Positions 1 to 64,000 of a DNA stretch of 64,000 nt are shown in pieces. The stretch lies in sequence record PQ604604; one strand, written 5' to 3'. How positions within the stretch are numbered: position 1 is the stretch's first letter; the number at the start of each line of letters is the position of its first letter. Both the position numbers and the translations under genes were made by a program. The notes under the pieces are model-generated. The model saw only the letters and a list, made by a program, of their open reading frames with translations. It searched no databases and had not been told where the DNA came from. Source of the stretch: Escherichia phage ECP_WGS_SA1.

Positions 1-328
1 NNNNNNNNNNNNNNNNNNNNNNNNTGATCCTGTGCCNCCCATGGAAGTTGGGACGATGCTTTGATCAGCNNNNNNNNNNNNNNNNNNNNNNNNNNNNNNN
101 NNNNNNNNNNNNNNNNNNNNNNNNNNNNNNNNNNNNNNNNNNNNNNNNNNNNNNNNNNNNNNNNNNNNNNNNNNNNNNNNNNNNNNNNNNNNNNNNNNNN
201 NNNNNNNNNNNNNNNNNNNNNNNNNNNNNNNNNNNNNNNNNNNNNNNNNNNNNNNNNNNNNNNNNNNNNNNNNNNNNNNNNNNNNNNNNNNNNNNNNNNN
301 NNNNNNNNNNNNNNNNNNNNNNNNNNNN

Positions 329-725
329 GATGCACCAGCATTTGCTGATTGATGATATTGACCAAACCATGAACCAGTCAAGGCATTGAGATTTATTCCG
401 TTAGGAATCTCTCCAAAGTTTCGGACAGTACCCGTCAAAGTTGCGGCAGTGGTTCGAATAGAAAGCATGTCGCCAGCCGCCCATGCACGCGCTGCAGTTC
501 CTTCCTGTGCACGCTGCACGGTCAGGACGTTTCCAACAACGGCTGTTACTGTGACGATTTCGAATTGGAGGCCTGTTGCGGCGTCAACGATTGTCGCCAC
601 TACACGCTCGTTTGCGCCCAAGGTCGGAAAGCCCGACCCTGAGCGAATTGTGATTGTGGTGTCTGAAGTCGTCGTTGGCTGAGCGAGCGCGACCTCAAAG
701 TTGTTTTTGAATATTAGCCTTGGCA
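329..725 (-). CDS. Tail fibre protein, N-terminal part (partial; runs into N-gap)
   Basis: Minus-strand ATG at 725 with GAGGA RBS; translation MPRLIFKNNFEVALAQ...TVQRAQEGTAARAWAAGD resembles the conserved N-terminal domain of phage tail fibres; not in ORF track because it enters N-run. Confidence 0.5.
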
Positions 726-764
726 TTTTACGGTCCTCGTTTTGTCGACAACCGTATTATAACC

Positions 765-1106
765 TTAATTTCTTTTGAGAGGAATATGACGGTTGCTGTC
801 ATTATTTGGTTTAATAATGAGCATAAAAACGATTAGAAAGATGATGGCTGATATACTTAATTCAATCAGAGCGGCTTGAGATATGGATTGGTCTTCGTGA
901 TACTGCTTTTGCATTTCCGCTTTCTTCTGAGCGCAAACTTCAGGTGATATATAATCGCCTTTTGAGTTGCCATAATAAATCTCGCCATTCTCAGAAATAA
1001 GTCTGCCGCAAATATCAGTTTCAGCCTTTGCGCTTGACATCATAATGACGGTGCCGATGATAGCGGCAATTGTCCAGATTAGCAGTTGTGATAAAGTGTT
1101 GTTCAT
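765..1106 (-). CDS. Small membrane protein (N- and C-terminal hydrophobic segments)
   Basis: Internal start MNNTLSQLLIWTIAAIIGTVIMMSSAKA with AGAGG RBS; C-terminal hydrophobic stretch. Confidence 0.45.
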   Translation of the reverse strand: MNNTLSQLLIWTIAAIIGTVIMMSSAKAETDICGRLISENGEIYYGNSKGDYISPEVCAQKKAEMQKQYHEDQSISQAALIELSISAIIFLIVFMLIIKPNNDSNRHIPLKRN

Positions 1107-1302
1107 GATAACCTCTTTAAATTCCCTTCCCACATCGGGAAGGGTGAATATTATTTTAAACGAAAGAATAGGCGCGTGCCACACAGAGAGTCCCAACGGC
1201 CTTCGCCGTCCCATATCGAACCAACGCCAGCAGTGATTGGGCCAGCAGAATTGGCGGCATTGGCCCAAGCGAGACGTTTCAACTTCCAACTGCACCAACG
1301 AT

Positions 1303-1536
1303 TCACAGTTCACCTCCAGATTGCAAAACAAGTCCCGCATAGAGGATTGCTAAAGCTAAAGGCGCACCACTTCCAGCTTCTCTATTCTCTTTGATTTGAA
1401 GAGTGTCCTTAAGGAATTGCAGCTGAACGTTGAATTCATTTTCAATTCCAAGCACTCCAGCTAATTCTTTTACAGAATCTGCATATGCCTTGTCTAGCAC
1501 TTCTTTTGGTACTGTTAAAGTCAATTCATTTGCCAT
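1303..1536 (-). CDS. Hypothetical protein
   Basis: ORF with GGAG upstream of MANELTLTV start. Confidence 0.4.
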   Translation of the reverse strand: MANELTLTVPKEVLDKAYADSVKELAGVLGIENEFNVQLQFLKDTLQIKENREAGSGAPLALAILYAGLVLQSGGEL

Positions 1537-1747
1537 TTTCTTTCCACTCCACAAATGCACTTCCACTTGTTTCTCTATTTAGCAGGTATCTGCCGCGCAT
1601 TCCATGAAGGCTGAACTCAACCGTCGATGGATTAGATTTTGAAAGCCACATCGCTTGACCGTCGAACGGTCCGCCAACGCATGTGTATTTAGCCTTTGGC
1701 TCACTCCTTTTGGGTCGCTTTGCCCGCTCTTTGATTGATAGTCTCAT
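1526..1747 (-). CDS. Hypothetical basic protein
   Basis: ORF in operon-like array; lysine/arginine-rich N-terminus. Confidence 0.4.
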   Translation of the reverse strand: MRLSIKERAKRPKRSEPKAKYTCVGGPFDGQAMWLSKSNPSTVEFSLHGMRGRYLLNRETSGSAFVEWKENGK

Positions 1748-1962
1748 CAGTCTTCACCTTGAGATTCCAGACAAGTAAGAACAAGCCACGTCATCGGAAG
1801 AATCAAAACCAGAGAAATAAGGGACCAGATGGACCAGCACAAGATGACAGACTTGAATGTGTGAACGTCGCCAAACGCAGCAGTGAAACAAAATCCCATC
1901 ACGAAAGCAAGCACAGTGGAGTGATTATCAATAGCTTTGATGGCACGGTCAATGAGTTTCAT
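1747..1962 (-). CDS. Small membrane protein (holin-like size)
   Basis: GGAGG RBS; two hydrophobic helices in 71 aa. Confidence 0.45.
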   Translation of the reverse strand: MKLIDRAIKAIDNHSTVLAFVMGFCFTAAFGDVHTFKSVILCWSIWSLISLVLILPMTWLVLTCLESQGED

Positions 1963-2036
1963 ATTACCTCCGGTTTTGAGTTAATATGATTATAACGCAG
2001 AGCTTCAGAAAGGCAAACTTTTTGTGAATTTANNNT

Positions 2037-2063
2037 AAAAAAATGGCCAGANNGNNTCTGGCC
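2037..2063 (-). terminator. Hairpin with T-run on minus strand (loop N-masked)
   Basis: GGCCAGA-loop-TCTGGCC preceded by A7 on plus strand. Confidence 0.3.
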
Positions 2064-2139
2064 AAAAGATCACCCTTTATCCACTACTAAGCTGGAATCA
2101 TAATTTTACTTGATATAGCTGTCGCAAGCAAACTATAAT

Positions 2140-3600
2140 ATGAATAAAATATTAACACATAATTGGAAAGTCATGTACCAGTTGAATCCTGCTTTAAGAG
2201 AAGTCTGGAAGACGAAAGCGCGATACAAAGTTATATACGGCGGTCGTGCATCTTCCAAATCGCATGATGCCGCTGGTTTTGCTATTTATTTGGCGGCAAA
2301 TTTTAAATTAAAATTCCTTTGCGTTCGACAATTCCAGAACAAGATTTCTGAATCAGTATATACGCTATTAAAAGACAAAATAGAAATTTCTGATTTCAAA
2401 GATGAGTTCAACTTATTAAAGAACTCCATTGAACACAAAAGAACAAAATCTGAATTCTTATTTTACGGTATCGCACGCAACGTTGACGAAATCAAATCAA
2501 CAGAAGGTGTTGACGTTCTTTGGCTTGAAGAAGCGCACGCGCTGACTGAAGAGCAGTGGGATATTATTGAGCCGACAATTCGTAAGGAAGGGTCCGAAAT
2601 ATGGATCATATTTAACCCTGATGAAGAGGCTGATTTCGTCTACCAGAACTTTGTTATGCGACCGCCTAAAAATGCCATCGTTAAGAAAATTAACTGGCAG
2701 GACAATCCATTCTTGTCGCAAACAATGCTGGACGTTATCGCTGGCATGTATGAGCGCGACCCGAAAAAGGCAGAACACGTTTATGGCGGAGTACCGAAGA
2801 CAGGCGGCGACAAGTCGGTCATCAACCGTGCATTCGTCAAGGCCGCGCTAAACCTCCACAAACACCCTACGTTGGGATGGAGGTTGTCAGGGTCTAACCG
2901 TATAGGCTTTGACGTGGCAGACGACGGCGACGACTTAAACGCCACAGCATTTGTCACGGGCAACGTATTGCGCGGCATCAAGACATGGGAAGGTCTGGAA
3001 GATGAATTGCTTAAGTCCGCAAGCGGAGTTTGGAAAGATGCATTAACATTCGGCGCATCAATTACCTATGACGCCATCGGTGTTGGTGCATTTGCTGGTT
3101 CAAAATTTGATGAGCTTAATGAGTATGCAATCCATGAAAATCCAACATTCCCAAGAATCGAATTTAATGCGTTCAACGCGCAAGGTGCTGTTGATGATCC
3201 TGATGACGTCTTCCTTGAGTTACCACACGTTGAAATACTCAATAAAGACCATTTCGCAAACATAAAAGCGCAAAAATGGACTGAGATTGCCGAACGATTC
3301 AGGAAGACATATGAGTATGCAACAGGGCAGGCCGTATACCCGACTGATGAGCTGATTTCCATCGACACAGACGGCATTCCAGAACTTGGGATTCCTGCTT
3401 GGTCTGCGGAAGAAATTGAGACATTTCTTTTTGAGATGTCAGCGCCGCGCAAAGACACGTCTGTGCTTGGTAAGTTTAAAGTTGAATCGAAAAAGGATAT
3501 GGCAAAGCGTGGAGTCAAATCGCCTAACAAAGCGGACGCAGCAATCATGGCGTTGATGAAACCAATTGTTGCAGCATCCGGCTTCTTCTCTAACCTTTAA
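2140..3600 (+). CDS. terL: Terminase large subunit
   Basis: Walker A-like KVIYGGRASSKSH near N-terminus, acidic nuclease-like C-terminal half; true start may be Met at 2173. Confidence 0.85.
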   Translation: MNKILTHNWKVMYQLNPALREVWKTKARYKVIYGGRASSKSHDAAGFAIYLAANFKLKFLCVRQFQNKISESVYTLLKDKIEISDFKDEFNLLKNSIEHKRTKSEFLFYGIARNVDEIKSTEGVDVLWLEEAHALTEEQWDIIEPTIRKEGSEIWIIFNPDEEADFVYQNFVMRPPKNAIVKKINWQDNPFLSQTMLDVIAGMYERDPKKAEHVYGGVPKTGGDKSVINRAFVKAALNLHKHPTLGWRLSGSNRIGFDVADDGDDLNATAFVTGNVLRGIKTWEGLEDELLKSASGVWKDALTFGASITYDAIGVGAFAGSKFDELNEYAIHENPTFPRIEFNAFNAQGAVDDPDDVFLELPHVEILNKDHFANIKAQKWTEIAERFRKTYEYATGQAVYPTDELISIDTDGIPELGIPAWSAEEIETFLFEMSAPRKDTSVLGKFKVESKKDMAKRGVKSPNKADAAIMALMKPIVAASGFFSNL

Positions 3601-3603
3601 CAA

Positions 3604-3843
3604 TTAAAGCATTCCGTGCTGAAGGTCGAGTTTTCTTGCGGCAAACGACCTGGCACGGAATCGCTTACCCGCCCTTACTGCCTGTCGAATCTTCTTTTGC
3701 AAACACTTACGATCAAAATCGTTGCGGTCGACGGCTTCGAGTAAATCACGACGCAGAGCACCCAGTGTCGACTTTTCAGAGACTTCAACGCCCAGCGCGG
3801 CTGCAACGTCTTTCAAAACATCGAGTTCGGTTAAAGTTCTCAT
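3604..3843 (-). CDS. Hypothetical protein (opposite-strand insert between terL and portal)
   Basis: AAGGGGA RBS; start overlaps stop of upstream gene (ATGA). Confidence 0.45.
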   Translation of the reverse strand: MRTLTELDVLKDVAAALGVEVSEKSTLGALRRDLLEAVDRNDFDRKCLQKKIRQAVRAGKRFRARSFAARKLDLQHGML

Positions 3844-4256
3844 TTGATAATCCCCTTGATGTCTGATTCTGCCATAAAGATTGGAGTTCCGCCGCCAGGA
3901 ACAATCGAGCGCGTGACTTTATCAAACATATCGTTTTCTTCAACTTGAATACGATAGAATTTATTTTTGGATGAAGATGGGCACAATCCCATAAATTTGC
4001 CGATTCCGCGAACGCATTCATCTTCAAAGTATACTGTTTCACCTTGAATTGAGTCGATGTTGTCTACTGGATAGACCTTGCGGCCCAACAACCACTCATC
4101 CAAAGTCGCCTGCAAGACGTTGCGCGCATCTAAAATCCACGGGTCAATAATAGCACCTTCGTATCGCGCAGCAGTGGCCTTTGCCAGTTCTTCATATTCG
4201 CATACGTTAACGACTTCGCCTTTATGCAAGACGACAAATACAATTGTTGTGCTCAT
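3840..4256 (-). CDS. Hypothetical protein (opposite-strand insert)
   Basis: AAGGAG RBS 7 nt upstream of ATG; 138 aa. Confidence 0.55.
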   Translation of the reverse strand: MSTTIVFVVLHKGEVVNVCEYEELAKATAARYEGAIIDPWILDARNVLQATLDEWLLGRKVYPVDNIDSIQGETVYFEDECVRGIGKFMGLCPSSSKNKFYRIQVEENDMFDKVTRSIVPGGGTPIFMAESDIKGIIK

Positions 4257-4351
4257 TTCAATCTCCTTTCGTTTGGTTAACTAAAATATAACTCAAAATG
4301 ATACAAAAGCAAAATATTTTATGAACTATTTATGATCACCATACATATCAT

Positions 4352-4380
4352 TTGCTTACAAACACATGAATATTTATAAT
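4352..4380 (+). promoter_or_regulatory. Sigma70-like promoter upstream of portal
   Basis: TTGCTT - 17 nt - TATAAT. Confidence 0.55.
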
Positions 4381-4418
4381 ATAGATTGATTCCCTTTCAC
4401 TGTCAGGTGGCGTTAACA

Positions 4419-6794
4419 ATGAAAATTCTTGGCATAAAACTCTGGGAGAAGACGCAACCAGAAGCCGAACCAGCGGAGATGCCGCCAGGCGACCCATTGG
4501 CACCGTTTGAACGCCTTGAAAGGCGCGGCAGCGGTCAACGCTGGGAAAAGACTGAAAGCAATCGACCTACCTTTAAAACGGTTGATGACTTCCCTTTGTA
4601 TGAGCCTGATATTAATGGCGACGGTGTTGCTATCATAAAAGGTCGTTCAGTCGATTCCGCAACAGTATCCAAAAAAGTTATGGATAATGCCTTGAAGAAC
4701 ATCAGTTCAGAAGGGCAGGTCAACCCATACACAGTACCTATTCAACTTCAAAACTGGTATTTGTCACAGTCATTCATCGGCTATCAAGCTTGCGCAATCA
4801 TCGCGCAGCACTGGCTGGTGAACAAAGCGTGTTCCATGGTAGGCCGCGATGCAGTCCGTAAAGGCTGGGAAGTCAAATCCAGTTCTGAGTCCGAATTATC
4901 AGTGCAGGCCAGCGAACGCCTAAAGCAAATTGATAAAGAATTTAATATCAAAGAGCACTTAGTTGAAGCCGAACGATTCAAAAATATTTTTGGTATCCGC
5001 GTCATCATATTTGATGTGCGTAGCGATGACCCAGAATACTACAGTAAACCTTTTAACATTGATGGTGTGACAAAGGGGTCTTATAAGGGGATCATTCAGG
5101 TTGACCCTTATTGGATGATGCCATTTCTGACGTCTGAAAACACCGCCGACCCTGCTTCACAGCACTTTTATGATCCAGAATACTGGGTGATCAGCGGACA
5201 ACGTTATCATCGCAGCCACCTCATAATATTGCGCAACGATGAGCCAGCTGATATTCTTAAGCCGACTTACATCTACGGCGGCATTCCTCTAACTCAGCAG
5301 ATTTATGAACGCATCTATGCCGCTGAACGTACCGCTAACGAAGCACCATTGTTGGCGATGTCTAAACGTACAACGACACTACGGACCGACGTTGACAAGG
5401 CGATTGCCAATGAGCGGTCTTTTGCCGAACGCCTGATGATGTGGATTAAGTACCGCGACAACTATGCTGTTAAGGTACTTGGCCAAAAAGAAGAAATGGA
5501 CCAGTTCGACATCAACTTGTCAGACTTCGACAGCATCATCATGAACCAGTACCAGCTGGTGGCCGCAATCGCAAAAGTTCCGTCGACCAAACTGCTTGGT
5601 ACTTCGCCAAAAGGCTTTAACGCCACTGGTGAATTTGAGATGGTCAGCTATCACGAAGAGTTGGAAACGTGCCAGCAGCATGACCTGACAAAAATTCTCG
5701 ACCGCCATTACAAAATCCTTCTCAAATCAGAAGGGGTGGAAGTCGACGTTAAGGTTGCATGGGAACCAGTTGGCTCACTTACTGCTACTCAACTTGCAGA
5801 AATCAACGACAAGCGAGCTAACACTGGCAAAACTCTCATTGATGCTGGCGTCATTTCTCCTGATGAAGAGCGCGACCGCATCAAAGACGACAAAAACAGC
5901 GGTTACAACCGTCTGCCGGAAGATGCAGCAGAAGAAACCCCAGGGATGTCTCCAGAGAATATGGCATTGCTTGGCAAGTCTGCTGGTGAAGTCCTGCAAG
6001 GTAAGGCTGATATTGAACAGGCAAAAGCTGATGTCGTTAAGATGGGCGGCCAGTTCTACAGTGAAACAGGTATTATGCCAGAAGGTGCCGCGCGTGGTGA
6101 GTTGGCGGAAAACCCTGACAGAGCACCTGTCGAAATTAACATGGACGATACCGATGATGAATCAAACCATCAGGTTGATGTCCTAACGCAGTTGAAAGAA
6201 GGTCTGGAGGGTATTGCGGATTACTACCTGAAAGAAGGTCAGGATGTGGATTTTGACCCTCAAAAAGATTCACGGTCGGTGCAGCCGTCTACCCTTCCAA
6301 GCGTCAAAGGTAATGTCGTAAACTTACGACACAACGTTGGCAAGATGGACGCAGCATCATTACCTAAGATGAAGTTGCACGGAATGATTCTTGGGATTGA
6401 GAACCCTCGCAACAGCATCCGTAGAGGAAATAGCCTTGACGGTGAATGGGCAGTCAAGATGCCGCACCATTACGGATTCATCAAAGGCACCAAGGGCGCG
6501 GACGGCGATGAAGTCGACTGCTTTGTTGGCACAAATCTGAAGTCGCCGAAGGTCTTTATCGTGAACCAAAACGATAACTACTCTGGCGAGTTCGATGAAC
6601 ACAAGTGCATGCTTGGATTCGATTCAGCAGAAGAAGCAAAAGAAGCTTATCAGGCATCATTTGGTAACGGTTGGAACGGATTCGACTCAATCCACGAATT
6701 AGATGTGAACTCATTCAAAGAGTGGTTGAAGGGTGATTGCTCTCAAGCATACGGAGCACTCAATAATCCTACTAATTCACCGAAGCAAGGTTGA
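4419..6794 (+). CDS. Portal protein with C-terminal extension
   Basis: Position right after terL region, size, portal-like central region; AGGTGG RBS before MKILGIKLW. Confidence 0.75.
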   Translation: MKILGIKLWEKTQPEAEPAEMPPGDPLAPFERLERRGSGQRWEKTESNRPTFKTVDDFPLYEPDINGDGVAIIKGRSVDSATVSKKVMDNALKNISSEGQVNPYTVPIQLQNWYLSQSFIGYQACAIIAQHWLVNKACSMVGRDAVRKGWEVKSSSESELSVQASERLKQIDKEFNIKEHLVEAERFKNIFGIRVIIFDVRSDDPEYYSKPFNIDGVTKGSYKGIIQVDPYWMMPFLTSENTADPASQHFYDPEYWVISGQRYHRSHLIILRNDEPADILKPTYIYGGIPLTQQIYERIYAAERTANEAPLLAMSKRTTTLRTDVDKAIANERSFAERLMMWIKYRDNYAVKVLGQKEEMDQFDINLSDFDSIIMNQYQLVAAIAKVPSTKLLGTSPKGFNATGEFEMVSYHEELETCQQHDLTKILDRHYKILLKSEGVEVDVKVAWEPVGSLTATQLAEINDKRANTGKTLIDAGVISPDEERDRIKDDKNSGYNRLPEDAAEETPGMSPENMALLGKSAGEVLQGKADIEQAKADVVKMGGQFYSETGIMPEGAARGELAENPDRAPVEINMDDTDDESNHQVDVLTQLKEGLEGIADYYLKEGQDVDFDPQKDSRSVQPSTLPSVKGNVVNLRHNVGKMDAASLPKMKLHGMILGIENPRNSIRRGNSLDGEWAVKMPHHYGFIKGTKGADGDEVDCFVGTNLKSPKVFIVNQNDNYSGEFDEHKCMLGFDSAEEAKEAYQASFGNGWNGFDSIHELDVNSFKEWLKGDCSQAYGALNNPTNSPKQG

Positions 6795-6795
6795 T

Positions 6796-7647
6796 ATGGC
6801 TTTTAAGGCTTCGAAAAAACGTGAACGCCGCTCACCCGATAGAATCGGGCGCGGAAGTCCGATAATCCCATCAAACGCTATTGCGATGGCCTACCGTCGT
6901 GAGATGAAAGGTCTTTGCTATGCGATGATTGATGACTATCAGGCAGGCATTTCAGAATGGCTTGACAAGAAGCAGGTGCAGAAGTTTTTTGCGCAAGACT
7001 CTGCTGATTCGACATTCCAGACCCTTATGAAACGGCTGCAACTGAAATGGGCAAAGGCGTTTGCACGTGTTGGGTCGAAGATTGCCGCTGATTTTATCAA
7101 ATCGGTCGAAAAGGGTGCCACTTCTGCTACATTCGCAAGCCTTAAGTCCGCAGGCATAGAAGCGCCAAAGGCCACATATAACAAATTCGTTGAGAACACT
7201 CTTAGAACAAGCGAGAAGTTTAACACGACTCTAGTGACTAAGGTCGGCGAGGATATTCACAACAGAGTGTACGAAGCAGTCATGCTTTCGCTGACTTCTC
7301 CCGACCCAGCCCAGCAAGGCACGTCAGGCATTCAGGCGGCATTGCGAAACGTAAAACACTTCTCTGCAAAGAGAGTCGACTTGATCGCTAAAGACCAGAC
7401 AAGCAAATTGTATTGCGTTCTAAGCGATGAAAGGATGCGCCAGAATGGAGTCGAAGAATTTGAGTGGGCGCACTCAGGAGCAGGAAAGGAGCCGCGAATA
7501 TCTCATGAACATGTCGACGGAATGAGATTCAAACTTGATGACAAGCGACTATGGGAAGTGGGCGGAGAATTGAAGTTCAAAAAGGGTGACATCGGTCCTC
7601 CTGGATGGGCGATACACTGCAAGTGCAGAAAAATACCAATCATTTGA
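6796..7647 (+). CDS. Head morphogenesis protein (Mu F-like minor head protein)
   Basis: C-terminal motif EFEWAHSGAGKEPRISHEHVDG typical of Mu gpF/SPP1 gp7 family; start overlaps portal stop. Confidence 0.75.
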   Translation: MAFKASKKRERRSPDRIGRGSPIIPSNAIAMAYRREMKGLCYAMIDDYQAGISEWLDKKQVQKFFAQDSADSTFQTLMKRLQLKWAKAFARVGSKIAADFIKSVEKGATSATFASLKSAGIEAPKATYNKFVENTLRTSEKFNTTLVTKVGEDIHNRVYEAVMLSLTSPDPAQQGTSGIQAALRNVKHFSAKRVDLIAKDQTSKLYCVLSDERMRQNGVEEFEWAHSGAGKEPRISHEHVDGMRFKLDDKRLWEVGGELKFKKGDIGPPGWAIHCKCRKIPII

Positions 7648-7654
7648 GGTCATT

Positions 7655-8575
7655 ATGACGATACCAATCAGCACGTTTCCTCTATCTGGACAAACGCCAG
7701 TATTGCCTGCTGTATATGCTAACGGCTTGGCGATTGTTTCAGAATTCACATCCGATAAAAACCTGATTGTTCCATTGAGTCCGCCATTGGCGTCTGGATA
7801 CAATTCAGTTGGCCAATTCTTTATGATCGGTAATGATGGCGATTCTACCAGCAAACCGAATCTGACACTTTCAGTTCCAAAAATGAACATAACAGACGTG
7901 CAGACTGGTTTAACTGCATCTACAATCACCATCGCTTTTGGAGAAGCAGTGATTATAGGCATGGAGTCTGGAGGGTCCAAGAATGCTGTCGCCGTTAAGG
8001 TAGTCAAATCCAGCGGCAACCAATACACGCTACCAGCGGCAACGGCTTCTGTTCTCGGCGGCGTAAAAATAGGAAGTGGCATAAGCGTTGCAGGTGACGG
8101 TACAATTAGCGTTACTCAATACTCGTTACCGATTGCATCAGCATCAGTATTGGGAGGCGTAAAGGTAGGCACGACACTATCAATTGATGGTTCTGGAGTC
8201 CTTAATGCTGCAGCAAGCACTGTCCAAAACGCAAGCAATAGCGTAAGCAATCCTCCGACAACTTTGGTGAATCTGGCGACCTTAAACCTGCCTGCAGGGA
8301 AATGGCTTGTGACAGCAAGTCAGTTGACTGTCGCGACAGCAGGAGTTCAAGCGAATACCGGAATTACAGTCAAACTGTCAACAAGCAATTCAGATATTAC
8401 GGATGATGCATTTACGATGTCAGCTGGCATTCGTGCTGCAGGTCGTTTCGGCGGCAATATTCCAACAAAGATAATTACTCTTGCCGCGCCTGGCAACGTG
8501 TATCTAAACTATCAATGCACAGACGCATTGACATCTACCGTTTACGGACAGATCACCGCAATTAAGTTGAACTAA
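7655..8575 (+). CDS. Fibre-repeat protein (head fibre or decoration candidate)
   Basis: Internal repeats ASVLGGVKIG / ASVLGGVKVG resembling phage tail-fibre repeats; GAGGT RBS. Confidence 0.55.
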   Translation: MTIPISTFPLSGQTPVLPAVYANGLAIVSEFTSDKNLIVPLSPPLASGYNSVGQFFMIGNDGDSTSKPNLTLSVPKMNITDVQTGLTASTITIAFGEAVIIGMESGGSKNAVAVKVVKSSGNQYTLPAATASVLGGVKIGSGISVAGDGTISVTQYSLPIASASVLGGVKVGTTLSIDGSGVLNAAASTVQNASNSVSNPPTTLVNLATLNLPAGKWLVTASQLTVATAGVQANTGITVKLSTSNSDITDDAFTMSAGIRAAGRFGGNIPTKIITLAAPGNVYLNYQCTDALTSTVYGQITAIKLN

Positions 8576-8586
8576 AGAGGAAGTTA

Positions 8587-8724
8587 TGCAAAAGATTATT
8601 CAGTCACGTTACGTTAAAGTGCGAAATATTAATTGCAACTCTTTGCTTTCTTGGAAATGGGCTGTTTACGACTCGATGATGATTGGCGTTTTAGTTGCTG
8701 GAGTGCTTTTTAATATTCACTGAA
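8587..8724 (+). CDS. Small hydrophobic peptide (45 aa)
   Basis: AGAGGA RBS; single predicted TM helix (WAVYDSMMIGVLVAGVLFNI); below ORF-track size cutoff. Confidence 0.4.
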
Positions 8725-8759
8725 TCGCCTGGCAATGGATTGCCGCAGGATTTTACGCG

Positions 8760-9035
8760 TATAATGACGTATCATCCGTATCAAGTAAGTAGTTGTTTTC
8801 AAAAGAATCTTACGGATGATACGGATGATACGCGTTGCCGCGATACTTTATAGGAATTCAAAAAAAATAAAATAAAATTATATATCTAATTTAATTTTAT
8901 TTTTTTATAAACTCTTATATATGAAAAGTATCCGTATCATCCGTATCATCCGTAGCACACCAGTGATAGCGCGGCTTATACACCGATACGGATAAAAATA
9001 CGCCTCATTTTATCCGTATCATCCGTATCACACTA
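8760..9035. repeat. Iteron-like repeat island (GATGATACG units in both orientations around AT-rich palindrome)
   Basis: CTTACGGATGATACGGATGATACGCG at 8809, inverted copies at 8768, 8929, 9011; AT-rich palindrome 8861-8905. Confidence 0.6.
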
Positions 9036-9087
9036 ATTAAGGCGCGGCTATATCGGTTGTTATACATATTCAAACCATAATTATTGT

Positions 9088-9116
9088 TTGCCTAAGTTTT
9101 TTTCATTAGATATAAT
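9088..9116 (+). promoter_or_regulatory. Sigma70-like promoter upstream of protease/scaffold-capsid genes
   Basis: TTGCCT - 17 nt - TATAAT, about 25 nt before RBS. Confidence 0.55.
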
Positions 9117-9145
9117 ACACAATACTTATTTGAGGGTGGATGCGA

Positions 9146-10558
9146 ATGCAAACGGCACGCGAAATTGACAAAAATGGATTCTTGACGATTGTGGGTTGTC
9201 CCATTTCGTCATTTGGCATTTTTGATTATTCTGCAGGTCAGGTTGGACTTGATGGTGATCCGAATCGCATCGTAAAAGTTTATCGCCCAGAGTCAGCGGT
9301 GAAAGACCCCGAAGCGATAGATTCATTCAAAAATATCCCTTTCATCGACAATCACGAAATGCTTTCTGGATTCGAAGGTGATGAGGATAACACAGCACCC
9401 GAAGAGTATGGCGTTGATGGCGTTCTAACTGGCAATGTTTATTATGACAAGCCATGGATGCGCGGCGACCTTAAAGTTTTTAGCCGTCGTCTGAAGAAGG
9501 CCATCGATTCTGGAAAGGTTGACTTGTCTTTGGGCTATGACTGTGAATTCATCATACAGTCTGGAGAGTTTGACGGGCAGCCGTATGAAGTGGTACAGAC
9601 AACTCTTCGCGGCAACCACATTGCTCTCGTGGACGTTGGTCGAGTACCAGGTGCACGGGTGCTGGATGGTCGTTGCTTTGACCATCTTTGTTTGACGACT
9701 GTAACACCATCCAACGAGGATTTAGACATGCCAAAACCGTTAAAAGGTAAAGCGCGTGATAATGCTGTTGAACAGCTGAAATCACTGATCCCTGCGCTCG
9801 AACAATTTCTGAATGAAGAGAGCACCGAAGCTGCTCATCAGGACGAAGTTGAAGTGAAAGCAGAAGAGAAGGATTCAACCGAAGAACGTGAAGAAGTGAT
9901 GGTTGATCCAGAAGTTAAAGCAGAAGCGGAAGAAACTCCAGAAGGTGAAGAGAAGTTTGAAGTTGAAACTGAATCTCACGCTGGCGGCGAGCTTCCGCAA
10001 CTGATCAGCCAAATCGAAGCACTTATTGCAAAACTGAAAGGTGGCGCGGTAGGTGATGAAGAAGAAGTTGAAGCCGAAGTCAAAGACGAAGAAGTTGAAG
10101 TCAAGGCTGAAGACGTATCACCTTGCGACAAAGCTGAAGATGTGGTTAGCGGCCTGCAAAACAGCAACGTAAAGGGGGCTTCGGTCGAAAAAGATGACAA
10201 ACCGACAAAAGCGGCGAAAGCGTCGCCAGGTCCAGCAAAAGGGGAACACTCAATGGCATCTGATTCAGCAGTTGCTGCTTTCTACGCTGATTCTGCTCGT
10301 AAGAATAGCCTCTACCAGCGCCTGTCTAAAGTTGTTGGTGCCTTTGATCATGCAACTATGGACTCCAAGTCCGTAGCGAAATATGGCGCTAAAAAGTTAG
10401 GCTTGAAGTGCGTTGATGGTGCTGAGTTTGACGTTGTGGATAACTATCTGCGCGGCGTTGAACACGGTCAAAAACAGCGTGTAGTCGCAAAACAAAAGGC
10501 CGCTGCGGATTCTGCAGCAACTGACGAAGCATTTGAAGCTTGGTTGAAAGGGGAATAA
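9146..10558 (+). CDS. Prohead protease / scaffolding-like protein
   Basis: Position between portal/head genes and capsid; glutamate-rich acidic middle region typical of scaffolds; GAGGG RBS. Confidence 0.55.
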   Translation: MQTAREIDKNGFLTIVGCPISSFGIFDYSAGQVGLDGDPNRIVKVYRPESAVKDPEAIDSFKNIPFIDNHEMLSGFEGDEDNTAPEEYGVDGVLTGNVYYDKPWMRGDLKVFSRRLKKAIDSGKVDLSLGYDCEFIIQSGEFDGQPYEVVQTTLRGNHIALVDVGRVPGARVLDGRCFDHLCLTTVTPSNEDLDMPKPLKGKARDNAVEQLKSLIPALEQFLNEESTEAAHQDEVEVKAEEKDSTEEREEVMVDPEVKAEAEETPEGEEKFEVETESHAGGELPQLISQIEALIAKLKGGAVGDEEEVEAEVKDEEVEVKAEDVSPCDKAEDVVSGLQNSNVKGASVEKDDKPTKAAKASPGPAKGEHSMASDSAVAAFYADSARKNSLYQRLSKVVGAFDHATMDSKSVAKYGAKKLGLKCVDGAEFDVVDNYLRGVEHGQKQRVVAKQKAAADSAATDEAFEAWLKGE

Positions 10559-10560
10559 AC

Positions 10561-11178
10561 ATGACTTTCCAAACTAGTGTAGGCCGTCAATATACAACTG
10601 GCTTTCCTGGCGACATCGTTCGCGACGGCCCACAGCGTGGGAAGCCAGGCCGAATTGCCAACGCTAACGAAGGCGCAAACGTAAACGCCATCAGCCGTGT
10701 GTTCGGTTTTAAGACTGACGTATCCTTAATGGGTACTGGTCAAACCAAAACTTTGGGCGCGCAGGACTTTGAAGTTGAGCTGGGCGGCACTAACTACTAC
10801 GGCATCCTCGGCAATAGCAAGCGTTACGCGCTGTATGGCAACTCTACTGGTCCTTTGGGTGCCAGCATGGTTCTGCCTCAATATAGCGAAGGCGAGTTCT
10901 ATGATATGTGCACGGGCCTCGTAGTTGAAGTATTCAACCCAAGCACCAGTCCGCAGACGCTTAACTATGGCGACCTGCTTGCTTATGTACCTAAAGGCAT
11001 TTCCAGCGGTAACAACCCGAACAACTTGCCTATTGGTGCAATTATCGCCTATACTGGCTCATTGCCAACTGGCATGGTTGCCATCCCAGGCGGTATTGTG
11101 ATTGACCCGACGACTATTGCCCTTTCCGGCCCAAGCGTCCAGTCTTCCACTTATACCATTGTACAATTGACTCGTTAA
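10561..11178 (+). CDS. Head structural protein (decoration or minor capsid)
   Basis: Optimised codon usage, position before capsid gene. Confidence 0.5.
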   Translation: MTFQTSVGRQYTTGFPGDIVRDGPQRGKPGRIANANEGANVNAISRVFGFKTDVSLMGTGQTKTLGAQDFEVELGGTNYYGILGNSKRYALYGNSTGPLGASMVLPQYSEGEFYDMCTGLVVEVFNPSTSPQTLNYGDLLAYVPKGISSGNNPNNLPIGAIIAYTGSLPTGMVAIPGGIVIDPTTIALSGPSVQSSTYTIVQLTR

Positions 11179-11192
11179 TAGGCAGGTGAATA

Positions 11193-12332
11193 ATGACTCG
11201 CATTAGCCAAACACACTCTCGCCTCCCAGCGAGCAAGGTGCGCCCTTTTGATATGCAATCCGTGACCGACGCGGCTGTTTCCCAGCTTGCGCGTATCGGT
11301 ATTGTGTTTGATTCCGCGATTGTGCGTGATCAGATTGAGCACTTAAACCGTGCAGGCGCTTTCCGCGTAGGTGACGCCGCATTTACTGCGCCGCAAACCA
11401 CGCCATCAATCCCGACCCCGCTGCAGTTCCTGCAACAGTGGCTGCCTGGCTTCGTCAAAATCATGACCGCTGCCCGTAAAATTGACGAGCTGGTTGGTAT
11501 TGACACCGTTGGTCAGTGGGAAGATGCAGAAATCGTTCAGGGCATCGTTGAACCAGCTGGCACCGCAGTTGAATATGGTGATTTCACCTCTATTCCTCTG
11601 GCAAGCTGGAACGTGAACTTTGAACGCCGTTCCATCGTTCGCGGTGAAATGGGCATGGCAGTCGGCATGCTGGAAGAAGGCCGCGCGTCTGCGATGCGTC
11701 TGAACTCTGCAGAGACCAAGCGCCAGCAGGCTGCTGTATCTCTGGAAATCATGCGTAACGCAATCGGCTTCTATGGTTGGTATAACGGGAACAACCGCAC
11801 GTTCGGCTTCCTGAATGATCCAAACCTGCCAGCGGCAATGACTTCAAACACCACTTCCGGCTGGGCTACTGCGACCTTCCAACAGGTGACTGCAGACATC
11901 CGTTTGATGGTTCGTCAAATCCGTGTCAACTCTCAGGACCAGATTGATCCAGAGAAGGTTGATATGACTCTGGCGCTGCCGACCAACTCTATTGATTGGC
12001 TGTCAAACACCACCGACTTCGGTATTTCTGTACGTGACTGGATCACCCAGACTTATCCGAAGATGAAGATCAAATCTGCACCGGAACTCAACGGCGCACT
12101 TGGCAGTGACCCGACTTTCCTGAACGTGGCATATCTGTACGCTGATCACATCGATTCCTCAATTGATGGCTCAAGCGATGATGGTTCCGTATTCAGTCAG
12201 CTGGTCCAGACTAAGTTTATGACTCTGGGCGTTGAGAAACGCGCTAAGAGCTACGTTGAAGACTACGCAAACGCAACAGCAGGCGTTCTGCTCAAGCGTC
12301 CTTTCGCAGTCGTCCGTATGACTGGTATCTAA
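11193..12332 (+). CDS. Major capsid protein
   Basis: 379 aa, strongly optimised codons, position after scaffold; followed by stable stem-loop. Confidence 0.65.
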
Positions 12333-12357
12333 TTGCTGTGATTACACAGTAAAACAC

Positions 12358-12386
12358 ATGGGGCGTGGTCGAAAGGCTTCGCCCCA
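12358..12386 (+). other. Stable stem-loop after capsid gene
   Basis: TGGGGCG...CGCCCCA with 14-nt loop; no clear T-run. Confidence 0.35.
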
Positions 12387-12447
12387 TATCAATAGACCTC
12401 AAGGGCTGTAGGGGCTTATCTGAGGCTTATATAAATAGGACTACAAA

Positions 12448-12912
12448 ATGCCAAAATACATCGTTTCAACTATGTCTATGTCAGTCAACTACACTTTCTA
12501 TACGGAAGTGAAAGAAAACCCGAATGCAAAAGCTGGTTCAGGCGCTCTTCCAAATATTCGCAAACAGATTCTGATCAAGGGCGGTGCTGGTCTTACTTCG
12601 GCAACTTCCGGCTTTGGTGAAATGGCAAAAGGCGCTGATGGTGCACCTTTGTGGACTCCTGAAGGAATCGTCACCGTTGTAAGCGATGCTGATTTTGAAC
12701 ATTTAAAAGATCATCACGTATTCAAGCAGCACCTTGAAAAAGGTCTGGTTAAAGTGGTTAACCACGACATCGTTGGCAATCATAAAGCTGTCGCTAAAGA
12801 AGTGCGCGGCATGTCAGATGACCCGTTCGCACCTATGACGCGTGAGACGGCTGACAAGCGCATCAAGGTTAAATTGAGCGGCGAACAAGAAGATGATTTG
12901 TTCCGCGTTTAA
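12448..12912 (+). CDS. Virion structural protein
   Basis: ORF in head-tail joining region. Confidence 0.45.
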   Translation: MPKYIVSTMSMSVNYTFYTEVKENPNAKAGSGALPNIRKQILIKGGAGLTSATSGFGEMAKGADGAPLWTPEGIVTVVSDADFEHLKDHHVFKQHLEKGLVKVVNHDIVGNHKAVAKEVRGMSDDPFAPMTRETADKRIKVKLSGEQEDDLFRV

Positions 12913-12917
12913 ATAAG

Positions 12918-13382
12918 GTGAATGCCATGTCATTAGATTACGAAAAGTTCAGAATAAAATTTCCACAGTTTGCTGATCAGGTAAAATTCCCTGACACAAC
13001 GCTTCAAGTATTCTATGACATGGCATGTGAATTTATTGAATCACAAGACAGTCCTTGTCGTGTTTTAAATGGCAGTAAATTGGAGCTGGCATTGGAATAT
13101 ATGACGGCTCATCTTTTATGCATAGCCACAGACCAACAGGTGTCTGTGTCTTCTGGTGACGGAGTTGAACAAGGCGGCTTCGTGACTGGTGCAACAATCG
13201 GTGACATCACCGTGAATAAGGTAGCGCCGCCTGCAAGTGATGGTTGGGAATACTGGCTTTCAAGCACTCCTTATGGCATGGCGCTTTGGGCGCTTCTGCA
13301 AGCACTGGCTGTCGGCGGCTTGTCGTTTGGCGGTCTTCCAGAGCGCGAAGGATTTCGTAAAATTGGTGGGGTATTCTGGTGA
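12918..13382 (+). CDS. Head-tail adaptor candidate
   Basis: Position and size. Confidence 0.4.
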   Translation: MNAMSLDYEKFRIKFPQFADQVKFPDTTLQVFYDMACEFIESQDSPCRVLNGSKLELALEYMTAHLLCIATDQQVSVSSGDGVEQGGFVTGATIGDITVNKVAPPASDGWEYWLSSTPYGMALWALLQALAVGGLSFGGLPEREGFRKIGGVFW

Positions 13383-13738
13383 GGATTCCTGGCGTAAACT
13401 TATATCGAGTTGCGACAAAGGTCATCGGTCGCCAACCGATTCAATATTACATGTACAAGGGGCGCACTCTTGATAAAATGCGCAACTACGTTACCACTTA
13501 TGAAGAACCAATCACGCTACTTGCTTCGGTGCAGGCTGTTCTTCGAAATCAATACGTCGAGCTTGGATTGGAGCTTCAAAAGAACTATGTCAAAATCTGG
13601 GTAGACAAAGACATTGTTGACCTTGACCGCGACGCTTCCGGCGACTATTTGTGTTTGGTGGGAAAACGTATAAAATGGAAGATGAAACGACATGGTTTGA
13701 CCAAGATGGTTGGACGACTTGCCTTGCCGTGGAAATAA
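13379..13738 (+). CDS. Head-tail joining candidate
   Basis: Overlapping start/stop with upstream gene. Confidence 0.4.
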   Translation: MRIPGVNLYRVATKVIGRQPIQYYMYKGRTLDKMRNYVTTYEEPITLLASVQAVLRNQYVELGLELQKNYVKIWVDKDIVDLDRDASGDYLCLVGKRIKWKMKRHGLTKMVGRLALPWK

Positions 13739-13956
13739 AACAAAGCTTTCCAGTGTCTACTTGAGGTGTATATGACAGATGTCGACCTGATTGNACATGC
13801 TGGCAACGCGAATTGAAGAAGGTCTGGCGGCGTATAGTCGTGCAGACCTTTCTGCTGTTCCGGTCCAGAAAAAGTATCAACCGACTCAACAGGGTATTCC
13901 GACTGGTGACCAAATTTGGTTTAACCTTTTATTCTCAGTTCCGTTTTGGATGGTCC

Positions 13957-14349
13957 ATGAGGAAAAGTGAATTTGTCAATGATGAGTCTCAATTTGTAAA
14001 CGGAAAATTCAAAGATATTGAAGATCAAATATACGCTACACGTTTTCAAATCAGCGGCTTATTTCCAGAAGTTCCTGGCAATCCAGAAAAGCCTACTGCT
14101 AATGACGTATTGACTTATTTGGCAAGATTCATAACTCATAAAGCGAATTTGAGGGATTGGTTCAAAAAGCATCAGGCATCAGTATATCGAATCGACATGA
14201 ATAATAATGAAAAGTTTTATGATGACATGTCGCAATTTGAATCATTCCCTTCTTTTGATTTGGTAATACTTCACAGAAACGCAATTTCAATTGATACTCC
14301 TGCTGTTGCAAGAGCTGTTAATAATGATTTGGGTGATATTCCGGTGTAA
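13957..14349 (+). CDS. Hypothetical structural protein
   Basis: ORF; upstream region has an N ambiguity at 13794 so true start uncertain. Confidence 0.35.
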   Translation: MRKSEFVNDESQFVNGKFKDIEDQIYATRFQISGLFPEVPGNPEKPTANDVLTYLARFITHKANLRDWFKKHQASVYRIDMNNNEKFYDDMSQFESFPSFDLVILHRNAISIDTPAVARAVNNDLGDIPV

Positions 14350-14556
14350 TATGACAAAATCAAAAATGATAGAAAAACAGATTAAGGCGCTTCAGTCTAT
14401 GAAGGGTCTTACTGTTGAGGCAGGATGGTTTGATTCTACCAGATACCCTTCAGAAACTGGTGGAGAAGGAAATACTGGTGTCAGAAGTCGCGCGGCTTAA
14501 CGAGTTTGGTCACATAGCCGTTTTGAANCTTTGGACAAGGACCAGTCAGGGTAGAA

Positions 14557-14799
14557 GTGCCACCCAGACCATTCATGAGATATGCCTATGAATTATTCGT
14601 TAGTGAGCGCAGTGAAATAGAGAATAAAATTGCTAAAAAGATTTTTTCCGGTAAAATAGACGCTAGACAGGCATTGGGTCAAATTGGGCTTGCGATGGAA
14701 GCAAAGATTGTCGAATCAATTAAAAACGGACCGTGGCAACCAAATGCCAGATATACTGTACGTGTGAAGGGGATTCGACAAGCCTTTGATTCACACTAG
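14557..14799 (+). CDS. Hypothetical protein
   Basis: ORF before the sheath-sized gene. Confidence 0.35.
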   Translation: MPPRPFMRYAYELFVSERSEIENKIAKKIFSGKIDARQALGQIGLAMEAKIVESIKNGPWQPNARYTVRVKGIRQAFDSH

Positions 14800-14851
14800 C
14801 CTCATGTGGCAATCTGTCAGCAGCCAAGTCATTAAATAAGAGGACACCGAC

Positions 14852-16390
14852 GTGATCAGTCAATCTCGTTATATTAAAATTGTATCAGGGGTCGGAGCAG
14901 GCGCGGCTGTTGCAGTTCGCAAACTGTCGCTTCGCGTCATGACTTCTAATACAGTTCTGCCGCCGGGCATTGTAGCAGAATTTTCAACGGCTGATGCTGT
15001 TGGATCATATTTCGGTTATTCTTCCGAAGAATATAAGCGCGCAGCATTATATTTTGGATTCATCAGCAAGCAAATTAACTCGCCTGATTCAATCAGCTTC
15101 TCGCGTATTGTTTCAACTGCGATTCCAGCAATGGTCATCGGTGATGCTGAGCCTAAAGTGCTTGCTACGTTTCAAGCATTCACTGGCGCTATTTTAAGCA
15201 TCACTTATGATGGCACAGACTACCTGACTGACGCAATTAACCTTTCAGCGGCAACAAGTCTGGCGAATGTGGCTGAACTTCTGGAAACGGCAATCAATAC
15301 TAAATTTGCAGCAGAAGGGGGCACGTCGGTGCCTGCACTTGCTGATGCAGAAGTGTATTGGAACGCTAATACTCAGCAGTTCACGCTGGAAGCAGCGCCG
15401 TCGACCGCTGGCGCAGGCAATCTGTCTATCAACGTCACAGGCCAACCGACCGACCCGTCTCAAGCATTAGGTTGGACCACCACTGGCACCGTAACCGTTG
15501 CAGGCCAGGGCGTTTCAAGTCCGGTAGAAGCCATCGCGGCATCTGTGGAAATCTCCAACAACTTTGGCTCATTCCTTTTTGCTGGGGCTGACCGAACTCT
15601 GGAAGAAATTACCGCTGTGGCAGCGTGGACTCATTCGCAGAATAATATGTACATGTATTTATTCTCGACTTCGTTCGCTAATATCGGGTCATACTACACC
15701 TCTCTGAAAGGGTACTCAGGCGTTGGCATGATGATTCGCGCAACTAACCTTGCAAACGATTACATCGACCAAGCACCTGCTGAAATCCTCGCGGCGACAA
15801 ACTATAATACTGTGAATGCGACTCAAAACTACATGTATTATCAGTTTGATACTCGCAACGTGACTGTTTCAACTGACTCTCGTGCAGACACTGCTGATCA
15901 AAACCGTGCTAACTACATCGGTGCAACTCAGCAGGCCGGACAAACCTTGGCATTCTTCCAGCGCGGCGTATTGATGGGCGGGTCTACCGCAGCAGTTGAC
16001 ATGAATACTTATGCCAACGAGATGTGGCTTAAATCTGCTATCACTTCTCAGCTGTTCAGCATGTTCTTGAATCTTGGTCGCGTGCCTGCAAACGAAGAAG
16101 GTAAAGCGACTGTACAAGCCATGATTCAAGTTGCTGTTGACAATGCGAAGGTTAACGGCACCATCTCTGTTGGCAAGGCGCTGACTGAGATTCAGAAACA
16201 ATACATCACGCAAACTTCCGGTGACAACACTGCTTGGCGGCAGGTTGAAACTATCGGTTACTGGCTGACTGTAGATTTTGATACTGAAACCACTTCCGAT
16301 GGGCGCACCGAATACTATGCAACATACACGCTAATCTACTCTAAAGATGATGCTGTGCGTCGCGTTGAAGGTCGTGACGTCCTTATCTAA
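14852..16390 (+). CDS. Major tail protein (sheath-sized, 512 aa)
   Basis: Size and position upstream of tube-like proteins and tape measure. Confidence 0.55.
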   Translation: MISQSRYIKIVSGVGAGAAVAVRKLSLRVMTSNTVLPPGIVAEFSTADAVGSYFGYSSEEYKRAALYFGFISKQINSPDSISFSRIVSTAIPAMVIGDAEPKVLATFQAFTGAILSITYDGTDYLTDAINLSAATSLANVAELLETAINTKFAAEGGTSVPALADAEVYWNANTQQFTLEAAPSTAGAGNLSINVTGQPTDPSQALGWTTTGTVTVAGQGVSSPVEAIAASVEISNNFGSFLFAGADRTLEEITAVAAWTHSQNNMYMYLFSTSFANIGSYYTSLKGYSGVGMMIRATNLANDYIDQAPAEILAATNYNTVNATQNYMYYQFDTRNVTVSTDSRADTADQNRANYIGATQQAGQTLAFFQRGVLMGGSTAAVDMNTYANEMWLKSAITSQLFSMFLNLGRVPANEEGKATVQAMIQVAVDNAKVNGTISVGKALTEIQKQYITQTSGDNTAWRQVETIGYWLTVDFDTETTSDGRTEYYATYTLIYSKDDAVRRVEGRDVLI

Positions 16391-16437
16391 ATAATTGCCG
16401 CCGTAACTGGCGGCCATCTCTCTGAGAGGAATCTGTA

Positions 16438-16905
16438 ATGATTAACGTTTCCGGTTTTGGCGCTTCGATTCGTTTAGTGGCATCAAACACTTTTCCAAAT
16501 GGTGTAACTCTTTCTGATTTCGCAGATGATGCTGATCCGATTGACGCGCCTGATCTTCAAATCTCTGAAGCGGCAATGGGATTGAACGGTGACTTGGTAG
16601 TCTGGAACCGTGCCAACCCTCTTGAAGTAGGCGTCAACATCATCCCTACTTCTGAAAGCGATGTAAACTTAGATGTTCTGGCAGCGGCTAACCGTGTAGG
16701 CAAGCGCAAGAACTCTGCGAAAGACGTGATCACCCTTATTCTGACCTACCCTTCTGGCATGGTCATCACACTGAACAAGGGAACTTTGACGACTGGTTCA
16801 GTGATTCCTGGCATCCAGTCTCAGGGTCGTGTAAAAACACGTCAATATCGCTTTAAGTTTGAGAACGTAGTCAAAACTGGCGTGAGCAACCAAGAGATTT
16901 TATAA
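16438..16905 (+). CDS. Tail tube-like protein (paralog 1)
   Basis: 155 aa; N-terminus MINVSGFGASIRLVA paralogous to 17856..18353. Confidence 0.5.
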   Translation: MINVSGFGASIRLVASNTFPNGVTLSDFADDADPIDAPDLQISEAAMGLNGDLVVWNRANPLEVGVNIIPTSESDVNLDVLAAANRVGKRKNSAKDVITLILTYPSGMVITLNKGTLTTGSVIPGIQSQGRVKTRQYRFKFENVVKTGVSNQEIL

Positions 16906-17234
16906 TGTATCAAATACCACTTGACAGCGTACCTAACCAGAATATCAGCTTTAACGTTGACGGTGCTTATTGGCAGCTGCACATATTCGCCGCAATTGAG
17001 CACATGTGCGCAGATGTTTACCGCAATGGCGAATTGTTGATTCAGGGGGTACGTTGTTTTGGTGGTATACCAATGGTGCCTTATAAATATCTCATGATTG
17101 GGTACGGCAACTTTATTTTTGACAGCGTACCCGATTATGAGCATTTTAACTCTGGCGGCTGTAATTTATATTACATGTCAGAATCTGAGTTGGCTGAATT
17201 CCAGAAAACTGCTGAAGCGGAGTTTGCAATTTGA
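16905..17234 (+). CDS. Hypothetical tail-module protein
   Basis: Coupled ORF. Confidence 0.45.
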   Translation: MYQIPLDSVPNQNISFNVDGAYWQLHIFAAIEHMCADVYRNGELLIQGVRCFGGIPMVPYKYLMIGYGNFIFDSVPDYEHFNSGGCNLYYMSESELAEFQKTAEAEFAI

Positions 17235-17587
17235 CAACTCTAACGATTGAAGTTAATGATAACAATGACCTGTTTCTGCCTGATGGAAGAAATTTGAATA
17301 TTCTGTCAGGAGAAAAGGCCATGGTACAAGTTATCAAGGCGGCGCATCAAATGCGACTTGGTGAAGACTTGTACGATGTTGAAAACGGAGTCGATTATTT
17401 AGGCACTGTTTTCAAATCGCCCGTTGATGAAGACGGTGCGAGAAAGTCGATTGCAGATGCTATTCTGAAGAAAGCAGACGTTGCCGGAATCGACTCATTG
17501 ACTGTCACCATCCAAAACGGTATTCTTGGATTCACCGCTGAAGTGGTGACTATTTATGGCGAACGTATAAAGGTGAGTAATCAATAA
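17231..17587 (+). CDS. Hypothetical tail-module protein
   Basis: Coupled ORF. Confidence 0.45.
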   Translation: MTTLTIEVNDNNDLFLPDGRNLNILSGEKAMVQVIKAAHQMRLGEDLYDVENGVDYLGTVFKSPVDEDGARKSIADAILKKADVAGIDSLTVTIQNGILGFTAEVVTIYGERIKVSNQ

Positions 17588-17853
17588 TGGCACAAGTAAT
17601 TCATTTTGCTAATGGCGTCATGAAATTTGGCGAAAAATTTGAAGACGCATCGGAATTATTCAAAAAGACTTCAAACCCTGTTGCGGAGAAGAAAGAACAG
17701 GTTGAAGAGAAGGCAGTAGAATCGAAAGTTGATTTTGATTCAATGAGCGTCTCTGAATTGAAGGCTTATGCAAAGGAACATGAGATTGACATCAAAGGTC
17801 TTTCTTATAAGGATGAGATTCTTGCGGCAGTTAAATCTGCATCTGCGGAGTAA
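17587..17853 (+). CDS. Small acidic tail-module protein
   Basis: Coupled ORF, 88 aa. Confidence 0.45.
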   Translation: MAQVIHFANGVMKFGEKFEDASELFKKTSNPVAEKKEQVEEKAVESKVDFDSMSVSELKAYAKEHEIDIKGLSYKDEILAAVKSASAE

Positions 17854-17855
17854 AC

Positions 17856-18353
17856 ATGGTCAATATTAGTGGATTTGGCACAAGCATTAGAATTGTCGCT
17901 CTCCAATCTTTCCCTGTTGGGCTGAATATCAGTTCTTTGTCTGATGACCAGGATTCGCTAATTATTGAGGAAGTTGAATCAGTAGGCTATCAACTTACTT
18001 ATGACGGCGGCATTTGTATTTATGATAAGGCCGCCGTCGTTCGCGTATCCATTGCAGTGATCCCAAACACTGAAGACGACATAAACCTAAAGCTTTTGCT
18101 TTCCGCTCGTAAAGGCGGATTCAAGTGGCTTCCTATACAGGATGTCACGTCAATGCTTATTACATATCCTGATGGCGGCAGAGTAGCATTTTCGAACGGG
18201 ACCATAATCAGCGGTCCGCTTGGCGACTCCATTGAGCAATCCGGTCGCCGTAAGACAAACAGATACACATTCGTGTTTGCCAGCTACGGCGGCGCACAGA
18301 GCACATCGCAAATTGCAAAAGGCGTGGTGCAGAGCATATTGGGGTCAATTTGA
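17856..18353 (+). CDS. Tail tube-like protein (paralog 2)
   Basis: MVNISGFGTSIRIVA N-terminus; paralog of 16438..16905. Confidence 0.5.
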   Translation: MVNISGFGTSIRIVALQSFPVGLNISSLSDDQDSLIIEEVESVGYQLTYDGGICIYDKAAVVRVSIAVIPNTEDDINLKLLLSARKGGFKWLPIQDVTSMLITYPDGGRVAFSNGTIISGPLGDSIEQSGRRKTNRYTFVFASYGGAQSTSQIAKGVVQSILGSI

Positions 18354-18886
18354 TGGCTATCGATTTATTGTCATATAGTCTTTCCAACAGAAGCTTCACA
18401 ATAAGAAGCTTTAACCTTGGGGAAGTGTCAACGCTTGGTTGGGCGATTGTTAACGTTAAAATAAGACTCCAAGCAAAGATATTCAAGAACCAAAGGGAAG
18501 ATGGAAGCTATATTGTCGATGGCAGAGTCAAAATGCCTAGAATATTGACTGTGACTGTAATAGCGCAGACAAAAAGCGCGTCCGACGCAATCGCAAAGAT
18601 GTTGCAGAACAGGTCCACGATATACACAATAAATTCTCGTGGGCTAATATTTGAACGTATGGTGCTGCAAAATAACAATTTCAGCCAAGATGCTGACAAT
18701 ATAACTTCACAACCCATACAACTGGTCTTCCATGAGATATTAACACAGCAGGATGTGTCTATTCAAACAGCGCAAGCAGCCGACTCCACTGTCATTGAGC
18801 GCGGCATCGCTTATATAAAAGAGACTACTGCCAGCGTCACTGGCGTTGCAACAAAGGTGATGAATGGCATCAAGGGGATGTTCTGA
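18350..18886 (+). CDS. Hypothetical tail protein
   Basis: Coupled ORF. Confidence 0.45.
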   Translation: MMAIDLLSYSLSNRSFTIRSFNLGEVSTLGWAIVNVKIRLQAKIFKNQREDGSYIVDGRVKMPRILTVTVIAQTKSASDAIAKMLQNRSTIYTINSRGLIFERMVLQNNNFSQDADNITSQPIQLVFHEILTQQDVSIQTAQAADSTVIERGIAYIKETTASVTGVATKVMNGIKGMF

Positions 18887-19446
18887 TGGACTTTGTTTCG
18901 ATTCTGCTTTCTGGTCAATCTCTGACCATAACGAATGAGTCGACAGGGCTTCCTGTCTGGACAAGGCTTTCTCCAGTGTCTGCAGAAATAACATCACCAG
19001 CAGAAACTACTCAATTTCCCCTTGCTGGAACGGCGATGCAGGTGGTGGAAGTATCAAGCACATCCTCAGTAAGCAATTTACAGGCGGCAAAAGTAATAAT
19101 GCCAGCGCACATGGCGCTAAACGTAATTTGCAACGACCAATCGACTATTGAAAACATAATTAATACATTCGACAATGATGAAGTCACATTTTCGATAACT
19201 TCTCGAAGCATAATTGCAAGCAAAATGTCGATGTCTGATGTCGAAATAACTCAGTCAGAAGAAAACCTGAATGGAGTCTCAATTGTAATAACATTTGAAC
19301 AGACGTCATTTAGTATTCAAGGAAGCTTTGACCCTAAACAGTCCGCAGATGAATCGTCAAATGGCGTGGCTATTAAAGAGCCAGTCAGTTTGACTACAAC
19401 TGTGAGTTCGTTATATAATAAAATAAAATCAACAGTAGGAATATAA
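18886..19446 (+). CDS. Hypothetical tail protein
   Basis: Coupled ORF. Confidence 0.45.
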   Translation: MDFVSILLSGQSLTITNESTGLPVWTRLSPVSAEITSPAETTQFPLAGTAMQVVEVSSTSSVSNLQAAKVIMPAHMALNVICNDQSTIENIINTFDNDEVTFSITSRSIIASKMSMSDVEITQSEENLNGVSIVITFEQTSFSIQGSFDPKQSADESSNGVAIKEPVSLTTTVSSLYNKIKSTVGI

Positions 19447-19447
19447 A

Positions 19448-19864
19448 ATGAAGATCACCAATAAACAAACTGGTCGCAAAGTAGAAATTAAAATCAGCAA
19501 AATGACTGCGATGGAAGGTTGGAACATACAGCGCCGATTCATCGAATTTGCGATGTCAAAAGACCCTGCCTTTCGTTCAGAATACACAATGGAAGTATTA
19601 AGCTTTGCGAAGGTTGAACTTGATGTCGGGCAAGAAATTCCTCTGAGCACTGGCGCACTTATTGACAACCATCTTGGCGACTGGGAAAACTTGAAATTGG
19701 TTTTCGAAGCAGTATTGATGGAAAACGGAATCAACCCAGAGACTCACGCTGAACGTGAAGGATACTGGGAGCAAGCTGGCGGCGAAATGGCTGCAGCATT
19801 TATTGGCGAATCGATGCGATTAATCGCGCCATTCCTCAGCGGCGAGACTCCAAACAAGGGGTAA
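19448..19864 (+). CDS. Tail assembly chaperone-like protein
   Basis: Position immediately upstream of tape measure. Confidence 0.45.
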   Translation: MKITNKQTGRKVEIKISKMTAMEGWNIQRRFIEFAMSKDPAFRSEYTMEVLSFAKVELDVGQEIPLSTGALIDNHLGDWENLKLVFEAVLMENGINPETHAEREGYWEQAGGEMAAAFIGESMRLIAPFLSGETPNKG

Positions 19865-19867
19865 ACT

Positions 19868-22048
19868 GTGTCTGACTCATTAGAAAAATTTGTTCTTCAA
19901 TATACGGTGGACTTGAAAGAGTCCATCAATCGTCTTGAGCAATTGCAAGATAAGGTTGATCAGACAAACAAAAAGGCAAAGTCCGCTGGTAAAGACTTCA
20001 CCGGAGCATTCAAAGATGTGTTTGGTGAGTTGAAGCCTCTCACAGCTGAACTGGGGTCTATTGACGGAATCCTTGCGCGGCTTACTTACCGCTTTGCCGC
20101 GCTCGTTCCTGTTGTCGCAGGATTGGCTGTCGTCGTCAAATCCATTGTTGATGTTCGAAAAGAATACGAAGCGCAAAGGAAGCTGGGATTTGAAGCAGGA
20201 CTTTCACCAATTGGCGTGGAGCAATTACAGCGACAATTGAATGAGAGTTCAGGCGGAGTTCTTGGTGCGCAAGGGTCAAGGGATTTAATCAGCAAGGCTT
20301 CTAATCTCGCATTCAACGCATACACCAACCCCGATGTGATGAACAAGGACAACTTGTTGCTGAACAAGATGGGGACCAGCCCTTTCAACAGTAACGGCGG
20401 CATAAAAGACACGAACCAGCTGCTTGATGAAATTGGCACAAAGCTGAGAAGTGTGAATGAGCAAACCGCTCGTGCTATTGGTGCTCTGGCAGGTTTTACC
20501 GCCGATGAAGTCCGTGCGCTTCGTGAGCGAAATCAATCAGTCAAAGAAAGCACCCGTATAAGCGACGAAGAAACCGCGAAGCTGCAAAGACAGCAGGCTG
20601 CGCTTGAAACGATACGAAACAGCATGGGGCAAATTCAAGAAGACTGGCGACGCATTGAACTGGTAATCGGTGAGAACGTGATGCCAGCATTCTCGACGCT
20701 TGTCAGTAAAACCGCCGATACAGTCGAAGGATTCCAGATGATGTTCCAAAGAATGTCTGATGGATGGTCCGAATTTGTCGACAATTTCATTGCTGACTTG
20801 AAGCACCCGTTTGATAAACAGGCGGCTGTTAACGAGCGCCACGAGCGCGCCGTTGATAGATGGATCACACAGATGGCAGACGGCGATGTGAAACGCCAGA
20901 GGAACCAGGAGCAAAACGCGGCTGAACAACGTTCTGCGCAAGCACTTTTCACTCGCGACATCAACCTGTTTTCAAGTGCCGTTTCAACCTTTGCTGGAGT
21001 CATTGATGAGCGACAAGCATGGGCTGCATGGGCTGGTGAGATAGGACGAAGCGCAGGCCAATCCGCAATGCCTGGCACGCCAGCACTAAGCACTGGTGCG
21101 ACCGTAGGCAACAACTTGGGGTCAGGAAATCCGACTGCATATGACTCAATCTATGAGGAAGCCTCCAAGCGTTATGGAATCCCTGTTGCGATGATGAAGG
21201 CCGTCACAGAAGTCGAATCTGGATTCAACCCTAATGCCGTAAGCGGAGCAGGCGCGACCGGATTGATGCAAATAATGCCTTCCAACTTCAAGGGACTTGG
21301 TATCACAGACGGTAACGACCCAAGACAAAACATTATGGGCGGCGCTCAACTTCTCAAGGAATATTTAACTGCTGCCAATGGCGATTGGAATCTTGCGCTG
21401 ACTATGTATCACGGCGGATATGACCGCAGCGGATGGGGGAAGAACACCCGTGCATACCCTGGCAAGGTAATGGCCGCTCTCGAACGACAGGCAAATGGAG
21501 AATACGCCACGGGAGCGCCGCAAGGTGCACCAGTTACTCCAGTGCTTAGCGGTAGCGGAGTAGAAGCGCCGAAAGGAAGCTATGCACCAGTACAAGGCCA
21601 ATCCCGCCAAACGGTGCAATACAGACAGTTGCAAGAAGCCATTGCAGGATACCTAAACGTGCCAGTTGAGCAGTTGATGCAAGGGCAAGTTAACAAAGGC
21701 GATATTGACTTTGCTCAAACTTACCTTAAACTTGGAACGCAAAGGGATTATATTAAAAACATGCAGCTGGCTTCAACTCCAGGCGTAAGACCGAACATTC
21801 AGGCCGAAGCGATGAAGAATGCTCGTCTTGCCGCATTCCAGCTTGAGGCGTTCCAGAAATACGGCGGCGACCTCTCCGCGAATAGTCGACCTGGTGGGCG
21901 TGATATTACTATGGGTCAGAAAAACGTTGTCATCAACGTCAACGGCGCTCAAGACCCACGAAGCACGGCTATTGAGACTAAGCGCGTGCTTGAACAAGAT
22001 GATATCAACGACATAAACAACCTTACTGCTACACCTTTGAAGTGGTGA
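19868..22048 (+). CDS. Tail tape measure protein with lytic transglycosylase (SLT) domain
   Basis: 726 aa, helical N-terminal half; SLT-like motif region EVESGFNPNAVSGAGATGLMQIMP. Confidence 0.75.
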   Translation: MSDSLEKFVLQYTVDLKESINRLEQLQDKVDQTNKKAKSAGKDFTGAFKDVFGELKPLTAELGSIDGILARLTYRFAALVPVVAGLAVVVKSIVDVRKEYEAQRKLGFEAGLSPIGVEQLQRQLNESSGGVLGAQGSRDLISKASNLAFNAYTNPDVMNKDNLLLNKMGTSPFNSNGGIKDTNQLLDEIGTKLRSVNEQTARAIGALAGFTADEVRALRERNQSVKESTRISDEETAKLQRQQAALETIRNSMGQIQEDWRRIELVIGENVMPAFSTLVSKTADTVEGFQMMFQRMSDGWSEFVDNFIADLKHPFDKQAAVNERHERAVDRWITQMADGDVKRQRNQEQNAAEQRSAQALFTRDINLFSSAVSTFAGVIDERQAWAAWAGEIGRSAGQSAMPGTPALSTGATVGNNLGSGNPTAYDSIYEEASKRYGIPVAMMKAVTEVESGFNPNAVSGAGATGLMQIMPSNFKGLGITDGNDPRQNIMGGAQLLKEYLTAANGDWNLALTMYHGGYDRSGWGKNTRAYPGKVMAALERQANGEYATGAPQGAPVTPVLSGSGVEAPKGSYAPVQGQSRQTVQYRQLQEAIAGYLNVPVEQLMQGQVNKGDIDFAQTYLKLGTQRDYIKNMQLASTPGVRPNIQAEAMKNARLAAFQLEAFQKYGGDLSANSRPGGRDITMGQKNVVINVNGAQDPRSTAIETKRVLEQDDINDINNLTATPLKW

Positions 22049-22052
22049 TCAT

Positions 22053-22925
22053 TTGAAAAAGAGAATACTTAAAGTCACCTTATCCATGCCGGATGGCACA
22101 AGCCAAGTGATTGACGAAGGATTGATGCTTAGATGCCGAATCAAAAAGGCAGCACTTTCCGTTCAGAATAAGGCCACGATTGAAGTTGCAGGATTAACAG
22201 GGTACTTGAGAGAGTACCTGCTTTCCAACTTCACGGCATTCAACAAACGTCTGCGTGATCAAGGCCAGCTGGCGGCGAACTACGTAAACGTGACTATTGA
22301 AGCTGGATACAGAGAAGGGAGTGTAATCAGCAGCAACTTGGTATACAAGGGACAGGTGACGACAGTTGAGATAACAGCGCCGCCGCCGAATATTGTCATC
22401 AGAATCACTTGCTACACCAACCAAATAAACAGAACTAAGTTCATCACTCAAGCTGCGCCATCCAACCCGACTTTCAAAGAGTTTGTGGAATGGTCTGCAA
22501 AACAAATGGACATCGATACTGTTATTTGCGATACGTCGATTAACAATCAGCGACTTGTGAATCCAGGAAGAACGACATATGTTGCTGCTGCGCTGCTGCT
22601 TGAGATCCAGAACTATCAACGCAACTCCATCGCGGCATACATTGATGACGATACGTTAATTGTCAAGGATAAAGACAAAATTCTAAATCCAGACCAGATT
22701 ACGGTCATTGAGGAATTTGTCGGAATACCGATGTGGAACGAGTGGGGTGCAGACTTCACTTGTATGTATAACGCAGATTTGAAGCTTGCACAAGGTGTTA
22801 AATTCAAATCAGTCTTAAACCCAAGCTTGAACGACACCACATTTGTCATCATGCAACTTGAATATGATTTAGCAAGTCGTGATGATATATTTACGGTGAC
22901 GGGCGGCGTTGCACCATCGGCATAA
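22053..22925 (+). CDS. Tail/baseplate protein
   Basis: Position after tape measure. Confidence 0.5.
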   Translation: MKKRILKVTLSMPDGTSQVIDEGLMLRCRIKKAALSVQNKATIEVAGLTGYLREYLLSNFTAFNKRLRDQGQLAANYVNVTIEAGYREGSVISSNLVYKGQVTTVEITAPPPNIVIRITCYTNQINRTKFITQAAPSNPTFKEFVEWSAKQMDIDTVICDTSINNQRLVNPGRTTYVAAALLLEIQNYQRNSIAAYIDDDTLIVKDKDKILNPDQITVIEEFVGIPMWNEWGADFTCMYNADLKLAQGVKFKSVLNPSLNDTTFVIMQLEYDLASRDDIFTVTGGVAPSA

Positions 22926-22927
22926 AT

Positions 22928-23449
22928 ATGAGAAAGAATAAAGTAATTGACTTGTTTGGCGTTACTTATGAAATTCATCAATTCAGCGCAATAGATGCAT
23001 TCGAAATGGTGGACGACATAAGCATATTAACTCCACTTGAATTATTGAGTGAATGTTATGTCATCAAATATGACGGGTCCAAAGTAAGGCTTAATTCTGA
23101 AAAAGTAATTAGTGAGGAAGTGAAAAGCATACCTAATCACTTGCCGCCTAATCTTGTGTTGAAAGTATTAATGGAAGCAGTTAAAAAGCACAACTTTGGA
23201 TTCCTTAGCGATTGGAAAGGCACCAAGATTCCAAATAGATTCTTGGCGGATGCACCGACAGTAGAGCCTAATTATCTTGAGCCAATGGTTGCAAGTCTAA
23301 TAAATAACGGCCTTGCCTCTTTAAAGGAGTTGGAAGAATACTATTCATTGCGTGATGCATTTGCCATGTTTGATGGTTTAATAGCAAAATCACTTAATGA
23401 AGCCTACTCAAACGAAGCTGCCATTAAAGAATCAAAGTCAAATCGCTAA
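22928..23449 (+). CDS. Hypothetical baseplate-module protein
   Basis: ORF. Confidence 0.45.
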   Translation: MRKNKVIDLFGVTYEIHQFSAIDAFEMVDDISILTPLELLSECYVIKYDGSKVRLNSEKVISEEVKSIPNHLPPNLVLKVLMEAVKKHNFGFLSDWKGTKIPNRFLADAPTVEPNYLEPMVASLINNGLASLKELEEYYSLRDAFAMFDGLIAKSLNEAYSNEAAIKESKSNR

Positions 23450-23509
23450 AATATTGCTTATAGACTCCTTATAGATTATAATTTGTTGATCATATATAAG
23501 GAGTCTATG

Positions 23510-24235
23510 ATGGCAGAAAAGTTAACCCAACTTACAAGCCCCAACCAAACTGACAAATCAAGTATGTTTGCCGCTCTGCAGGGAATGCTGGACCGTGGCA
23601 AGTATACCACTGATGGCATGATTCCTGCGCAAGTAATATCTTATGACCGCAAGAAAAATTTAGCAGTCATAAAACCTGTTATTCATTTCGTAAGTCTTGA
23701 TGATAAGCCAGTGGAGCGTCAACCTTTGGTGTCAATTCCGGTACTGGCAATCGGCGGCGGCGGCTTCGTGATCAACTTCCCTTTGAAGGAAGGGGACTTG
23801 GGCTGGATATTCGCTGGCGACCGCGAGTTGTCGACATTCCTTGAAGAATTGAAGCCGACTGCGCCTACCAATGGCCGTGTAAAAACTTTCGCTGATGGAC
23901 TGTTCATACCGGATGTATTCCGAAAATACACCATAAGCGGAGAGGATGCAGGGTCAATGGTAATTCAATCCCTCAGCGGCGCTGTGAGAATTGCACTAAG
24001 CGATGACTCAATAAACATAAATGCGTCTGCTGGAGTAAACGTCAAGACCCCGATAACCACTATCGATCAACAATTGATAGTAAATGGAAAGGCAACATTC
24101 AATGGTGGGATAGAAGGCAAAGAAGGAACGACGGCAACGCTTCCGACTGGCACAACGGTCGGCGGCATTGATGTATCCACTCACGGGCATATCGGTAACG
24201 GGCCTGGAAACAGAACTGGGAATATGATAGAATGA
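23510..24235 (+). CDS. Baseplate spike / gpV-like protein
   Basis: AAGGAG RBS; OB-fold-like N-terminus and Gly-rich segment; position before J-like gene. Confidence 0.5.
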   Translation: MAEKLTQLTSPNQTDKSSMFAALQGMLDRGKYTTDGMIPAQVISYDRKKNLAVIKPVIHFVSLDDKPVERQPLVSIPVLAIGGGGFVINFPLKEGDLGWIFAGDRELSTFLEELKPTAPTNGRVKTFADGLFIPDVFRKYTISGEDAGSMVIQSLSGAVRIALSDDSININASAGVNVKTPITTIDQQLIVNGKATFNGGIEGKEGTTATLPTGTTVGGIDVSTHGHIGNGPGNRTGNMIE

Positions 24236-25503
24236 GTGCACAATATTCTTACATAGTAAGCACTGGTGTGATCACCATTGACACGGCAGATTTATTGGCT
24301 GATGTTCAAGGTGAATGGATTGAGTCTTTAGGGGTCGGGCTTGATGTTGATGCTTCGACGCCGCAAGGCACGCTAATCGCAACAGAGACGTTGGCAAGAA
24401 CTTCAGTGATGAAGAACAATGCCGAATTGGGAAGCCTCATCAACCCTAACTACTCATATGGAGTATACCTTGATGCAATCGCGGCGCTTCTTGGCATCGA
24501 GCGCACAAAGAATGTAAGCACAATGCTGAAAGGTGTGACTGCAGAGGGCACGCCTCTGCTGGAAATTCCTGCTGGAAGTCTTCTTACTGATTCAAATGGT
24601 ACATACTGGTATGTGCTGGAAGACGTTCAAATCACTTCGACTGGCAAGACAAGTAATATGACTCTTGCATCAAAAGATTATGGATCATTCACTGTTGCTC
24701 CTGATGAAGAGTTTACAGTGGTGCAAGGTTATGACGTCATCGGATGGTCAAGAACTTATTCAACGTCGGCAACAACGACCGTGCCAGGAACACAATACAT
24801 GAGCGACGGAGCATTAAAGGCCGCTCGCGTTAAGCGTCTTTACCAGCAGGGCATTGCATCGCTTGGTGCCATTCGCGCTCGCGCCATGTCGGTCGACGGT
24901 GTAGAATCTGTGATGGTCGTGGAGAACGACACAGGAGCGCCTGGAACGGTGCGCGGCATCACCTTCTCAACGCCTAACGGTGTTTGGGTGTGCGCAAGCG
25001 GAACATTTGACAAGCAAGTGTTTGCGGAGACGATATTCAAGGCGAAGATGGGCGGTCAACCTTGGGACTTTGGCGCTGCTAATCAAGGTGATCCGGTAAA
25101 CTCGCCTGATGGAATCGAAGTGGTCGATGCAGAATCACAGCTGTCTTATTTCGTAAAATTCAACACTGCAGTGATATATGATTTGTATGTTGATATAACC
25201 GTTTCAAGAGGAACGGCTACCGCTGATGCTGAGTCTATCATTGCCGCTGTGCTGAATTACGGCAATGGCAATTTTAACGGTGAGCAGGGGTATACAGTAG
25301 GGCAATCTCAATCTTCTTTTGAAATTGCTTCAGCAGTATCCTGCGAATACCCAGGACTTTATATCAAAGATTGCAAAATTGCAGCAGTTAAAAGCGGACA
25401 GGCAGCGCCAACTTATCCTTCCGATTATGGCAGCGAGTGGATTGCCAATCCCTGGGATAAGGCCAATACTATGCGCGGCTTCATCAACGTTAAATTTGTG
25501 TGA
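24232..25503 (+). CDS. Baseplate J-like protein
   Basis: Size and position; general similarity to baseplate J family. Confidence 0.5.
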   Translation: MSAQYSYIVSTGVITIDTADLLADVQGEWIESLGVGLDVDASTPQGTLIATETLARTSVMKNNAELGSLINPNYSYGVYLDAIAALLGIERTKNVSTMLKGVTAEGTPLLEIPAGSLLTDSNGTYWYVLEDVQITSTGKTSNMTLASKDYGSFTVAPDEEFTVVQGYDVIGWSRTYSTSATTTVPGTQYMSDGALKAARVKRLYQQGIASLGAIRARAMSVDGVESVMVVENDTGAPGTVRGITFSTPNGVWVCASGTFDKQVFAETIFKAKMGGQPWDFGAANQGDPVNSPDGIEVVDAESQLSYFVKFNTAVIYDLYVDITVSRGTATADAESIIAAVLNYGNGNFNGEQGYTVGQSQSSFEIASAVSCEYPGLYIKDCKIAAVKSGQAAPTYPSDYGSEWIANPWDKANTMRGFINVKFV

Positions 25504-25509
25504 GGAACT

Positions 25510-28248
25510 ATGCAAAAGTTTGACACAAACCTGTTGCAAAACCTTAAGTGGATGCAGAATAACGCGCCAAACATCACATCTTTGGTTCAGAAGAAGAGTG
25601 ACTGGTACGAGCGATATCAAGATCAGTTTTGGATTGACTGGTACAAGAACATATTCAACATTGATACTTGTGATGCAATGGGCATCTATATTTGGTGTGA
25701 CATCCTATGCATACCAAGGGATTTTGTTGACTTAAGCAACTATGAGCACAACTGGGCGTTTGGACCCACACGCGACAACTTCGAAGGGCCGGACAATATC
25801 GGCGGCAACTTCTTTGGTGCTGGCGGAAAGGTTGTGAAAAACATTGAAGAAGCCCGCATCCTTCTGAAGCTTCGTTATCTGACGCTTACAAGTGATGGCC
25901 GCATAGAAAGCATCAACCGTATGCTTAAGTGGATTTTCAACCGTGGAGAAGATTGGGATTACTCTTCATCGCGCTACGCATATGTGACAGATAATACTCA
26001 AGGCGCGGTGTCTTCTTCTGAATCAACAAACGGTTCATTCCTTCTGTACGACTGGCAGGGGTCAACTGAGATTCAGCACGATTATAAACAAATTCTTTTG
26101 AGTCACGGCAACAACGCAGGACTTACCATAAGTGGGGTGACAGGGACCGTTTCGCGAATGGCACACCCAGACTGGTATTCATGGGGTAATGGGTCCGGCG
26201 CTGGTATTGTCGGCGGTGATACACGCCAATATGGCGGCCCTGACTATTACGGCCAACTGTGCGGTGATTACCCAGGAGAGGCCATAGAGAATTTCGCCAA
26301 CGCAGTACGGGTCATCAAGACTGCTTCCAGCGGCGAGCCTGTGTATTCTTTGGCCAGTAATCCAAGTGCCCAATCTATTGCGCTTCCTTCTCAGGCTGGT
26401 GTCAACGTTTGCTATAGCTTCTACATAAAAGTGCTTTCTGAAAACGTGGCTTCTGTTTCCGTAACAGAGAACAGTGATGCATCGAGTAATGGAAAACTTT
26501 TCGACCCAGTGACTGGGCAGTTCAACCTTGACTCTTCTTTGAGTTATTTCATCACAGGCAAGTTCGACGGTGTGAGAAGGGAATCAAACCGTGGTGGCAT
26601 CAAGGCAATCGGCGGCGATTGGTACAGAATCTGGATTGTAGAGCAAACTGCAAACGCGACGGCTGGGGTGAAAACAAGCTTTTCAATTGAGTTGAAAGCA
26701 ACTGCCGCTGGATCAACCCAGACTCGTGAATTGCCTGAAGGGTCTGATGCGCTTCTTTTTGGATACTCCATTTGTGTTTGCGACCCTGTTCAAAATCCTA
26801 ATGGGCCTGAGCCTTATTTCTATGGGACTCAAAATCCTCCTGCAGATGGAACGGCAATTCTGTCTGTTACGGCAGGAACGCTCAACAACATATCTTGCGC
26901 AAACGGTCCGTTGACCACAAGGAATGGCGTGGTAGGTGAATCATTCATGCAGCCTGGTTCATCGCTTGCATACTCTGGTTCAATCGGCGGCTACCCGTAC
27001 CCAGGAAACGCAACATTGATTGCAGAGACAGATGGAATCAGACGCTCATGGAACGTTAGCCGATTGGACGGAGTACCGCCGCCGCCGACCGCTGACTATT
27101 ACATGGAATATGTCATCGGACCTTATTTCGCCAACAACTTGTCTGATAACTTTAAGACGCTAGTTGGCGACAGGAATGAAGGATTCTTGCCAGCAAATGC
27201 CGGAATACGTTGGCAGCTTTACCAAGAAGTCGCAGACTTATCTGATATTGATTTGACTGTCAGCAACATAACAGACACGCGAGTTGGATTCGAAACGGAA
27301 GGTGTCGCATGGATTAACACTGACGGGATCATCAGAGTTGGCGGCATAAACGAGTGGCCGCTGAATGACTTTAAAGGCGTAATACGACAGCTTGAGTCTT
27401 TGAAAGGTGTTAACCAAGTTATCGATGGCGCGCTTGTCAACGACTATTCAATCTCAAAAGCATCAAGAGATGACTTTGGTCGTGAAATCCCACGTGCCGC
27501 GATCACAAACTACTGGCGATACACACAGCCCAATGACGGCACATCTTTTGGCAATATCGTCAAGGACGGAGATAACACGGTAACGGCGACGCCAATCAGC
27601 GGTGTGCCCAACCAGTTCCCATCATTCAAGCTTTCCGCTACAATAGGGACTGTGCCAGCGTCCGGCTATGCACGTGCTGTACTTGCTACTAAATACACTG
27701 GCAACCTGACTGGTCCTTTGTCATTTATCGCAATAGTTAAAAACAACACGGTAAACGGTCAAAAACTTTTCGTAACCGTACCGGATGGTATGGGCGGCTA
27801 TATCCCTAAATTCTACAGCATAGGCGCAGGTGATTTGCAACGCATCGAAATTGACCTTGCCGCTGAGATTGTTGCAGGAACGACTTGGGATGGTTCGACA
27901 GGTGGAATCAGCATTGGTTTGATATCAGGGAAAGACTTGCCGACCGAAGTCGGTACGACTCTTGAACTTGATATTTTAAGCTTGATGCTTGTTTCTGGTA
28001 ATACGATGAATGCGCTTGCGATTTCAACAAGCGAAGACTTTGCAAAGAAAACTGCAACTTCTATATACATCAAAAACCCAGGGTCATTGGCGACTGGAGT
28101 TCAATTGATAGCTTCGAATGGGGATGTTGTAGCGACAGTAAACTTTCCAAGAAGTGCTGCTGGCGGTTATGTTTCAAGCATGAATATAACTGACTTAACT
28201 GGTGATTGGGCATCAACCCTTTTATCAAAAATTAAATACATCGTGTAG
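25510..28248 (+). CDS. Large tail/baseplate protein (912 aa)
   Basis: Position between baseplate and fibre genes. Confidence 0.55.
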   Translation: MQKFDTNLLQNLKWMQNNAPNITSLVQKKSDWYERYQDQFWIDWYKNIFNIDTCDAMGIYIWCDILCIPRDFVDLSNYEHNWAFGPTRDNFEGPDNIGGNFFGAGGKVVKNIEEARILLKLRYLTLTSDGRIESINRMLKWIFNRGEDWDYSSSRYAYVTDNTQGAVSSSESTNGSFLLYDWQGSTEIQHDYKQILLSHGNNAGLTISGVTGTVSRMAHPDWYSWGNGSGAGIVGGDTRQYGGPDYYGQLCGDYPGEAIENFANAVRVIKTASSGEPVYSLASNPSAQSIALPSQAGVNVCYSFYIKVLSENVASVSVTENSDASSNGKLFDPVTGQFNLDSSLSYFITGKFDGVRRESNRGGIKAIGGDWYRIWIVEQTANATAGVKTSFSIELKATAAGSTQTRELPEGSDALLFGYSICVCDPVQNPNGPEPYFYGTQNPPADGTAILSVTAGTLNNISCANGPLTTRNGVVGESFMQPGSSLAYSGSIGGYPYPGNATLIAETDGIRRSWNVSRLDGVPPPPTADYYMEYVIGPYFANNLSDNFKTLVGDRNEGFLPANAGIRWQLYQEVADLSDIDLTVSNITDTRVGFETEGVAWINTDGIIRVGGINEWPLNDFKGVIRQLESLKGVNQVIDGALVNDYSISKASRDDFGREIPRAAITNYWRYTQPNDGTSFGNIVKDGDNTVTATPISGVPNQFPSFKLSATIGTVPASGYARAVLATKYTGNLTGPLSFIAIVKNNTVNGQKLFVTVPDGMGGYIPKFYSIGAGDLQRIEIDLAAEIVAGTTWDGSTGGISIGLISGKDLPTEVGTTLELDILSLMLVSGNTMNALAISTSEDFAKKTATSIYIKNPGSLATGVQLIASNGDVVATVNFPRSAAGGYVSSMNITDLTGDWASTLLSKIKYIV

Positions 28249-28258
28249 AGGAACGGCA

Positions 28259-30043
28259 ATGCCAACACTTATTAACAGACCTTTCGCGCAAAGCGGTGAT
28301 GTATCCGTGGTGCCGGATGCAAGCCCAAGCGGTTATGTAAACTTCCAGCGCGGCTACACCCCTGACTATGCGCTTGCTCTGGAGGCTGGAAACGTCGCCG
28401 CGAAAGCTGTTGAGCGCGAATCGATGAACTGGTTGCTGAATTTGATCACAGACAACCTTATGTTTATTCAAGATCATGGCGCTCAACAATATTTCTCTTC
28501 TGACTTGAAGCCGGATGGATACCCGAAAAATGCCATCGTTGTCAGCAACTCTGGAACGCCTTCAGCACCTGAGTGGCGCATCTTTCAGAGCGTGGTCGAC
28601 GGCAACACAAGCGCCGTACCAGCTAACGGAGAAACGGAATCTTGGCAGGAATTAACACTGCCCAGCGAAGCGCGAAAATACATTCCGATGCCTGCTGGCG
28701 GCGATGCGCAAAACCCGTACTTTGTTCGCGGATTGATTTCAAGTTTTGTGGACTTCGATAACATCACGACATCCACAACTATCGTCATTCAATCCGATGC
28801 CGTCGCCGCTCTGTGCTCTAACATCCCGAATGCGGTTGGCGCAACGAAGGTTGCAGGTCGACTGCAGGTCTGCGCTTGGCAGGTCGATGCGCAAACCTTT
28901 GCCTTGCAGCAATATACATCAATGAATGGCTATTTGTTTACTCGCTCTTATACTTCTGGTGCTTGGAGTGCTTGGATTCAAAATGCCACTGTTCAAGATG
29001 TGCAAATTGGAACGCCGAATCTTGCATCAGGTAAAGGCGCGCAAGATATAATTCTCACCGTTCCAGCAGGGTATTCATGGCCTCCGTCAGCAGGTAGTCG
29101 CCTGACAATCGTCAATGATGTAACGACTACCGGACCTGTCACCGTGACCATTGGTGTAAACAAAGTTGCCGTTCTTGGATTCGACGGCGGCGAGTTGCCA
29201 GCTGGCGCTATCGTAGGATTGCTGCCATTCACCATCATTTATGACGGAACTGTTTGGCGTCTCCTTCAGGCGTTTGGCGCGGCGCAAATCGGTGTTGATG
29301 CTACTGAGCCGCAACAGTTTGTTACNNNNNNNNNNNNNNNNNNNNNNGCTGCGAAGTTGATCACTATGGGTGATGTGTTCGAAGTCGGTGAGACTCGATT
29401 CCTGACAAACGGGACCAACCCAAATACCAAACTGGGTGCTTACGGTCAGGTATGGACGAGACTGCCTGATAACATGGTGATTCGCACGTCCGGCACGGCA
29501 CGAAACGGTCTTGCCACTGGCGGCGCGGACTCTGTTACTCTTACCGCCGCCATGCTTCCTCTCCACAATCACAGCGTGAACATTACCACGCGCCAGAGCG
29601 GACCATGGTCCAATACCACTGGAGATGCAGGCAATCACAACCACACAGGCGATACAAGCCAAAACGGCGCTCACGTACACGGTATGGATGCNNNNNNNNN
29701 NNNNNNNNNNNNNNNNNNNNNNNNNNNNNNNNNNNNNNNNNNNNNNNNNNNNNNNNNNNNNNNNNNNNNNNNNNNNNNNNNNNNNNNNNNNNNNNNNNNN
29801 NNNGATAACTACAAATACAACACTTCAACTAATGGCAACCACGTCCATAATATTCAATCTTCTGGATCACACACCCATGGTTTGAATATAAANNNNNCTG
29901 GCAATCACAGCCATGGCTATACCCTTCCCGCTCACACTCACGATGTGGTCGGGAATACTGGCGATGCAGGACAGTCGGTGCCAACGGCTGTTGCGACTTT
30001 GCCGCGATACGTTGTTTTGAATGGCTGGTACAGAAGCGCATAA
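28259..30043 (+). CDS. Tail fibre protein with His-x-His repeats
   Basis: AGAGGA RBS; C-terminal repeats GNHNHTGD, NGNHVHNIQSSGSHTHG, GNHSHGYTLPAHTHD like metal-binding fibre tips; three N-masked stretches inside. Confidence 0.65.
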   Translation: MPTLINRPFAQSGDVSVVPDASPSGYVNFQRGYTPDYALALEAGNVAAKAVERESMNWLLNLITDNLMFIQDHGAQQYFSSDLKPDGYPKNAIVVSNSGTPSAPEWRIFQSVVDGNTSAVPANGETESWQELTLPSEARKYIPMPAGGDAQNPYFVRGLISSFVDFDNITTSTTIVIQSDAVAALCSNIPNAVGATKVAGRLQVCAWQVDAQTFALQQYTSMNGYLFTRSYTSGAWSAWIQNATVQDVQIGTPNLASGKGAQDIILTVPAGYSWPPSAGSRLTIVNDVTTTGPVTVTIGVNKVAVLGFDGGELPAGAIVGLLPFTIIYDGTVWRLLQAFGAAQIGVDATEPQQFVXXXXXXXXAAKLITMGDVFEVGETRFLTNGTNPNTKLGAYGQVWTRLPDNMVIRTSGTARNGLATGGADSVTLTAAMLPLHNHSVNITTRQSGPWSNTTGDAGNHNHTGDTSQNGAHVHGMDXXXXXXXXXXXXXXXXXXXXXXXXXXXXXXXXXXXXXXDNYKYNTSTNGNHVHNIQSSGSHTHGLNIXXXGNHSHGYTLPAHTHDVVGNTGDAGQSVPTAVATLPRYVVLNGWYRSA

Positions 30044-30051
30044 GGTGATTT

Positions 30052-30696
30052 ATGATTAATGCAAACGTAATATCTAAAGGGACCGGATGCAGCATGGATG
30101 TTGCAGAGAAATGGGTGGACCCTTTCAAGCAGGCTTGTGAGCACTACGGAATCAAAAGCAAGAATGCCATCGCGGCATTACTTGCAAACGTAGGAGTAGA
30201 GACGGGCAGCTTGAAAACATTTGTGGAAAATCTCAATTACTCCGCTCAAGGTCTTGCCAATACATGGCCTAGTCGTTACAGCGTCAACGGTCGCTCTGGA
30301 AGCGCCCCGAACTCATTGGCCCTGTCTATTGCCCGTAAACCTGTGGAAATCGCCAATAATACATATGCAAACCGCATGGGCAACGGTTCAGTAGCATCTG
30401 GCGACGGTTGGAAGTACCGTGGCCGTGGTGCCATTCAGCTGACTGGTAAGGCGAACTATGCGGAATATACGCGCCAATCAGGTTATGATGCATTGAACAA
30501 TCCTGATATTCTGACTGAACCAAAATACATCGCTGACAGCGCGGCATGGTTCTTTAAGAATAGCGGCTGTATTCCTCTTGCGGATGCAGGAAATTTTGAT
30601 TCAACCGTTAAGCGGATTAACGGGGCCGCGCCGAACGCAGCAAACCACGGTGAGTTGCGAAGAAAGCGTTACAAAGATGCACTAGCAGTTATGTAA
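30052..30696 (+). CDS. Endolysin, glycoside hydrolase family 19-like
   Basis: Motif YRGRGAIQLTGKANY and overall GH19 chitinase-like pattern; AAGGTGA RBS. Confidence 0.75.
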   Translation: MINANVISKGTGCSMDVAEKWVDPFKQACEHYGIKSKNAIAALLANVGVETGSLKTFVENLNYSAQGLANTWPSRYSVNGRSGSAPNSLALSIARKPVEIANNTYANRMGNGSVASGDGWKYRGRGAIQLTGKANYAEYTRQSGYDALNNPDILTEPKYIADSAAWFFKNSGCIPLADAGNFDSTVKRINGAAPNAANHGELRRKRYKDALAVM

Positions 30697-30727
30697 GAAA
30701 AAGGCCCATATGGGCCTTTGTTTATTT
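30697..30727. terminator. Bidirectional intrinsic terminator between endolysin and convergent minus genes
   Basis: AAAGGCCCATATGGGCCTTT flanked by A-run and T-run. Confidence 0.7.
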
Positions 30728-30952
30728 TACGGCTTCAACTTGGACGGGCGGAGCGGAACTTGTATCAATGTCTGGTAAGTCGAAATAATAACCCGCCATA
30801 CCAATTGCACCCACAATCGCGGCCCGTGCCACCTTGTTGCTAATTGACTCCCCAATAAGCTTTACCAACAGGGATAAGATTTGAGACGTCAAAGCCTTTT
30901 TCAGCCTTTTGTTTTCTTCCAAATCTTTCTGCATAACTACCACCCATGTCAA
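30722..30952 (-). CDS. Small membrane protein
   Basis: Hydrophobic segment AAIVGAIGMAGYYF; convergent with endolysin. Confidence 0.4.
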   Translation of the reverse strand: MTWVVVMQKDLEENKRLKKALTSQILSLLVKLIGESISNKVARAAIVGAIGMAGYYFDLPDIDTSSAPPVQVEAVK

Positions 30953-31491
30953 CGCACTTCCTGTGTCTTAACATTACCTGAAGCATCTCTCAAGGGCAGT
31001 GGATAGTAGGCCATTTGGTAGTCTGATACGCCTTCAATGTGATAAAACACGATTACGTCTTTGCTGTTGATGAGCATGTTAACGACATCTGATTTATCTT
31101 CTGGAGTGAGTATTAGTGCGCCGCCTGTCCTGCTGTCTACTGCAACAGGGTATGTCTTGTCGACAAGGCCGCTGTCCAATGTATTATACCTGACAACGAT
31201 TTCAGGGGCATCAACTTTTGCCATCGACATTCCGAACACAAACGACACGACCTGCCGACCGCGATCATTCATTACGCACATCTTTTCTTTGTCAAATCTT
31301 TCTTTTATTACGTCGTATTTATTCCAGCAAAACTCAAATGACTGCCCATTGTTAAAATATCTTGTCAACACTTTTGCACTTCCATTCGGCGGCGTAAACA
31401 TATTTTCAGCCGATGCAGTCTTGGTGAAGAATATAACTGTCAGCATAGCCATGATGATGATCAAAACAATCTTTAATTTGTTCGCTTTCAT
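30949..31491 (-). CDS. Secreted/periplasmic protein
   Basis: N-terminal signal-like sequence MKANKLKIVLIIIMAMLTVIFFTKTASA. Confidence 0.5.
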   Translation of the reverse strand: MKANKLKIVLIIIMAMLTVIFFTKTASAENMFTPPNGSAKVLTRYFNNGQSFEFCWNKYDVIKERFDKEKMCVMNDRGRQVVSFVFGMSMAKVDAPEIVVRYNTLDSGLVDKTYPVAVDSRTGGALILTPEDKSDVVNMLINSKDVIVFYHIEGVSDYQMAYYPLPLRDASGNVKTQEVR

Positions 31492-31666
31492 TATAATTCA
31501 CCTTTTGATTATGAATATTAATAGTATAGGCTTAAGGTTTTGAAAGTAAATACGCCGAAAGTAAATAAAAGAAAAGCCGGAAATTTCCGGCTTTGTGTAT
31601 ACACTGTATATTAAATTCTATAAAACGTTGCGATAGATTATACGCACCAATTATTTATCCAGTGTG

Positions 31667-32644
31667 TTAAAAATACTCCATATCGGTAATATCACGGAAG
31701 CACTTATACAAGGCAGAGCGCGGCACGTCAACGATGCCAAAGTTAAAGAATTTATATGTCAGATACTTGTTGCGATAATTCTCGCGATTCTCCCAAAGCA
31801 TTTTTCTCTCTGCCATAGGCATTGAACCAGCGGAGACGCGGAAAGGAATCATTTCACCTTTCTCATCAACATATTTTGGATTGACAACCACAAATGATCC
31901 AAGGTATCCTTTTGCAACCAAGCCTTCAGCCTCTTTCGAACGCTTAGTGCGACCCAACTCATCAATGAATGCTTCGTTGTTGTTCTCCATCATCTCAACG
32001 AAGTCTATGATCAGCCCTTCTTCATCGGTCCACGGCTTGTCCTTCCACACATCACGTGACTTTGGCGTCGCGCGGCCATGCTTGTATTTGCCCGTCCAAG
32101 ACTTGCCATACAAGCCTTCATAGCCAAGCTGGTCTGCTTCGATTTGCATCGCCGCGTACTGTTCCATATTTTCGATGTTTCGATATTCGAGAGCGCGAAG
32201 GAATGGGCGTCGACCATGGTTGATGAGGTGCTGATTGACTTCAGCAACTCTAGCGCGATATTTTGCATAACGCTTTTCAAAAGGCAAATCAGGGTCGCTG
32301 AAGTCATCAAACACCCACCATGTAAAGTTAGTGATTGCATCAGTGTTCATGCATGCAGTATAGGCCTGTTGCATGACGTTCTTGTCGTTCGGATTACCGT
32401 CAATTAGCTCTCCATCAAGTCCGTGAATCAATTCACCCAAGAATAGGAACTCTTTTTTGATTTGAATATTGCGCAGCGCCATGCCGGACGTGCCCATTGG
32501 CAAGTTGTCATACGCCATCGCGCGTATGCCATCGACCTTGAAGGATAATCCGCAAGGCAGCGGCACATCTTCGCCGCGCTCGATGATTTGTTTACGCTGG
32601 CAGCCTTTCATTGGTTTTAATGCTTTGATTTCTCCTGCCATCAC
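31667..32644 (-). CDS. ATP-dependent DNA ligase
   Basis: Adenylation motif FKVDGIR (KxDG) and nucleotidyltransferase pattern. Confidence 0.75.
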   Translation of the reverse strand: MMAGEIKALKPMKGCQRKQIIERGEDVPLPCGLSFKVDGIRAMAYDNLPMGTSGMALRNIQIKKEFLFLGELIHGLDGELIDGNPNDKNVMQQAYTACMNTDAITNFTWWVFDDFSDPDLPFEKRYAKYRARVAEVNQHLINHGRRPFLRALEYRNIENMEQYAAMQIEADQLGYEGLYGKSWTGKYKHGRATPKSRDVWKDKPWTDEEGLIIDFVEMMENNNEAFIDELGRTKRSKEAEGLVAKGYLGSFVVVNPKYVDEKGEMIPFRVSAGSMPMAERKMLWENRENYRNKYLTYKFFNFGIVDVPRSALYKCFRDITDMEYF

Positions 32645-33234
32645 TCAAACTCCTTATTCATCACTTGTTCCAGCGCATAGGCGTAAGACTGATCAGTCGA
32701 TTTGATGAACGTTCCGTTGTACATCACACCTTTACGGTCCTTGATGTCTTCATAGGCGGCTTGAGCGCAATCAGACAGTCGAAGTCCATAATCATGCGCT
32801 ACGCCGGAAAGATAATCGACTGCGGCCATTATGGTGACATCAATATCCATACTCTGATTTTTAGCAATGGCGTCACCAAGCCGTCCGAGAGTCTTTGCCA
32901 AGCGAAGGATAAACGAGTGAGGGTGGGCACCTTTGTCAGCGCAACCGCCGCCGTTGATGTCTTCGATTTTTGCACCATTTTGCGCGGCAAGAATAGTTAA
33001 CACAACAAGGCAATCGCCGATGTCATCCTTGATTGCAGCTTGTAAATCACAGATGGCCTGCTCTGTATATCCGATTTCAGTGTCAAAGAACACAAGGTCA
33101 TGTAATTGATCAACGTGGTCGGTCAACTCCCCAAACTCGCTAATAAGCTTCGGGTATTGGTCCTTAAGGTCGCAGCCTTGGATGATGTTACGGTCAGAAG
33201 CCCACTGGCGAATGTTTGCATAAATCTGGTTCAT
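32641..33234 (-). CDS. MazG-like nucleoside triphosphate pyrophosphohydrolase
   Basis: All-alpha NTP-PPase pattern with paired acidic motifs. Confidence 0.6.
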   Translation of the reverse strand: MNQIYANIRQWASDRNIIQGCDLKDQYPKLISEFGELTDHVDQLHDLVFFDTEIGYTEQAICDLQAAIKDDIGDCLVVLTILAAQNGAKIEDINGGGCADKGAHPHSFILRLAKTLGRLGDAIAKNQSMDIDVTIMAAVDYLSGVAHDYGLRLSDCAQAAYEDIKDRKGVMYNGTFIKSTDQSYAYALEQVMNKEFE

Positions 33235-33749
33235 TTATTTTCCTTTGATGCATTGAATTGATCGATTTTAATTTTAGCCTGATTATAAGTATCAATCAAG
33301 CTATTAACCTTCTCTTTTAATCGGTTTGTTTCTGCGGCGAACTGAACAAGAAAACTGACATCTTCTTCTGATAGTCCACAGTTTCCTTCTGGGATAGAGA
33401 GGCGTCCAGTGGTCGCAGAGTCGGGCATACTCCTGAGTAATTCACGGGAGCAGCTGAGTTGCTCGCGCAGCTTGATATTCCCAGACTTGTAACGAGCAAT
33501 AGTGTCATCAGCAACCAGTTGCGCTTCCTGGCGACCCTTCTCATATGCCGATGCCGATTCAACCTGTAAAGATGCAATTTGCTCTTCGAGTGCATTTATC
33601 TTGTCCTTACGCTCATTAAGCGATGTCAGATATTGATTATCCTTGGCCAGTGATGCGTTGGTTTGCTGAAGGTCTTCAACGTATGATCCAGCGGCGAACG
33701 CGCCAACAAGGGCCAGAATCTTCAGAAGCGGTACAATTCTTTCTATCAT
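33231..33749 (-). CDS. i-spanin-like protein (Rz-like)
   Basis: N-terminal TM anchor MIERIVPLLKILALVGAFAAGSYV followed by long coiled-coil region. Confidence 0.45.
   Translation of the reverse strand: MIERIVPLLKILALVGAFAAGSYVEDLQQTNASLAKDNQYLTSLNERKDKINALEEQIASLQVESASAYEKGRQEAQLVADDTIARYKSGNIKLREQLSCSRELLRSMPDSATTGRLSIPEGNCGLSEEDVSFLVQFAAETNRLKEKVNSLIDTYNQAKIKIDQFNASKENK
33317..33544 (-). CDS. o-spanin-like lipoprotein candidate embedded in +1 frame
   Basis: Embedded ORF with basic n-region, hydrophobic core and lipobox-like ISSC; short mature part with prolines and a second Cys. Confidence 0.3.
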   Translation of the reverse strand: MRRVARKRNWLLMTLLLVTSLGISSCASNSAAPVNYSGVCPTLRPLDASLSQKETVDYQKKMSVFLFSSPQKQTD

Positions 33750-33761
33750 GATGCACCAGAT

Positions 33762-33790
33762 AAATAAAAGGCCGCCAATCGGCAGCCTTG
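33762..33790 (-). terminator. Intrinsic terminator (minus strand)
   Basis: GGCTGCCGATTGGCGGCC hairpin followed by T-run on minus strand. Confidence 0.5.
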
Positions 33791-33806
33791 TTGATTTGAT
33801 TGTCGA

Positions 33807-34667
33807 TTAAAACTCTTCTGCGTCGGTCGGAGTTTCGTTGACAGGACCAGCGGCACCGCTTGCTTCTTCCTGCTTGCTGCGGTCGATGTTAACGTTGCCG
33901 CCAACTACGTCGTTGTGGAACGCTTTGGCGACTTCGTACAGGCCTTTATCCTGCACCAGACCTTCCAGCTCAAACTTCAGAACTGACCAGGTGTTGCCAT
34001 CTTTGGACTGAGACGCAGTACCCATGCGAACGATGTTCATAAAGGTCGGCGGAGTTTTCAGACCCTGCGGAGTCTGAACTTTCTTCTGCTGCAGAGCGGT
34101 CATCAGCATGCGAGACGGCTTGATCATGGAAGAAGTAAGAGACAGCATTGCGCTACCAAATTCGCCAGTTTCTTCGTTCAACAGGATCACGAAGTGGTTA
34201 CGTGTGTCTGCGTAGTAAGGTGATTTCTTCTCGTGCACTTTGCCGTTTTCATCCGGCACAAATACCTTACCGTTGATTTCAACAGCGCGGCCTGCCGCGA
34301 CTTCTGCATCAACGTGCTCTTTGGTGAATTCACCTTTAAAGCCTTTATCGTCGGACTCGCGACCGCCCCAAAGGATGAAGGTGCGTTTGAATGCGCAAGG
34401 GATGATCTGCACACCTTTCTTGCCGTCATACAATTCACCAGTAACGGTGTTGTACAGCATGCCAGCTTTTGCGCCAGGCACGTGTTTTGGATCATCTTCG
34501 TCGACCATCGGAGACATCTTTTGCAGTACGACGATAAAAGGAATGGCATAAGCGTCGGCATCGGCACCTTCAAAGCCAGCGCCAAAATCGGTCATATCGA
34601 CAAAATCAGCCATAGCGGACATCTGGGTGTTTTTCACTGCAACTTCGGTAGTTTCTTTCTTAGACAT
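33807..34667 (-). CDS. ssDNA-binding/annealing protein candidate
   Basis: Acidic C-terminal tail ending DAEEF, reminiscent of phage SSB tails; position in replication module. Confidence 0.4.
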   Translation of the reverse strand: MSKKETTEVAVKNTQMSAMADFVDMTDFGAGFEGADADAYAIPFIVVLQKMSPMVDEDDPKHVPGAKAGMLYNTVTGELYDGKKGVQIIPCAFKRTFILWGGRESDDKGFKGEFTKEHVDAEVAAGRAVEINGKVFVPDENGKVHEKKSPYYADTRNHFVILLNEETGEFGSAMLSLTSSMIKPSRMLMTALQQKKVQTPQGLKTPPTFMNIVRMGTASQSKDGNTWSVLKFELEGLVQDKGLYEVAKAFHNDVVGGNVNIDRSKQEEASGAAGPVNETPTDAEEF

Positions 34668-34726
34668 TTGATGTTTTCCTATAGTATCAAGTTTCGTGGC
34701 AACCTGATTTCAAGATAAAGGTTAAA

Positions 34727-35284
34727 TTACTTTTTGCTTTTAGGCAAGGTTATTTTAGCTTCTTTATACTCAAAAACGCTAATATCTTCACTAACTGGAT
34801 TACCCGCTTCCAGCTGTTCTTTAACAAATGACTTCAGTGTAGCAGAATGAACGCCTTGTTTCAACGTGGCTTCAACACCGTCTTCACGCAGCGCAGCAAC
34901 AATCTCTTGCGCTTGCTCGATTTCTTCGCGACCGAACTCAGCCGTGACGCTGGACTTGATCAAGCCGCCGTAACCGTTGTTGACAAGCCAATCGAATACC
35001 TTCAATTCATTTTCTTTCTTGATTGAAGCATTTACTTTTGACTCGACCTTGATTTTGGTCTTGTCTTCAAGCTTGATTTCGGACACGCCAAGCTCATCCA
35101 TGACGCCAGGAAGCAGAACAGTTTTGATTTCACTGATGCGCTGCTTTTGCATATCAGCTTCATCTTCAAGCTCTGTCAAAGCTTCTTGGCGTTCTGCCAA
35201 TTCCGATACTAAGCGCGCAAGGCGCTCTTGAATGCTCTCAGGAGCGACCTGCGGCAAATCATCTTCCCAATTAATGTTGCTCAT
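34727..35284 (-). CDS. Hypothetical protein
   Basis: ORF in replication module. Confidence 0.45.
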   Translation of the reverse strand: MSNINWEDDLPQVAPESIQERLARLVSELAERQEALTELEDEADMQKQRISEIKTVLLPGVMDELGVSEIKLEDKTKIKVESKVNASIKKENELKVFDWLVNNGYGGLIKSSVTAEFGREEIEQAQEIVAALREDGVEATLKQGVHSATLKSFVKEQLEAGNPVSEDISVFEYKEAKITLPKSKK

Positions 35285-35544
35285 ATTTTACCTTCTTGCA
35301 TTAGCCCTTCAACACGGGTCATTTGATAACGTTCAGGTTTCCAAGCCGCCAAAGCCTTCTCAGCGCCTTTTAAAGTCTTATATGCCTTGATGCCAGGCAT
35401 AATTACGGTATTCACCCCAGCACCGTTGCCATAATCAAACTCTTTTACAACGCGGAACATGCCGTCAATTTCTTTGACCAAAAGACGTTTGAACGCGATT
35501 GCGCCAGTAGCTTCATTTTTGTAACGTTCAAGGATGCGTACCAT
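35281..35544 (-). CDS. Hypothetical protein
   Basis: Coupled ORF. Confidence 0.45.
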   Translation of the reverse strand: MVRILERYKNEATGAIAFKRLLVKEIDGMFRVVKEFDYGNGAGVNTVIMPGIKAYKTLKGAEKALAAWKPERYQMTRVEGLMQEGKI

Positions 35545-35618
35545 TTTGTATTCCTCTATTTCGTTTCGATGAAGTAATTATGACTCATCTTCCGTGACAA
35601 GTCAAATTATTTTTGATA

Positions 35619-37142
35619 TTAATTCATCTTTTTGCCGTCGAGGATGTGATCAGCAAGCATCGACTTCATACTGAGTGAACGCTGAATTTCTTCGTCGATG
35701 GTATCAACACCAATAAAATCAACATACAACACGCTTGATTTGGTGCCGATGCGGTGATTTCGGTCTTCGGATTGCTTGCGCAACTCGTTGTCGTAGTTGC
35801 AAGAATAATAAATTGCCAAATCAGCGGCGGTAAGCGTGATGCCGATGCCTGCCGCTGCAGCGTGGCAAACCAATACCTGTGTTCCACCATTCGCGACTGT
35901 ATTCTTCTGGAAGTCATCAATTAAGAACTCGCGCTGCTCTTTGGATGTTTCACCATTGTATACACCAGTGACCACGCCTTCAGACTCAAGCCAGTCCTTA
36001 ATCTGGTTCATCTCTTCCTTAAATATGGCCCAAACGATGAATTTGCGCTCTGGGTCGTCTTCCAGCACACCTTCCACATAATCTTTAAAGGCCGTGAATC
36101 GTGGGTTGTCTTCCATGTAGACCATCTCATCATACACCTTAACAAAGCCGGATGTCACCTGCTTCATCTTGGTGCGCGACGCGATCATCTCAAACTTGAC
36201 GTTTTCTTCCTCGCCCTTGTATTCCATCAAATAGTTGTACTCATTCTTGAGTTCATCGTAAACATCGCGTTGTTTAGGCGACAACTCGAAGTCAATAAAC
36301 TTGTACACCTTCTCTGGAAGGTCAGGCAAGTATTCCGCTTTTGTCGCACGAAAATAGTGCGGTTCCATCAGCCGGATAAGCTTGTCAAGGTTTTTGTACA
36401 TCGGTCGGCCGAACTGGTCTTTGCGCGGCACTTGCGGAATACCATGGCCATTGCCGCCGATTTTCTTGAGGATGGCTTGCATCTCTGGGTCGTGCGCTTC
36501 AAGTAGCACCGTGAATTCAGAGTTGAAGGCGCGGAAAGATTTGGTGCCGAGCAAGCCTGCTTCAAGGAAGTGATATTGCATGTAAATATCCGCAGGCGAG
36601 CGCGGCAACGGCGTGCCAGAAAGGATTCGACGGGCCTTTGCCAGCCGTCCCAATTCCACAACCTTGATGGAGCGTTTCGCTGTGTTATTCTTGATGCGCG
36701 TTGATTCGTCAATAATCATCAGGCAGCGGTATTTCTTCAAGACCGACTCGATATGTTGATAACCTACTGGTGTGTTGACGGTATCGATGTTGAATGAGAA
36801 GATGCGCGCAGGCACTTCGCCTTCAGGGTAGTGATCAGCAAACATCTTCTCCCAAAGCGCCTTGCCCTTTTTAGTCTTCATCTTGTCGTTGCCGCGCCAG
36901 TAGTGCCCAATCCACTTGATGGAAAGGTGTTCTGGTGCTTCACGACGAATCCAGTTGGAGTGGACACCGTTTGGAGCGATGACGACCATGGCATCGAACG
37001 CGCCAGCGGTGAAGTGCTTTTCAAACTCTGCCAAAGCGGTCCAAGTTTTACCAAGACCCTGTTCCATGAAATAGGCAAAGTATTTTCTGCGGCCTGCTTT
37101 ATCAAGCGCCAGAAGCTGGTGGCGCATCCCTTGTGTTTTCAT
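35619..37142 (-). CDS. SNF2-family DNA helicase
   Basis: Motifs GLGKT (Walker A), IIDESTRIKN (DExx), SGTP. Confidence 0.75.
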   Translation of the reverse strand: MKTQGMRHQLLALDKAGRRKYFAYFMEQGLGKTWTALAEFEKHFTAGAFDAMVVIAPNGVHSNWIRREAPEHLSIKWIGHYWRGNDKMKTKKGKALWEKMFADHYPEGEVPARIFSFNIDTVNTPVGYQHIESVLKKYRCLMIIDESTRIKNNTAKRSIKVVELGRLAKARRILSGTPLPRSPADIYMQYHFLEAGLLGTKSFRAFNSEFTVLLEAHDPEMQAILKKIGGNGHGIPQVPRKDQFGRPMYKNLDKLIRLMEPHYFRATKAEYLPDLPEKVYKFIDFELSPKQRDVYDELKNEYNYLMEYKGEEENVKFEMIASRTKMKQVTSGFVKVYDEMVYMEDNPRFTAFKDYVEGVLEDDPERKFIVWAIFKEEMNQIKDWLESEGVVTGVYNGETSKEQREFLIDDFQKNTVANGGTQVLVCHAAAAGIGITLTAADLAIYYSCNYDNELRKQSEDRNHRIGTKSSVLYVDFIGVDTIDEEIQRSLSMKSMLADHILDGKKMN

Positions 37143-37561
37143 GACAATTCCTCTAAATACTTGATGATGTGATGNNNNNNNNNNNNNNNNNNNNNNNNNN
37201 NNNNNNNNNNNNNNNNNNNNNNNNNNNNNNNNNNNNNNNNNNNNNNNNNNNNNNNNNNNNNNNNNNNNNNNNNNNNNNNNNNNNNNNNNNNNNNNNNNNN
37301 NNNNNNNNNNNNNNNNNNNNNNNNNNNNNNNNNNTGACCTTTCTCAAATGCGCTCTTGAAAGGAAGAGTGGTGGCCCTTGCAGGCCACGATTCAAAGAAC
37401 TTCATTTCAAGCCAAAAGCCGCGCCCTTTCCGGTTGGTGCCGATTACGTCCGGCACACCATCACCCGTCATTGATTCGATTCTTTGAAGCTTCAAGATTG
37501 ATTCTGAATGCTTCTTCAAAGGCACGAATATGTATTTCTGTTCACGGTTATTTGTTGCCAT
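37139..37561 (-). CDS. VRR-NUC-like nuclease (partly N-masked)
   Basis: C-terminal GTNRKGRGFWLEMKF pattern; middle of gene masked. Confidence 0.4.
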   Translation of the reverse strand: MATNNREQKYIFVPLKKHSESILKLQRIESMTGDGVPDVIGTNRKGRGFWLEMKFFESWPARATTLPFKSAFEKGXXXXXXXXXXXXXXXXXXXXXXXXXXXXXXXXXXXXXXXXXXXXXXXXXXXXXXHHIIKYLEELS

Positions 37562-40445
37562 CTGGATACACCTGTTTGATAACGTCGACGATGAACATGT
37601 CAATGCCTTCAAGTTTGCGGCCTTTCATCAGGAAGAATGCGCCGTTCCCGACGTTCTCTGCAATGTATTTCCCGTATTTCTGGAACTTCTCTGGACGAAT
37701 CCTGAAGCGCATTGGCGAGTCGGTCGAATCGTCCTTGCACATAAGGTCAATGAACTGAGTCTCAAGCTTGTTTCCATACTGGTCAAACTCTGCGTAGCGG
37801 CCATCAGCTTGAAGACCCTTTTTAAGTTTGCCGTGCTTTGTATAAATGCCGCGCTCAAGACGTTTACGGATGCGTGTCGCTTCGTTCTCGTCAGCCAGCA
37901 CTTTCTTGGTCAACTTGCCGATCACTATTGCACGCTCGTCATCGCCGACTTCCTTCATCTGGCGTATTGAAGCACCGGAAGTAACGCCAATCAGATATGG
38001 GTCATTATATGCCCAGCCGAACTTTGTGTGCATTTCGGTAAGGTCGCCGTATTTAACTTCAGCATTGGCCAATGCGTCCTTTTGTTTTTGCGTTAAGGTT
38101 CCGGCTTCACGCGCTTCGATGTACTTCATCGCCTTCACCATGCCATATCCTTTTGCGTTCATGATGCCGCCGATTAGCTTTCCGTTAGCGATGGTCCAGT
38201 TCATTGAAGAGTGATCAGGGTCGATTGGCACATAATCCACGCCTTCCTTCGCAAGTTCACGTAATATCGCAATCGTCTGGTCTTCGTCCTTAGCAGCGCG
38301 TAAGCAGGCAGCGGCAAATTCCAACGGGTAGTGTCGCTTAAGCCACAATGTCCAGTAGGTCACGACCGCATAAGACACGGAGTGTGACTTGTTAAAGCCC
38401 CATGACCCGAACGTGGCCATCGCTTGCCAAAGCTTTCTTGCATCCGCTTCCGGTACACCGTTATTTATTGCGCCTGCAACGAAGTCTTCGCCAAGCTTGT
38501 TAAAGTATTCCTCACCCTTACGGCCTGACATTGCCTTACGTACAGCGGATGTTTTCGCCCAGTCAAATGAACCAATCTCTTTAACCACGGCCATGATTTG
38601 CTCTTGGTAAAGGAACACGCCGTAAGTCTCTTTTAAGTACGGCTCAAGCTGCGGCACGTCATACTCAATCGGCGCACGTCCTGCCGCGCGTTCGATGTAT
38701 TTCTGGGCCATACCGGATGACAACGGGCCAGGTCGACCAAGTGCTGTCAGGTTATCGATTTTGTTGAAGTTGTCAACGTGCACAAAGTTGGTTACTGAGC
38801 GTACAGCATCACCTTCAAACTGAAAGATTCCTGACATCTTGTTTTCGTTAAGGATATCAAGGACGCTTTGGTCATCAAGCTTAATTCCGTACAGCGTTTC
38901 AGCATCTATCACGCCAGTATCAGAAATGATGCCGAGGGTGCGAAGTCCCAATGCATCAAGCTTCAAAAGGTTAAGGTATTCACTGTCAGGCTTGTCAATT
39001 TGCGCAATCCCTTCCGCCGTTACCGTACAGTAATCAGAGATTGGGTCATTACACACGATGATTCCCGCTGCGTGAACGCCAGTGTGGGAAGGGTGAATCT
39101 CAAGGTCACCCATGCATCGCGCGGCATCGGGATATTTAGCCACAAACTCTTGGCCCGTGGTCGTTGTTGCAAAGGTATCCTCCAGGCCGTGACCATAACG
39201 GGCGTCACCAGATGAGTATTCAAGCAATGCGTTTTTAATGTTGGCCGTTTCGTGATATCCAATGTTGAACTTCTTACCAACCTGAGCCATTACTGAGTTG
39301 GCCTTAAGCGTGTTTATGTTGCCAAGTTTTGCAACGTTCATTTCGCCGTATTTTTCTTTAAGGTAATCAAACACCATATAGCGTTTGGTATCCTCAAAGT
39401 CAATATCAATATCAGGGAGGTCGGCACGGCTTACGTCGATGAATCGGGCAAATAGCAGCTTATACGGGATTGGGTCAACTTCCGTGATGCCGAGGCAATA
39501 ACAAACCAGTGAACCAGCCGATGAGCCGCGAGCGGGTCCGACGAGCATTTTTGTTTTTGCAAATCGTACAAGGTCCGCTACCACCAGAAAGTATGAGTCG
39601 AAATCTTTCAGCTGAATCTGGTGAATCTCTTCGTTGAATCGGTCCTCATATTCCTGAGTCCATTCTTTGATGTGACCTGCCTTAAGGCGGTACTCCATCC
39701 CCTCACGAGCAAGTTTTACCATGTCACCAGCAAGGTGGATAATCGGCGCCTTGCGCAGCTTCAGGTCAAGTCCCACGATTCCGTTTGCAATGTCAACTGC
39801 ATTGGCCGTTGCTTGATTCAACTCATTTTCGGTCAATATTCCTTTAAGCTGTTTGTGCAAGTCTTCCGCGTCAACGATGCAGTGCGGCTTGACCGTGTCG
39901 CGAACTTCCCAAGCATAAGCAAAGTCAACGTGCTCAGGTGAAGGCATGTGGTTGTATCCAGTTAAAACCAGCGGCCTTCCGTTGCTGCGGTGAGCCAATA
40001 CCTGGCGCTTGGCCAAAAGGAACGATGACGGGTTGACGTCTATATAATCGTAGTCCTCTGGCCGCAGCAACTCCACGGCCCCGCCACAGAATTTAACGAC
40101 GCCATCGAGCGCCCCGAACTCTGCACGGGTCAGTCCGCCGCGCTGTGTTGCAAGCGTGGTCGCGTTGTAAAAGGATTTCAGGTCAAGCGCCAATATCCAA
40201 GCCTTCGGTTTGAATCCCTTTTTCGGGTCCGCATCAGGGTCAATGATTGGAATCTCCATGCCAAACATAGGTTTGATATCATTCTTCTGACATTCCTTTT
40301 CCCAGCGAACGTGACCCCATGTATTGTTATCAACTAATGCCGCGACTTCGCAGCCCAACTCTTTGAGCCGTGCTATAATTTCAGGATGCCGTCCATATAC
40401 TTCTTTGAACGTGTAACCGCTGCGAACTCTCAATTGTGGAAACAT
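37548..40445 (-). CDS. dnaE: DNA polymerase III alpha-subunit-like replicative polymerase (DnaE family)
   Basis: 965 aa with PHP and pol-III core motifs (GSSAGSLVCYCLGITEVDPIPYKLLFARFI, PDIDIDF). Confidence 0.85.
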   Translation of the reverse strand: MFPQLRVRSGYTFKEVYGRHPEIIARLKELGCEVAALVDNNTWGHVRWEKECQKNDIKPMFGMEIPIIDPDADPKKGFKPKAWILALDLKSFYNATTLATQRGGLTRAEFGALDGVVKFCGGAVELLRPEDYDYIDVNPSSFLLAKRQVLAHRSNGRPLVLTGYNHMPSPEHVDFAYAWEVRDTVKPHCIVDAEDLHKQLKGILTENELNQATANAVDIANGIVGLDLKLRKAPIIHLAGDMVKLAREGMEYRLKAGHIKEWTQEYEDRFNEEIHQIQLKDFDSYFLVVADLVRFAKTKMLVGPARGSSAGSLVCYCLGITEVDPIPYKLLFARFIDVSRADLPDIDIDFEDTKRYMVFDYLKEKYGEMNVAKLGNINTLKANSVMAQVGKKFNIGYHETANIKNALLEYSSGDARYGHGLEDTFATTTTGQEFVAKYPDAARCMGDLEIHPSHTGVHAAGIIVCNDPISDYCTVTAEGIAQIDKPDSEYLNLLKLDALGLRTLGIISDTGVIDAETLYGIKLDDQSVLDILNENKMSGIFQFEGDAVRSVTNFVHVDNFNKIDNLTALGRPGPLSSGMAQKYIERAAGRAPIEYDVPQLEPYLKETYGVFLYQEQIMAVVKEIGSFDWAKTSAVRKAMSGRKGEEYFNKLGEDFVAGAINNGVPEADARKLWQAMATFGSWGFNKSHSVSYAVVTYWTLWLKRHYPLEFAAACLRAAKDEDQTIAILRELAKEGVDYVPIDPDHSSMNWTIANGKLIGGIMNAKGYGMVKAMKYIEAREAGTLTQKQKDALANAEVKYGDLTEMHTKFGWAYNDPYLIGVTSGASIRQMKEVGDDERAIVIGKLTKKVLADENEATRIRKRLERGIYTKHGKLKKGLQADGRYAEFDQYGNKLETQFIDLMCKDDSTDSPMRFRIRPEKFQKYGKYIAENVGNGAFFLMKGRKLEGIDMFIVDVIKQVYPDGNK

Positions 40446-40987
40446 TATTTACTCCAGATGTCATATACGCCAATTTGCTGGCAGACTTTGTGCAGTAATA
40501 TTACGTCGTCTAATGCACGGTGCTTCTGTTCATATTTTCCGAAATATAATTCATACAGCTCTTGAAGCTTAACTCTTCGGCCAAAAATAGGCAAGGTTTG
40601 CTCGACCGTACAAATGTTTATTTCTGGGAAATTAACATCATCAAGTGTAAGTCCTTCGCGCTGTAGTGCATAATCAAGAATGTTCTTATCGAACGCATGG
40701 TTGTGCGCGATAGTGGCACCAGTCTTCTTGAAGATTTCTTTTAGCTGCGGAACAAAATTGATGAATGGCGGATTGCACTCAAGGTCTTCATTTGTTAATC
40801 CGGTAATCTTTGTGATGATTTCTTCAATCACGATTTCAGGATTAATTATGAACTCGAACGTTTCAAGAATCTCTTTGCCGTCCGTCAACAGTCCTGCAAA
40901 TTCAATAGGGCGCGGCTGCATTCCAAGCGGCGCTTTCGGGTGCACGGTTAATCCGGTTGTTTCGAAGTCATAAGGGAGAAATAACAC
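40445..40987 (-). CDS. DnaQ-like 3'-5' exonuclease
   Basis: Exo I motif YDFETTGL near N-terminus; GTG start with GGAGG RBS; start overlaps polymerase stop region. Confidence 0.7.
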   Translation of the reverse strand: MLFLPYDFETTGLTVHPKAPLGMQPRPIEFAGLLTDGKEILETFEFIINPEIVIEEIITKITGLTNEDLECNPPFINFVPQLKEIFKKTGATIAHNHAFDKNILDYALQREGLTLDDVNFPEINICTVEQTLPIFGRRVKLQELYELYFGKYEQKHRALDDVILLHKVCQQIGVYDIWSK

Positions 40988-40999
40988 ATTGGCCTCCTA

Positions 41000-41026
41000 C
41001 AAAAAGGCCGCCCATTAGGACGGCCA
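41000..41026 (-). terminator. Intrinsic terminator (minus strand) after VOC-like gene
   Basis: GGCCGTCCTAATGGGCGGCC then TTTTT on minus strand. Confidence 0.5.
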
Positions 41027-41041
41027 CAGATTTAAGATTCG

Positions 41042-41593
41042 TTATACAGTGTACGGAGTACCGTCTTGATTCAACCGCACAATGAACTTAAGGTCGACAC
41101 CGATGATCTCACGCGTATCAAAGATAACATAGTTGTAACGACGCTGACCAGCAATATTTGGGTTGGTGTGAGAGTCGGTTACGACTTCCTGCGCAACCTG
41201 AATGCCTTCTTCTTTAAAGAACTTGCGCCATTCAGCAAGTTCAGCGGCAGTCACGTGCATGCCAAGATGGCTAACCTGATTGTCATGCGCATCGATGTAT
41301 TCGATGTTTTCGTGAATCCAGTTGCAACCTTTTGTATAGTCAAGAATTTCAAGCTCAAGAGGCTTACCAGCGCCGCCATCGGTGCCGTTGCCAGCCTGAT
41401 AGTTGAAGCGCAAGTCAGCTTCGTTGGTGCAATCGCCGCGCTGACCCTTAAAGACATCAGCTTCAAATACGCGACCAGTAGCAACAACGTGATCATGGAA
41501 CCATTCTGTCAGGCCGATTTTAGCCAGGAAATTCTGTGCGCGCTGAGCACCTGGAATTGACAGGGCGATTTGTTCAATTTTAAAATGTGGCAT
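41042..41593 (-). CDS. VOC/glyoxalase-like protein
   Basis: Beta-alpha-beta pattern HFKIEQIAL and SHLGMHVTAAELAEWRKFFKEEGIQV resembling VOC modules. Confidence 0.4.
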   Translation of the reverse strand: MPHFKIEQIALSIPGAQRAQNFLAKIGLTEWFHDHVVATGRVFEADVFKGQRGDCTNEADLRFNYQAGNGTDGGAGKPLELEILDYTKGCNWIHENIEYIDAHDNQVSHLGMHVTAAELAEWRKFFKEEGIQVAQEVVTDSHTNPNIAGQRRYNYVIFDTREIIGVDLKFIVRLNQDGTPYTV

Positions 41594-41683
41594 TTTGTTT
41601 CCTTAATTAAATATTATTGATTAATTACTGTGTTGCCTTCGNNNNNNNNNNNNNNNNNNNNNNNNNNNNNNNNNNNNNNTGAT

Positions 41684-42367
41684 TTATTTCCCAAATGGAA
41701 TATCAGTACCAGACATAAAGCGCCATGCGCCCGTAATTAAGATATGGCGAATGAAGTCAGCAATTACTTGCGGCTCAGTCTCCAATCCATTCATCAGCGC
41801 CTTTTTCTGGTATTCAGCAGCATACTCAGGAGTCCAGCCGCGAGTCGCGCAAACAGCATCTTCAATCTGTTTGGACATGCCAGTACCACGTAGCTTATTA
41901 GGACTAATAGAAAATACCGTGATCCCGTATTTAGGCGTAAGCTCGTGAGCCATCTGCTTGCTAATCATGAGCGCAGCAGCCTTGGAAGCATTATAACACA
42001 AGCTGGACGTCATAGGAATATGCGCAGCGTTGGAAACGATATTGATCACAAAACCTTTGTTGTCGATAAGACTTTTCAGCGCGGCTTGAGTCGTGTTGAC
42101 GAAAGAGAAGGCGTTGGTGTGCATAACGCGATTGAACTCTTCGTAGTTAACATCTTCAAACCAGTTGTTGGAGTTGACGCCAGCACAGTTGATCAAGCCT
42201 TCTACATCATATNNNNNNNNNNNNNNNNNNNNNNNNNNNNNNNNNNNNNNNNNNNNNNNNNNNNNNNNNNNNNNNNNNNNNNNNNNATGACCGTAAGCGC
42301 CAAGGGTGTCAAAAATAGATTTACCAAGACCGGAATTGGAACCTGTTACAACAATTACTTTTTTCAT
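41684..42367 (-). CDS. Short-chain dehydrogenase/reductase (SDR)
   Basis: TGSNSGLGK cofactor motif, NCAG, catalytic S...YNASK; one N-masked stretch. Confidence 0.7.
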   Translation of the reverse strand: MKKVIVVTGSNSGLGKSIFDTLGAYGHXXXXXXXXXXXXXXXXXXXXXXXXXYDVEGLINCAGVNSNNWFEDVNYEEFNRVMHTNAFSFVNTTQAALKSLIDNKGFVINIVSNAAHIPMTSSLCYNASKAAALMISKQMAHELTPKYGITVFSISPNKLRGTGMSKQIEDAVCATRGWTPEYAAEYQKKALMNGLETEPQVIADFIRHILITGAWRFMSGTDIPFGK

Positions 42368-42432
42368 TTATTTATCCTTTTTGGACTTCGTTTCGATGAG
42401 ATAAATATAACTCATCGAAACGCACAAGTAAA

Positions 42433-43305
42433 CTATTTATTGAAATTAATATTGTGGGTGTTGACGAGACGTTCACACATGGCGCTGTAAACACCATCGT
42501 CGTGTATAGAGTCTTCGTGCTTCAGGCCGCTGATTGCAAAGCGTGTAAGCTTGACAATCTTAAGCTCGAACAGATGCCACATGTGGTAGTCTTCCGGCGT
42601 TTTCAACGTTACGCCATTAGGGAAAAGCACCTGCATAACCTGGCCAACCATCACGGCATTATCGCCATAGACAGCGTTGCGCTCACGGAAGGTTGCTGCC
42701 ATTGCATCAAGAATATCGGCGGCAGTTGCCGGAGATTGTTCAACTTCCACAGCCTTAGTCTCTTCTTGCCCCGTTGCGCTTGGATCAATTGCTAATTGTT
42801 GCACCACTTCACCTGCCTTGCAAAGATTAAACGTAAAAGCGATTTTATTTTGCGCAACGGAATTATAATACAAGGCTTCATCTTGCATCCGCGCGAGTAC
42901 GTCTTGTCGGTCGTCGAATACATTGATGATTCTATAATCGCCGTGCCGCAATGCGTGCGATAGCCATGCAGATTTCATAATAGTTGATGGACGTTTGTCG
43001 CCATAGTCTCTCATCTTGATTGTAAATTCATCAAAAGGAAAAACATTGTCCAGACGTTCAAAAGTCACTTGTCTGTATTTTTCTGGCCTTGCAGTCCAAT
43101 ATTCAACCGCCTCACCGCGAAGAGATGCCGACTCTACTGCTGATGCAATGTGAGGATAGAACTGATCATAACCAATACCGCTGTGATAGTCATCATAGTC
43201 TGACAACGGACCTGCCACCTTGATGCGGTCTAAACGCCAACGGTCATCAAACAGCGTTCCGTCAAGGTCGAATACGTTTAAGATTTCGCTGTTTTTAATG
43301 CTCAT
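42433..43305 (-). CDS. HAD-family 5'-deoxynucleotidase-like domain fused to unknown C-terminal domain
   Basis: HAD motif I FDLDGTL and downstream FDDRQ; C-terminal 130 aa unassigned. Confidence 0.55.
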   Translation of the reverse strand: MSIKNSEILNVFDLDGTLFDDRWRLDRIKVAGPLSDYDDYHSGIGYDQFYPHIASAVESASLRGEAVEYWTARPEKYRQVTFERLDNVFPFDEFTIKMRDYGDKRPSTIMKSAWLSHALRHGDYRIINVFDDRQDVLARMQDEALYYNSVAQNKIAFTFNLCKAGEVVQQLAIDPSATGQEETKAVEVEQSPATAADILDAMAATFRERNAVYGDNAVMVGQVMQVLFPNGVTLKTPEDYHMWHLFELKIVKLTRFAISGLKHEDSIHDDGVYSAMCERLVNTHNINFNK

Positions 43306-44105
43306 CCTTTTGATACTCCATCTTTAGCAACTGGATTGTTGGTGATTGGCATCGCATTCCAAAACTGGATGCGCAACTCTTCTTGCTGTGCCGTGGTATC
43401 CATCCAATCACGATACCACGGGCAATGGGCTTTACCGTGACGAGGAAACGCGCACTTACCCATACCGATGCATTGCGGCTGCAGTAATGGATTCGCCCAC
43501 GGGTGCACCTTGAGGACTTCCGCAACCATTGCGCGGAACACTTCTTGATACTCTCCTTGTGTGCGCGTGCACAAGCGGTTGGAAGCCATCTGTTGCAGCG
43601 TGCGCAAGTTGAACTTTGCCATGATATGCGTTTGCATATTAGAAGGCAACACGGCACGTGCATCTTGAATCTCTGCGCCAGCCGCGCGAAGCTCTTGATA
43701 CAAAGCATCGATAGTCGCCATCGCATCGTCCCANNNNNNNNNNNNNNNNNNNNNNNNNNNNNNNNNNNNNNNNNNNNNNNNNNNNNNNNNNNNNNNNNNN
43801 NNNNNNNNNNNNGGACGAATCGCATCAAACGCAGATGATTCCTGAGCGCGGCTTGTGCGTTCTTGATATGCGCCTGTGCGTGTGCGTACCATCTGATGCG
43901 TCATGTTCTTTGATACATCTGTGATGTCAAATATATAGTCCACAAAGTCAAAAGGCGACTTGATTGTATCAAGCATGTAGCGCCAATGCTCTTGCTTCTC
44001 TGATTCCGTCATCTCAGAGACAGGCTTACCAGTCATGCGCGTGTTCTTTGTTTCCAGCAAAAGGTCAAGTGCATCTTGGGTGTATCGAATTAATTCAACT
44101 TTCAT
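43302..44105 (-). CDS. thyX: Flavin-dependent thymidylate synthase (ThyX) family protein, divergent signature
   Basis: Aligns by eye to ThyX core but the RHR-x7-S-x-RY signature reads RTR...TSRA; Cys-rich C-terminal extension; one N-masked stretch. Confidence 0.6.
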   Translation of the reverse strand: MKVELIRYTQDALDLLLETKNTRMTGKPVSEMTESEKQEHWRYMLDTIKSPFDFVDYIFDITDVSKNMTHQMVRTRTGAYQERTSRAQESSAFDAIRXXXXXXXXXXXXXXXXXXXXXXXXXXXWDDAMATIDALYQELRAAGAEIQDARAVLPSNMQTHIMAKFNLRTLQQMASNRLCTRTQGEYQEVFRAMVAEVLKVHPWANPLLQPQCIGMGKCAFPRHGKAHCPWYRDWMDTTAQQEELRIQFWNAMPITNNPVAKDGVSKG

Positions 44106-44118
44106 TTTAATTATCCTA

Positions 44119-44565
44119 TTAACGGTAATTCACTAGTTGCTGATCACCAGAGAAGGTGCAATGATAAACGAATTGTGCGTTATAAAGCAACTGAAAACTT
44201 TTCTTTGGTTCATTATTAGAACTCATTGATGTAAAGATTTCTGCACCAGAACGGTTTTCACCAATCAGATTGATAAAGCCGCCAGTTGAACGAGGCTGGA
44301 CGAAAGTGAAACGTTGCACCCACGGAGTACGGTTGGCACCTTTCCCTGTGAATCCCTGAATCTGAATATTCAGACCTTCTTGCTCGTTAACACCGATGTA
44401 AGTGGTAATCTTTGCACCAGTCGTTGCTGCGGTCTTACCGTCCATCGCTTCGCAATCGTAAACAGCGATTGAATCGGAAGTACGGATGGCAGCTTCAGTC
44501 GCTTCCATATACATGGTGCCGAGAATAGCAGTCGCGGCAAGAGCGATTCCAGTGATTCGTTTCAT
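44119..44565 (-). CDS. Secreted protein of unknown function
   Basis: Signal-peptide-like N-terminus MKRITGIALAATAILGTMYMEA. Confidence 0.45.
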   Translation of the reverse strand: MKRITGIALAATAILGTMYMEATEAAIRTSDSIAVYDCEAMDGKTAATTGAKITTYIGVNEQEGLNIQIQGFTGKGANRTPWVQRFTFVQPRSTGGFINLIGENRSGAEIFTSMSSNNEPKKSFQLLYNAQFVYHCTFSGDQQLVNYR

Positions 44566-44630
44566 TTTCGTTTCCTCTATGAGTTCTGCTTCAATGATTA
44601 AAGTATACGCCCATTGAAGAAGAAAGCAAA

Positions 44631-45626
44631 TTATTTATTAGCAATATAAGCAAATTTTTGATAGTTATTTGCTTTGATGAGTTTTTCAACTTCAACAAGG
44701 TCATGAGCGACGTCATCAAGCAAAATGTTGCGCCAGGTAGCAAATCGACCGACACTGAACACGTTCAAATCCATAGTCAGCTGCAGGAGTAGGGCGTGTC
44801 GCAAGTCTTTCGGAATGTCGACAATCTTGCCATATTTCTGGTCGACCTTTTCAACTTCTTCAAGAGCGATGTCACTCCATGAAAGGCCAAATGCAGTCAA
44901 CACTTCGTCGACTTCTGCGCGAAGCTTCATGTCACGGTAACGAGTGATGCCGCCGGCAGCTTCAACTGCAGCTTCACTTACGCTGACTAAAGGAATTGTT
45001 TCAATGATAAGCGTGTCACCAGTAATTGATGCGCGGTAAGTTCTGACGGAGTAGTCAGGGAAGTAAATTGTCTGATACAAATCACACTTACGTTTAATCT
45101 TAAAGCGGTAAACGCGAATGTTTGCTTTATCAAATGAGAAATCAAGCTTTTGATCAATCCCAGCCAGCTTCATCATGACTGGCAGCGGCGACGTATTGAT
45201 GATTGGTGTCTCGCTATAGCCACAAAGAGTATCAACCGGAGTATTAAAGAATATGCGGTCACCCAGTTTGTCGACAAGCTGATCATAAAAGTCATCAGGC
45301 GCAATATAACGCGTTGCAGCCTTAAGCTTCATGATTGAACGGCTACCAAACTGATTGGTGACCTTCATGGAATACATATTGGCAAGGTTAATTGGGCAAT
45401 GGTCGTGGTAGTAGTTGCCGCGAAAATACACAGCCTTGTCAACTGTCACGGCCTTAAAGGGGATTCCGGTAATACGGCTTACTTCTTCGCCACGGAAGCG
45501 TAGCAACGCCTTGTGCTGTTGCACCCGTTCCCCTGCTTCGTACACAATAGAGTTCGGGAAGTGACACGCTGTGATAAGTCCTGCTAATCCGCCGCCGATA
45601 ATCATTACAGGTTGTTTCATGTTCAT
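44631..45626 (-). CDS. FAD/NAD(P)-binding oxidoreductase
   Basis: N-terminal dinucleotide-binding motif VMIIGGGLAGL; C-terminal FxxGRxAxW motif like amine-oxidase/UGM-type flavoenzymes. Confidence 0.6.
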   Translation of the reverse strand: MNMKQPVMIIGGGLAGLITACHFPNSIVYEAGERVQQHKALLRFRGEEVSRITGIPFKAVTVDKAVYFRGNYYHDHCPINLANMYSMKVTNQFGSRSIMKLKAATRYIAPDDFYDQLVDKLGDRIFFNTPVDTLCGYSETPIINTSPLPVMMKLAGIDQKLDFSFDKANIRVYRFKIKRKCDLYQTIYFPDYSVRTYRASITGDTLIIETIPLVSVSEAAVEAAGGITRYRDMKLRAEVDEVLTAFGLSWSDIALEEVEKVDQKYGKIVDIPKDLRHALLLQLTMDLNVFSVGRFATWRNILLDDVAHDLVEVEKLIKANNYQKFAYIANK

Positions 45627-45703
45627 TTGTCCTTTGTGGGTGATATGAGAAGTATAATAGCTAAATTATTTTACAGCAACAAGTCATTTTATTTAGTACA
45701 GAT

Positions 45704-45732
45704 GAAAAAAAGACCCACAACAAGTGTGGGTC
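45704..45732 (-). terminator. Intrinsic terminator (minus strand) after charged-repeat gene
   Basis: GACCCACACTTGTTGTGGGTC then T7 on minus strand. Confidence 0.6.
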
Positions 45733-45759
45733 AATTACCGCTGCATAACCGTCCTAAGG

Positions 45760-46599
45760 TTATTCCGCTTGATCACCGTCTTCGGCATCTTCGTTGGATT
45801 CAACATCGACAAACTCGATGTGACCCATCTCTTCCAGCTTGCTCAGGTAGGAGCGAACGGAAGCGCCAAACAGTTGATCTTTAACTTTTTCGCCCAGCTC
45901 ATCGATAGACTGCGCCACGCCAACTTCGCCTTCTTTGATCGCCGCCAGAACGCGTCCACGGGTGGAATGCTCTTGCGGCTGGCTCAGGCCATTGCCAGTG
46001 TAGATGAAGTGGGTTGCTTTTGCACGACGCTGACCGTTCGCCTTTTTAGCAGCCTTACGTTCTGCGATGGCTTTGCGACGTTCTTCAGCTTCTTTCTTAC
46101 GCTGTTCTTTCTGCTTTTCTGCAGCTTCTTTAGCCGCAATCTTAGCAGCTTCACGCTCTGCCTTGCGTTTCGCTTTAGCTTCTTCTTTAGCCTTCTCTTT
46201 TTCGGCCTTCGCTGCAGCACGGGCCTGATCACGCTCTGCTTTCTTAGCAGCAGCTTGTTCAGCTTTCAGGCGCTTGGCTTCTTCTTTAGCCTTTGCCTTT
46301 TCGATTTCTTTTGCTGCTTTAGCGGCTTCACGCTCTGCTTTCTTAGCAGCGGCCTTTTCTGCACGCTCTTTAGCTTTCTTAGCTGCTTCTTCAGCACGCT
46401 TCTGAGCCTTCTCATCAGCAGCCTGCTTGCGTTTCAGCGCAGCTTCTTCACGCTTGGCTTGTTTTTCCTGCTCACGCTTCTGGCGTTTTTCTTCGGCTTC
46501 TTTCTTTTTAGCCAGACGTTTTTCTTCAGCCACGCGACGACGTTCTGCTGCAGCTGCTTGTTTTTCTTCTTTAGATAATACTTTGATTGCTTCGGCCAT
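45760..46599 (-). CDS. Highly charged K/E/A/R-rich repeat protein with C-terminal globular domain
   Basis: About 190 aa of E/K/R/A low-complexity helix-like sequence then an 85-aa non-repetitive tail; AAGGA RBS. Confidence 0.55.
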   Translation of the reverse strand: MAEAIKVLSKEEKQAAAAERRRVAEEKRLAKKKEAEEKRQKREQEKQAKREEAALKRKQAADEKAQKRAEEAAKKAKERAEKAAAKKAEREAAKAAKEIEKAKAKEEAKRLKAEQAAAKKAERDQARAAAKAEKEKAKEEAKAKRKAEREAAKIAAKEAAEKQKEQRKKEAEERRKAIAERKAAKKANGQRRAKATHFIYTGNGLSQPQEHSTRGRVLAAIKEGEVGVAQSIDELGEKVKDQLFGASVRSYLSKLEEMGHIEFVDVESNEDAEDGDQAE

Positions 46600-46758
46600 G
46601 TTCACAGTCCTTAAATAAATTAGTTTATTTTATATTCCCCGTTTGGGATAACTTAATTATGCCTTCAGTCGCCGCCAGTAGCAACTAAAAACTCTGGCGG
46701 CAATGCCACTTTAATTAAACTGATTTTCAGTTTTATTTTTCGTAAATTTACGTCAACA

Positions 46759-47943
46759 TTAACGCGCTTTCAAATCACGGTACACGGTCAGATTCTTCTT
46801 AGCGCGGGTAATAGCGGTGTACATCATCTTGGCATACGGAACGCCGCGTAAGATTTCTTCCAGCACGCACACATTGTCCCACTCGCTGCCTTGCGATTTG
46901 TGCACCGTTATGACATAGCCATAGTCCATGCCTCCAACAGCGCGTTGGGCCTCTTTGCGCACTTCCTGATCAGTAGAGAAGGAAAGAGGATTTATCTTCA
47001 CCTTTATATCTTTGCCATCGGTAAGCGAGCGCAAATTGACATACATTATTTCATTGGATTCATCTTCATCCCTTTCAAAGTCCGGCACGGGCTCATAACT
47101 AATAACAATCCCTTGCTCGCCATTACAGAATCCTGGACCGTGTTGGTTGAATGTGCAAATAACTTTCTCGCCGATTCCTGGCATTGGCGTTATACGTCCG
47201 CTCACTTGCCGCAATAATGAATTCCATTTATCTTTGGTGCTATTATATGAACAAATAATTTGATCATCTTCGCCCATAAATTTCTTCAGTGCGGTAACGC
47301 GCGGCGATTCAGCCAGAACCTTTACGTCATCGTATTCACGCGGAGGAAGTCGGTTTCCCTGTCGAACGAAGAAGGAAGCGCGGATTATGTTGGACTCTTT
47401 CCCCTGCCGCATGATTTCGGTTAACAGCACGTCAACGGCATCTTCAGTAAAGTAGGCGGCGGCCTTTACCGGAGGAACTTGTCCAATGTCGCCTAATGCC
47501 AGCACAGGGATGCGGTGATCAAGAAGGCGCTCTGTGTCCCACTCGCCGACCATTGAAGCTTCATCAAGAACTACAAGATGCGGTTTTTCGTCCAGCTTTG
47601 ACTTTCTCGAAAATATTGGCTCATTGTCGTCATTTACGCCGCGCACATTATAGATGAACTGGTGAAGGGTCTTAGCGCCACGACATCCTTTTTGCTTCAA
47701 TCGGCTGGCGGCCTTTCCGGTCGGCGCAATATAAATGGCGCCGTACTCACCGACACAACGGCGCACAATCTCACGCGCAATAGAGGTTTTACCTGTTCCT
47801 GCATAGCCAGCGATGAAAAACACGCGCTTCGTCGTTTTACCGTCCTGCAATCGCTTGTACCATGCAACGGCCTTTTCGATGGCGTCAATCTGTTGCGCGT
47901 TGAACTGAATCGCTGGCTCATTATTAAATTCTGGAATGTTCAT
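46759..47943 (-). CDS. Dda/RecD-like SF1 DNA helicase
   Basis: Walker A GYAGTGKT and SF1 helicase motif order. Confidence 0.75.
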   Translation of the reverse strand: MNIPEFNNEPAIQFNAQQIDAIEKAVAWYKRLQDGKTTKRVFFIAGYAGTGKTSIAREIVRRCVGEYGAIYIAPTGKAASRLKQKGCRGAKTLHQFIYNVRGVNDDNEPIFSRKSKLDEKPHLVVLDEASMVGEWDTERLLDHRIPVLALGDIGQVPPVKAAAYFTEDAVDVLLTEIMRQGKESNIIRASFFVRQGNRLPPREYDDVKVLAESPRVTALKKFMGEDDQIICSYNSTKDKWNSLLRQVSGRITPMPGIGEKVICTFNQHGPGFCNGEQGIVISYEPVPDFERDEDESNEIMYVNLRSLTDGKDIKVKINPLSFSTDQEVRKEAQRAVGGMDYGYVITVHKSQGSEWDNVCVLEEILRGVPYAKMMYTAITRAKKNLTVYRDLKAR

Positions 47944-48269
47944 TATAACTCCACTACGCTTTCAAGGTCCAGATATACTGGAATAAAATGGCAATCTTCT
48001 TTTCGTTCAAACATCTCACCGTCAACTTGGCTGAAGAAAACAGTCGTGTTTGGTATCTTCCACCCTTGCTCGTCGCGCACCAGGTACGCCATGGATTCAA
48101 CAGGGATGTAAAGCGATACCGGATTTGCGGCAAAGATGAATTTGATTCTGTCTGGTTGACCCAGGAATCGCATAATTGTAAGACTTGAATTCAGCCTTGT
48201 ATTAAGGAAGGACTCAACGATGCCGACGTGTGTTGCACGTTCGCGTTGCTTCGTATCTTTTTCGTTCAT
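47943..48269 (-). CDS. Hypothetical protein
   Basis: Stop/start overlap with helicase; first gene of minus-strand operon. Confidence 0.45.
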   Translation of the reverse strand: MNEKDTKQRERATHVGIVESFLNTRLNSSLTIMRFLGQPDRIKFIFAANPVSLYIPVESMAYLVRDEQGWKIPNTTVFFSQVDGEMFERKEDCHFIPVYLDLESVVEL

Positions 48270-48372
48270 TTCAGGCGACCTTTGTTAGTGCGGAAATATT
48301 TTCTGATAGTATAATTGCAGATATAGTATAAAGCAAAGTAAATCGAAATTGTGAACTAAATGGTAAATATTG

Positions 48373-48400
48373 TTGACTTTGTATCACTCAATATTATACT
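48373..48400 (+). promoter_or_regulatory. Sigma70-like promoter upstream of primase operon
   Basis: TTGACT - 16 nt - TATACT in divergent intergenic region. Confidence 0.55.
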
Positions 48401-48429
48401 GCAGGTATTGATCACCGAAGGAAAGAAAG

Positions 48430-49512
48430 ATGGCTAGTTTAAGAGAAGAAGCAAAAATAATCGAAGAGTTTTTGACGGAACTCCAAAGAGGCATTCCAGA
48501 AGATGAACGCGTCATGACCGTGTTTGCGCCTGAAGCAACGGTGCAGACCGACGAGCGCGGCAAAAAGATTAACAGCAGCTTCTGGCCTAAGCCTTGGAAG
48601 CTTGGCAAGCCGCTGATGCAACATCAGAACGGTTACGCCTGCATAAGTTCAATGCGTAAGTCTCCCAACCCAAAGACAGGCGAGATGCGATACTGGCGCA
48701 CGGAATCGGCCTTTGGTCATGGCATGGCGATGATGGTCGACGACATCGGTCACGGTAAAGGGTCTAAAGGCGATTTAGATTTGGAGTTCTTTTTCGAGCG
48801 TCTGAAGCCAACCGTCATCATTGAGACTTCGCCGAACAACCACCAGCTGTGGTATTTCTTTAAAGAACCAATTGACCATCTTATTCAGTTCAAAGCATTC
48901 CTTGGGTCTTTCGTAAACATGGTACTCAAGAAGGGCGGCGACAATACGATTAAAGACGTGACGCGCGTGGGCCGTGTTCCTGGGTGCATCAATAACAAGC
49001 GTGTGACTCACGACGGCCCTTATAAATATGTCGATGAGAACGGCGACCCGTTCCGCTGCCGACTTGTCCATGCAGACTATTCTTTGCGCTACACAATCGA
49101 AGAGATTTGCCAAGCCTTCGGTTTCCACGTCGTTATGCCGCAAAAGCGTGAAATTCAAATCGACGTTGACGAATACAAATATGACGCTGTTTGGTATAAG
49201 ATAGCCCAGCAAATCCTTGCGCGCAATAAGATGGGCGAAGGGTCCGACGGCGATGTTGTTGAAAATATGTCAGGTAAATGCCGCATCATCTGTCCTTGGG
49301 GTGAAGAGCACACCAACGGCGACCCATACGGCGCTTATTTTCGCGGCCCCATCCCTGGCGCTGAACATGAATTCGTTTTCGGTTGCGCTCACGACTGTCA
49401 CCGGAAAGGGGAAGGCAAGAAAGGATGGACCGCTTTTGTTGAAGCAGTAGTCATGCCTTATATTGAGAATCAACTTGATATGATAAATCGTCGCGCAGGT
49501 GGCATAAAATAG
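48430..49512 (+). CDS. DNA primase (primase-polymerase-like with zinc-binding region)
   Basis: VIIETSPNNHQLWYFF resembles prim-pol motif; Cys/His cluster CPWGEEH...CAHDCH; downstream P-loop helicase. Confidence 0.55.
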   Translation: MASLREEAKIIEEFLTELQRGIPEDERVMTVFAPEATVQTDERGKKINSSFWPKPWKLGKPLMQHQNGYACISSMRKSPNPKTGEMRYWRTESAFGHGMAMMVDDIGHGKGSKGDLDLEFFFERLKPTVIIETSPNNHQLWYFFKEPIDHLIQFKAFLGSFVNMVLKKGGDNTIKDVTRVGRVPGCINNKRVTHDGPYKYVDENGDPFRCRLVHADYSLRYTIEEICQAFGFHVVMPQKREIQIDVDEYKYDAVWYKIAQQILARNKMGEGSDGDVVENMSGKCRIICPWGEEHTNGDPYGAYFRGPIPGAEHEFVFGCAHDCHRKGEGKKGWTAFVEAVVMPYIENQLDMINRRAGGIK

Positions 49513-49718
49513 TTTGCTTTTATTTTTCTAGCAACTATAATCATTTTATGAACTGAAGCAGAGGTGATTTATGCAAAGCGAAGAATTGAACATCGAGCTT
49601 GAAGGTTTGTTAAATTCGTTAGAACCTAAGCCCGTAGAGCTTCCCACCCTTGAAGGTGTCATGGCTCACCACCAATCGGCTGCGGCCAAACACTACTCTG
49701 AATTTGTTAAGGGATAAA

Positions 49719-50009
49719 ATGAACGAACCAAAAATGATGACCACTGAAGAAGCACAAAAACTTCGCGTGGAGAACGAGCTTAAGCTTGTCAATGAAATTC
49801 TTCCTCTGTTTAAAGGCTATGCGGTTGAAGAAGTCGTTGGCGCAATCCTTAATGTGTCGACGCACGTAGCGATGAATCTGAATGCAGAGCGTTTCAATAC
49901 TTTGCTGACGATCAACAAATTTACTGTCAGTGCAACATTCACCGTTGAGCCAGTAAATTTTGAAGAAGCTGCAGCCGCAATTCAACAACAGCGAGATCAA
50001 GAGGTGTAG
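49719..50009 (+). CDS. Hypothetical protein
   Basis: AAGGG RBS. Confidence 0.4.
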   Translation: MNEPKMMTTEEAQKLRVENELKLVNEILPLFKGYAVEEVVGAILNVSTHVAMNLNAERFNTLLTINKFTVSATFTVEPVNFEEAAAAIQQQRDQEV

Positions 50010-50010
50010 C

Positions 50011-50274
50011 ATGGGCGCTTTCCGCAACGAGTTTATTTGGAACGTCACAAGCAGTCTTTCGACTTGTCCTAACTGTGCGAGCGATGTGATCAAGGTGCGG
50101 CAACATCGCAATGCAGAGGAAGGTGCCTGGGAGGACGGCGACCTTGTAGAGTGCCAGTGCTGCTCTCACGAAGGCGTGGTGGAGCTTTACGCAGGAGAAG
50201 GTTGTCCACCAGCAGAACGTTCAGCACGCGTTGAATGGGATGCGACAGACTACATCGGTGATCCTCAACAGTAA
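50011..50274 (+). CDS. Zinc-ribbon protein
   Basis: CPNC...CQCC motif pair; AGAGGTG RBS. Confidence 0.4.
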   Translation: MGAFRNEFIWNVTSSLSTCPNCASDVIKVRQHRNAEEGAWEDGDLVECQCCSHEGVVELYAGEGCPPAERSARVEWDATDYIGDPQQ

Positions 50275-50393
50275 ATTTAGGTATAGATACATATGAAAGC
50301 CGTAAAGAAATACACATTAATCATTTCCCTTGTAATCATCCTGGGGCTATTATATGTATTGGATATGACATATTATTTGGCAGGGGTGAGTAA

Positions 50394-50684
50394 ATGAATA
50401 TTGTAATTCTTTATGGTGAGAATATCAGCGATGACGACATCGAAGTTGCCGTTGATGTTTACGGTATCGATGAGGTGAAACGTGTTGAAGAAATTAATGG
50501 CTCAAATCTTAATGAGATTGCCAAAGAAGCTGGTTGCCCTTCGGAAGAGATTCTGGTGGTTACTAACGATGACCTGTCTTCTATGGATTGTTTGCGCCGC
50601 ATCTTCACCGATTGCCAATACCTTCATTCTGTTCAGTCAGTAAACAAATTGAGAAAGGCATACGCTGACCAATTTCCTTGCTGA
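50394..50684 (+). CDS. Hypothetical acidic protein
   Basis: GGGGTGAG RBS. Confidence 0.45.
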   Translation: MNIVILYGENISDDDIEVAVDVYGIDEVKRVEEINGSNLNEIAKEAGCPSEEILVVTNDDLSSMDCLRRIFTDCQYLHSVQSVNKLRKAYADQFPC

Positions 50685-50734
50685 TAGTTCACCAGTTATA
50701 TTGCTTTAAACTGAGTTTTACTATATTAATATAC

Positions 50735-50760
50735 AACGCCAGATTTCTGGCGTTTATTTA
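50735..50760 (+). terminator. Intrinsic terminator
   Basis: AACGCCAGATTTCTGGCGTT then TATTTA. Confidence 0.5.
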
Positions 50761-50820
50761 CCGCACCCTGAAAGGATATATCCATGCAACAATATAACAA
50801 AGCCGTATCAGGAGGATTAA

Positions 50821-52491
50821 ATGTCAATTGAACATGACAATCTTCCAGAGGATACAGGTGATGAATTTGGTGCAATCTTTGACGAAATTCAAGACGCTGG
50901 TGTTTCAGAAGAAATGCAAGCGGCAGAGCAGCAAGGCACCAGAGCTAAAATCAGCCTACAGCACAAGGCTGTTGAGAAAGATGCAGAGCGCATGGAATGC
51001 TACGGTGAAGAAGACTTGGTTGAAAGAGCACGTTTGCTCGCCTCACTTCAGGTAATCAAGTTCCCTCATTATAAACCGACGAAAGATGATTTTGTTCTTC
51101 AGGCGGACCGGACGAGTGACATGAACCGTTATGCGGTTTTCGACGCGTTGTTTGATAAGGGAAGCGGCGTTGTTCCATTCCCTCACAAAGATACTTTTCG
51201 TGGGCGCTTAGTCGACCATCGCGGCGAAACATTCACCGACCGGACGTTGGAAGTCACAGAGATAGTTGCCGCTGTCGACGCAGCAGGACTGTCCAACCCA
51301 AATTCACGTCAGGTCGCTCAATCCTATAAGGAATGGGCCATGCGTTATCAGCGCGATGACCTGATGGACTTCTTCTACAAGAAGCTGCCTGAATGGGACG
51401 GTACTGCGCGCATTGAGAAATACCTTATCGAGCTATTCCGACCGTTCGATACAGAGTTAAACCGACAAATCGGTGTGTATTTTTGGCTATCGCTCTATAA
51501 CCGCCTGACCAACCCTGGCTGTCAAGCGCCAATCTCCATTGCGCTCATCGGCGGCCAGAACGCAGGGAAGAGTTATTTTAGTAAGCTGCTTTGCGAAGCT
51601 ATTATGAACGACCGCCACGCAACACCGATTCCGTTGAACTTGGCCGCGCAGAACTTCAACCCGTTCTTGCGAGCTATTACGGGTCGCTCAATTATCGCGA
51701 ACGTTGGCGAGATGACAGGCTTTAAAAAGGCCGACATCGAAAACATGAAAGCATTCCTGACTAAGACGGAAGATGACCTGGACTTCAAATTTGAAGACAC
51801 GCAGGTTAAACCACGCCAGTGGATTGCGATCATGGACGGCAACGAATACGCAGGCATGCAGCGTGACGATACGGGCAACCGTCGTGTGTATCCTATCTTT
51901 GTTGGCCAACTCGCCGACAAGGACGGGCAACCGAACTGGTCGAAAGACTTCCAAGCTGACCTTTCCACTTTGAAAGAAGATGTTTGGCAGTTGATGGCTG
52001 AGTGCGCTGCGTGGATGGAGAAGCACGGCGAAGCAGGTTACAATGCCTTTGTTGGTGAAACATCTCGTATGCTTACTGAGTTCAGTAAGAACGAAATGGA
52101 ACGCGCTCGCGGCGTTATCCGTGATGAGATGGTCGACAACGACCTTGTTGAAGTCATCATTACCGCGCCTTATGACCGACATCACAGCGGACGCTGGCAC
52201 ATCACCAGTGGTGCAATCGCTATGGGATTCAGAGCTAAGTGCGGCAAGTCGCCTTTCTCACGTACCCTTGCGCCGCACATGTCGAAGCTTGGATTTGAGC
52301 CTGCAACCTATCGCAACCAGCGTGGCTACTTTACGCCGCTGATTAAGAATGAAGCAGGGGAATACATTTCTGACTTGATGACTATCTTAGCGTATCTTAT
52401 CCGCGACGAGTCTGACCCTGAAGATATTGAATTCTTGAAGAAGGTTATTGAACGCAAACGTTCTTTAGGAAGAGATAAGGATGAATTCTGA
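50821..52491 (+). CDS. Primase-associated P-loop helicase (D5/P4/VirE-like)
   Basis: Walker A IGGQNAGKSY, Walker B-like region; CAGGAGGA RBS. Confidence 0.65.
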   Translation: MSIEHDNLPEDTGDEFGAIFDEIQDAGVSEEMQAAEQQGTRAKISLQHKAVEKDAERMECYGEEDLVERARLLASLQVIKFPHYKPTKDDFVLQADRTSDMNRYAVFDALFDKGSGVVPFPHKDTFRGRLVDHRGETFTDRTLEVTEIVAAVDAAGLSNPNSRQVAQSYKEWAMRYQRDDLMDFFYKKLPEWDGTARIEKYLIELFRPFDTELNRQIGVYFWLSLYNRLTNPGCQAPISIALIGGQNAGKSYFSKLLCEAIMNDRHATPIPLNLAAQNFNPFLRAITGRSIIANVGEMTGFKKADIENMKAFLTKTEDDLDFKFEDTQVKPRQWIAIMDGNEYAGMQRDDTGNRRVYPIFVGQLADKDGQPNWSKDFQADLSTLKEDVWQLMAECAAWMEKHGEAGYNAFVGETSRMLTEFSKNEMERARGVIRDEMVDNDLVEVIITAPYDRHHSGRWHITSGAIAMGFRAKCGKSPFSRTLAPHMSKLGFEPATYRNQRGYFTPLIKNEAGEYISDLMTILAYLIRDESDPEDIEFLKKVIERKRSLGRDKDEF

Positions 52492-53138
52492 TGAATAAAG
52501 CAATCAACATCGCTAAATTCTTTCAAAATCTCGGTGAACTGAACAAAGAGAGTGACGTTCACGGAGAAGAAATGAACCGGATGATTTCAACCGTGTTGCG
52601 TGGTTTTGGGTACGATAAGGACTCCATCACCTGTAAACGCACGAAGCTTGTCGATGAGACATACCTTTACTACGTTGAATTGCGCGTAGGCAAAGATTTG
52701 ATGATCATCGACCCTAAATTGGAAGGGGCGCATTGTTTTGGCGCTCACCCTCGTGCAAGTGAATTCAAGGGGCGCGGTCGCAACCGACTCCAGAAGCTTG
52801 ATGATGCAGGCGACCTGAACATCTCAATGTTCCTCAAAGAGTTCCTTGCGCTGCCGAAGGTCGCATCTTCAACGGGTCGTGATGACCTGTGCAAGATTGG
52901 ATTCAGAACTAAAGATTTGCGCAATGCGCTACGCAAGAAGGGATTTGTGCCTTCTTATGATAACGTCGCCGCGCTGATGGCTTCCATGGAGGAAGCTGAA
53001 GCAATGGATAAGGTGCGCGGATATTTCCTGAATACAGGCTACACAATGTATGAGTGGCACAACAAAGGATTGACGGTCGCCGACTTCATCTATTCATTAG
53101 AGCAGAAGTATGTACGCAATATGCAGGCCACAGGATAA
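52491..53138 (+). CDS. Hypothetical protein
   Basis: ORF 215 aa, coupled to helicase. Confidence 0.5.
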   Translation: MNKAINIAKFFQNLGELNKESDVHGEEMNRMISTVLRGFGYDKDSITCKRTKLVDETYLYYVELRVGKDLMIIDPKLEGAHCFGAHPRASEFKGRGRNRLQKLDDAGDLNISMFLKEFLALPKVASSTGRDDLCKIGFRTKDLRNALRKKGFVPSYDNVAALMASMEEAEAMDKVRGYFLNTGYTMYEWHNKGLTVADFIYSLEQKYVRNMQATG

Positions 53139-53177
53139 TTATCATCAAAATATTTGCTTTTCTGACGAGGTGATATT

Positions 53178-53402
53178 ATGATTAATTTAGACAGGATTGA
53201 GTTAGCACTTAGTACCTTAATCAAATATTACCAGTTTGCTTTTAAGGCAAGTTTGTTTGGCTTGTTCAATCCTCATCAAGCAGCAAAGGCGCGAAGCAAT
53301 GCCAACCGCCTGCGCTGCACTGGTATAGTCATCCACGACCGGATATTGACAGAGGGTAGATTCAGCCATGAATACACAAGGGAGAATAACAAAGCAACGT
53401 AG
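53178..53402 (+). CDS. Hypothetical protein
   Basis: GAGGTGA RBS. Confidence 0.4.
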   Translation: MINLDRIELALSTLIKYYQFAFKASLFGLFNPHQAAKARSNANRLRCTGIVIHDRILTEGRFSHEYTRENNKAT

Positions 53403-53573
53403 GGCTTTACAAGTCCTCATCTACTACCTGACACGCCTTTATCCAACGGCGCACGAGCAGAATCCATCAACGGGTCACCTGTTTAAGCGCCGTAACCTTT
53501 CGTTGAAAACATTCGCTTTAATCCAATACGACCGCTACCTGGACGGGCGCTACTGCGGCCCGAAGGACTCACT

Positions 53574-53852
53574 ATGATTACTACATACAAAGTATTCTTT
53601 GTCAAATGCACATCATCAATTGATGACCAGTTTACTGCTGGAAAGAATTATCCCGTGATTTCTGAGTCAAGGTTAGATATAATCTTGAACGATCATGAAA
53701 TCTATGAGCCGATGCCAGCAACTGCGTTTGATGTTATCGGTCACGTTCGGATTAAGACGAATGTTGAAACGATGCATGACCCGTTGTTCAAGAAACAAAT
53801 TAAGAATGCCATGCAAGACTTTTGCGCGGCTATGTTCAAATACTATAAGTGA
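53574..53852 (+). CDS. Hypothetical protein
   Basis: ORF. Confidence 0.4.
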   Translation: MITTYKVFFVKCTSSIDDQFTAGKNYPVISESRLDIILNDHEIYEPMPATAFDVIGHVRIKTNVETMHDPLFKKQIKNAMQDFCAAMFKYYK

Positions 53853-53859
53853 GTTGAAG

Positions 53860-54081
53860 ATGAGCAAGAAAACTCTTAAGGCTGGCGACCGTATCCGTTG
53901 GGTGTCGGGACAAAATATGCGCGCAGGCACCATCCTTGAGCTGGATCAATACCTTACTGATTCGCGCGGTCGCAATCATTACCGTGTTCGAATCGATACG
54001 GTAAAAGAAGATGACAAGTCACTTGTTGGTGAAGTGGTCATCGTTACTCCACGTCAAATTAAGGCGGCTTGTGAAGCATGA
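53860..54081 (+). CDS. Small hypothetical protein
   Basis: Internal start MSKKTLKAGD with GAAG-type RBS. Confidence 0.4.
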   Translation: MSKKTLKAGDRIRWVSGQNMRAGTILELDQYLTDSRGRNHYRVRIDTVKEDDKSLVGEVVIVTPRQIKAACEA

Positions 54082-54229
54082 ATAAATTTCAGTTCAACGA
54101 TAACAAGATAAGTAAAGCAGACGCAATCAAGCAGCTTCGCCGCGTACTTGAAGCCAGCGGCCATACGAAAGAGCGTGCACGCGTCCTAGCCAAAGAACAT
54201 TATAAACGTTTTGTGTCACAAATCAGAGG

Positions 54230-54583
54230 TTGACCATGGCTCATGTTAAAGACGAAGTTTTATACGGCGCAGAGATTAAGAAGCGNNNNNNNNNNNNNNN
54301 NNNNNNNNNNNNNNNNNNNNNNNNNNNNNNNNNNNNNNNNNNNNNNNNTGGCGTATCCGGCACGAAGGAGATGGGCGTGTTGGTGAAAGACATTCGCGTT
54401 GGGGATGTCATGGTCATCGACCGACAAGCGCGAGTCGTTATCCAGGTGCAACCGAACGATGATGAAGGGTGTGTCCTATTGAAGCTGAAGAAGCTTTCAT
54501 CCAGCCCAGCAAAGGCTATCATCAAGAAGGTCTGGCCCGAAGGATTACGCAAACTCATTCGTCGACCCGTGGAGAATGTGTGA
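54230..54583 (+). CDS. Hypothetical protein (partly N-masked)
   Basis: ORF. Confidence 0.35.
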   Translation: MTMAHVKDEVLYGAEIKKXXXXXXXXXXXXXXXXXXXXXXGVSGTKEMGVLVKDIRVGDVMVIDRQARVVIQVQPNDDEGCVLLKLKKLSSSPAKAIIKKVWPEGLRKLIRRPVENV

Positions 54584-54819
54584 TGGAAGATTATATTAAC
54601 GCCATGTATATTGCATTCTATGTCGTTCAACTTCCCAATGGCGCGGTATTTTATGGCGAGTACACCTTTGACGTTCAATATGACGTTTCAGAGCGTACAG
54701 TGTTAACAAGAGAGTTGATTGCGGACCTTAAGGACGACATCAAACGCGTCGCGCGGCAGCAGTTCAATTTGGATGACACAGTCATCGTTCGTATAACCGG
54801 AATAACAGAGGTGCAGTGA
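54583..54819 (+). CDS. Hypothetical protein
   Basis: TGATG overlap with upstream gene. Confidence 0.4.
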   Translation: MEDYINAMYIAFYVVQLPNGAVFYGEYTFDVQYDVSERTVLTRELIADLKDDIKRVARQQFNLDDTVIVRITGITEVQ

Positions 54820-55154
54820 TGACCCGTGATCAGATACTCGCCGCGCATGAACGTGNNNNNNNNNNNNNNNNNNNNNNNNNNNNNNNNNNNNNNNNNNNNN
54901 NNNNNNNNNNNNNNNNNNNNNNNNNNNNNNNNNNNNNNNNNNNNNNNNNNNNNNNNNNNNNNNNNNNNNNNNNNNNNNNNNNNNNNNNNNNNNNNNNNNN
55001 NNNNNNNNNNNNNNNNNNNNNNNNNNNNNNNNNNNNNNNNNNNNNNNNNNNNNNNNNNNTCTATCGATTCTCTCACCGGACGGGTGATACAAAGATAACA
55101 AGGACACGTGACCAGATAGAGATTGACCTACTCCACTATGTAAAATGAATATCA

Positions 55155-55186
55155 AAAAGGTGAGCTAAATGCTTGCCTTTTCTTTT
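55155..55186 (+). terminator. Intrinsic terminator (cassette copy 1)
   Basis: GGTGAGC-TAAAT-GCTTGCC (G-U pairs) then TTTTCTTTT. Confidence 0.5.
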
Positions 55187-55201
55187 ATCAATACTTATAC
55201 T
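55173..55201 (+). promoter_or_regulatory. Promoter overlapping terminator (cassette copy 1)
   Basis: TTGCCT (downstream terminator stem) - 17 nt - TATACT. Confidence 0.45.
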
Positions 55202-55233
55202 CTTTTCATCAATACTAACAAGCGAGGTGAATT

Positions 55234-55551
55234 ATGATTTACTTAGGCATCGACCAGGAACAAGACGAGCGGTTAGGAAGCGTGTTAAACGTAGAATTAA
55301 ACACAGCTGTACACGTCAAGCCTTGGCCAGAGGCTCATCCCGACGTAGTTGTACCCGTTGCGCCTTGGACGCGTTACGTTGCCATTGACGATGAAGGCCT
55401 TGTGCATTGTTACTCAGAAAAACCGACATACTTCGAAAAGTATCGCCAATGGCTTATGACTGGTTGGGCAAAGGTGCGCTGTTGCGGCGAAGTCGGTCTG
55501 GAAGGCTGGAGCTTCAAGGCTAGTGAATCGTGTGTCGAGGTGCAATTATGA
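55234..55551 (+). CDS. Hypothetical protein
   Basis: GAGGTGA RBS; first gene after terminator-promoter cassette. Confidence 0.5.
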   Translation: MIYLGIDQEQDERLGSVLNVELNTAVHVKPWPEAHPDVVVPVAPWTRYVAIDDEGLVHCYSEKPTYFEKYRQWLMTGWAKVRCCGEVGLEGWSFKASESCVEVQL

Positions 55552-55762
55552 ATGCCGCGCTGGGTAAGCTGTCTTTCAACAAGCGCAATGAGTTGCGCAT
55601 GGTGTCTCGTTTTCAANNNNNNNNNNNNNNNNNNNNNNNNNNNNNNNNNNNNNNNNNNNNNNNNNNNNNNNNNNNNNNNNNNNNNNNNNNNNNNNNNNNN
55701 NNNNNNNAACAATTACNANATGCTGCTTATAANCTGCAGCAATATGCTATGGAGTATGCAAA

Positions 55763-56047
55763 ATGAAGATGCAAAGATGTCCACATTGCTTGTCCACGAT
55801 GCGGCTTACTGCTGAAGAATATTTACATCACGTTAACGTTTGTGAGGCTAATCCTGAAAATTCGACGCGTTACTATTATCACTATCACGCAGAAGCGGAA
55901 GATGGATCAGGCGCAACAGGAATCGTTACCACGAAAGAAATGGTGATCACCAAAAAGGCGTATGAAAGTCTGCTTGATACAATAAAGGAAGTATCTGGAA
56001 AAGAAATAATCTGCATCAAATCTTTGTCTTTCTTACACGAGGTGTAA
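55763..56047 (+). CDS. Zinc-ribbon protein (paralog A)
   Basis: N-terminal RCPHC...HHVNVCEANP; paralog of next gene. Confidence 0.45.
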   Translation: MKMQRCPHCLSTMRLTAEEYLHHVNVCEANPENSTRYYYHYHAEAEDGSGATGIVTTKEMVITKKAYESLLDTIKEVSGKEIICIKSLSFLHEV

Positions 56048-56048
56048 A

Positions 56049-56432
56049 ATGAGAATGAAACGTTGTCCGTATTGCCACGATGTAATGCATCTTCCGCATG
56101 AAGAGTTCGTGCAGCACATGACTAATTGTGATAAGAATCCTAAGAGCGAAAGCCAGCTTGAAGAAAGAATGTTTCTGGTGTCATTCAANNNNNNNNNNNN
56201 NNNNNNNNNNNNNNNNNNNNNNNNNNNNNNNNNNNNNNNNNNNNNNNNNNCATTGAGAAGCGACATTGACTCAATGCAGCTTGCGGCCTGGATTAACGTT
56301 AAGGAAGGCATCACTCCGCACTTTATCGCGCGCATCCAGTCCCAGATTCTACAAATCAAGCGCGAATACAACCGTGACATCACTGAAGTGAAGGTTCTTT
56401 CCATAACGCCGATGAATAAGGAGTTACCGTGA
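56049..56432 (+). CDS. Zinc-ribbon protein (paralog B, partly N-masked)
   Basis: N-terminal RCPYC...QHMTNCDKNP. Confidence 0.45.
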   Translation: MRMKRCPYCHDVMHLPHEEFVQHMTNCDKNPKSESQLEERMFLVSFXXXXXXXXXXXXXXXXXXXXXXLRSDIDSMQLAAWINVKEGITPHFIARIQSQILQIKREYNRDITEVKVLSITPMNKELP

Positions 56433-56689
56433 ACAAGGGTCCGATGACTAAACTGGCCGTTGCCGCGCGGAAGCTTCGACAGGCCGTTAATGGGTCGCGG
56501 CCCGTGGTGTTAACACTCGACGACGCAAAGGCGCTGGTAGAGCTACTCGACGAGCACAACCGACGCAAGAATCTGGAGAACACATTACGCTGGCGCGTCA
56601 CTCCAGCCGGACGGGAGAGCGAGAAGAAAGCTTACTTGCGACGCAAACTAAGGTCAGTCGGCCTTCACGAAGAGGCGAAGAAGATTTGA
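56429..56689 (+). CDS. Hypothetical basic protein
   Basis: ORF followed by intrinsic terminator. Confidence 0.45.
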   Translation: MNKGPMTKLAVAARKLRQAVNGSRPVVLTLDDAKALVELLDEHNRRKNLENTLRWRVTPAGRESEKKAYLRRKLRSVGLHEEAKKI

Positions 56690-56693
56690 TTCA

Positions 56694-56725
56694 AAAAGGT
56701 GAGCTAAATGCTTGCCTTTTTATTT
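56694..56725 (+). terminator. Intrinsic terminator (cassette copy 2)
   Basis: Identical GGTGAGCTAAATGCTTGCC then TTTTTATTT. Confidence 0.5.
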
Positions 56726-56739
56726 GCCTGTATTATACT
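56712..56739 (+). promoter_or_regulatory. Promoter overlapping terminator (cassette copy 2)
   Basis: TTGCCT - 16 nt - TATACT; near-duplicate of 55173 cassette. Confidence 0.45.
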
Positions 56740-57550
56740 TGTTTCATCAAGCAAAGGAGAATGATTATGAGNNNNNNNNNNNNNNNNNNNNNNNNNNNNN
56801 NNNNNNNNNNNNNNNNNNNNNNNNNNNNNNNNNNNNNNNNNNNNNNNNNNNNNNNNNNNNNNNNNNNNNNNNNNNNNNNNNNNNNNNNNNNNNNNNNNNN
56901 NNNNNNNNNNNNNNNNNNNNNNNNNNNNNNNNNNNNNNNNNNNNNNNNNNNNNNNNNNNNNNNNNNNNNNNNNNNNNNNNNNNNNNNNNNNNNNNNNNNN
57001 NNNNNNNNNNNNNNNNNNNNNNNNNNNNNNNNNNNNNNNNNNNNNNNNNNNNNNNNNNNNNNNNNNNNNNNNNNNNNNNNNNNNNNNNNNNNNNNNNNNN
57101 NNNNNNNNNNNNNNNNNNNNNNNNNNNNNNNNNNNNNNNNNNNNNNNNNNNNNNNNNNNNNNNNNNNNNNNNNNNNNNNNNNNNNNNNNNNNNNNNNNNN
57201 NNNNNNNNNNNNNNNNNNNNNNNNNNNNNNNNNNNNNNNNNNNNNNNNNNNNNNNNNNNNNNNNNNNNNNNNNNNNNNNNNNNNNNNNNNNNNNNNNNNN
57301 NNNNNNNNNNNNNNNNNNNNNNNNNNNNNNNNNNNNNNNNNNNNNNNNNNNNNNNNNNNNNNNNNTTATGACATCAAATCTTAAAGCCCGTTTATTATTT
57401 ATCAAGCCGCATGTGCCGTATAAGATTAGCAAGCGCACCTGGCTTAACATTTACAACCGCAGCGGTGACCGTTGCTTGTACAAGGCAAAGCGACGCAAGA
57501 AGGTATATTNNNNNNNNNNNNNNNNNNNNNNNNNNNNNNNNNNNNNNNAA

Positions 57551-58054
57551 ATGAAAATCGAACAACTAGAAGCAGTACTGGAAATGGCTGTAAAGGCTGG
57601 CGCAATTAAAAGCTATCGCCGCGAGAAGTCAGACGATGATAAGGTGTTTTGTCGCAACTTCTATATCGTTGGCAACCTTAATGACCACTACACCATCGAG
57701 TGGTATATCAATATCATGACCCTTAAGTCGCGCACCATGGAGCTTTGGTGTGATGACATCTGCTTGTCTAACACCCATCCATCCTACGACGTTGCGTTGG
57801 CATTCTATTACGGAAGCCGTCAGCCTGTCGCCCACATAGGCGAGAAGCATGAGCATCTTAAGGCGCAACCAGAGGAATCAATGGAAGGCTGGATTGAATG
57901 GGCTGGCGGCAAGAATCCGGTGCCTGGTAAGAAGGTCATGCTGATGTGGAGGAATGAAGGGAAGTCGTCGTATTCGTCCAATTCAGAGGGATGGCTATGG
58001 CATCACAACGGAAGCGTTTATGACATCATCGCTTATCGCGTCGTGGAGGAATAA
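57551..58054 (+). CDS. Hypothetical protein with WxGGxNPVPG C-terminal motif
   Basis: Start just after an N-run; motif WAGGKNPVPGKKV shared with 58938..59369. Confidence 0.45.
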   Translation: MKIEQLEAVLEMAVKAGAIKSYRREKSDDDKVFCRNFYIVGNLNDHYTIEWYINIMTLKSRTMELWCDDICLSNTHPSYDVALAFYYGSRQPVAHIGEKHEHLKAQPEESMEGWIEWAGGKNPVPGKKVMLMWRNEGKSSYSSNSEGWLWHHNGSVYDIIAYRVVEE

Positions 58055-58395
58055 TGGAAGAGCAAGAAGGTCGTGAGCTAACGTTCGACGAGCAAATGAA
58101 AGAGCTTCAGCGCACATCGCCGCTGCGCGGTAAGGTTGTTGACATCGAGGCGAGTGAATCCAATCTCACCCAGTGGCGGCTTAAGTGCATCAGCACAAGC
58201 AAGGACATGTTAAGCTTCAAAGTCGGTCAGACTTATTTGCTTTATGAGGCAAAAGGACTTATTATTGATGGAAGGCAAATTGTCTTCACCGTCGTCAACG
58301 GTATGCGTTGGTTCGTGAAGCGTGATGTCGAGGGTCGTGACATGTTTGTCGCAGGCTTTCCAGAAACAAGATTCCAATTGGAGAAGGTCAAATGA
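58054..58395 (+). CDS. Hypothetical protein
   Basis: Coupled ORF. Confidence 0.45.
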   Translation: MEEQEGRELTFDEQMKELQRTSPLRGKVVDIEASESNLTQWRLKCISTSKDMLSFKVGQTYLLYEAKGLIIDGRQIVFTVVNGMRWFVKRDVEGRDMFVAGFPETRFQLEKVK

Positions 58396-58724
58396 AATTG
58401 AAATGGTATGTGGACCCTGAGCCAACAGGCCAATACAGGTCATTCCAACGTCGCGGCTGGCCGACTTGTTACAGCGGCAATCCCGATAAAGAAGACTGCG
58501 AGTTGCTTGCCGCTATCGTAAGCCTCGACCATCACGGCTATGAAGGCCACTACGCGAGAGCAACCAACCTTCGGCTCAAGGTGCGCATCCATTTCAAGGT
58601 CGCAGGCGAGGACCGCACCGGACTCTCCAAGGAAGAGTTCAGCAGCATCGCTGAAGCAAAGGCATGGCTCAAGGCTTTCTATAAGAACAACCCTAAATTC
58701 TATCCAACTAAGGATGCATTATGA
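58392..58724 (+). CDS. Hypothetical protein
   Basis: Coupled ORF. Confidence 0.45.
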   Translation: MKLKWYVDPEPTGQYRSFQRRGWPTCYSGNPDKEDCELLAAIVSLDHHGYEGHYARATNLRLKVRIHFKVAGEDRTGLSKEEFSSIAEAKAWLKAFYKNNPKFYPTKDAL

Positions 58725-58954
58725 CTGATAAACAATACGCAGTCGGGCAACGTGACATCGAGCAACTCGACGAGGGCGGCTATTATACGCGCCACATCTA
58801 TGCCATGACTCATGAAGGACTTTACAGCAAGTCAGACATCGCCGCTGAACTGGCTCACCGTGACTTGCAAATTGACATGTTGCGTCTTGCGCTTGAGAAA
58901 CAAACGCAAATCGCTATTGAAATTTTGGAGAAGTTAAATGATACAACGTTATGA
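58721..58954 (+). CDS. Hypothetical protein
   Basis: Coupled ORF. Confidence 0.4.
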   Translation: MTDKQYAVGQRDIEQLDEGGYYTRHIYAMTHEGLYSKSDIAAELAHRDLQIDMLRLALEKQTQIAIEILEKLNDTTL

Positions 58955-59369
58955 CCTGACATACGATGTGGCGACAGAAGATTTCGACATCACTCCTGTT
59001 CCAGAAAGTCACGAAGGACGTTTTGTTGCATATGAAGACTATGCCGCGCTGGAAGCGAAATATGGTGAAGCGCAACGCGAGTTGGTTGCATTACTCTCAC
59101 AGGTCCGTGATGCGTCGGCGCTCGTGAAGCAGTTGCATGACGTTGTTGCTACTATAGGCGTGGATGTTGATTCGCCGAAGGAGGAAGCGTGGACCGTGTG
59201 GCGTGGTGGCGAGAATCCGGTGCCTGGGGAGATGGTNNNNNNNNNNNNNNNNNNNNNNNNNNNNNNNNNNNNNNNNNNNNNNNNNNNNNNNNNNNNNNNN
59301 NNNNNNNNNNNNNNNNNNNNNNNNNNNNNNNNNNNNNNNNNNNNNNATCGGGTCGTTAAGGAGGGGTGA
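58938..59369 (+). CDS. Hypothetical protein with WxGGxNPVPG motif (partly N-masked)
   Basis: Motif WRGGENPVPGEM and RVV[EK]E C-terminus shared with 57551..58054. Confidence 0.4.
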   Translation: MIQRYDLTYDVATEDFDITPVPESHEGRFVAYEDYAALEAKYGEAQRELVALLSQVRDASALVKQLHDVVATIGVDVDSPKEEAWTVWRGGENPVPGEMXXXXXXXXXXXXXXXXXXXXXXXXXXXXXXXXXXXXXXRVVKEG

Positions 59370-59818
59370 TGGGTAAACGGCTTATCGCTGCTGGTTGGGC
59401 CATACCGAAGTGGGGCCATCGTGCGCATTACTTTGACGAAGGAGAAGTGCAAAGCCTTTGTGGTCGCGCAACGTATTTCGGTGATGAACGCGTCAGCGGC
59501 GATTATATCGATTCGCTTTTAGGCAAAGGTGATTGCAAGAAGTGCCAGAATATATTGAGAGATATTCTTACGCAAAAAGGATTGCTTGAGCTTGATGAAT
59601 CGGAAGAAGTAATTGAGCTTAAGCTGGAAGCCAATCACCTTATTAATATGTTCAAGAATTATTACTTAACTAATATGCGCTCAAAGATGCGTAAGGAAGT
59701 AATAGAAGAGGTACTCACTTACAATCCTTTAAGGATGAATAAAACTAAATTGAAGAAGTTTAATATAATGATAAGGAAGGAATTTAAAAGGCTTGGAGTG
59801 AAGAATTTTATATTTTAA
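59366..59818 (+). CDS. Hypothetical protein with Cys cluster
   Basis: ORF followed by strong intrinsic terminator. Confidence 0.45.
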   Translation: MMGKRLIAAGWAIPKWGHRAHYFDEGEVQSLCGRATYFGDERVSGDYIDSLLGKGDCKKCQNILRDILTQKGLLELDESEEVIELKLEANHLINMFKNYYLTNMRSKMRKEVIEEVLTYNPLRMNKTKLKKFNIMIRKEFKRLGVKNFIF

Positions 59819-59834
59819 TAGTGATTAATGTTAA

Positions 59835-59858
59835 GAGGGCCGATTGGCCCTTTTTGTT
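59835..59858 (+). terminator. Intrinsic terminator ending the plus-strand small-gene block
   Basis: AGGGCCGATTGGCCCT then TTTTTGTTTG. Confidence 0.7.
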
Positions 59859-59859
59859 T

Positions 59860-60080
59860 GNNNTTGTTNTGTGAGTCTTTATTATCGGATAAAGCGATTG
59901 ATTTGTGTAAATCTATTAGAGGATGGTGGGGTGTGAGTATTGTGACGTGATTTTTGTGTCTTGAATATGTGTGCGAATTTGGAAGAATATTGTACTGTGG
60001 TGTTGTGGGATTGGAGAGGGAATCACTAGGAATTGGAGCGTGTACCGTGGTGTGTGGGCCTGTAGGCTGCGCCGCCTCTG
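59860..60080 (+). other. G+T-rich, C-poor tract
   Basis: About 200 nt with very few C on plus strand, no ORF. Confidence 0.4.
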
Positions 60081-60224
60081 GGATTGCCGCTTGAAATTAA
60101 AAAGGAGATATAGTTAGCTGGCTAACCTTACGCATAGAATTTAAACGTATAATGACGTAAGATTTGGACCTATCCGTAGTTCACTCCACACACTTCTATG
60201 GTGCGCCGCGACTGGGTTCAGTGG

Positions 60225-60432
60225 TACATCTTACGGATGATACGGATGATACGCGTCGCCGCTATACTTTATACAACTTTGAAAAAAACAATTAACTCCA
60301 TTTTGAATTAATTTAAATTAATTTTTTTCTACATCCTCATACTTATACTAAACTTGTGTTTATACGTATTATCCGTAAGATATAAGTAAAAACAAAGACT
60401 TGCGGCAATACGGATGATACGTCATGATACGC
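60225..60432. repeat. Second iteron-like repeat island (same unit)
   Basis: About 50 bp near-identical to 8809-8860, plus extra copies at 60364 and 60408 flanking an AT-rich stretch. Confidence 0.6.
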
Positions 60433-60578
60433 TTCAACCAGCCAGCAGCGGCTAAGTCATTGATTTGCATAACAAGCGGCGAAAGGGATTGATTTCTTTT
60501 ATACGTATCAAACAGTACACCACGCATCACGGTCCGCTATTCATTTAGCACTATGATTTATGTACGTTTACAGCCAAT

Positions 60579-60607
60579 TTGAACATCAATCTGCACTTGA
60601 ATATAAT
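60579..60607 (+). promoter_or_regulatory. Sigma70-like promoter upstream of 60660 gene
   Basis: TTGAAC - 17 nt - TATAAT; ATTTGCACTAT motif copies lie in the leader. Confidence 0.5.
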
Positions 60608-60659
60608 GTTCATTCATTGTATAATTCACACTATTAATTTGCACTATGGGATTTGCACT

Positions 60660-61133
60660 ATGAGTCAAGATTATGTAGCAATGCCTGAAGACTTTGAAGA
60701 CCCGCGATTTGCAGAGCATAATCAGGCATTATTCGATGAGTTCATTGACCTTGTTATTCAGGGCCATGACATGCGCGCAGCTTTTGCACTAGTATTTGGC
60801 ATGGAGGTTGCGACCGATAACTACACTGGCCAGCGAATCCTGTGCACTCAGCGCAATCCGTACTACAAGATGCGCTACAAAAAGCGCATGGAAGAGATGC
60901 CATTGAAGGAGTTGTGGAGTGTAAAGAGTTCCATCCACAATTTAGTGAAGCTTGTGCGTGATCCAGAAGTCGCGGCTTCAGCCAAGCTTAATGCCATTCG
61001 TGAACTGAATATCATCTACGGCATCACGATGATTGATGAAAATGGCAATAGTAAAATGGGCCGTTCCATGGACGATTTCTACAAGGATTTTGGAGAGGCA
61101 GCCAAAGAGGGTGAGCAATTCTCCCGCCACTAG
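60660..61133 (+). CDS. DNA-binding protein, terminase small subunit-like candidate
   Basis: Segment MRAAFALVFGMEVATDNYTGQRILCTQRNP resembles the HTH region of small terminase families; consensus promoter upstream. Confidence 0.4.
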   Translation: MSQDYVAMPEDFEDPRFAEHNQALFDEFIDLVIQGHDMRAAFALVFGMEVATDNYTGQRILCTQRNPYYKMRYKKRMEEMPLKELWSVKSSIHNLVKLVRDPEVAASAKLNAIRELNIIYGITMIDENGNSKMGRSMDDFYKDFGEAAKEGEQFSRH

Positions 61134-61561
61134 CCAATTTGCACTATAAAACGGCCCTAGAACACATTTTCTCCACTTCTAGGGCCGTTGGTAATACGAC
61201 GGGGAAGGCTGCAACCATAAACGCGTTATAAAGTGTATTATTATAAGTCATCTTTTAGTCGCTTTACGTAACAATTTACGACCTTCCGCCGTCCAGTCGA
61301 ACGACTCCACCAGCAGATTTGCACTATAACCTAAGACGATGCGCCCCTTCTCGTTATCGACCCGCCAACAAGTCTCGAATAGCATTCGATTTGCACTATT
61401 AACTATCGCCGCAACGCGCGTTGGGTAAGCGCAATTTGCACTATGGTCGTAAAGGGATAAGGTGCGACCACTGCCGATGGACAACGTAGCGATGAGAATA
61501 AGCGTATTCATAAGCCACCAATTTGCACTATGAAAAGCGACCCCGAAGGGCCGCCATTCGA

Positions 61562-62188
61562 TTAGATAATCTGGAAGGTGTAGGACTTGTTGCCGAACTC
61601 GAAGTTCAAGCGCCCGGCTTCCTTAAGCTTCATGCGGAAGCGAATGTGTTTGCTATCCGGTAAGCCCAGCGCGGCGAACGCTACGCGGACCGATTTGAAC
61701 TCGCCTACACCCTCGACCATAACGGCGTTACGGGTGAGACGCTTTTGTGCCACTTCCTTGTTATCCCAACTTTTTGCAATACCTTCGCTATTAGAACGGC
61801 GATGGGAAGGAGTTCCATTTTGCACTACGCAATTTGCACTATCGTTTAGGCCGCTCTTAACGAAGGCTTCATACTCTTCGTCGGTCATCGCGTCGAGTTC
61901 TTCCTGAGTCGGCTCGGCCTTTTTAACGACCGCACGCGCCTTATGCGTTTTTACATCGCTGGACACTTCCTCGCGCGGCTTCGCGTCGGGGATGGGCAAT
62001 TCGTTGGACGGCTCATCGAGCGCGTTTAAGGACTCGATTAACGCGATGACGCGAGTCTCAGCGGTGCGACGGTCCACAAACTTCTTAATCGGTTTTGAGC
62101 CGGAGTTGGCATTATAGAATGCAACGAGGTCGGCGGTCTTAGTTGCGATAACGTCGCCGCTAGTAGAAAAGCGATTTAAGCTAACCAT
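61562..62188 (-). CDS. Hypothetical protein (early island)
   Basis: AGGAG RBS; atypical CpG-rich codon usage. Confidence 0.5.
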   Translation of the reverse strand: MVSLNRFSTSGDVIATKTADLVAFYNANSGSKPIKKFVDRRTAETRVIALIESLNALDEPSNELPIPDAKPREEVSSDVKTHKARAVVKKAEPTQEELDAMTDEEYEAFVKSGLNDSANCVVQNGTPSHRRSNSEGIAKSWDNKEVAQKRLTRNAVMVEGVGEFKSVRVAFAALGLPDSKHIRFRMKLKEAGRLNFEFGNKSYTFQII

Positions 62189-62268
62189 AATAAACTCCTA
62201 TTTGTTAGGGCGCTAGGCGCGAAAGAATTTTATTAAAGCGCCGCGCACGACGCTCTAAAAATCCTCTC

Positions 62269-62583
62269 TTACTCTTCGTCGTCTTCGATTAATTCGAAGG
62301 CGAAGGCATAAGCTTTGCTATCGTAATTAACTAAAACGGCGAGTTCGAACTCGTTAATAAACGCCGTTTTACCGCATAAATTTAATTCCGCATCGACTTC
62401 GAAGAATCCGTTTTCGTCGCGCTCTAAGCGAGAAGCAGCGAGTTGCTCGATTACCGTCGCGTCGTTAATTTCTTCGCCTAAGCGAACGCCGGAGAATTTC
62501 GCGAGAATTTCGCCGTAAGTAAGCGTAACACCCTGGACTTCGGCGGTTGCGTTTTCGAGGGTGAAGCGGGTAACGATAGCCAT
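62269..62583 (-). CDS. Small strongly acidic protein (paralog family, early island)
   Basis: AGGAG RBS; about 104 aa, strong net negative charge, C-terminal DSKAYAFAFELIEDDEE. Confidence 0.5.
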   Translation of the reverse strand: MAIVTRFTLENATAEVQGVTLTYGEILAKFSGVRLGEEINDATVIEQLAASRLERDENGFFEVDAELNLCGKTAFINEFELAVLVNYDSKAYAFAFELIEDDEE

Positions 62584-62651
62584 AATAAGCTCCTAGTTGG
62601 GAGAGGCGTTAACGACCTATTCGTTAACTCATCCCGTCCCGATATGAGTAC

Positions 62652-62679
62652 ATTATAATATAGTGTAGAAAAAAGTAAA
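62652..62679 (-). promoter_or_regulatory. Early promoter copy (minus strand)
   Basis: Minus strand reads AGTGCTTTACT - 16 nt - TATAAT. Confidence 0.55.
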
Positions 62680-62713
62680 GCACTTTTTCGATAAAAATGC
62701 GATAAATTATTTT

Positions 62714-62741
62714 ATCTTTTTTCTTTACTTCTTCGTACACT
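62714..62741 (+). promoter_or_regulatory. Early promoter copy (plus strand)
   Basis: CTTTACTTCTTCGTACAC...TATACT, then GC hairpin and RBS. Confidence 0.5.
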
Positions 62742-62807
62742 CGCGTATACTTGTTTATATCGAGACGGGCGATGGCCCTTTCTTCTACTAGCATCGGGAG
62801 CTTTATT

Positions 62808-63110
62808 ATGACTACTTTAATCTCTTCCATCCTTACTTACGACGAAGACCGCTTAACCGTTCGCTCTCTTATCGCCGCCGTTAACGCGGAACTAGAATCT
62901 AGCGCCATCAAGGTCCGTGCCGTTGCCTTCGTCGGCCTTTCCTTCGACGATATTAAGTATGCAGAGTATAGCGCCATTCGCGTTGTTACTACCGACGATA
63001 ACGCCGTTACCCTTATCGAGACGGTTACGCCGCGCGGCGAAGCGTTAATTATCGTCGAGTATATCGACGTAGAAGGCGATAAAGCTTATAAATATTTTAT
63101 CGCAGAATAA
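62808..63110 (+). CDS. Small acidic protein (paralog family, early island)
   Basis: GGGAG RBS; C-terminal GDKAYKYFIAE similar to 62269..62583. Confidence 0.5.
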   Translation: MTTLISSILTYDEDRLTVRSLIAAVNAELESSAIKVRAVAFVGLSFDDIKYAEYSAIRVVTTDDNAVTLIETVTPRGEALIIVEYIDVEGDKAYKYFIAE

Positions 63111-63120
63111 CGAAAAGTGC

Positions 63121-63149
63121 TTTACTTCTTCGTACACTAAGACTATAAT
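63121..63149 (+). promoter_or_regulatory. Early promoter copy (plus strand)
   Basis: AGTGCTTTACT - 17 nt - TATAAT; near-identical to 62714 copy. Confidence 0.55.
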
Positions 63150-63216
63150 GTTTTATATCGAGAGGGGATGAGGTAGCGAATAGGTCGCTACCCTCCCGAC
63201 TAACTAGGAGAATATT

Positions 63217-63507
63217 ATGATTACTTTATCCGCTATCCGCTCCGCTCGCGTCGAAACTTCCGAAAACTCTAACGTATTTGGCGAAANNNNNNNNNNNNNN
63301 NNNNNNNNNNNNNNNNNNNNNNNNNNNNNNNNNNNNNNNNNNNNNNNNNNNNNNNNNNNNNNNNNNNNNNNNNNNNNNNNNNNNNNNNNNNNNNNNNNNN
63401 NNNNNNNNNNNNNNNNNNNNNNNNNNNNNNNNNNNNNNNNNNNNNNNNNNNNNNNNNNNNNNNNNNNNNNNNNNNNNNNNNNNNNNTTTAAAATCGTCTC
63501 CTTATAA
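63217..63507 (+). CDS. Small protein (mostly N-masked)
   Basis: AGGAG RBS, N-terminus MITLSAIRSARVE resembles 62808 gene; body masked. Confidence 0.35.
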   Translation: MITLSAIRSARVETSENSNVFGEXXXXXXXXXXXXXXXXXXXXXXXXXXXXXXXXXXXXXXXXXXXXXXXXXXXXXXXXXXXXXXXXXXXFKIVSL

Positions 63508-63539
63508 TACCCTTCCGTTACTAATAGGCCGCGCTTAGT

Positions 63540-64000
63540 CGCGGCTTTTCTTCGTCCCTATCTCGATGCGCTTCTCCGCGAAAACTCCTTTATCCTTCCC
63601 TTCGTCGTCGCATAATCTTCGTCGAGATGCGCCTTAGTTCGCATAACAGGTATTACGTTAAATGGAGAACATCGCGTAAGTCCTTGTTTTATATAGACAC
63701 CTATATCGGACCGTTAGGGAGGGTCGCGCAAGTCGTTGTTTTATAAAGGCGCAAAACTTTCCCTTCGTTCCGAACTAAAACGAGAAATATGCCGACCCTT
63801 CGCCCGAAAATAGTACGCATGCGAAATTACATGTATCTAGAATAATCCCCACCGATATTATCCTACACGCAATCATTAGCTTTCGAATCATTATGCTTCA
63901 TACTATTATGCGTCGAATCATTCGCTTTCGAATTGTAACGCTGAAAACTGTAACGGCGATTGATTATTGCGTTCGTGTGGTTTTTATGGCATGGGTCTTT
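63540..64000. repeat. Repeat-dense non-coding region at window edge
   Basis: No ORF of 60 aa or more in any frame; short direct-repeat families (TCGCGYAAGTCSTTGTTTTATA x2, GAATCATTNGCTTTCGAAT x2, CCCTTCG x4, TGTAACG x2). Confidence 0.5.

Follow-up and report, generated by a model that had tools for sequence, protein, structure and literature searches.

In phage SPP1, the small terminase TerS (gp1) binds repeats on both sides of the TerL cut, and the pac site, which overlaps the terS promoters, is also where the terminase represses its own synthesis (PMC6316719). In addition, the SPP1 origin oriR is an intergenic island that interrupts the order of the virion-assembly genes, in the segment with genes 8-10 (PMC6316719). 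For T4, a twin-ring pac synapsis model has been put forward, in which stacked rings of the TerS gp16 bridge two homologous sites (PMC9611059). The TerS of the Pbunavirus phage E217 is decameric (PDB 7UXE); its C-terminal helix has been suggested to enter a second ring, and the terS gene lies far from terL (PMC9611059). According to a review of small terminases, E217 TerS shows no appreciable DNA binding in vitro, and a T4-like packaging mode without a pac site was suggested for this phage because of the remote terS gene and the negative binding result (PMC9611059).

Pbunavirus (PB1-like) phages have a single fixed read terminus, at which nucleotide 1 of Ab27-29 was set (Essoh 2015, PMC4482731). 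A putative pac site was assigned to position 59,376 of JG024, and a restriction digest gave the matching pac fragment (Ipoutcha 2024, PMC10913387). The genus Wifcevirus comprises E. coli and Shigella myophages that possess a terminal repeat of ~3.7 kb (Korf 2019, PMC6563267) and are distant relatives of the Pseudomonas Pbunavirus phages (PMC11990801).

Here we analysed 64,000 nucleotides of Escherichia phage ECP_WGS_SA1 (sequence record PQ604604), referred to as the window, which contain a repeat island termed locus A upstream of the head protease gene. We see an even chance that locus A is one of two ~330-bp dyad-symmetric putative protein-binding modules present in each genome of the PB1-like myovirus family. 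The module plan consists of short lineage-specific iterons (GATGATACG with a 9-bp period in the window) and outward-pointing GCGGC[A/T] motifs, which together flank an A+T-rich centre.

Repeat island upstream of the head protease gene

A preliminary description had reported iteron-like repeats and an A+T-rich palindrome in a 560-bp non-coding gap of the head-gene block. Sequence reading and repeat analysis recovered all of these elements, and the stretch 8724-9139 is indeed non-coding. Its length is 416 bp, because the remainder of the proposed gap is occupied by a 45-aa ORF (8586..8723, plus strand) located between the head-fibre gene and the island. This ORF, for which a Pfam search gave no match, is annotated at the same position in Mansfield, LBL3 (ORF20), BcepF1 (BcepF1.120), Eco4M-7 and a Logan contig.

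The full dyad-symmetric module of locus A spans positions 8737..9075 and contains nine GATACG/ACGGAT cores in inverted arrays that flank a centre of 90% A+T. The left half has an outer iteron pair CGTATCATCCGTATCA (8768..8783, minus strand) and inner tandem iterons TACGGATGATACGGATGATACG with a 9-bp period (8811..8832, plus strand), followed by a GCGGCA motif on the minus strand (8836..8841, TGCCGC on the plus strand), another minus-strand copy of which lies at 8741-8746. The A+T-rich centre of 82 nt (8847..8928) is homologous to the stretch that bears the genome end in the second locus described below. In the right half, the inner triple iteron TATCCGTATCATCCGTATCATCCGTA (8929..8954, minus strand), which is invariant in 8/8 genomes compared, is followed by a GCGGCT motif (8971..8976, plus strand; second plus-strand copy at 9044-9049) and the outer iterons (8985..9030), composed of GATACGGATA on the plus strand (8985-8994) and TATCCGTATCATCCGTATCA on the minus strand (9011-9030). 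The left tandem (8811-8832) and the stretch 8933-8954 are inverted repeats of each other, 22 nt long and without mismatch, and the right outer iterons form a 13-nt inverted repeat among themselves (8985-8997/9008-9020).

Three statistics show that this island did not arise by chance. Across 64 kb, locus A holds six exact copies of the 12-mer ACGGATGATACG and the second locus three, with none elsewhere; this total of nine was reached by 0/100 shuffles. The GATACG core is found nine times in 276 nt against 0.08 expected, corresponding to a ~100-fold enrichment (Poisson P ~3e-16). Moreover, an unbiased k-mer cluster scan ranked the island first in the window.

Locus A is 93-99% conserved among the eight Wifcevirus genomes compared, and in Bas101 exactly one 9-bp unit is missing at the left inner tandem. 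It occupies the same position in 28/28 Wifcevirus records and in three further lineages. The earlier view that the island had been inserted into the head-gene block is thus contradicted by a syntenic island at the same place in at least four genus-level lineages. The palindrome, with 23-nt arms at 8861-8883 and 8884-8906 that are 91% complementary, is present in the window as described, but is not conserved. Its left arm (8861-8883) reads AAAAAAATAAAATAAAA here versus AATAAATTAATTTAAAA in the relatives and differs at four positions from all seven genomes compared, so the near-perfect palindrome is specific to this phage, whereas the A+T richness of the centre is shared.

Downstream of locus A, a sigma-70-like promoter TTGCCT-17-TATAAT (9088..9116, plus strand), assigned by consensus match only, separates the module from the gene for the head maturation protease (DUF2213/PF09979; 9140..10558, plus strand), the first of the protease-scaffold-capsid block. 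A promoter scan of the locus A centre found no good promoter. The tetramer GATC is absent from both loci; across the whole window it is under-represented, with 103 copies against ~250 expected. Runs of masked bases (N) interrupt several ORFs of the record (~57.5 kb, 59.2-59.3 kb, 59861-59870 and 63400-63486) and touch neither module.

A paralogous locus at the left genome end

The ~50 bp of near-identical sequence noticed earlier at 60.2 kb proved to be the core of a longer resemblance: 46/48 nt are identical (60228-60275 versus 8807-8853), and colinearity extends over ~330 nt. Pairwise alignment (8725-9140 against 60070-60660) showed that locus A and this second locus, termed locus B (60144..60515), are colinear paralogues that share the outer motif CGTATAATGACGTA, tandem iterons followed by GCCGC, an A+T-rich centre, inverted iterons, GCGGC and TTATAC.TATTCAAAC. 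The iterons of locus B are located at 60172-60177 (minus strand), 60232-60253 (tandem, plus strand), 60365-60376 (minus strand) and 60410-60432 (plus strand), and its GCGGC[AT] motifs at 60085 (minus strand), 60402 and 60448 (both plus strand). Compared to the nine cores of locus A, locus B has only five; with these cores and its perfect 22-nt inverted repeat, locus A is the more complete copy. Both loci match 28 Wifcevirus records, including WFH, WFC, FEC19, ECML-117, Mansfield and Bas98-101, with identities of 88-99%, and the window is Wifcevirus DNA.

The positions of genome ends were taken from the record starts and annotations of others and from published coordinates. In Mansfield, a direct terminal repeat (DTR) predicted by PhageTerm spans 1-3673; its base 1 corresponds to window position 60301, and the bases that precede this position in the window form the end of the Mansfield record. 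The WFH and WFC records, which come from a different laboratory, start at the same base. As these three starts coincide, the left physical end is placed between 60300 and 60301 (...AATTAACTCC / ATTTTGAATT..., the slash marking the break), inside the A+T-rich centre of locus B (60267-60362) and 47 nt after its tandem iterons. The right-hand copy of the 3.7-kb DTR accordingly covers 60301..64000, and the end of the window is the exact right boundary of the repeat. By contrast, none of the Wifcevirus records starts in locus A (0/28). ECO71P1 was considered as an independent determination of the end and was set aside, for its break lies 10 nt from the locus B cut with a ~60-nt terminal overlap and looks like an assembly break. 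An IMG/VR contig (L009) ends at the window-equivalent position 8807 inside locus A; it is a plain assembly and serves as a lead only.

The cut motif TTAACTCC/ATTTT (slash as above) is invariant in eight genomes, despite the replacement of the left flank of locus B in one clade. In that clade the whole left flank is replaced and iteron-like motifs are nevertheless retained. An uncultured relative, with a TerS of only 70% identity, has retained the cut motif as well. At the homologous position of locus A the motif is not present, and locus A is also devoid of the G/T- and C/A-skewed flanks and of the one-directional ATTTGCACTA array seen at locus B.

The gene terS (60660..61133, plus strand), 360 nt downstream of locus B, encodes a small terminase of 157 aa, as indicated by a phmmer match to E217 TerS (PDB 7UXE, E=9e-33) and by the Mansfield annotation. 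Its product and ORF76 of LBL3 both belong to PHROG 4783. Two overlapping sigma-70-like promoters (60579..60625, plus strand; consensus matches only) are found upstream of the gene. Locus A is 16 kb away from terS.

Several further features surround the genome end. A repeat ATTTGCACTA(T) occurs ten times (eight exact, two with one mismatch), all on the plus strand and within 60637-61841 only, on the packaged side of the cut. All ten are packed into 1.2 kb immediately interior to the left genome end; the start codon of terS is abutted by two of them, and a minus-strand ORF contains three others (61317, 61389 and 61434). In the Logan relative, repeats of a similar type (GCACTAT) lie ahead of terS (L028 9880-10005). 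The ATTTGCACTA array may be a terminase site like cosB or a set of operators, and could even be the real TerS site in place of the iterons. A G/T-rich stretch lies left of locus B (59860-60070), with a GC skew of +0.35 in the 59-60 kb bin, and C/A-rich stretches lie right of the equivalent site in Pbunavirus and in Serratia phage KKP 3709 (L015 31750-31930 and 32340-32560; L030 110-300). Strand composition thus switches locally, centred on the packaging end. At the other end of the DTR, the GATGATACG iterons were not found at the right boundary (63870-64000), just inside which short repeats TCGAATCATT and TGTAACG are present that may mark the second terminase cut. Six tandem repeats of CGACCCA are located just outside the terminal repeat in Mansfield (3840-3880), in the 3.6 kb that the window omits.

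Paired modules in related phages

A two-copy layout with lineage-specific iterons was found in Pbunavirus, Bcepfunavirus and Salmonella phage PCSE1, and an uncultured relative has it with the Wifcevirus core iteron. In each genome, terS is preceded by one module and the head protease gene by the other, and the two copies are equally oriented in all three genomes compared (the window, Pbunavirus and BcepF1). The B-type copy adjoins terS in all five lineages examined, and a non-coding island lies at the same position upstream of the protease gene in Pbunavirus LBL3 and Burkholderia phage BcepF1.

Clusters of GGTAATTTGG-type motifs are restricted in LBL3 to 11.6-11.9 kb on the protease side and 57.8-58.3 kb on the terS side, where the island is a 900-bp gap between the primase gene and terS; the two islands align with 71% identity over ~300 nt. 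In BcepF1, TAACTAAG clusters only upstream of the protease gene and at 20.77-20.85 kb, directly upstream of a terS gene that is not annotated in the record. This terS homologue (EF153632, 20082-20498, minus strand) was revealed by tblastn (E=3.5e-25); small plus-strand ORFs.059-.061 of the GenBank entry overlie it. An earlier argument against a promoter-linked role, that the second BcepF1 locus lies between convergent genes, was ruled out by this terS on the other strand. In PCSE1, repeats ATATCGGC/ATATAACGG with a 10-bp period form clusters upstream of terS and of the protease gene, and the Logan contig of the uncultured relative has the TGATACG core at both the terS-side and the protease-side places. 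The record of KKP 3709 begins within A+T-rich sequence, 377 nt ahead of terS; the protease-side island of this phage was not located in the fragmentary annotation. No comparable module was found upstream of terS or of the protease gene in Xanthomonas phage FoX6 (Carpasinavirus).

Unlike the lineage-specific iterons, GCGGC[A/T] is common to the phages of E. coli, Pseudomonas and Salmonella. Its copies point outward without exception, all 11 left copies being on the minus strand and all 14 right copies on the plus strand, and BcepF1 has only one copy across its two modules. As the exact 21-mer matched only Wifcevirus contigs of IMG/VR, the exact iteron is not more widely distributed. The conservation of a two-copy module with different iterons in each lineage indicates, judging from sequence, a putative sequence-specific protein that would co-evolve with two sites per genome.

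The Pbunavirus cut maps to the corresponding place. The fixed read terminus of Ab27/Ab28 and position 59,376 of JG024 are the same nucleotide (CGATTGC[A/C]CAATCC). It belongs to the A+T-rich centre of the module beside terS, and the tandem iterons follow 71 nt later. Many further Pbunavirus records begin at this cut, with terS at ~617-628. The physical genome end is thus held by the A+T-rich centre of locus B in Wifcevirus and likewise by the centre of the terS-side module in Pbunavirus. The protease-side module is uninterrupted in 294/297 Pbunavirus records. A single one of the 297, E215 (NC_042080), starts at the protease-side equivalent, 14 nt from the cut-homologous position, and both begins and ends inside this module. 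This record is raw SPAdes output, and its break, which may have been produced by the assembly, is taken as a lead only.

Candidate functions and likeness to known systems

Of the functions suggested in the preliminary description, a packaging site accords best with locus B, which holds the physical left end in its centre and is followed directly by terS; this agreement applies to locus B only. The iterons around an A+T-rich centre and the pairing of two loci were correctly recognised, and both traits are conserved across genera. Short repeats flank the central zone at both loci, as on the two sides of the cleavage zone of a pac-type site. However, a virion end inside the element, as seen from record starts and published coordinates, is a feature of locus B and not of locus A. 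The same holds for a place beside terS, which locus B has in five lineages, whereas locus A is upstream of the protease gene. Taken together, these findings support locus B as a packaging-initiation site of the SPP1 type, and the module is probably a packaging-recognition element bound by TerS.

In the mechanism we propose, the iteron arrays would be the binding sites of a ring-shaped TerS, and the spacer-less tandem 8-10-bp iterons would fit contacts made by neighbouring subunits of the oligomer. TerS would then position the otherwise non-specific nuclease of the large terminase on the module centre, as in the pacL-pacC-pacR arrangement of SPP1. Locus A would bind the same protein as locus B and be cut rarely or never, since it has neither the conserved cut motif of locus B nor its flanking features. 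Binding without cutting makes an auxiliary terminase site, within a pair of TerS-binding modules, the most likely role of locus A, an assignment for and against which we find the arguments evenly poised. It may act as an operator that couples the head-protein operon just downstream to the terminase level, as a secondary pac site of low use, or as a synapsis partner of locus B like that proposed for T4. Several points weigh on the other side: E217 TerS shows no appreciable DNA binding in vitro, the ATTTGCACTA array is an alternative candidate for the TerS site, locus A is more complete than locus B and yet is not a mapped end, only one Pbunavirus record starts at its equivalent, and the iteron architecture fits a replication origin equally well.

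A pair of replication origins, the function favoured in the preliminary description, is the strongest rival; we consider it less likely, though of real weight. A phage initiator, such as a primase-helicase, would bind the iterons of both loci and melt the A+T-rich centre; initiation might occur at one copy while forks stall at the other, and the cut at locus B would coincide with, or be coupled to, the origin structure. The layout itself agrees well with this proposal, as the iterons flank a centre of 90% A+T, and locus A, with nine cores and an 82-nt centre, exceeds the three iterons beside an A+T element usually expected of an origin. In addition, two distant copies with the same repeats resemble oriL/oriR of SPP1, and origins of staphylococcal pathogenicity islands likewise have two iteron sets around an A+T-rich region. 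Classical iterons of 17-22 bp are, however, longer than the tandem 8-10-bp units found here.

The expected host-factor sites speak less for an origin. The DnaA box TTWTNCACA is absent from both loci, and a single IHF consensus was found, in the outer part of locus B and not in a module centre. The consensus scan of the two loci found TTATCCGTA, with two mismatches to the DnaA box, three times. A phage-encoded initiator would not need DnaA or IHF sites. Cumulative GC skew climbs without reversal between 0 and 31 kb, locus A included, and shows no turn at 8.8 kb, a test that is weak since phage skew follows gene orientation; the origins proposed for Pbunavirus from GC skew are in replication genes and have no bearing on the modules.

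Gene context was also compared. In Pbunavirus (LBL3) and BcepF1, the 3' end of a primase or primase-helicase gene is closely followed by the terS-side copy, as an origin would suggest. This adjacency is nevertheless lost in Wifcevirus, where ~20 small genes intervene, whereas adjacency to terS is kept in all five lineages. There is no initiator gene beside locus A, and the primase gene that precedes the equivalent of locus B in LBL3 and BcepF1 does not do so in the window. Finally, a virion end in the module centre, near its midpoint, in two genera is not predicted by a model of origins alone.

Less probable still is a pair of operator or enhancer arrays, by which a phage transcription regulator would co-control the terS and protease-scaffold-capsid operons, the pac cut merely overlapping one of them. 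Such control would agree with the strong sigma-70-like promoters (consensus matches) of terS and the protease gene, which lie 60-180 nt after the modules, and with the same promoter-side positions in PCSE1 and in LBL3, where promoters are annotated inside the islands. The short tandem and inverted repeats also resemble the arrays of ribbon-helix-helix regulators, for example omega or ParR. However, the core promoters of the window lie outside the iteron arrays, with no good one in the centre of locus A, and no regulator gene was identified near either copy, so that the iterons at a core promoter and the adjacent regulator gene of omega/ParR-type systems are both missing. Moreover, known activator and repressor sites are much smaller and less symmetric than the module, the terL and portal operons, which are also structural, lack a copy of it, and operators would leave the position of the cut in the centre unexplained.

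A non-functional repeat, be it a mobile or recent insert, a structured RNA gene or a chance cluster, scarcely merits consideration, and, as far as the comparative data reach, we regard these possibilities as excluded: the island does interrupt a compact gene block and its long inverted repeats give weak hairpin-type Rfam hits, but Rfam 15 yielded nothing at the gathering score for either locus (best 34 bits versus a threshold of 80, an inverted-repeat hairpin artefact), the syntenic position is conserved in at least four genus-level lineages with their own iterons, the iterons of locus B survive flank replacement as those of the right arm of locus A stay invariant in 8/8 genomes, the exact 21-mer is confined to Wifcevirus contigs of IMG/VR, and each genome has only two copies, in contrast to the variable presence and extra copies of a mobile element or MITE.

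Returning to a packaging-recognition module, an extension that we hold to be improbable is that stacked TerS decamers, or a replication-packaging complex, bridge the two loci on the concatemer and that packaging is licensed only when both are occupied. If so, several phage genera would have in common a packaging signal made of two separate sites at a distance of 16-29 kb, head-gene expression or replication would be linked to the first terminase cut, and two-site bridging would possibly also govern the formation of the exact 3.7-kb terminal repeat.

The Pbunavirus pac coordinate (PMC10913387) and the Wifcevirus terminal repeat (PMC6563267) had already been published. The Pbunavirus pac papers examined give a coordinate only. 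The literature searched contains no description of the iteron architecture, of the duplicate before the head genes, of the outward GCGGC[A/T] motifs or of conservation across genera with lineage-specific iterons, and the paired module therefore appears to be undescribed there. One GenBank record marks a 49-bp 'repeat_region' at the site. Pbunavirus phages are among those most used in Pseudomonas therapy and are now rebuilt synthetically. The structure of a PB1-like TerS has been solved and the field has suggested that there is possibly no specific pac site; the iteron module at the mapped cut now provides a candidate DNA target, and a second copy of the module stands in front of the head genes in every genome of the family. 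These observations raise the questions of how a ring-shaped terminase reads repeated 8-10-bp units, why a second copy is left uncut, and whether one cis element serves packaging, head-gene expression and replication. For genome engineering, the two intergenic islands are best left undisturbed.

Among the known systems, the terS-side module most resembles the pac site of SPP1, in that repeats flank the stretch that is cut and the site lies at the 5' end of terS, overlapping or abutting its promoters. It differs from SPP1 pac in its iterons, which are 9-bp tandem units in a dyad-symmetric array. Moreover, SPP1 has a single pac, whereas a second full copy is found here 16 kb away, upstream of the head protease gene. 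The Wifcevirus ends are exact, with a 3.7-kb DTR, in contrast to the headful-permuted ends of SPP1. The pac site of Pbunavirus (JG024 59,376; nucleotide 1 of Ab27) is homologous to locus B and cut in the module centre, but its packaging is headful and has no exact DTR, unlike that of Wifcevirus.

The module is also similar to the pac site of P1, where hexamer repeats form two clusters around a central cleavage zone of ~100 bp. However, GATC is part of the P1 hexamers, which Dam methylation regulates, whereas loci A and B contain no GATC, and the module centres here have no IHF consensus. To our knowledge, P1 has no two-copy arrangement. As for T4, the common trait is two homologous putative terminase-recognition sequences per genome; those of T4 are short, lie inside genes and define no unique genome end, and a synapsis of loci A and B is an analogy. 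Finally, oriL and oriR of SPP1 are two loci that share repeats and an A+T-rich unwinding element, at which gp38 acts, and from the SPP1 gene numbering we take the position of oriR to correspond to that of locus A in the head-gene block. In SPP1, the initiator gene contains oriL, and pac is a site of its own, whereas in the window the packaging end falls in one of the two copies and neither copy adjoins an initiator gene.

Follow-up and report, generated by a model that had tools for sequence, protein, structure and literature searches.

A Candidate Thymidine Hypermodification Operon next to DnaE in an Escherichia coli Wifcevirus

Introduction

The phages M6, ViI, SP10, and phiW-14 replace part of their thymidine with adducts linked through the C5 methyl, and their DNA is protected from endonucleases (Lee et al. 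2018, 2021; PMC5889632, PMC8989533). A thymidylate-synthase-superfamily enzyme makes the carbon handle, and the phosphoryl and tailoring genes are clustered in the replication region. Their dUMP hydroxymethylase has the ThyA fold, their 5-hmdU DNA kinase is of the P-loop type, and the pathways also employ aGPT-Pplase, PLP, or radical-SAM enzymes (PMC5889632, PMC8989533). In RB69 and DLP3, flavin-using ThyA homologs make 5-hydroxy-dCMP for arabinosylated cytosine and the sugar-tailoring genes are again clustered, a precedent for a superfamily enzyme whose changed cofactor chemistry creates a glycosylation handle (Lee et al. 2026, PMC13326640).

The virion DNA of the Pbunavirus phages F8 and 14-1 contains sugar-derivatised thymidines of 362 and 390 Da, which replace approximately a quarter of T and are located at TG (Yee et al. 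2025 preprint, PMC12191111). According to the same authors, this family has no homologs of known modification genes; no genes were assigned to the adducts, and EcoRI sites in the DNA of F8 are cleaved (PMC12191111). Wifcevirus phages withstand all tested restriction-modification systems except EcoP1_I, with no mechanism assigned. The systems tested reportedly include EcoRI and EcoRV.

Results

Structure of the Operon

The window, that is, the whole stretch of 64,000 nucleotides analysed here from Escherichia phage ECP_WGS_SA1 (PQ604604), comes from an E. coli Wifcevirus with 97.4% identity to phage WFH. Its runs of N (41642-41679, 42213-42286 within the SDR gene, and 43734-43812 within the ThyX gene) were filled in from the WFH sequence. 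An earlier note on this DNA had described six co-oriented ORFs inside the replication module; all six are present on the minus strand (table 1), adjoining the DnaE/exonuclease genes. They form one operon with a hairpin at each end. The upstream hairpin closes the preceding Lys/Glu/Ala-rich gene, the downstream one stands between the operon and the exonuclease/DnaE genes, and the WFH and Mansfield annotations have terminators at the same two places. The cluster is composed of a core triad (flavoprotein, atypical ThyX, and HAD fusion) and an SDR/VOC accessory pair, rather than six equal parts.

Table 1. Features of the operon and its surroundings (window coordinates)
Feature	Positions	Strand	Description
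MazG-like nucleotide pyrophosphohydrolase	32641..33234	minus	outside the cluster; homolog annotated MazG-like in Bas99 and Mansfield
Downstream terminator-like hairpin	41006..41025	minus	directly downstream of VOC gene; 8-bp stem, 5' to T run, 7 G-C pairs
VOC-like ORF	41042-41593	minus	183 aa
SDR ORF	41684-42367	minus	227 aa
HAD fusion ORF	42433-43305	minus	290 aa
DUF6378-type domain	42436..42735	minus	C-terminal, four-helix, ~aa 191-290; extremely conserved
HAD phosphatase domain	42781..43305	minus	~aa 1-175; PNKP 3'-phosphatase type
ThyX-like ORF	43302-44105	minus	267 aa
Signal-peptide protein ORF	44119-44565	minus	148 aa
Flavoprotein ORF	44631-45626	minus	331 aa
Upstream terminator-like hairpin	45712..45732	minus	upstream of operon; 8-bp stem, 5 G-C pairs, then T run

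A DNA ligase gene lies near the cluster. The MazG-like protein, whose Pfam MazG match is weak (E 0.023), may be associated with the cluster as a nucleotide-pool enzyme. Elsewhere in the genome of Bas99, a related phage, neither the annotation nor our searches showed a ThyA homolog, a glycosyltransferase, a TET/JBP dioxygenase, a methyltransferase, a P-loop kinase, or any pathway enzyme of the M6/ViI/SP10/phiW-14 type. By the annotation and searches of Bas99, the cluster enzymes are the sole small-molecule enzymes of the phage.

The ThyX-like Protein

The ThyX-like protein has the fold of canonical ThyX (T. maritima TM0449, PDB 1O26 and related entries) and belongs to the same Pfam family (Thy1, 96.9 bits), but its TIGR02170 score of 81.8 falls under the equivalog cut-off of 87.9. 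The altered signature and the Cys-rich C-terminal extension pointed out in the earlier note are both readable in the translation: canonical RHR has become RTR (RTR...TSRA), and the replacements in T. maritima numbering are H53I, H59F, H79T, S83A, S88T, Y91A, and H178R. Every conserved His and the Tyr91 of the flavin/folate half-site are gone, whereas the dUMP-contacting residues Q75, R78, R80, R90, R147, R165, and R174 are common to both proteins; Q180 and E182 are also kept. Both the motif and the Cys-rich C-terminus are near-invariant in approximately 30 homologs.

His53, His59, His79, Tyr91, and His178 are missing, and every dUMP-contacting Arg is kept, in nine out of nine phage lineages infecting Proteobacteria and Actinobacteria. 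These changes mark a clade. Canonical ThyX was found in T. maritima and in a Clostridium and a Bacillus phage, the two phages having no flavoprotein partner in the sampled flanks. The extension carries four cysteines (C179, C212, C218, and C228), with matching Cys aligned in mycobacteriophage Gumball. The proteins of Wifcevirus, Pbunavirus, and the mycobacteriophages have gained this extension, which might conceivably ligate a metal or an Fe-S cluster.

The Flavoprotein

The only profile match of the flavoprotein, a universal member of the module, is phrog_4828 (unknown function, E 2.5e-149). It is a small FAD-type protein resembling UGM and amine oxidase, as previously suggested, and also protoporphyrinogen oxidase, and its fold and N-terminal GxGxxG motif agree. 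These two features are shared with UDP-galactopyranose mutase and protoporphyrinogen oxidase of the two-dinucleotide-binding-domain superfamily, two enzymes whose flavin acts on a carbon beside a heteroatom or ring. A C-terminal GR-x-x-T-[WY]-R motif is also present, which we take to resemble the C-terminal FAD motif of UGM as in E. coli Glf. Homology between the flavoprotein families phrog_4828 and phrog_8720 had no statistical support.

The HAD-DUF6378 Fusion

The HAD domain (HAD_PNKP, 33.5 bits) had been taken for a deoxynucleotide 5'-monophosphatase. Its closest structures are instead the phosphatase domains of T4 Pnkp and Pnkp1, which places it nearest the PNKP 3'-phosphatases, and PHROGs names the family polynucleotide kinase/phosphorylase. 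A resemblance to nucleic-acid end-healing phosphatases, in a phage with a DNA ligase, counts against a role in modification. No P-loop kinase domain accompanies it, and in this, as in its DUF6378 partner domain, the fusion differs from T4 Pnkp and T7 gp1.7. A nucleic-acid end, a nucleotide, or a sugar phosphate may each be its substrate. Weak NT5C (deoxypyrimidine 5'-nucleotidase) matches were obtained for the actinophage HADs.

That the HAD is fused to a further domain, given earlier as 130 aa and unassigned, holds, but this domain can be assigned: it is a four-helix DUF6378. PF19905 (DUF6378) was matched by 12 of the 14 family members (best E 2.9e-4), and the AF2 model of the fusion has four helices across residues 194-279. 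In homologs that are only 51-59% identical to the window protein over their full length, this domain has hardly changed. Microbacterium phage RikSengupta encodes DUF6378 on its own, next to its VOC gene. In one phage group, that of Cronobacter phage Ss1, the fusion partner of the HAD is instead DUF3310, the Pfam domain in the T7 gp1.7 nucleotide kinase. No similarity was detectable between DUF6378 and DUF3310, and homology of DUF6378 to Nmad1 had no statistical support.

The SDR, VOC, and Secreted Proteins

The earlier SDR and VOC-like assignments both hold, the latter marginally for the window protein itself. The SDR is a classical short-chain dehydrogenase/reductase (adh_short, 102 bits, E 3.4e-29) with intact motifs (TGxxxGxG at 8-15, NxAG at 60, S112, and Y125-x3-K129). 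The VOC-like protein by itself reaches 13.5 bits against a Glyoxalase_4 cut-off of 27, which its homologs exceed. Its family is small and phage-centred, with only 289 relatives in a set of 1.84 billion representative proteins. Conserved residues are shared among the homologs, some of which have PF07659, "Nucleotide modification associated domain 1", as a fusion partner. The two genes are also paired in relatives from Serratia, Xanthomonas, and Pantoea phages and in Microbacterium phages. They are a conserved accessory pair and candidate tailoring enzymes.

The 148-aa protein was correctly noted as a cluster gene, and its N-terminal signal-peptide-like sequence is consistent with export; as a member of the conserved module it does not stand. 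The family search gave no match, tblastn retrieved it from 28 Wifcevirus records only, and Pbunavirus has five unrelated small ORFs at its position. It is a Wifcevirus-specific insert and probably not a pathway member.

Distribution of the Module

The same module recurs next to DnaE across many phage groups. In Wifcevirus, Pbunavirus, podophages infecting Cronobacter and Vibrio, and metagenomic contigs, the flavoprotein, ThyX-like, and HAD genes are grouped, with DnaE/exonuclease alongside. Among phages with a flavoprotein, a histidine-less ThyX, and a HAD-DUF6378 gene, those of Pbunavirus are the closest relatives, and the gene order beside DnaE is the same; unlike the Wifcevirus cluster, theirs has no SDR, VOC, or secreted-protein genes. 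A Rhizobium phage of 206 kb has all three genes within ~7 kb, DnaE being absent from the stretch examined. A parallel set of flavoprotein, HAD, and SDR lies beside DnaE in Microbacterium, Gordonia, and Mycobacterium phages; among these sets VOC and DUF6378 were confirmed only in RikSengupta. In Gordonia phage Madi the stretch examined contains the flavoprotein and lacks both HAD and SDR; Gordonia phage Gibbin has a MazG-like gene beside DnaE.

In all nine lineages the histidine-less ThyX occurs together with the small flavoprotein and the HAD phosphatase, usually beside DnaE, and this obligate flavoprotein neighbour is a further difference from canonical ThyX. Records bearing the flavoprotein and the ThyX, respectively, number 292/292 for Pseudomonas, 26/26 for Escherichia, and 9/9 for Serratia hosts, and 46/45 for Gordonia, 32/32 for Mycobacterium, and 9/8 for Streptomyces among the actinobacterial ones.

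Discussion

With little more than even confidence, we lean toward the operon being the phage's module for thymidine (5-substituted deoxyuridine) hypermodification, a reading whose support is indirect. An undescribed nucleotide or DNA-modification pathway had been among the earlier proposals; it is the best-supported one, given the core genes common to Pbunavirus with its modified thymidine and the restriction resistance of Wifcevirus. We infer the chemistry in each of its steps, as well as the link between the cluster genes and thymidine modification. The operon is also the best candidate for the sugar-on-thymine pathway that is still without genes in the related Pseudomonas therapy phages. 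By arithmetic, 362 Da corresponds to 5-hmdU + tetritol - H2O and 390 Da to 5-hmdU + pentose - H2O, which indicates C5 one-carbon plus sugar chemistry, in agreement with the enzyme types of the cluster. The fusions of VOC homologs to "Nucleotide modification associated domain 1" point the same way, as do the conservation of the module, the tie between flavoprotein and histidine-less ThyX, and the lack of other candidate genes in Bas99. The adduct is proven by chemistry in Pbunavirus, and any adduct in Wifcevirus may differ.

In place of the enzymes of M6, ViI, SP10, and phiW-14, the cluster encodes an enzyme with the ThyX fold, a flavoprotein similar to UGM/PPOX, and the fusion of HAD with DUF6378. 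The ThyX-fold enzyme would still bind dUMP, with a flavin/folate half-site devoid of the conserved His and Tyr91; in canonical ThyX, established structural work assigns folate stacking to His53. By flavin chemistry, the ThyX-fold enzyme and the flavoprotein could install a one-carbon handle at C5 of uracil/thymine or activate one there, with the carbon at the level of 5-hydroxymethyl or exocyclic methylene. The handle carbon would receive a sugar or sugar-phosphate unit, and the HAD/DUF6378 protein would manage the phosphate steps. In phages of the Wifcevirus type, keto-reduction or isomerisation by the SDR and VOC might remodel the sugar. The expected nucleoside is a thymidine bearing a sugar or alditol, similar to those of Pbunavirus. 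Such an adduct would shield the genome from restriction enzymes and may explain the resistance of these coliphages.

It is possible, though rather doubtful, that the genes serve ordinary nucleotide supply and repair: the histidine-less ThyX as the phage thymidylate synthase, the flavoprotein as its dedicated reductase or helper (a two-component ThyX), HAD-DUF6378 as PNKP-like end-healing with the DNA ligase, the SDR and VOC as unrelated auxiliaries, and resistance stemming from another anti-restriction protein. The seven kept dUMP-contacting residues, the Thy1 score, and the lack of any other annotated thymidylate synthase in Bas99 suit this explanation. The kept arginines and the lack of a second synthase also weigh against modification, as plain dTMP synthesis may be all that the ThyX-like protein does; they would suit the thymidylate/folate salvage set offered as an alternative in the earlier note, which may apply. 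The strict co-occurrence of ThyX and flavoprotein fits a partner protein equally well, and the structural neighbours of the HAD domain, its PHROGs name, and the nearby ligase gene fit repair. Unchanged chemistry is, however, hard to square with the loss of His53, His79, Tyr91, and His178 in every member, and the protein scores under the TIGR02170 cut-off. Moreover, supply and repair give no role to the conserved SDR and VOC pair or to the VOC fusions, leave the Pbunavirus adducts and Wifcevirus resistance without candidate genes, and have to accept a phosphatase domain lacking a kinase P-loop.

Base replacement or exclusion at the pool level only, for which SPO1- and phiW-14-type phages are an analogy, is unlikely. 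Here the ThyX-like protein would make 5-hydroxymethyl-dUMP or another 5-substituted dUMP, DUF6378 would be or recruit its kinase, HAD and MazG would destroy competing dTMP/dTTP or dUMP, and unrelated proteins encoded elsewhere would add the sugar. The HAD-DUF3310 fusion of Ss1, the MazG-like genes accompanying the module, and the NT5C matches agree with it, but about three quarters of Pbunavirus T is canonical with the adduct confined to TG, the universally conserved flavoprotein receives no role, and DUF6378 does not resemble DUF3310. Least credible is sugar or cell-envelope metabolism, in which a UGM-like mutase, SDR, VOC, sugar-phosphate phosphatase, and secreted protein would act not on DNA but in superinfection exclusion, by remodelling surface glycans of the host (O-antigen) or by producing a nucleotide sugar. 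The Mansfield annotation does call the flavoprotein UDP-galactopyranose mutase, O-antigen is the receptor of these phages, and a signal-peptide protein is encoded within the operon. Nevertheless, that protein is absent outside Wifcevirus, the module is kept across very different host envelopes including those of Actinobacteria, its place is invariably the replication region, together with ThyX and DnaE, and a glycosyltransferase or flippase is absent.

Against thymidine hypermodification, the confinement of the Pbunavirus adducts to ~25% of T, at TG, implies a DNA-level, sequence-specific step, and the cluster has no recognisable glycosyltransferase or specificity factor. In its favour, Wifcevirus phages are resistant even though the window has 14 EcoRI and 6 EcoRV sites. 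F8 DNA, however, is open to EcoRI, and neither recognition site contains TG, so a TG-specific modification would not explain Wifcevirus resistance, and either a different sequence context or another mechanism is involved. Between F8 and 14-1 the identity is 97% for the flavoprotein, 94% for ThyX, 80% for the HAD fusion, 78-82% for the small ORFs, and 57% for orf70. As the adducts of the two phages differ while flavoprotein and ThyX are nearly the same, the difference must arise elsewhere.

The Gene Cluster and Its Transcription Unit

The most economical reading of the six-gene cluster is that three of its products, that is, the flavoprotein (phrog_4828), a histidine-less ThyX and a HAD-DUF6378 fusion (together the triad), form the core of a thymidine-hypermodification pathway, with the SDR and VOC proteins providing lineage-specific sugar tailoring. 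An earlier note on this DNA had described such an enzyme cluster from the sequence, and six minus-strand ORFs were indeed found at its coordinates (see table). A Lys/Glu/Ala-rich gene lies on one side of them and the exonuclease/DnaE genes on the other. Two terminator-like hairpins, matching the positions of terminators annotated in the Wifcevirus relatives WFH and Mansfield, enclose exactly these six genes, which indicates a separate transcription unit.

The window is 97.4% identical to Escherichia phage vB_EcoM_WFH over its entire length, and 28 Wifcevirus genomes match it at 93-97%. It contains 28 N runs of up to 594 bases, so that several ORFs include stretches of X or may be obscured. Three of the runs are located in the cluster, where the masked residues were restored from WFH.

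Directly upstream of the operon, a 281-aa Lys/Glu/Ala-rich protein with AKKAEREAAK... repeats and a short globular C-terminus is encoded, which had no family match; a gene of similar size is found in the same position in Pbunavirus and in metagenomic contigs. Upstream of DnaE, a partly masked gene of 157 aa overlaps the 3′ end of DnaE by ~65 bases, and its relatives are annotated variously as "DNA helicase" or hypothetical.

Features of the cluster, its surroundings and the compared loci (positions with an L number are local to stretches of other phages or contigs; all others are those of the window)
Feature	Sequence	Position	Strand	Match or remark
Terminator-like hairpin, downstream of operon	window	41025-41006	minus	
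VOC-like	window	41042-41593	minus	Glyoxalase_4 13.5 bits (cut-off 27), marginal (Pfam/PHROGs)
SDR	window	41684-42367	minus	adh_short, E 3.4e-29
HAD fusion	window	42433-43305	minus	HAD_PNKP 33.5 bits; phrog_4889
ThyX-like	window	43302-44105	minus	Thy1 (PF02511) 96.9 bits (cut-off 24.8), residues 5-203
Signal-peptide protein	window	44119-44565	minus	no match in Pfam/PHROGs
Flavoprotein	window	44631-45626	minus	phrog_4828 only, labelled "unknown function"
Terminator-like hairpin, upstream of operon	window	45732-45712	minus	
Lys/Glu/Ala-rich protein	window	45760-46605	minus	
157-aa gene	window	37139-37612		
DnaE	window	37548-40445		
N runs in cluster	window	41642-41679; 42213-42286; 43734-43812		second in SDR gene, third in ThyX gene
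Other N runs, among them	window	1-24; 70-328; 29692-29803; 37175-37334; 54286-57548; 59237-59346; 63287-63486		54286-57548 holds several runs
Actinophage set gp55-59	Microbacterium phage RikSengupta	L007 3779-7094		
Actinophage set gp71-77	Gordonia phage Gibbin	L008 2632-6684		
Actinophage set gp63-67	Mycobacterium phage Gumball	L013 1790-4872		
HAD-DUF3310 fusion, orf32	Cronobacter phage Ss1	L005 8561-9241		
Gene 1.7	phage T7	L009 267-857		
HAD genes	contig SRR16287785_59849	L022 1599-2123; 3468-5171		
orf70	phage F8	L017 13894-15090		
orf70	phage 14-1	L018 13997-15301		

A ThyX Fold with Altered Cofactor Sites

The ThyX-like protein matched the ThyX structures of T. maritima and M. tuberculosis in phmmer, and its score to the NCBIfam equivalog TIGR02170 (81.8 bits) falls just under the curated cut-off of 87.9. 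The sites of the enzyme (T. maritima numbering) were mapped over twelve sequences. Where T. maritima ThyX has RQWFRHRIASYNELSGRY, the window translation reads HQMVRTRTGAYQERTSRA, and the ThyX motif RHR-x7-S-x-R-Y is replaced by RTR...T-S-R-A. The altered signature claimed in the earlier note is therefore present in the translation, with His79 and Ser88 both changed to Thr and Tyr91 to Ala. Further substitutions are His53 to Ile and His59 to Phe, both histidines of the H-x-[ST]-P-x-E-H segment, as well as Ser83 to Ala and His178 to Arg; among the aligned members of the clade, position 53 is I or L and position 59 is F, A or T.

Residues Q75, R78, R80, R90, R147, N163, R165, R174, Q180 and E182 are retained, and six of these (the dUMP-binding Q75, R78, R80, R90, R147 and R174) are invariant in two alignments. 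Following established structural work, we regard the retained residues as the contacts for dUMP and for part of the FAD, His53 as the residue that stacks on the folate (pterin) and the histidine of the RHR motif as a contact to the flavin.

The Cys-rich C-terminal extension, also pointed out earlier, was found as four near-invariant cysteines (C179, C212, C218 and C228 of the window protein), which lie partly within the last ThyX helix and partly beyond it. The ThyX of mycobacteriophage Gumball has cysteines that align with them at an overall identity of only 29%, and this conservation suggests a metal or Fe-S site. Judged from the alignment, the extension may carry Fe-S or Zn. The ThyX proteins of the podophages and of the Rhizobium and Microbacterium phages lack the four cysteines.

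The HAD Fusion, the Flavoprotein and the Accessory Genes

The HAD domain carries the DxDxT nucleophile motif (D13-L-D15-G-T17), T71, K111 and D131/D132, and the residues of motifs I-IV are invariant or nearly so in 36 homologs. Both the family model and the structural neighbours place it in the clade of PNKP 3′-phosphatases; unlike T4 Pnkp, no P-loop 5′-kinase domain was found in the fusion by Pfam, PHROGs or NCBIfam. Its C-terminal 100 residues form four helices. DUF6378 (PF19905) is matched by 12 out of 14 homologous domains (best E 2.9e-4), with no match for the window's own copy and 14.3 bits against a cut-off of 27.1 for the copy of the Pseudomonas phage E217. The domain is almost unchanged in homologs that are only 51-59% identical to the window protein over their whole length.

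In Cronobacter phage Ss1, the HAD protein in the same position has DUF3310 instead of DUF6378. Since the T7 gp1.7 nucleotide kinase likewise has DUF3310 at its C-terminus, the occurrence of this domain in both proteins hints at a nucleotide-binding or kinase-like role for the four-helix partners of the HAD domain. The motifs of DUF6378 match by eye those of DUF3310 and of the Nmad1-type N-terminal domains of the VOC fusions, but homology is not claimed, as hhalign probabilities were 0.1-2.5%. Searches of the PDB gave nothing useful with the HAD fusion sequence and only spurious repeat-protein matches with the DUF6378 profile. Fusion to DUF3310 of the HAD adjoining ThyX is seen in podophages of the Ss1 and VA-RY-3 types. 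In the metagenomic contig SRR16287785_59849, the flavoprotein gene is immediately followed by an additional, stand-alone HAD_PNKP gene and the HAD fusion is enlarged to 567 aa, and thus the phosphatase component is duplicated or expanded in some lineages.

In the flavoprotein, a GxGxxG motif is located in the N-terminal part and a GRFATWRNILLDD motif in the C-terminal part, and many of its Arg/Lys residues are invariant. No match was obtained in Pfam (E <= 0.1) or NCBIfam (E <= 1), models of UGM included, or by sequence search of the PDB. The AlphaFold model is confident (pLDDT 85.8, pTM 0.83). The protein is a compact member of the UGM/protoporphyrinogen-oxidase-like flavoprotein superfamily and not demonstrably a UGM.

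The SDR shows the classical motifs (TGxxxGxG at 8-15, NxAG at 60, S112 and Y125/K129). Clear homologs of the VOC-like protein score 36-42 bits with Glyoxalase_4, and the first canonical metal-ligand position is apparently Gln and not His in the alignment consensus. This family is very small, with 289 relatives among 1.84 billion representatives, and several of its members are fused N-terminally to PF07659, the "Nucleotide modification associated domain 1"; a sequence search of the PDB with the VOC protein gave nothing useful. SDR and VOC are paired in the Serratia, Xanthomonas and Pantoea relatives and in Microbacterium phages, a VOC is also found in the Aeromonas relative, and both are absent from Pbunavirus. 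The signal-peptide protein is limited to Wifcevirus.

Distribution of the Module Among Phages

The flavoprotein was found in 361 phage records. In every genome opened it is near ThyX and HAD genes, and in most of them it is beside the exonuclease/DnaE genes. The module is present in the Pbunavirus phages E217, F8 and 14-1, the podophages Cronobacter Ss1 and Vibrio VA-RY-3, and three metagenomic contigs. In a 206-kb Rhizobium phage, the three genes lie within ~7 kb, with no DnaE in the stretch fetched.

In actinophages, a parallel set of flavoprotein, HAD and SDR adjoins DnaE. For instance, Microbacterium phage RikSengupta encodes a Rossmann flavoprotein (phrog_8720), HAD, SDR, VOC and a separate DUF6378 protein, followed by DnaE; the VOC is 34% identical to that of the window, the DUF6378 protein shows 57% identity over 49 residues, and a ThyX-like gene lies at a distance of 8 kb. 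The similar sets of Gordonia phage Gibbin and Mycobacterium phage Gumball add a SAM-methyltransferase. Gordonia phage Madi has the flavoprotein, methyltransferase, DnaE and ThyX, and neither HAD nor SDR in the stretch fetched. A homology of phrog_8720 to phrog_4828 is not proven, as significant alignment was confined to the Rossmann motif (probability 47-61%); the C-terminal GR[FY]xxW motif that they have in common is only suggestive. A glycosyltransferase gene directly follows DnaE in RikSengupta.

The loss of His53, His59, His79, Tyr91 and His178 accompanies the flavoprotein in all nine lineages that carry it (WFH, E217, Ss1, VA-RY-3, TM2_3B, Gumball, Madi, RikSengupta and the Dryad/PHTowN group, the last with the ThyX motif from Dryad and the flavoprotein match from its relative PHTowN). 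The position of His79 is occupied by T, N, Q or S in eight members and by Q in the ninth, RikSengupta, and Tyr91 is replaced in all nine. Canonical ThyX was found in T. maritima and in Clostridium and Bacillus phages, the phages having no flavoprotein partner in the sampled flanks, and the ThyX of Sulfolobus virus STSV1 is intermediate.

The records of flavoprotein and ThyX per host number 292 each for Pseudomonas, 26 each for Escherichia, 9 each for Serratia, 32 each for Mycobacterium, 46 and 45 for Gordonia, and 9 and 8 for Streptomyces. In total, the module is represented by no fewer than 361 + 126 sequenced phages and by ~2000 database proteins, actinophages of Mycobacterium, Gordonia, Microbacterium and Streptomyces included.

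Thymidine Adducts of Pbunavirus

In the virion DNA of the Pbunavirus phages F8 and 14-1, about one quarter of T is replaced by new thymidine derivatives, with masses of 362 and 390 Da, and F8 DNA resists enzymes with TG in their site (Yee et al. 2025, PMC12191111). According to these authors, the family has none of the genes previously tied to hypermodification (PMC12191111). By mass arithmetic, 390.3 Da corresponds to 5-hydroxymethyl-dU plus a pentose minus H2O and 362.3 Da to 5-hydroxymethyl-dU plus a tetritol minus H2O, or to the C-C linked isomer 5-(tetrahydroxypentyl)-dU of the same mass. Synthesis of such adducts therefore calls for a C5 one-carbon handle together with sugar and phosphate handling. 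These are the enzyme types of the module, and its enzymes are the only small-molecule enzymes encoded, as judged from the annotation of the Wifcevirus phage Bas99 and from Pfam searches of its larger hypothetical proteins. The annotation of the complete Bas99 genome includes no ThyA-fold dUMP hydroxymethylase, P-loop 5-HMUDK, aGPT-Pplase or glycosyltransferase, and in 10 of its larger hypothetical proteins Pfam detected none of these and no TET/JBP dioxygenase or kinase either.

The adducts of F8 and 14-1 differ, and their flavoproteins and ThyX proteins are 97% and 94% identical, respectively. The most divergent protein of the replication region is that of orf70 (57% identity), which is ~400 aa long with CxxC motifs and adjoins the primase; next in divergence are the HAD fusion (80%) and three small ORFs (78-82%). 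From this divergence, orf70, the HAD fusion and the small ORFs are candidate determinants of the adduct made; no informative family matches were obtained for any of them.

Proposed Function and Alternatives

The earlier proposal of a DNA-modification pathway is thus partly supported, with an experimental anchor in the Pbunavirus adducts, and its individual steps stay conjectural. On balance, we lean slightly toward a functional link between the cluster and thymidine hypermodification, drawn from the adducts of Pbunavirus and the genes that Wifcevirus shares with it. In one scenario, the ThyX-like enzyme would no longer be equipped for the folate/NADPH redox cycle and would halt at, or create, an exocyclic-methylene or hydroxymethyl stage. 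In a second one, the flavoprotein would dehydrogenate the thymine methyl or activate the sugar. This role is proposed from its relatives, which attack carbons that adjoin a ring or a heteroatom: UGM links flavin and sugar in an iminium, and methylene bridges are oxidised by PPOX. In both scenarios, phosphatase and nucleotide-binding or kinase-like functions would come from the HAD/DUF6378 protein.

A more tentative proposal is that thymidine is hypermodified here by a third route, based on flavin and independent of the ThyA/5-hmdU-kinase and TET/JBP dioxygenase routes. Here the histidine-less and possibly metal-cluster-bearing ThyX would act with the flavoprotein on uracil or thymine, producing an electrophilic methylene (or a hydroxymethyl) at C5 and coupling it to a sugar or alditol. 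The PNKP-type phosphatase/DUF6378 fusion and the optional SDR and VOC would perform tailoring steps, and the module would be spread, together with DnaE-type replicases, among the phages of Proteobacteria and Actinobacteria. Compared with the known ThyA-type hypermodification, the proposed product is of the same kind and the enzymes are new.

The modification reading has its weak points. The TG-specific pattern of Pbunavirus implies that a DNA-level enzyme is needed, and the F8 and 14-1 adducts differ despite the near identity of flavoprotein and ThyX. Alternatively, the ThyX-like protein, which keeps its dUMP contacts and has lost the histidines of the folate and flavin sites, would be no more than a producer of dTMP that works with a partner reductase. 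The HAD fusion, of the PNKP type and with no kinase domain found, would then be an end-healing enzyme for the phage ligase. We consider this rather unlikely; if true, thymidylate synthesis by a two-component ThyX in need of a flavoprotein partner would itself be a new variant. A folate/pterin or flavin cofactor pathway, with the SDR as pteridine reductase, was rejected, as Bas99 has no GTP cyclohydrolase or other pathway genes; ThyX yields no dihydrofolate, which also counts against it. The literature searched assigns no function to the cluster, phrog_4828 or DUF6378.

The cluster names concrete candidate genes for the Pbunavirus adducts, reported in 2025 without biosynthetic genes, in a group that is among the most used Pseudomonas therapy phages. 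If the link is true, a ThyX fold and a dedicated flavoprotein have been re-purposed for DNA hypermodification, a role in which, to our knowledge, only ThyA-fold enzymes and TET/JBP dioxygenases have been known so far. Many genomes of Pbunavirus and of Mycobacterium, Gordonia, Microbacterium and Streptomyces phages would then be hypermodified without anyone knowing. Such modification of supposedly "unmodified" genomes may affect host range in therapy, sensitivity to END-type nucleases, sequencing and cloning, and would also bear on the supply of new DNA-labelling enzymes.

Restriction Sites and Resistance of Wifcevirus

The window contains 14 EcoRI, 6 EcoRV and 67 EcoP1I sites, the recognition site of the last being presumably AGACC. 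The restriction resistance of Wifcevirus was left unexplained in the BASEL study. Since sites of all three enzymes are present, site avoidance alone offers no explanation for the resistance finding of Humolli et al. Wifcevirus phages are sensitive to EcoP1_I and resistant to EcoCFT_II, with EcoCFT_II sites reported to be similar in number (PMC11990801); a context-specific thymine modification could be behind this asymmetry.

Several sites, short palindromes and methylation sites among them, are strongly under-represented in the window, that is, BamHI (0 against 12.8 expected), XbaI (1 against 17), GATC (103 against 239) and CCWGG (63 against 177), and those of HindIII, SalI, PstI and FspI are over-represented. 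This bias looks like site avoidance alongside any DNA modification.

Follow-up and report, generated by a model that had tools for sequence, protein, structure and literature searches.

The pac site of phage SPP1 is built from pacL, pacC and pacR, and that of P1 from hexamer repeats flanking the cut; in both systems, unidirectional packaging starts from a cut in a repeat-flanked centre, beside the small terminase gene. P4 (ori and crr) and SPP1 (oriL and oriR) each carry the same short iterons at two distant loci, one of them in the late-gene region, which serve a single initiator (P4 alpha and SPP1 G38P, respectively). At the T7 concatemer junction (phiOL/phiOR), the terminal repeats are precise, measure 160 bp and must be duplicated, an origin-like element lies at the genome end, and the signals are RNA-polymerase promoters, not iterons. 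SaPI Reps are self-loading initiator helicases in which a C-terminal winged helix reads short iterons, and SaPI origins hold 6-12 such iterons just downstream of rep, with an AT-rich centre and at least two iterons per side of this centre in opposite orientation (Qiao et al., PMC9371898). Here we describe a repeat element of a virulent 68-kb myophage which shares features with each of these systems, and which is present in two copies per genome.

The window analysed is a stretch of 64,000 nucleotides from Escherichia phage ECP_WGS_SA1 (record PQ604604). Its positions 59800-60700 match 28 phage records, all of them Wifcevirus-type E. coli/Shigella myophages, with FEC19, WFH and ECML-117 being ~97% identical to this interval. 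Window position 8500 corresponds to WFH position 15,783 and, because the window's final base (...GGGTCTTT) is also the final base of the WFH and Ro157lw records, sequence comparison identifies the window as the terminal 64 kb of a ~71-kb Wifcevirus (FEC19/WFH-like) record with direct terminal repeats.

The copy of the element next to the small terminase gene (terS) lies in a gap of 841 bp (59819-60659), which the initial annotation had given as an 840-bp non-coding region holding a strong terminator, a GT-rich tract and a consensus promoter; each of these is present. The intrinsic terminator (59835-59859, plus strand; GGGCC-GATT-GGCCC followed by a T run), read directly in the sequence, closes the upstream early-gene cluster, and WFH has a terminator annotated right after the homologous upstream gene. 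The automated terminator scan did not report this stem-loop, after which N bases come. A GT-rich, C-poor tract is placed at 59860-60060, and the interval between -480 and -280 relative to the cut described below (~59820-60020) has 72% G+T and 7% C. This tract accompanies the terS-proximal copy only and is mirrored by a CA-rich tract on the other side of the element, a left-GT/right-CA arrangement that also occurs in MyoSmar, Pa193 and UViG_3300044683. An Rfam covariance-model scan of the whole window gave no match at the gathering score, revealing no known structured RNA.

Within the window, the element forms a near-symmetric module at two loci, 60130-60480 and 8749-9049, which comprises opposed sets of 9-bp iterons (ACGGATGAT) and an AT-rich core, with GCCGC boxes to the left and GCGGC boxes to the right. 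That the locus next to terS is the second copy of a repeat at 8.8 kb, as initially proposed, holds on alignment: 60228-60273 and 8807-8852 are identical at 44 of 46 positions, including an exact run of 29 nt, and both read ATCTTACGGATGATACGGATGATACGCGT[C/T]GCCGC[T/G]ATACTTTATA. Extended to 64 nt, the match is 88% identical, and no other dispersed repeat in the window is as long. The homologous stretches are broader than first listed (~60137-60437 and 8749-9049), taking in GGATTGCCGC, CGTATAATGACGTA and the right-hand iterons; the conserved CGTATAATGACGTA was considered as a -10 element and set aside, as it is better read as a degenerate iteron pair. All nine exact occurrences of GATGATACG in the window fall within the two loci (random expectation for a 9-mer, both strands counted, ~0.5), as do 10 of the 11 exact occurrences of ACGGATGAT, the other lying at 8399 inside the head-fibre gene. 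The inverted and direct partial copies said to surround an AT-rich stretch were also recovered, the former as an arm at 60362-60384 that is 87% complementary to 60225-60247 and the latter at 60408-60431.

Reading the terS-proximal copy from left to right, two outer GCCGC boxes (60071 and 60086, within 60063-60095, plus strand) include GGATTGCCGC, which is shared with 8738-8746. They are followed by an outer degenerate iteron pair, GAATTTAAACGTATAATGACGTA (60137-60160, minus strand), which is homologous to 8749-8771 and has its inverted partner at 60418-60437, and by a 22-mer, TCTATGGTGCGCCGCGACTGGG (60195-60216, plus strand), found at the terS locus only. Serratia phage MyoSmar has the same 22-mer without a mismatch and, across the core from it, a further copy in inverted orientation; WFC-type Wifcevirus lacks the 22-mer. 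We considered it as a universal TerS box and rejected this on account of its distribution; its restriction to WFH-type Wifcevirus and MyoSmar instead marks a mosaic joint. The left arm (60228-60273, plus strand) holds tandem ACGGATGAT iterons at 60233 and 60242, the GC box CGTCGCCGC and ATACTTTATA. Between the partial copies, the AT-rich core (60264-60361), a candidate DNA-unwinding region, has an AT profile of 70-95%. It contains an 18-bp palindrome, AATTAATTTAAATTAATT (60306-60323), which lies beside the left end and was considered as a conserved snap-back primer; this was rejected, since the palindrome is not kept in WFC-type phages. The right arm carries the inverted iteron ATACGTATTATCCGTAAGATATA (60362-60384, minus strand), which is invariant across Wifcevirus. 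Beyond it lie the first right-hand GC box, CTTGCGGCAA, with GCGGC at 60402, then the iterons ATACGGATGATACGTCATGATACG (together 60396-60437, plus strand), and two more right-hand GCGGC boxes (60448 and 60476, within 60443-60482, plus strand). A box of the form (A/G)(A/C)CT(T/C)GCGGCA(A) is common to Pa193 and UViG_3300044683 as well.

The second copy is preceded by the head-fibre gene and a 45-aa ORF, and followed by the head-maturation protease gene. GGATTGCCGC, with GCCGC at 8742, precedes an outer cluster of three minus-orientation iterons (CGTATAATGA, CGTATCATC and CGTATCAAG; 8749-8787), and the left arm (8807-8852, plus strand) again contains two tandem iterons, a GC box (CGTTGCCGC) and ATACTTTATA. 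The core (8853-8926) is 90-100% AT and includes a 46-nt near-perfect palindrome (8861-8906), the dyad axis of which, 8883/8884, is also the axis of the iteron arms. Three tandem inverted iterons make up the right arm (8927-8954, minus strand), in which 22 nt repeat 8811-8832 perfectly in inverted orientation, across a spacing of 100 nt. To the right, 8966-9049 holds GCGGC boxes at 8971 and 9044 and iterons at 8986-9002 (plus orientation) and 9010-9031 (minus orientation). The 8.8-kb locus is found in 28 of 28 records with 94-99% identity and, although non-coding, is 97% identical in five aligned genomes spanning both Wifcevirus subgroups; in Bas101, exactly one 9-nt iteron unit is missing from it. 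Judging from these alignments, we take the 8.8-kb copy to be a conserved feature and not an accident.

The proposal that the terS-proximal region is a genome end or packaging region is supported by related phages, whose ends map at 60299|60300, inside the repeat. The records of WFH, WFC and Ro157lw carry both copies of a direct terminal repeat (3,701, 3,784 and 3,533 bp, respectively), and all three begin with ATTTT, equivalent to window position 60300; at their right-hand repeat copies, the junction reads ...AATTAACTCC|ATTTT. All three phages share the left boundary of the repeat exactly, and the same right boundary is common to WFH, Ro157lw and the window end. The window itself shows only the right-hand copy of the ~3.7-kb repeat (60300-64000, plus strand), and ends with the right end of the repeat. 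Repeats of ~3.7 kb have been reported for WFC and WFH (Korf 2019, PMC6563267), and the genome of Mansfield was opened at a repeat boundary predicted by PhageTerm (PMC6753283); the Mansfield record ends at the equivalent of window position 60299. Taken with the published reports, these related records, rather than reads of this genome, support a physical left end and packaging start at 60299|60300.

The end-formation motif, TTAACTCC|ATTTT (60292-60304, plus strand), is invariant in both Wifcevirus subgroups, though the left flank is mosaic leftwards from 60228. Its exact 13-mer, TTAACTCCATTTT, is unique in the window; the module of iterons, GC boxes and AT core is present twice. The cut lies ~5 nt to the left of the iteron dyad centre (60304.5), and this distance ranges from 5 to 56 nt by genus, so that the geometry is only loosely conserved. 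At the right end of the repeat, inspection by eye revealed no iteron and no motif in common with the left cut.

Ends at the same site are also seen in other genera. In MyoSmar, 387 bp separate the end of the PhageTerm repeat (1-3559) from the terS homolog downstream, and the record of the Serratia phage MTx, with 3,566-bp repeats, opens ~20 nt away in the homologous core. For the Pbunavirus JG024, 36 of 161 long reads start at 59,376 +/- 5, a published putative pac site at which a matching pac fragment, a coverage gradient and a coverage dip just upstream were also described (PMC10913387). In alignment, position 59,376 coincides exactly with base 1 of the linear Pa193 record (...CAGCGAAAAT|CGATTGC), in the core of the homologous element. 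Essoh et al. described, for the PB1-like phages Ab27-29, just one read end at a constant position, ~7.5 kb upstream of PB1 position 1. Pbunavirus termini are nevertheless disputed, because other studies of the genus found no peaks, as was the case for Banzai with PhageTerm.

The layout of one copy upstream of terS and one upstream of the head protease gene was present in at least four lineages in which both loci were read. MyoSmar, Pa193 and the metagenomic contig UViG_3300044683_000172 all have it, each with different iterons: TACTTTTCGTTTTT, GTAATTTGG (an exact word present in Pa193 only at its two loci) and GATAGTTG, respectively. Upstream of the protease gene, the module was found in ~10 lineages, each with its own 8-mer. 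When terS-upstream and protease-upstream loci were compared, full-length pairs shared 10-56 10-mers within a lineage, as against 0-9 across lineages; the MTx terS locus, which is truncated at the contig start, scored 7-10. In every lineage, the two box classes keep to their sides of the AT core, with GCCGC occurring 22 times to the left and once to the right at protease loci, and GCGGC 0 and 21 times (p = 2e-11); at terS loci the corresponding counts are 10 and 0 for GCCGC, and 0 and 17 for GCGGC (Fisher p = 1e-7). No description of this architecture, or of the second copy, was found in the literature searched, the coverage of which was incomplete.

These comparisons bear on whether the element could be an inert duplication or a mobile miniature element, or its terminus an assembly artefact at a dispersed repeat, which together we regard as scarcely credible. 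The assemblies of UViG_3300045988_152943 and ECO71P1 do break in the repeat. However, both copies are syntenic across genera, with sequences that differ between lineages and match within a lineage, and there are two copies only, around which no target-site duplications were noticed on casual inspection. In a test for MITE-like behaviour, at least four lineages had exactly two copies, at syntenic rather than variable positions. Furthermore, records from three laboratories agree to the base on the boundaries of a duplicated block of 3.5-3.8 kb, with independent support from PhageTerm. Synteny and this base-exact agreement between laboratories exclude the artefact and mobile-element readings.

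The same two assemblies were considered as signs of a second terminus, since the UViG_3300045988_152943 contig ends inside an 8.8-kb-type copy and the ECO71P1 record starts at an inverted iteron; we rejected both, an assembly break at a dispersed repeat being the better explanation. No terminus at the second copy was reported in the end studies of Mansfield, the PB1-like phages Ab27-29 or JG024. Only the terS copy has the cut motif, flanks rich in GT on the left and in CA on the right, and the 22-mer (in WFH-type phages and MyoSmar), and because 8749-9049 has none of them, we do not consider it a terminus.

The gene to the right of the cut (60660-61133, plus strand), terminase-small-subunit-like in the initial annotation, proved to encode a genuine TerS: its 157-aa product is homologous to E217 TerS over residues 3-147 (PDB 7UXE, E = 9e-33), and the ortholog is annotated as TerS in Mansfield. 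The gene had no Pfam match and belongs to a PHROG (4783) to which no function has been assigned. From the cut to terS downstream, the distance is 360 bp here, as compared with 387 bp for MyoSmar and 602 bp for Pa193. The large terminase gene is found ~9 kb into the genome, a placement also described for E217 (PMC9611059). A search of viral contigs with a TerS alignment yielded 14 loci and little new diversity; the corresponding search with the VapE-like protein discussed below was far richer.

With the terminus in the core, repeats on either side and terS directly downstream, the element could be a pure packaging signal of the SPP1 and P1 pac kind, to which TerS would bind through both motif classes; the second copy would then be an auxiliary terminase site, and there would be no origin. 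The layout is like that of the SPP1 and P1 pac sites, in which the cut is likewise made in a repeat-flanked centre, the T4 gp16 two-site synapsis model may serve as a precedent by analogy, and the N-terminal regions of TerS vary between lineages. In addition, the Pbunavirus homolog of the element behaves as a pac site. Unlike SPP1 and P1, Wifcevirus and the Serratia phages give a precise 3.5-3.8-kb repeat and not a permuted genome, a second, uncut copy is present, and the TerS sites are candidates only. This reading would also leave a second pac-like site, the position of which is kept in ~10 lineages and at which no terminus is reported, without an established function, and would leave unexplained both the SaPI-Rep-origin anatomy of the element and its location in five relatives, where a Rep-like gene lies just before it. 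Moreover, a review states that E217 TerS shows no appreciable DNA binding in vitro (PMC9611059). We consider a pure packaging signal unlikely, and treat terminase recognition of the repeat motifs as a candidate function.

Each copy also precedes a strong sigma-70-like promoter. The promoter scan identified TTGAAC-17-TATAAT and TTGAAT-17-TATAAT upstream of terS (60579-60625, plus strand), the latter, at 60597-60625, answering to the consensus promoter of the initial annotation, and TTGCCT-17-TATAAT (9088-9116, plus strand) serves the head-maturation protease gene (9140-10558). Conservation across genera is seen in the -10 regions, that of the protease promoter having GATATAATACAC in common with MyoSmar and ATATAATACA with Pa193. 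As operators or activator sites, the iterons might let a lineage-specific regulator time the expression of terS and the protease-to-major-capsid genes, with the terminus lying there by chance. Several observations make such a transcriptional control module highly improbable in our view: the iterons, 55-165 bp upstream of the -35 hexamers, are arranged around the AT core and not around the promoters, they are absent from all other late operons, and the exact 9-mer is confined to the two loci except for the occurrence at 8399. The opposed GCCGC and GCGGC arrays and the central palindrome would also go unexplained. Within the iteron and AT-core part itself, the promoter scan found no convincing sigma-70 promoter.

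We then turn to replication proteins encoded in the window. A VapE-like SF3 helicase (50821-52491, plus strand; Pfam PF05272) is a candidate iteron-binding initiator, and, among PDB entries, only SaPI1 Rep is homologous to it in sequence (7PDS, E = 4e-11). Its AlphaFold model (pLDDT 88) matches 7PDS in Foldseek with E = 2e-16 and a TM score of 0.61 over ~480 aligned columns, and is that of a full-length structural homolog of SaPI1 Rep. Within this full-length model, in which alone the domain was compared, the predicted alpha-beta-alpha-alpha-beta-beta topology of the C-terminal domain (residues 436-504) fits a winged helix. This domain is 8-29% identical between genera, as compared with 50-68% in the core. 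A RepB-type DNA primase (48430-49512, plus strand; Pfam PF16793, E = 1.9e-36) is the partner of the helicase in the replication module.

The anatomy of the element resembles that of SaPI origins and their Rep (PDB 7PDS, 7OLA) in several respects. Opposed sets of short iterons surround an AT-rich centre, with at least two opposed iterons on either side at both the 60.2-kb and 8.8-kb copies; the helicase is of the SF3/VapE type with a divergent C-terminal domain; and iteron specificity differs by lineage. In five relatives, moreover, the element is directly downstream of the helicase gene: the VapE-like gene and terS flank it in Pa193, MyoSmar, Burkholderia phage Maja and L093, and likewise in UViG_3300044683, as judged by a partial ORF. 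In the metagenomic lineage L091, one 225-aa gene separates the VapE-like gene from the element. In contrast to the SaPI arrangement, ~7.6 kb of small low-GC genes lie between the Rep-like gene and the element in Wifcevirus, and the second copy is far from rep. Other differences are that the genome is that of a virulent phage and not a satellite, that it holds two copies, one of which contains the virion DNA end, that the iterons measure 8-9 bp here and 5-6 bp in SaPIs, and that the GCCGC/GCGGC box class is an addition. Cumulative GC skew across the window tracked gene orientation and transcription direction, with no origin signal. Similarity of the Rep C-terminal domain, or of the TerS N-terminus, did not track iteron similarity beyond phylogeny, which confounds the comparison. 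By analogy with SaPI Rep-type origins, which the anatomy fits, and with a Rep homolog encoded by the phage, origin activity of the module is plausible.

Taken together, we think it reasonably probable that a Rep-type origin module is present twice in this genome and that the terS-proximal copy doubles as the packaging and left-end site. Both loci would act as origin-type platforms for the Rep-like helicase, at which the AT-rich centre could unwind. The terminase, or a coupled nicking step, would open the concatemer at TTAACTCC|ATTTT in the AT core, and packaging would proceed rightwards from 60300 through terS. An end cut ~3.7 kb past the next copy of the site would then give the direct terminal repeat 60300-64000, while 8749-9049 would remain a second, uncut origin-type site. 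A pair of distant loci with the same short iterons and one putative initiator, one of them in the late-gene region, is shared with P4 and SPP1, which differ in that their initiators are P4 alpha and G38P and not a SaPI Rep-like protein. As at the T7 junction, precise terminal repeats that must be duplicated coincide with an origin-like element at the end; the terminases, however, have no homology at the sequence level tested.

A stronger form of this dual-role proposal would make origin and packaging site one machine, the left end being made inside the unwinding region of the Rep-type origin, for example at a nick or fork start. Origin firing would then re-replicate 3.7 kb rightwards, supplying the second terminal-repeat copy for each packaged genome. 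We regard this coupling as speculative and quite unlikely. If true, it would provide a concrete mechanism by which long direct terminal repeats are duplicated from concatemers, and it could explain how one site can serve Pbunavirus as a headful pac start and still produce precise repeat ends in Wifcevirus and Myosmarvirus.

PB1-like phages (Pbunavirus, Wifcevirus and Myosmarvirus) are widely used therapy candidates for which the published accounts of genome ends conflict. What has been described as a repeat boundary (E. coli and Serratia phages), as a putative pac site (JG024) and as a record start (Pa193) is one position in one conserved element. This element constitutes a defined candidate DNA substrate for E217-type TerS, the structure of which has been solved, and its two copies offer two candidate origins for the SaPI Rep-like helicase of a virulent myophage. 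The position of the ends also matters for the rebooting of synthetic genomes, in which end design depends on it. Should origin and end formation prove to be coupled, the element would address the long-standing question of how long terminal repeats arise.

The terS-proximal copy of the element (60130-60480) lies between flanks of mirrored composition, the left (59820-60020) being GT-rich and C-poor whereas the right (60380-60660) is CA-rich. This GT-left/CA-right mirror was observed in four lineages (the window, Serratia phage MyoSmar, the Pbunavirus Pa193 and UViG_3300044683), at the terS copy only. A 22-mer within the element, TCTATGGTGCGCCGCGACTGGG (60195-60216), is present with identical sequence in MyoSmar, where it forms an inverted pair flanking the core (3655-3633 and 3373-3351 of that genome), and is absent from WFC-type Wifcevirus genomes, whose similarity to the window falls sharply leftwards of the conserved iterons at 60228. 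Judged from these sequence comparisons, a mosaic joint lies at the edge of the element, marked both by the distribution of the 22-mer and by the drop in WFC-type similarity.

Further left, small ORFs occupying approximately 7.6 kb (52500-59800) separate the element from the Rep-like helicase gene (50821-52491, plus strand), whereas the two are adjacent in relatives. GC content in 2-kb windows sampled across 54-58 kb is only 31-37%, and the block contains internal paralogous repeats at 55152/56691 (35 nt, 94%) and 57883/59183 (54 nt, 76%). Upstream of this block, repeats with periods of 33 and 99 nt are found at 46031-46395 within minus-strand coding DNA (ORF 45760-46605), suggesting that the product of this ORF is a repetitive protein. 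Runs of N interrupt the source sequence at 1-24, 70-328, 59861-59863, 59870 and 63400-63487, one of them directly after the terminator adjoining the element.

In the protease-proximal copy (8749-9049), precisely one 9-nt iteron unit is missing from the Wifcevirus-type relative Bas101, at the position aligned to window 8810-8818, which shows that iteron copy number varies by one repeat unit. Assembly breaks fall within both repeat copies, namely the contig end of UViG_3300045988_152943 and the record start of ECO71P1 (window 60365); contig ends inside the repeat copies should not be taken for physical termini. Within the promoter of the protease gene, the sequence GATATAATACAC is common to Wifcevirus and MyoSmar, and the core of this sequence, ATATAATACA, is also found in Pa193. 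Upstream of terS, the -10 region (T)A(T/C)AATCGCG is kept in five lineages (MyoSmar, UViG_3300044683, Burkholderia phage Maja, L093 and Pa193), with a weaker form, TATAATCACA, in the terS promoter of a further lineage, L091.

The cut GGGTCTTT|TGGTGCG, which bounds the terminal repeat (60300-64000) on the right, has nothing in common with the left cut (60299|60300), and in WFC the right end lies 81 nt further on. Short direct repeats, TCGAATCATT and AAGTCNTTGTTTTATA, each occur twice near this end (63560-63940). Inside the terminal repeat, an ORF (62751-63110) is flanked by a 27-nt inverted repeat (89%; 62661-62687/63113-63139) and a 24-nt direct repeat (62746-62769/63144-63167). A further family of repeats, ATTTGCACTAT(G/A)A, has five members (60534, 60641, 61127, 61307 and 61822, spanning 60534-61844) in the neighbourhood of terS and of the terminal-repeat genes that are read leftwards. 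The relative WFH carries two copies of AAATTTGCAGTACACT, at 3725 and 3822, just beyond the right end of its terminal repeat. Both sets of repeats may represent operator sites.

Follow-up and report, generated by a model that had tools for sequence, protein, structure and literature searches.

A strand-polar array of short motif copies around terS in the Wifcevirus terminal repeat: candidate recognition sites of the DNA-packaging machinery

The window that we analysed, a 64,000-nucleotide stretch of Escherichia phage ECP_WGS_SA1 (PQ604604), belongs to Wifcevirus, E. coli myoviruses, and its end is the right end of the genome. Mapped to the window, the 40 nt that open the vB_EcoM_WFH record fall at position 60300, and positions 60300-64000 align with WFH 1-3701; this segment is the right-hand copy of a 3,701-bp direct terminal repeat (DTR). 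A PhageTerm DTR feature in phage Mansfield (1-3673) begins at the homologous position, and Korf et al. gave the terminal repeat as ~3.7 kb (PMC6563267); in all, the physical left end has been defined by three groups independently. Both boundaries of the repeat carry repeat elements of their own (60225-60421 and 63871-63922).

The first plus-strand gene considered here (60660-61133, 157 aa) is the small terminase gene, terS, a homologue of that encoding the solved phage E217 TerS. Its product matches PDB 7UXE (E217 TerS) with a phmmer E-value of 9e-33, 7uxe_A is the best fold match of the model of this product, the Mansfield homologue is annotated as 'terminase small subunit', and the family is phrog_4783. 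Upstream of terS lie two overlapping sigma-70-type promoter matches (60579-60625, plus strand, 10/12 matches each), namely TTGAAC-17-TATAAT at 60579-60607, which a preliminary description of the sequence had also named, and TTGAAT-17-TATAAT at 60597-60625. A perfect 13-nt inverted repeat at 61150-61189, at which WFH annotates a terminator, makes up a bidirectional terminator between terS and orf87 (61248-61511, minus strand, 87 aa). Further along, a minus-strand terminator hairpin (61537-61554), read from the sequence and likewise annotated as a terminator in WFH, follows orf208 (61562-62188, minus strand, 208 aa, phrog_4730). The preliminary description had contained neither the identity of terS, nor the 3.7-kb direct terminal repeat, nor the nearness to the genome end of the motif array to which we now turn.

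Searching both strands of the window, we found the exact motif ATTTGCACTAT eight times, each time on the plus strand (60637, 60651, 61137, 61317, 61389, 61434, 61521 and 61832), with no occurrence in the rest of the 64 kb. The 9-mer core TTTGCACTA occurs ten times between 60637 and 61842, again always on the plus strand, the two additional copies being those at 60782 (TTTTGCACTAG) and 61818 (TTTTGCACTAC), and is absent from the rest of the window; this bears out the earlier count of about ten same-strand copies within some 1.3 kb. The complete Mansfield genome (68,120 bp) harbors nine copies of the core, all on the plus strand at 339-1543, and none elsewhere. For the 8-mer TTGCACTA, 0.04 occurrences were expected in the 2.3-kb region and 10 were observed (Poisson p ~4e-21), so that the check on motif frequency put forward earlier places the region far above chance. 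There are also two weaker copies, at 60544 (TTTAGCACTAT) and 60624 (ATTCACACTAT). When two mismatches are allowed, 23 sites are found in the whole window versus 25.7 expected, which is the chance level, indicating that the signal is confined to the cluster of exact and near-exact copies. The array is a real, non-random set of sites on a single strand.

The array begins ~245-340 bp from the physical left end and is confined to the first ~1.5 kb, or first third, of the 3.7-kb repeat, where it extends over the start of the terS promoter and the leader, terS, orf87 and the 3' part of orf208. Its degenerate first copy (60544-60554) lies 112 nt 5' of the terS ATG, and similar offsets are seen in the related lineages L053 (-112), L056 (-104) and L055 (-97). 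The variant copy at 60624-60634 abuts the second TATAAT and thus sits at the predicted transcription start, a copy abutting this element of the terS promoter being found in four lineages (TATAAT-nn-[G/A]CACTAT in L053, L054 and L055). It is followed in the leader by an exact copy (60637-60647) that is invariant in seven Wifcevirus genomes, and by another (60651-60661) whose last two bases, together with a G, form the terS ATG at 60660; the stretch from the -10 element to the start codon contains two to three copies, in support of the original claim of two. Within terS, the variant copy at 60782-60792 covers the codons A-F-A-L-V, occurs at the same offset (+126) in L053, and may be held in part by the coding of terS. 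The next, exact copy (61137-61147) follows the stop codon of terS and precedes the hairpin of the bidirectional terminator. Three exact copies fall inside orf87, as had been noticed: 61317-61327 (peptide YSANL; ATTCGCACTAT in WFC and one metagenome genome), 61389-61399 (peptide NSAN, of which NSA is invariant and NSAN is found everywhere except in L056) and 61434-61444 (peptide HSANC). The region's one true Chi site, present on the plus strand as the reverse complement CCACCAGC (61307-61314), is directly 5' of the first of these. The exact copy at 61521-61531, flanked by the orf208 terminator and the ribosome-binding site of orf87, has counterparts at the corresponding offset (~+865 to +900) in L053, L054, L055 and L056. 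Lastly, orf208 carries the variant copy at 61818-61828, which is missing in ECML-117, where the segment is replaced, and, 14 bp after it, the exact copy at 61832-61842 (peptide DSANC). The two tandem pairs of the preliminary description, 60637/60651 and 61818/61832, are both spaced by 14 bp start to start, and together with the 60624 copy the former becomes a triplet with 13/14-bp spacing. Apart from the tandem pairs, the spacings of these 11-12 bp units are irregular (13-355 bp) and show no helical or 13.7-bp periodicity.

The three copies within orf87 had been taken to mean that this frame is probably not a real gene, a view that the evolution of the frame contradicts. Its changes comprise 16 synonymous versus 5 non-synonymous ones, with 17/22 at third codon positions, a signal of purifying selection that vanishes in shifted frames, and homologues are present in all six other array-bearing lineages (Pantoea phage Kyle and L052-L056). 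Judged by this substitution pattern and distribution, orf87 is a real, clade-specific gene. The AF2 model of its product is all-beta (pLDDT 70), and the protein has two invariant cysteines and an N-terminus resembling a signal peptide; neither a PDB fold nor a DNA-binding fold was matched by the model, and no PHROG family was found. We considered the orf87 product as a binder of the motif on two grounds and rejected both, since the Pfam match to the MGMT DNA-binding domain is weak (E=0.08, below the cut-off), and the all-beta model and lack of a PDB fold match speak against a 'CWRV...GY' resemblance. At orf87 codons with an identical amino acid, third positions are identical in 20/24 cases in motif copies versus 84/168 outside them (p ~0.002), a comparison of sequences that shows selection on the motif copies at the DNA level. 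Within the genus, motif columns are as conserved as their flanks (86% and 86% in seven Wifcevirus genomes), rendering that comparison uninformative.

A polar array of the asymmetric 12-bp word RATYYGCACTAY, which takes the form ATTTGCACTAT in the phage of the window, occurs at the same place in the six further lineages, whose TerS proteins are 70% (L053), 53% (L054), 50% (L055), 45% (L056) and 44% (Kyle) identical to that of the window. In every one of the six, 6-10 strict copies lie on the strand of terS, from -115 to +1175 relative to its ATG, and the opposite strand has one at most, at a great distance; Kyle, for instance, has 8 strict copies and one stray on the other strand, 57 kb off. 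Across lineages, 58/60 sites share one orientation. The motif sequence is nearly constant although TerS diverges to 44% identity, while the positions of individual copies drift. Since the array is kept in related phages, it represents a real signal, and as our literature search for the motif found no phage paper, we regard it as a previously undescribed one. More distant relatives are without the array: strict motif counts are zero in seven named ones, and 122 kb from 16 others contain one copy per strand in total. The neighboring orf208 is also kept in array-less relatives. A terS-adjacent polar array is not universal in this TerS family, being absent from Pbunavirus, tabernarius, Carpasina and ~15 metagenomic lineages, and the GAACTTGCGG repeats of L044, considered as another such array, are instead longer units arranged as an inverted pair 5' of terS.

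These comparisons bear on the idea that the array has no function and is a by-product of coding, that is, of a repeated S-A-N tripeptide, or of chance. The 61389 copy encodes the NSAN peptide with its invariant NSA, and the 60782 copy encodes conserved A-L codons of TerS, both of which could be attributed to coding. However, 5/12 copies lie between genes and a sixth overlaps the start codon of terS, and the copies keep a single DNA orientation although they fall in genes of both strands. The excess over expectation (~0.04 versus 10), the arrays maintained in six other lineages while positions drift, and the conserved synonymous positions in the copies already contradict this explanation, which we consider extremely improbable. 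An array of candidate binding sites for some factor of the phage or of the host, as first proposed, is still the best general description of the locus.

The placement of the copies around the terS promoter raises the possibility that they serve as operators or roadblocks for another DNA-binding protein, either an early phage protein or one of the Enterobacterales host, which would time the expression of the terminal-repeat genes by silencing the terS promoter where transcription starts and modulating read-through into orf87. The copy abutting the terS -10 element in four lineages, the two to three copies filling the leader, and the copy that five lineages keep in position between the terminator of orf208 and the ribosome-binding site of orf87 would all fit such a role, and a near-constant motif despite the divergence of TerS is expected of a conserved or host-encoded reader. 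On the other hand, most copies are intragenic and far from promoters, and the remaining sigma-70-like promoters of the repeat (62679-62652, 62724-62751 and 63121-63149) are without a copy. A plain repressor would not need 58/60 co-orientation across genes on both strands, and our search for a candidate binder found none, the all-beta orf87 product being the only clade-specific protein encoded in the repeat. To our knowledge, none of the DnaA box, the marbox, the TrpR half-site and Tus-Ter fits the conserved GCACTA core well. We hold this other regulator to be unlikely. The loose likeness to activator boxes of phage middle promoters that had been suggested is not supported. In T4 middle promoters, which occur in many copies genome-wide upstream of a gene class, a MotA box near -30 is followed 11-13 bp downstream by TAnnnT, whereas our motif is confined to a 1.3-kb stretch, does not recur elsewhere in the genome, and lacks a -10-like element at a fixed distance: TAnnnT at any offset of 4-23 from the motif is found at 0-1/49 sites on both strands, equal to the background. 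The Mansfield annotation lists no MotA/AsiA-like factor.

A replication origin or priming region, in which the copies would be initiator or primase sites and their orientation would set the direction of the first fork, is suggested by the unique cluster of short direct repeats, by the RepB'-like primases in the Mansfield annotation, and by the location within the terminal repeat, which gives two copies per genome. The iteron-like nature proposed earlier is nevertheless not borne out, since iteron-type origins have regular tandem, non-coding repeats of ~17-22 bp beside an initiator gene, whereas the array consists of 11-12 bp units at irregular intervals of 13-355 bp, mostly in genes (6 of the 12 copies wholly so), and has terS, orf87 and orf208 as neighbors but no adjacent initiator gene. 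Moreover, PB1, tabernarius and Serratia SMP have the same primases (SMP by neighbor-gene homology) without the array. Changes in GC skew accompany gene orientation all along the window and do not mark this site out; the turning point of the skew that would fit a classical origin is near 47-48 kb, flanked by the helicase and the primase genes. An origin at this place seems very unlikely.

The strict single orientation is typical of signals for translocating enzymes, such as Chi, KOPS and cosQ, and the array might accordingly act like Chi, as a polar signal or barrier that is read on a single strand by some machine entering at the left DNA end, be it a helicase-nuclease, a recombination enzyme or the terminase translocating at termination. 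Such a signal would serve end protection, or recombination within the terminal repeat leading to concatemers. In line with this, sister lineages have arrays of true Chi (GCTGGTGG) that sit at the corresponding place and run with the same polarity. Kyle has nine Chi sites in its first 2 kb (4.5/kb versus 0.06/kb elsewhere), L054 has five, L055 seven, and Serratia SMP, MTx and MyoSmar four to five each, all of them in the active orientation for a RecBCD enzyme that enters at the left end. The motif copies are likewise one-stranded and are co-located and co-oriented with the Chi arrays of Kyle, L054 and L055, and the lineages with the sharpest motif carry few Chi (one in Wifcevirus, none in L053). 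The motif itself is, however, unrelated in sequence to Chi: E. coli RecBCD recognises GCTGGTGG, not the array motif, and we know of no enzyme that reads the latter. Both arrays are present in four lineages, indicating that motif and Chi are not simple substitutes for each other, and the A/T-rich 5' part of the motif and the tandem triplet that covers the leader of terS, an arrangement foreign to Chi and KOPS, look more like binding sites for a protein on duplex DNA. A Chi-like signal is, in our view, quite unlikely. A specific form of it, a new end-proximal polar signal functionally related to Chi, strikes us as distinctly unlikely; in that case, the left terminal repeat would be a landing strip filled with host Chi, RATYYGCACTAY or both, and a putative phage or host helicase-nuclease or recombination factor reading one strand would protect the entering end and drive repeat-to-repeat recombination.

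The most likely reader of the array is, as a candidate, the DNA-packaging machinery, and the explanation that we tentatively prefer, though at somewhat less than even confidence, is that the copies are putative polar TerS recognition sites for packaging and for autoregulation of terS. TerS rings, which are decamers in the solved homologue, would bind the sites through their N-terminal helical domains, and the terminase complex would be loaded one way beside the left genome end, the co-orientation of all sites implying loading in one direction. One-way loading would tag the DNA of the phage for packaging and fix the direction in which packaging proceeds, a role of orientation that may be likened to that of cosB beside cosN in lambda or of KOPS in orienting FtsK. 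The triplet from the transcription start to the terS ATG could let TerS throttle its own synthesis, and the cuts at the repeat boundaries would probably use the separate boundary repeat elements. Autoregulation is plausible in that excess TerS lowers the infectivity of E217 (PMC9611059).

Recognition sites of the pac and cos types are commonly located in or beside terS and built of short repeats, as in lambda cosB, P1 pac, SPP1 pacL/pacR and P22 pac. The array agrees with this pattern in being made of short repeated elements unique in the genome and in spanning -115 to +1175 relative to the terS ATG near the genome end. In lambda, the R1-R3 sites for gpNu1 lie beside cosN and directly upstream of Nu1, the terS of that phage, so that short, genome-unique repeated elements stand between the genome end and the start of terS as the first gene, much as here. 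The differences are that cosB, in textbook accounts, covers ~120 bp with three sites in mixed orientation plus IHF sites at cohesive ends, whereas the putative TerS sites of the array number about ten, are co-oriented, and run over 1.2 kb through and past terS within a 3.7-kb terminal repeat. P1 pac, with its seven TGATCA/G hexamers, and pacL-pacR of SPP1/SF6, which TerS binds, are similar in having copies of a short word in or beside terS for packaging recognition; they are, however, 160-270 bp long and belong to headful packagers, and the array, in a phage with fixed ends, is four to seven times longer.

Several observations stand against the TerS reading. Known TerS sites span at most ~300 bp, compared with 1.2 kb and irregular spacing here, and the boundary repeat elements, themselves candidates, could be the real terminase sites. 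The solved homologue, E217 TerS, is reported to have no appreciable in vitro DNA binding (PMC9611059). Furthermore, the array is not present wherever the same terminase makes the same ends: Serratia phages MyoSmar and MTx have a homologous TerS and ~3.56-kb terminal repeats, and carry neither this array nor one of any other motif apart from Chi, which shows that fixed ends in the TerS family do not need the array and breaks the supposed correlation of the array with fixed ends or a terminal repeat. The decameric E217/PB1-type TerS (7UXE) is a clear homologue, and terS is far from terL in both phages; E217 is, by contrast, reported to package by headful and has no array, nor have the other Pbunavirus genomes that we checked, Pbunavirus being headful relatives of the TerS family (PMC12390725). 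The TerS proteins themselves differ between the two groups, as all 7/7 from array-bearing lineages contain (Q/K/R)-R-N-P-Y-Y-K and all 5/5 from array-less relatives E-(S/A/F)-N-P-Y, and the clade-specific residues, including the Q/K/R-R pair, are placed by the model in a confidently predicted N-terminal helical domain. Since these residues and orf87 share the phyletic pattern of any clade-specific gene, their co-occurrence with the array is consistent with recognition by TerS but not diagnostic of it.

There is still debate about how small terminases locate viral DNA, and we know of no DNA site for a decameric TerS of the E217/PB1 type. If the array is the TerS target, it would offer a defined 12-bp word with which recognition, ring polarity and the setting of direction could be tested in an E. 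coli phage amenable to genetics (BASEL isolates Bas98-101), and would help to probe how long terminal repeats are marked. Whatever the mechanism, strand-polar signals, namely the array and the co-oriented Chi sites, crowd the first 1.5-2 kb of the terminal repeat in this phage group, a finding that bears on the protection and processing of DNA ends in very fast-growing phages and on their engineering for therapy.

The window contains eight exact copies of the 11-mer ATTTGCACTAT, all on the + strand (at 60637, 60651, 61137, 61317, 61389, 61434, 61521 and 61832), with no instance elsewhere on either strand, and its 9-mer core TTTGCACTA occurs ten times, likewise only on the + strand and only in this region, the two extra copies being at 60782 and 61818; the expectation for an 8-mer across the 2.3-kb array region is 0.04. 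Thus, the clustered, same-strand array beside a promoter noted in the preliminary description was confirmed. Positions 60544 and 60624 hold two further, weaker copies. Allowing two mismatches brought the motif count across the window to the chance level, hence the signal lies in the cluster of exact and near-exact copies. Each of the tandem pairs 60637/60651 and 61818/61832 has a 14-bp spacing, and the former makes a triplet with 60624 that begins at the second promoter-region TATAAT and reaches the start codon of terS, the small terminase gene; a second promoter (60597-60625) overlaps the one first noted (60579-60607). Five of the 12 copies are intergenic, a sixth overlaps the start codon of terS, and the intragenic copies sit in genes of both strands, yet share a single DNA orientation. 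We therefore rejected the idea that the array is a by-product of coding. In the complete genome of the Wifcevirus Mansfield, all nine core copies are on the + strand within 339-1543, so the array is the sole one in the genome.

The window is ~98% identical to Escherichia phage vB_EcoM_WFH of the genus Wifcevirus. As the WFH and Mansfield records both start at the equivalent of window position 60300, and window 60300-64000 corresponds to WFH 1-3701, this segment is the right-hand copy of the 3.7-kb direct terminal repeat of these phages (PMC6563267, PMC6753283), and the window ends where the genome does. The left repeat copy of WFH shows 29 differences from the window in ~3,500 comparable positions, which makes the window a WFH-like genome and not WFH itself; masked N account for 2,153 bases of the window (runs 1-328, 56772-57365 and 63287-63486, and ~25 shorter ones), 200 of them within the terminal repeat. 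A distance of ~245-340 bp separates the start of the array from the genome's physical left end. The terS gene (60660-61133) was assigned by its match to PDB 7UXE (E=9e-33) and by the Mansfield annotation; 7UXE, the decameric small terminase of Pseudomonas phage E217, is also the best structural match of the predicted structure of the window TerS. The terL gene lies ~9 kb deeper into the genome than terS.

Conservation within the genus was uninformative, since 86% of columns are invariant, inside and outside the motif alike, and the region is too similar. Across genera the result is clear; loci of relatives were retrieved via TerS homologues, and a strict copy was defined as TYYGCACTA. The same array is present in six further lineages, namely, Pantoea phage Kyle (TerS identity 44%) and the metagenomic lineages L053 (70%), L054 (53%), L055 (50%), L056 (45%) and L052, the last being a 521-bp contig without terS that was reached via a homologue of orf87 (61248-61511, minus strand) and carries four exact 11-mers. 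Array-bearing lineages have 6-10 strict copies each, on the terS strand and from -115 to +1175 of the terS ATG, with 0-1 distant copy on the opposite strand; the whole Kyle genome holds eight at 800-1475 and one stray 57 kb off. The consensus of 66 sites is RATYYGCACTAY. The positions of single copies drift between lineages, while the array, its polarity and its place are retained. Some positions recur: four lineages have a copy directly against the TATAAT of the terS promoter, a copy also recurs ~100 nt upstream of the terS ATG, and five lineages have one between the terminator of orf208 (61562-62188, minus strand) and the orf87 ribosome-binding site. When lineages were compared at orf87 codons that encode the same amino acid, the third positions matched in 20 of 24 cases within motif copies and in 84 of 168 outside them (p ~0.002, the comparisons being not fully independent). 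Selection acts on the DNA word itself, and we consider it extremely improbable that the array has no function. No array was found in Pbunavirus (PB1, Pa193), tabernarius, Carpasina, the Serratia phages SMP, MTx and MyoSmar, or ~15 metagenomic lineages.

The three motif copies inside orf87 had been read as evidence against its being a gene, a view contradicted by its homologues, found in Kyle and five metagenomic lineages, and by a pattern of purifying selection. Across seven Wifcevirus genomes its codon changes are 16 synonymous versus 5 non-synonymous, and 17 of 22 changes fall at third codon positions, a pattern that is gone in shifted frames; on this evidence we regard orf87 as a real gene. 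It is present in the array-bearing clade only, its phyletic pattern matching that of the array exactly, and orf208 is conserved more broadly, array-less relatives included. The 87-residue product has invariant NSA and CWR motifs, two invariant cysteines and a hydrophobic N-terminus, the latter two suggesting that it is exported. Pfam, PHROG and PDB fold searches gave no match for it; an MGMT DNA-binding domain, a sub-threshold Pfam hit, was rejected as unsupported by the all-beta model (pLDDT 70).

Two suggested functions of the array did not hold up. Activator boxes of middle promoters, or of any promoter class, are rejected because no -10-like or -35-like element was found at a constant distance from the copies on either strand, and the remainder of the genome lacks the motif; the annotation includes no phage RNA polymerase, sigma factor or MotA-like protein. 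A typical iteron origin is likewise rejected because the array's short units are unevenly spaced and lie mainly within genes, and no initiator gene adjoins them. More broadly, a replication origin or priming region is very unlikely; GC skew merely tracks gene orientation. Sites for another DNA-binding regulator are a possible but unlikely explanation: copies do lie at the promoter start and before orf87, and the word stays constant; however, most copies are intragenic, their polarity is strict, and the remaining promoters of the terminal repeat have none. A promoter module (CTTTACTTCTTCGTACACT ... TATAAT/TATACT ... TATCGAGACGG) is duplicated in direct orientation in the middle of the repeat (62581-62645/63155-63219, 62661-62687/63113-63139 and 62723-62769/63120-63167) and also lies within a 65-nt inverted repeat, giving divergent, duplicated sigma-70-like early promoters. 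In L053, the early-gene block situated upstream of the terminal repeat carries a different word, (C)GAACCGTGA(A), at 1189-4440 (seven on the + strand, two on the other), which may serve in the regulation of that block.

It is also rather unlikely that the array is read, inward from the left DNA end, as a Chi-like signal or polar barrier, and we know of no reader of the GCACTA word. In favor of this reading, Chi in reverse complement (CCACCAGC) shows massive enrichment at the same place and in the same polarity. Kyle has nine in its first 2 kb (255-1972; 4.5/kb versus 0.06/kb in the remaining genome, 76-fold), L054 five (411-1836), L055 seven (323-1824) and the Serratia phages 4-5 (SMP 3730-4908; MTx 180-1277), all on the terS strand, whereas the present Wifcevirus has one (61307-61314) and L053 none. 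In several relatives, the initial ~2 kb of the terminal repeat is filled with Chi sites in a single orientation, one that would be active for RecBCD entering at the left genome end.

Our preferred reading, held tentatively, is that the array is a polar series of candidate recognition sites for the small terminase. The TerS recognition sites of lambda (cosB), P1 (pac) and SPP1 (pac) are located at terS and by the genome end, and the present array similarly overlaps terS and adjoins the genome end. Its uniqueness in the genome favors this reading, as may a residue split in TerS, (Q/K/R)-R-N-P-Y-Y-K in 7/7 array-bearing versus E-(S/A/F)-N-P-Y in 5/5 array-less relatives, the clade-specific residues falling in the confidently modelled N-terminal helical domain. 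Strict polarity would suit a TerS ring around which DNA wraps or through which it threads, and a motor with a single loading direction. Since surplus TerS reduces E217 infectivity (PMC9611059), copies over the terS transcription start and leader would also fit autoregulation. On the other hand, E217 TerS showed no appreciable DNA binding in vitro (PMC9611059), the array exceeds known TerS sites 4-7-fold in length, and Serratia phages MyoSmar and MTx have a homologous TerS and ~3.56-kb terminal repeats with no such array.

Also counting against small-terminase recognition, the repeat elements at both ends of the terminal repeat may be the true cleavage signals. Centred on the physical left end of the terminal repeat (60300), an imperfect 23-nt inverted repeat of ACGGATGATACG units (60225-60247/60362-60384, centre ~60304) is flanked on both sides by direct copies (60231-60253 and 60408-60421), and Kyle has an analogue, symmetric TGGTTATTTTT/AAAAATAACCA at -116/+117 plus AATATCCGAA repeats; this structure is a candidate cleavage-site recognition element separate from the GCACTA array. 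Just inside the right end, (C)GAATCATT repeats with ~15-bp spacing (63871-63922) may form a right-boundary element; they also occur in L056 (3400-3588, right-end position inferred) and, in both orientations, in Kyle (3470-3590). A block conserved across genera, GTAC..AATTT..CAGTACACTAATCA.AAT, lies outside the window, 13-60 nt past the right boundary in otherwise diverged DNA (Mansfield 3686-3730; Kyle 3616-3660), and bears a faint resemblance to an insertion-bearing version of the motif (AATTTGCA-GTA-CACTAAT).

Our literature search found no prior description of the array motif, genome announcements and genus papers being silent on it. The TerS role is a proposal; a Chi-like function, if true, would be the more novel of the two. 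If the array is a TerS site, a long, dispersed, strictly polar array inside the terminal repeat would be a new form of such a site, and would offer, in a tractable E. coli phage, a first candidate for the DNA target of the E217/PB1-type terminase family.
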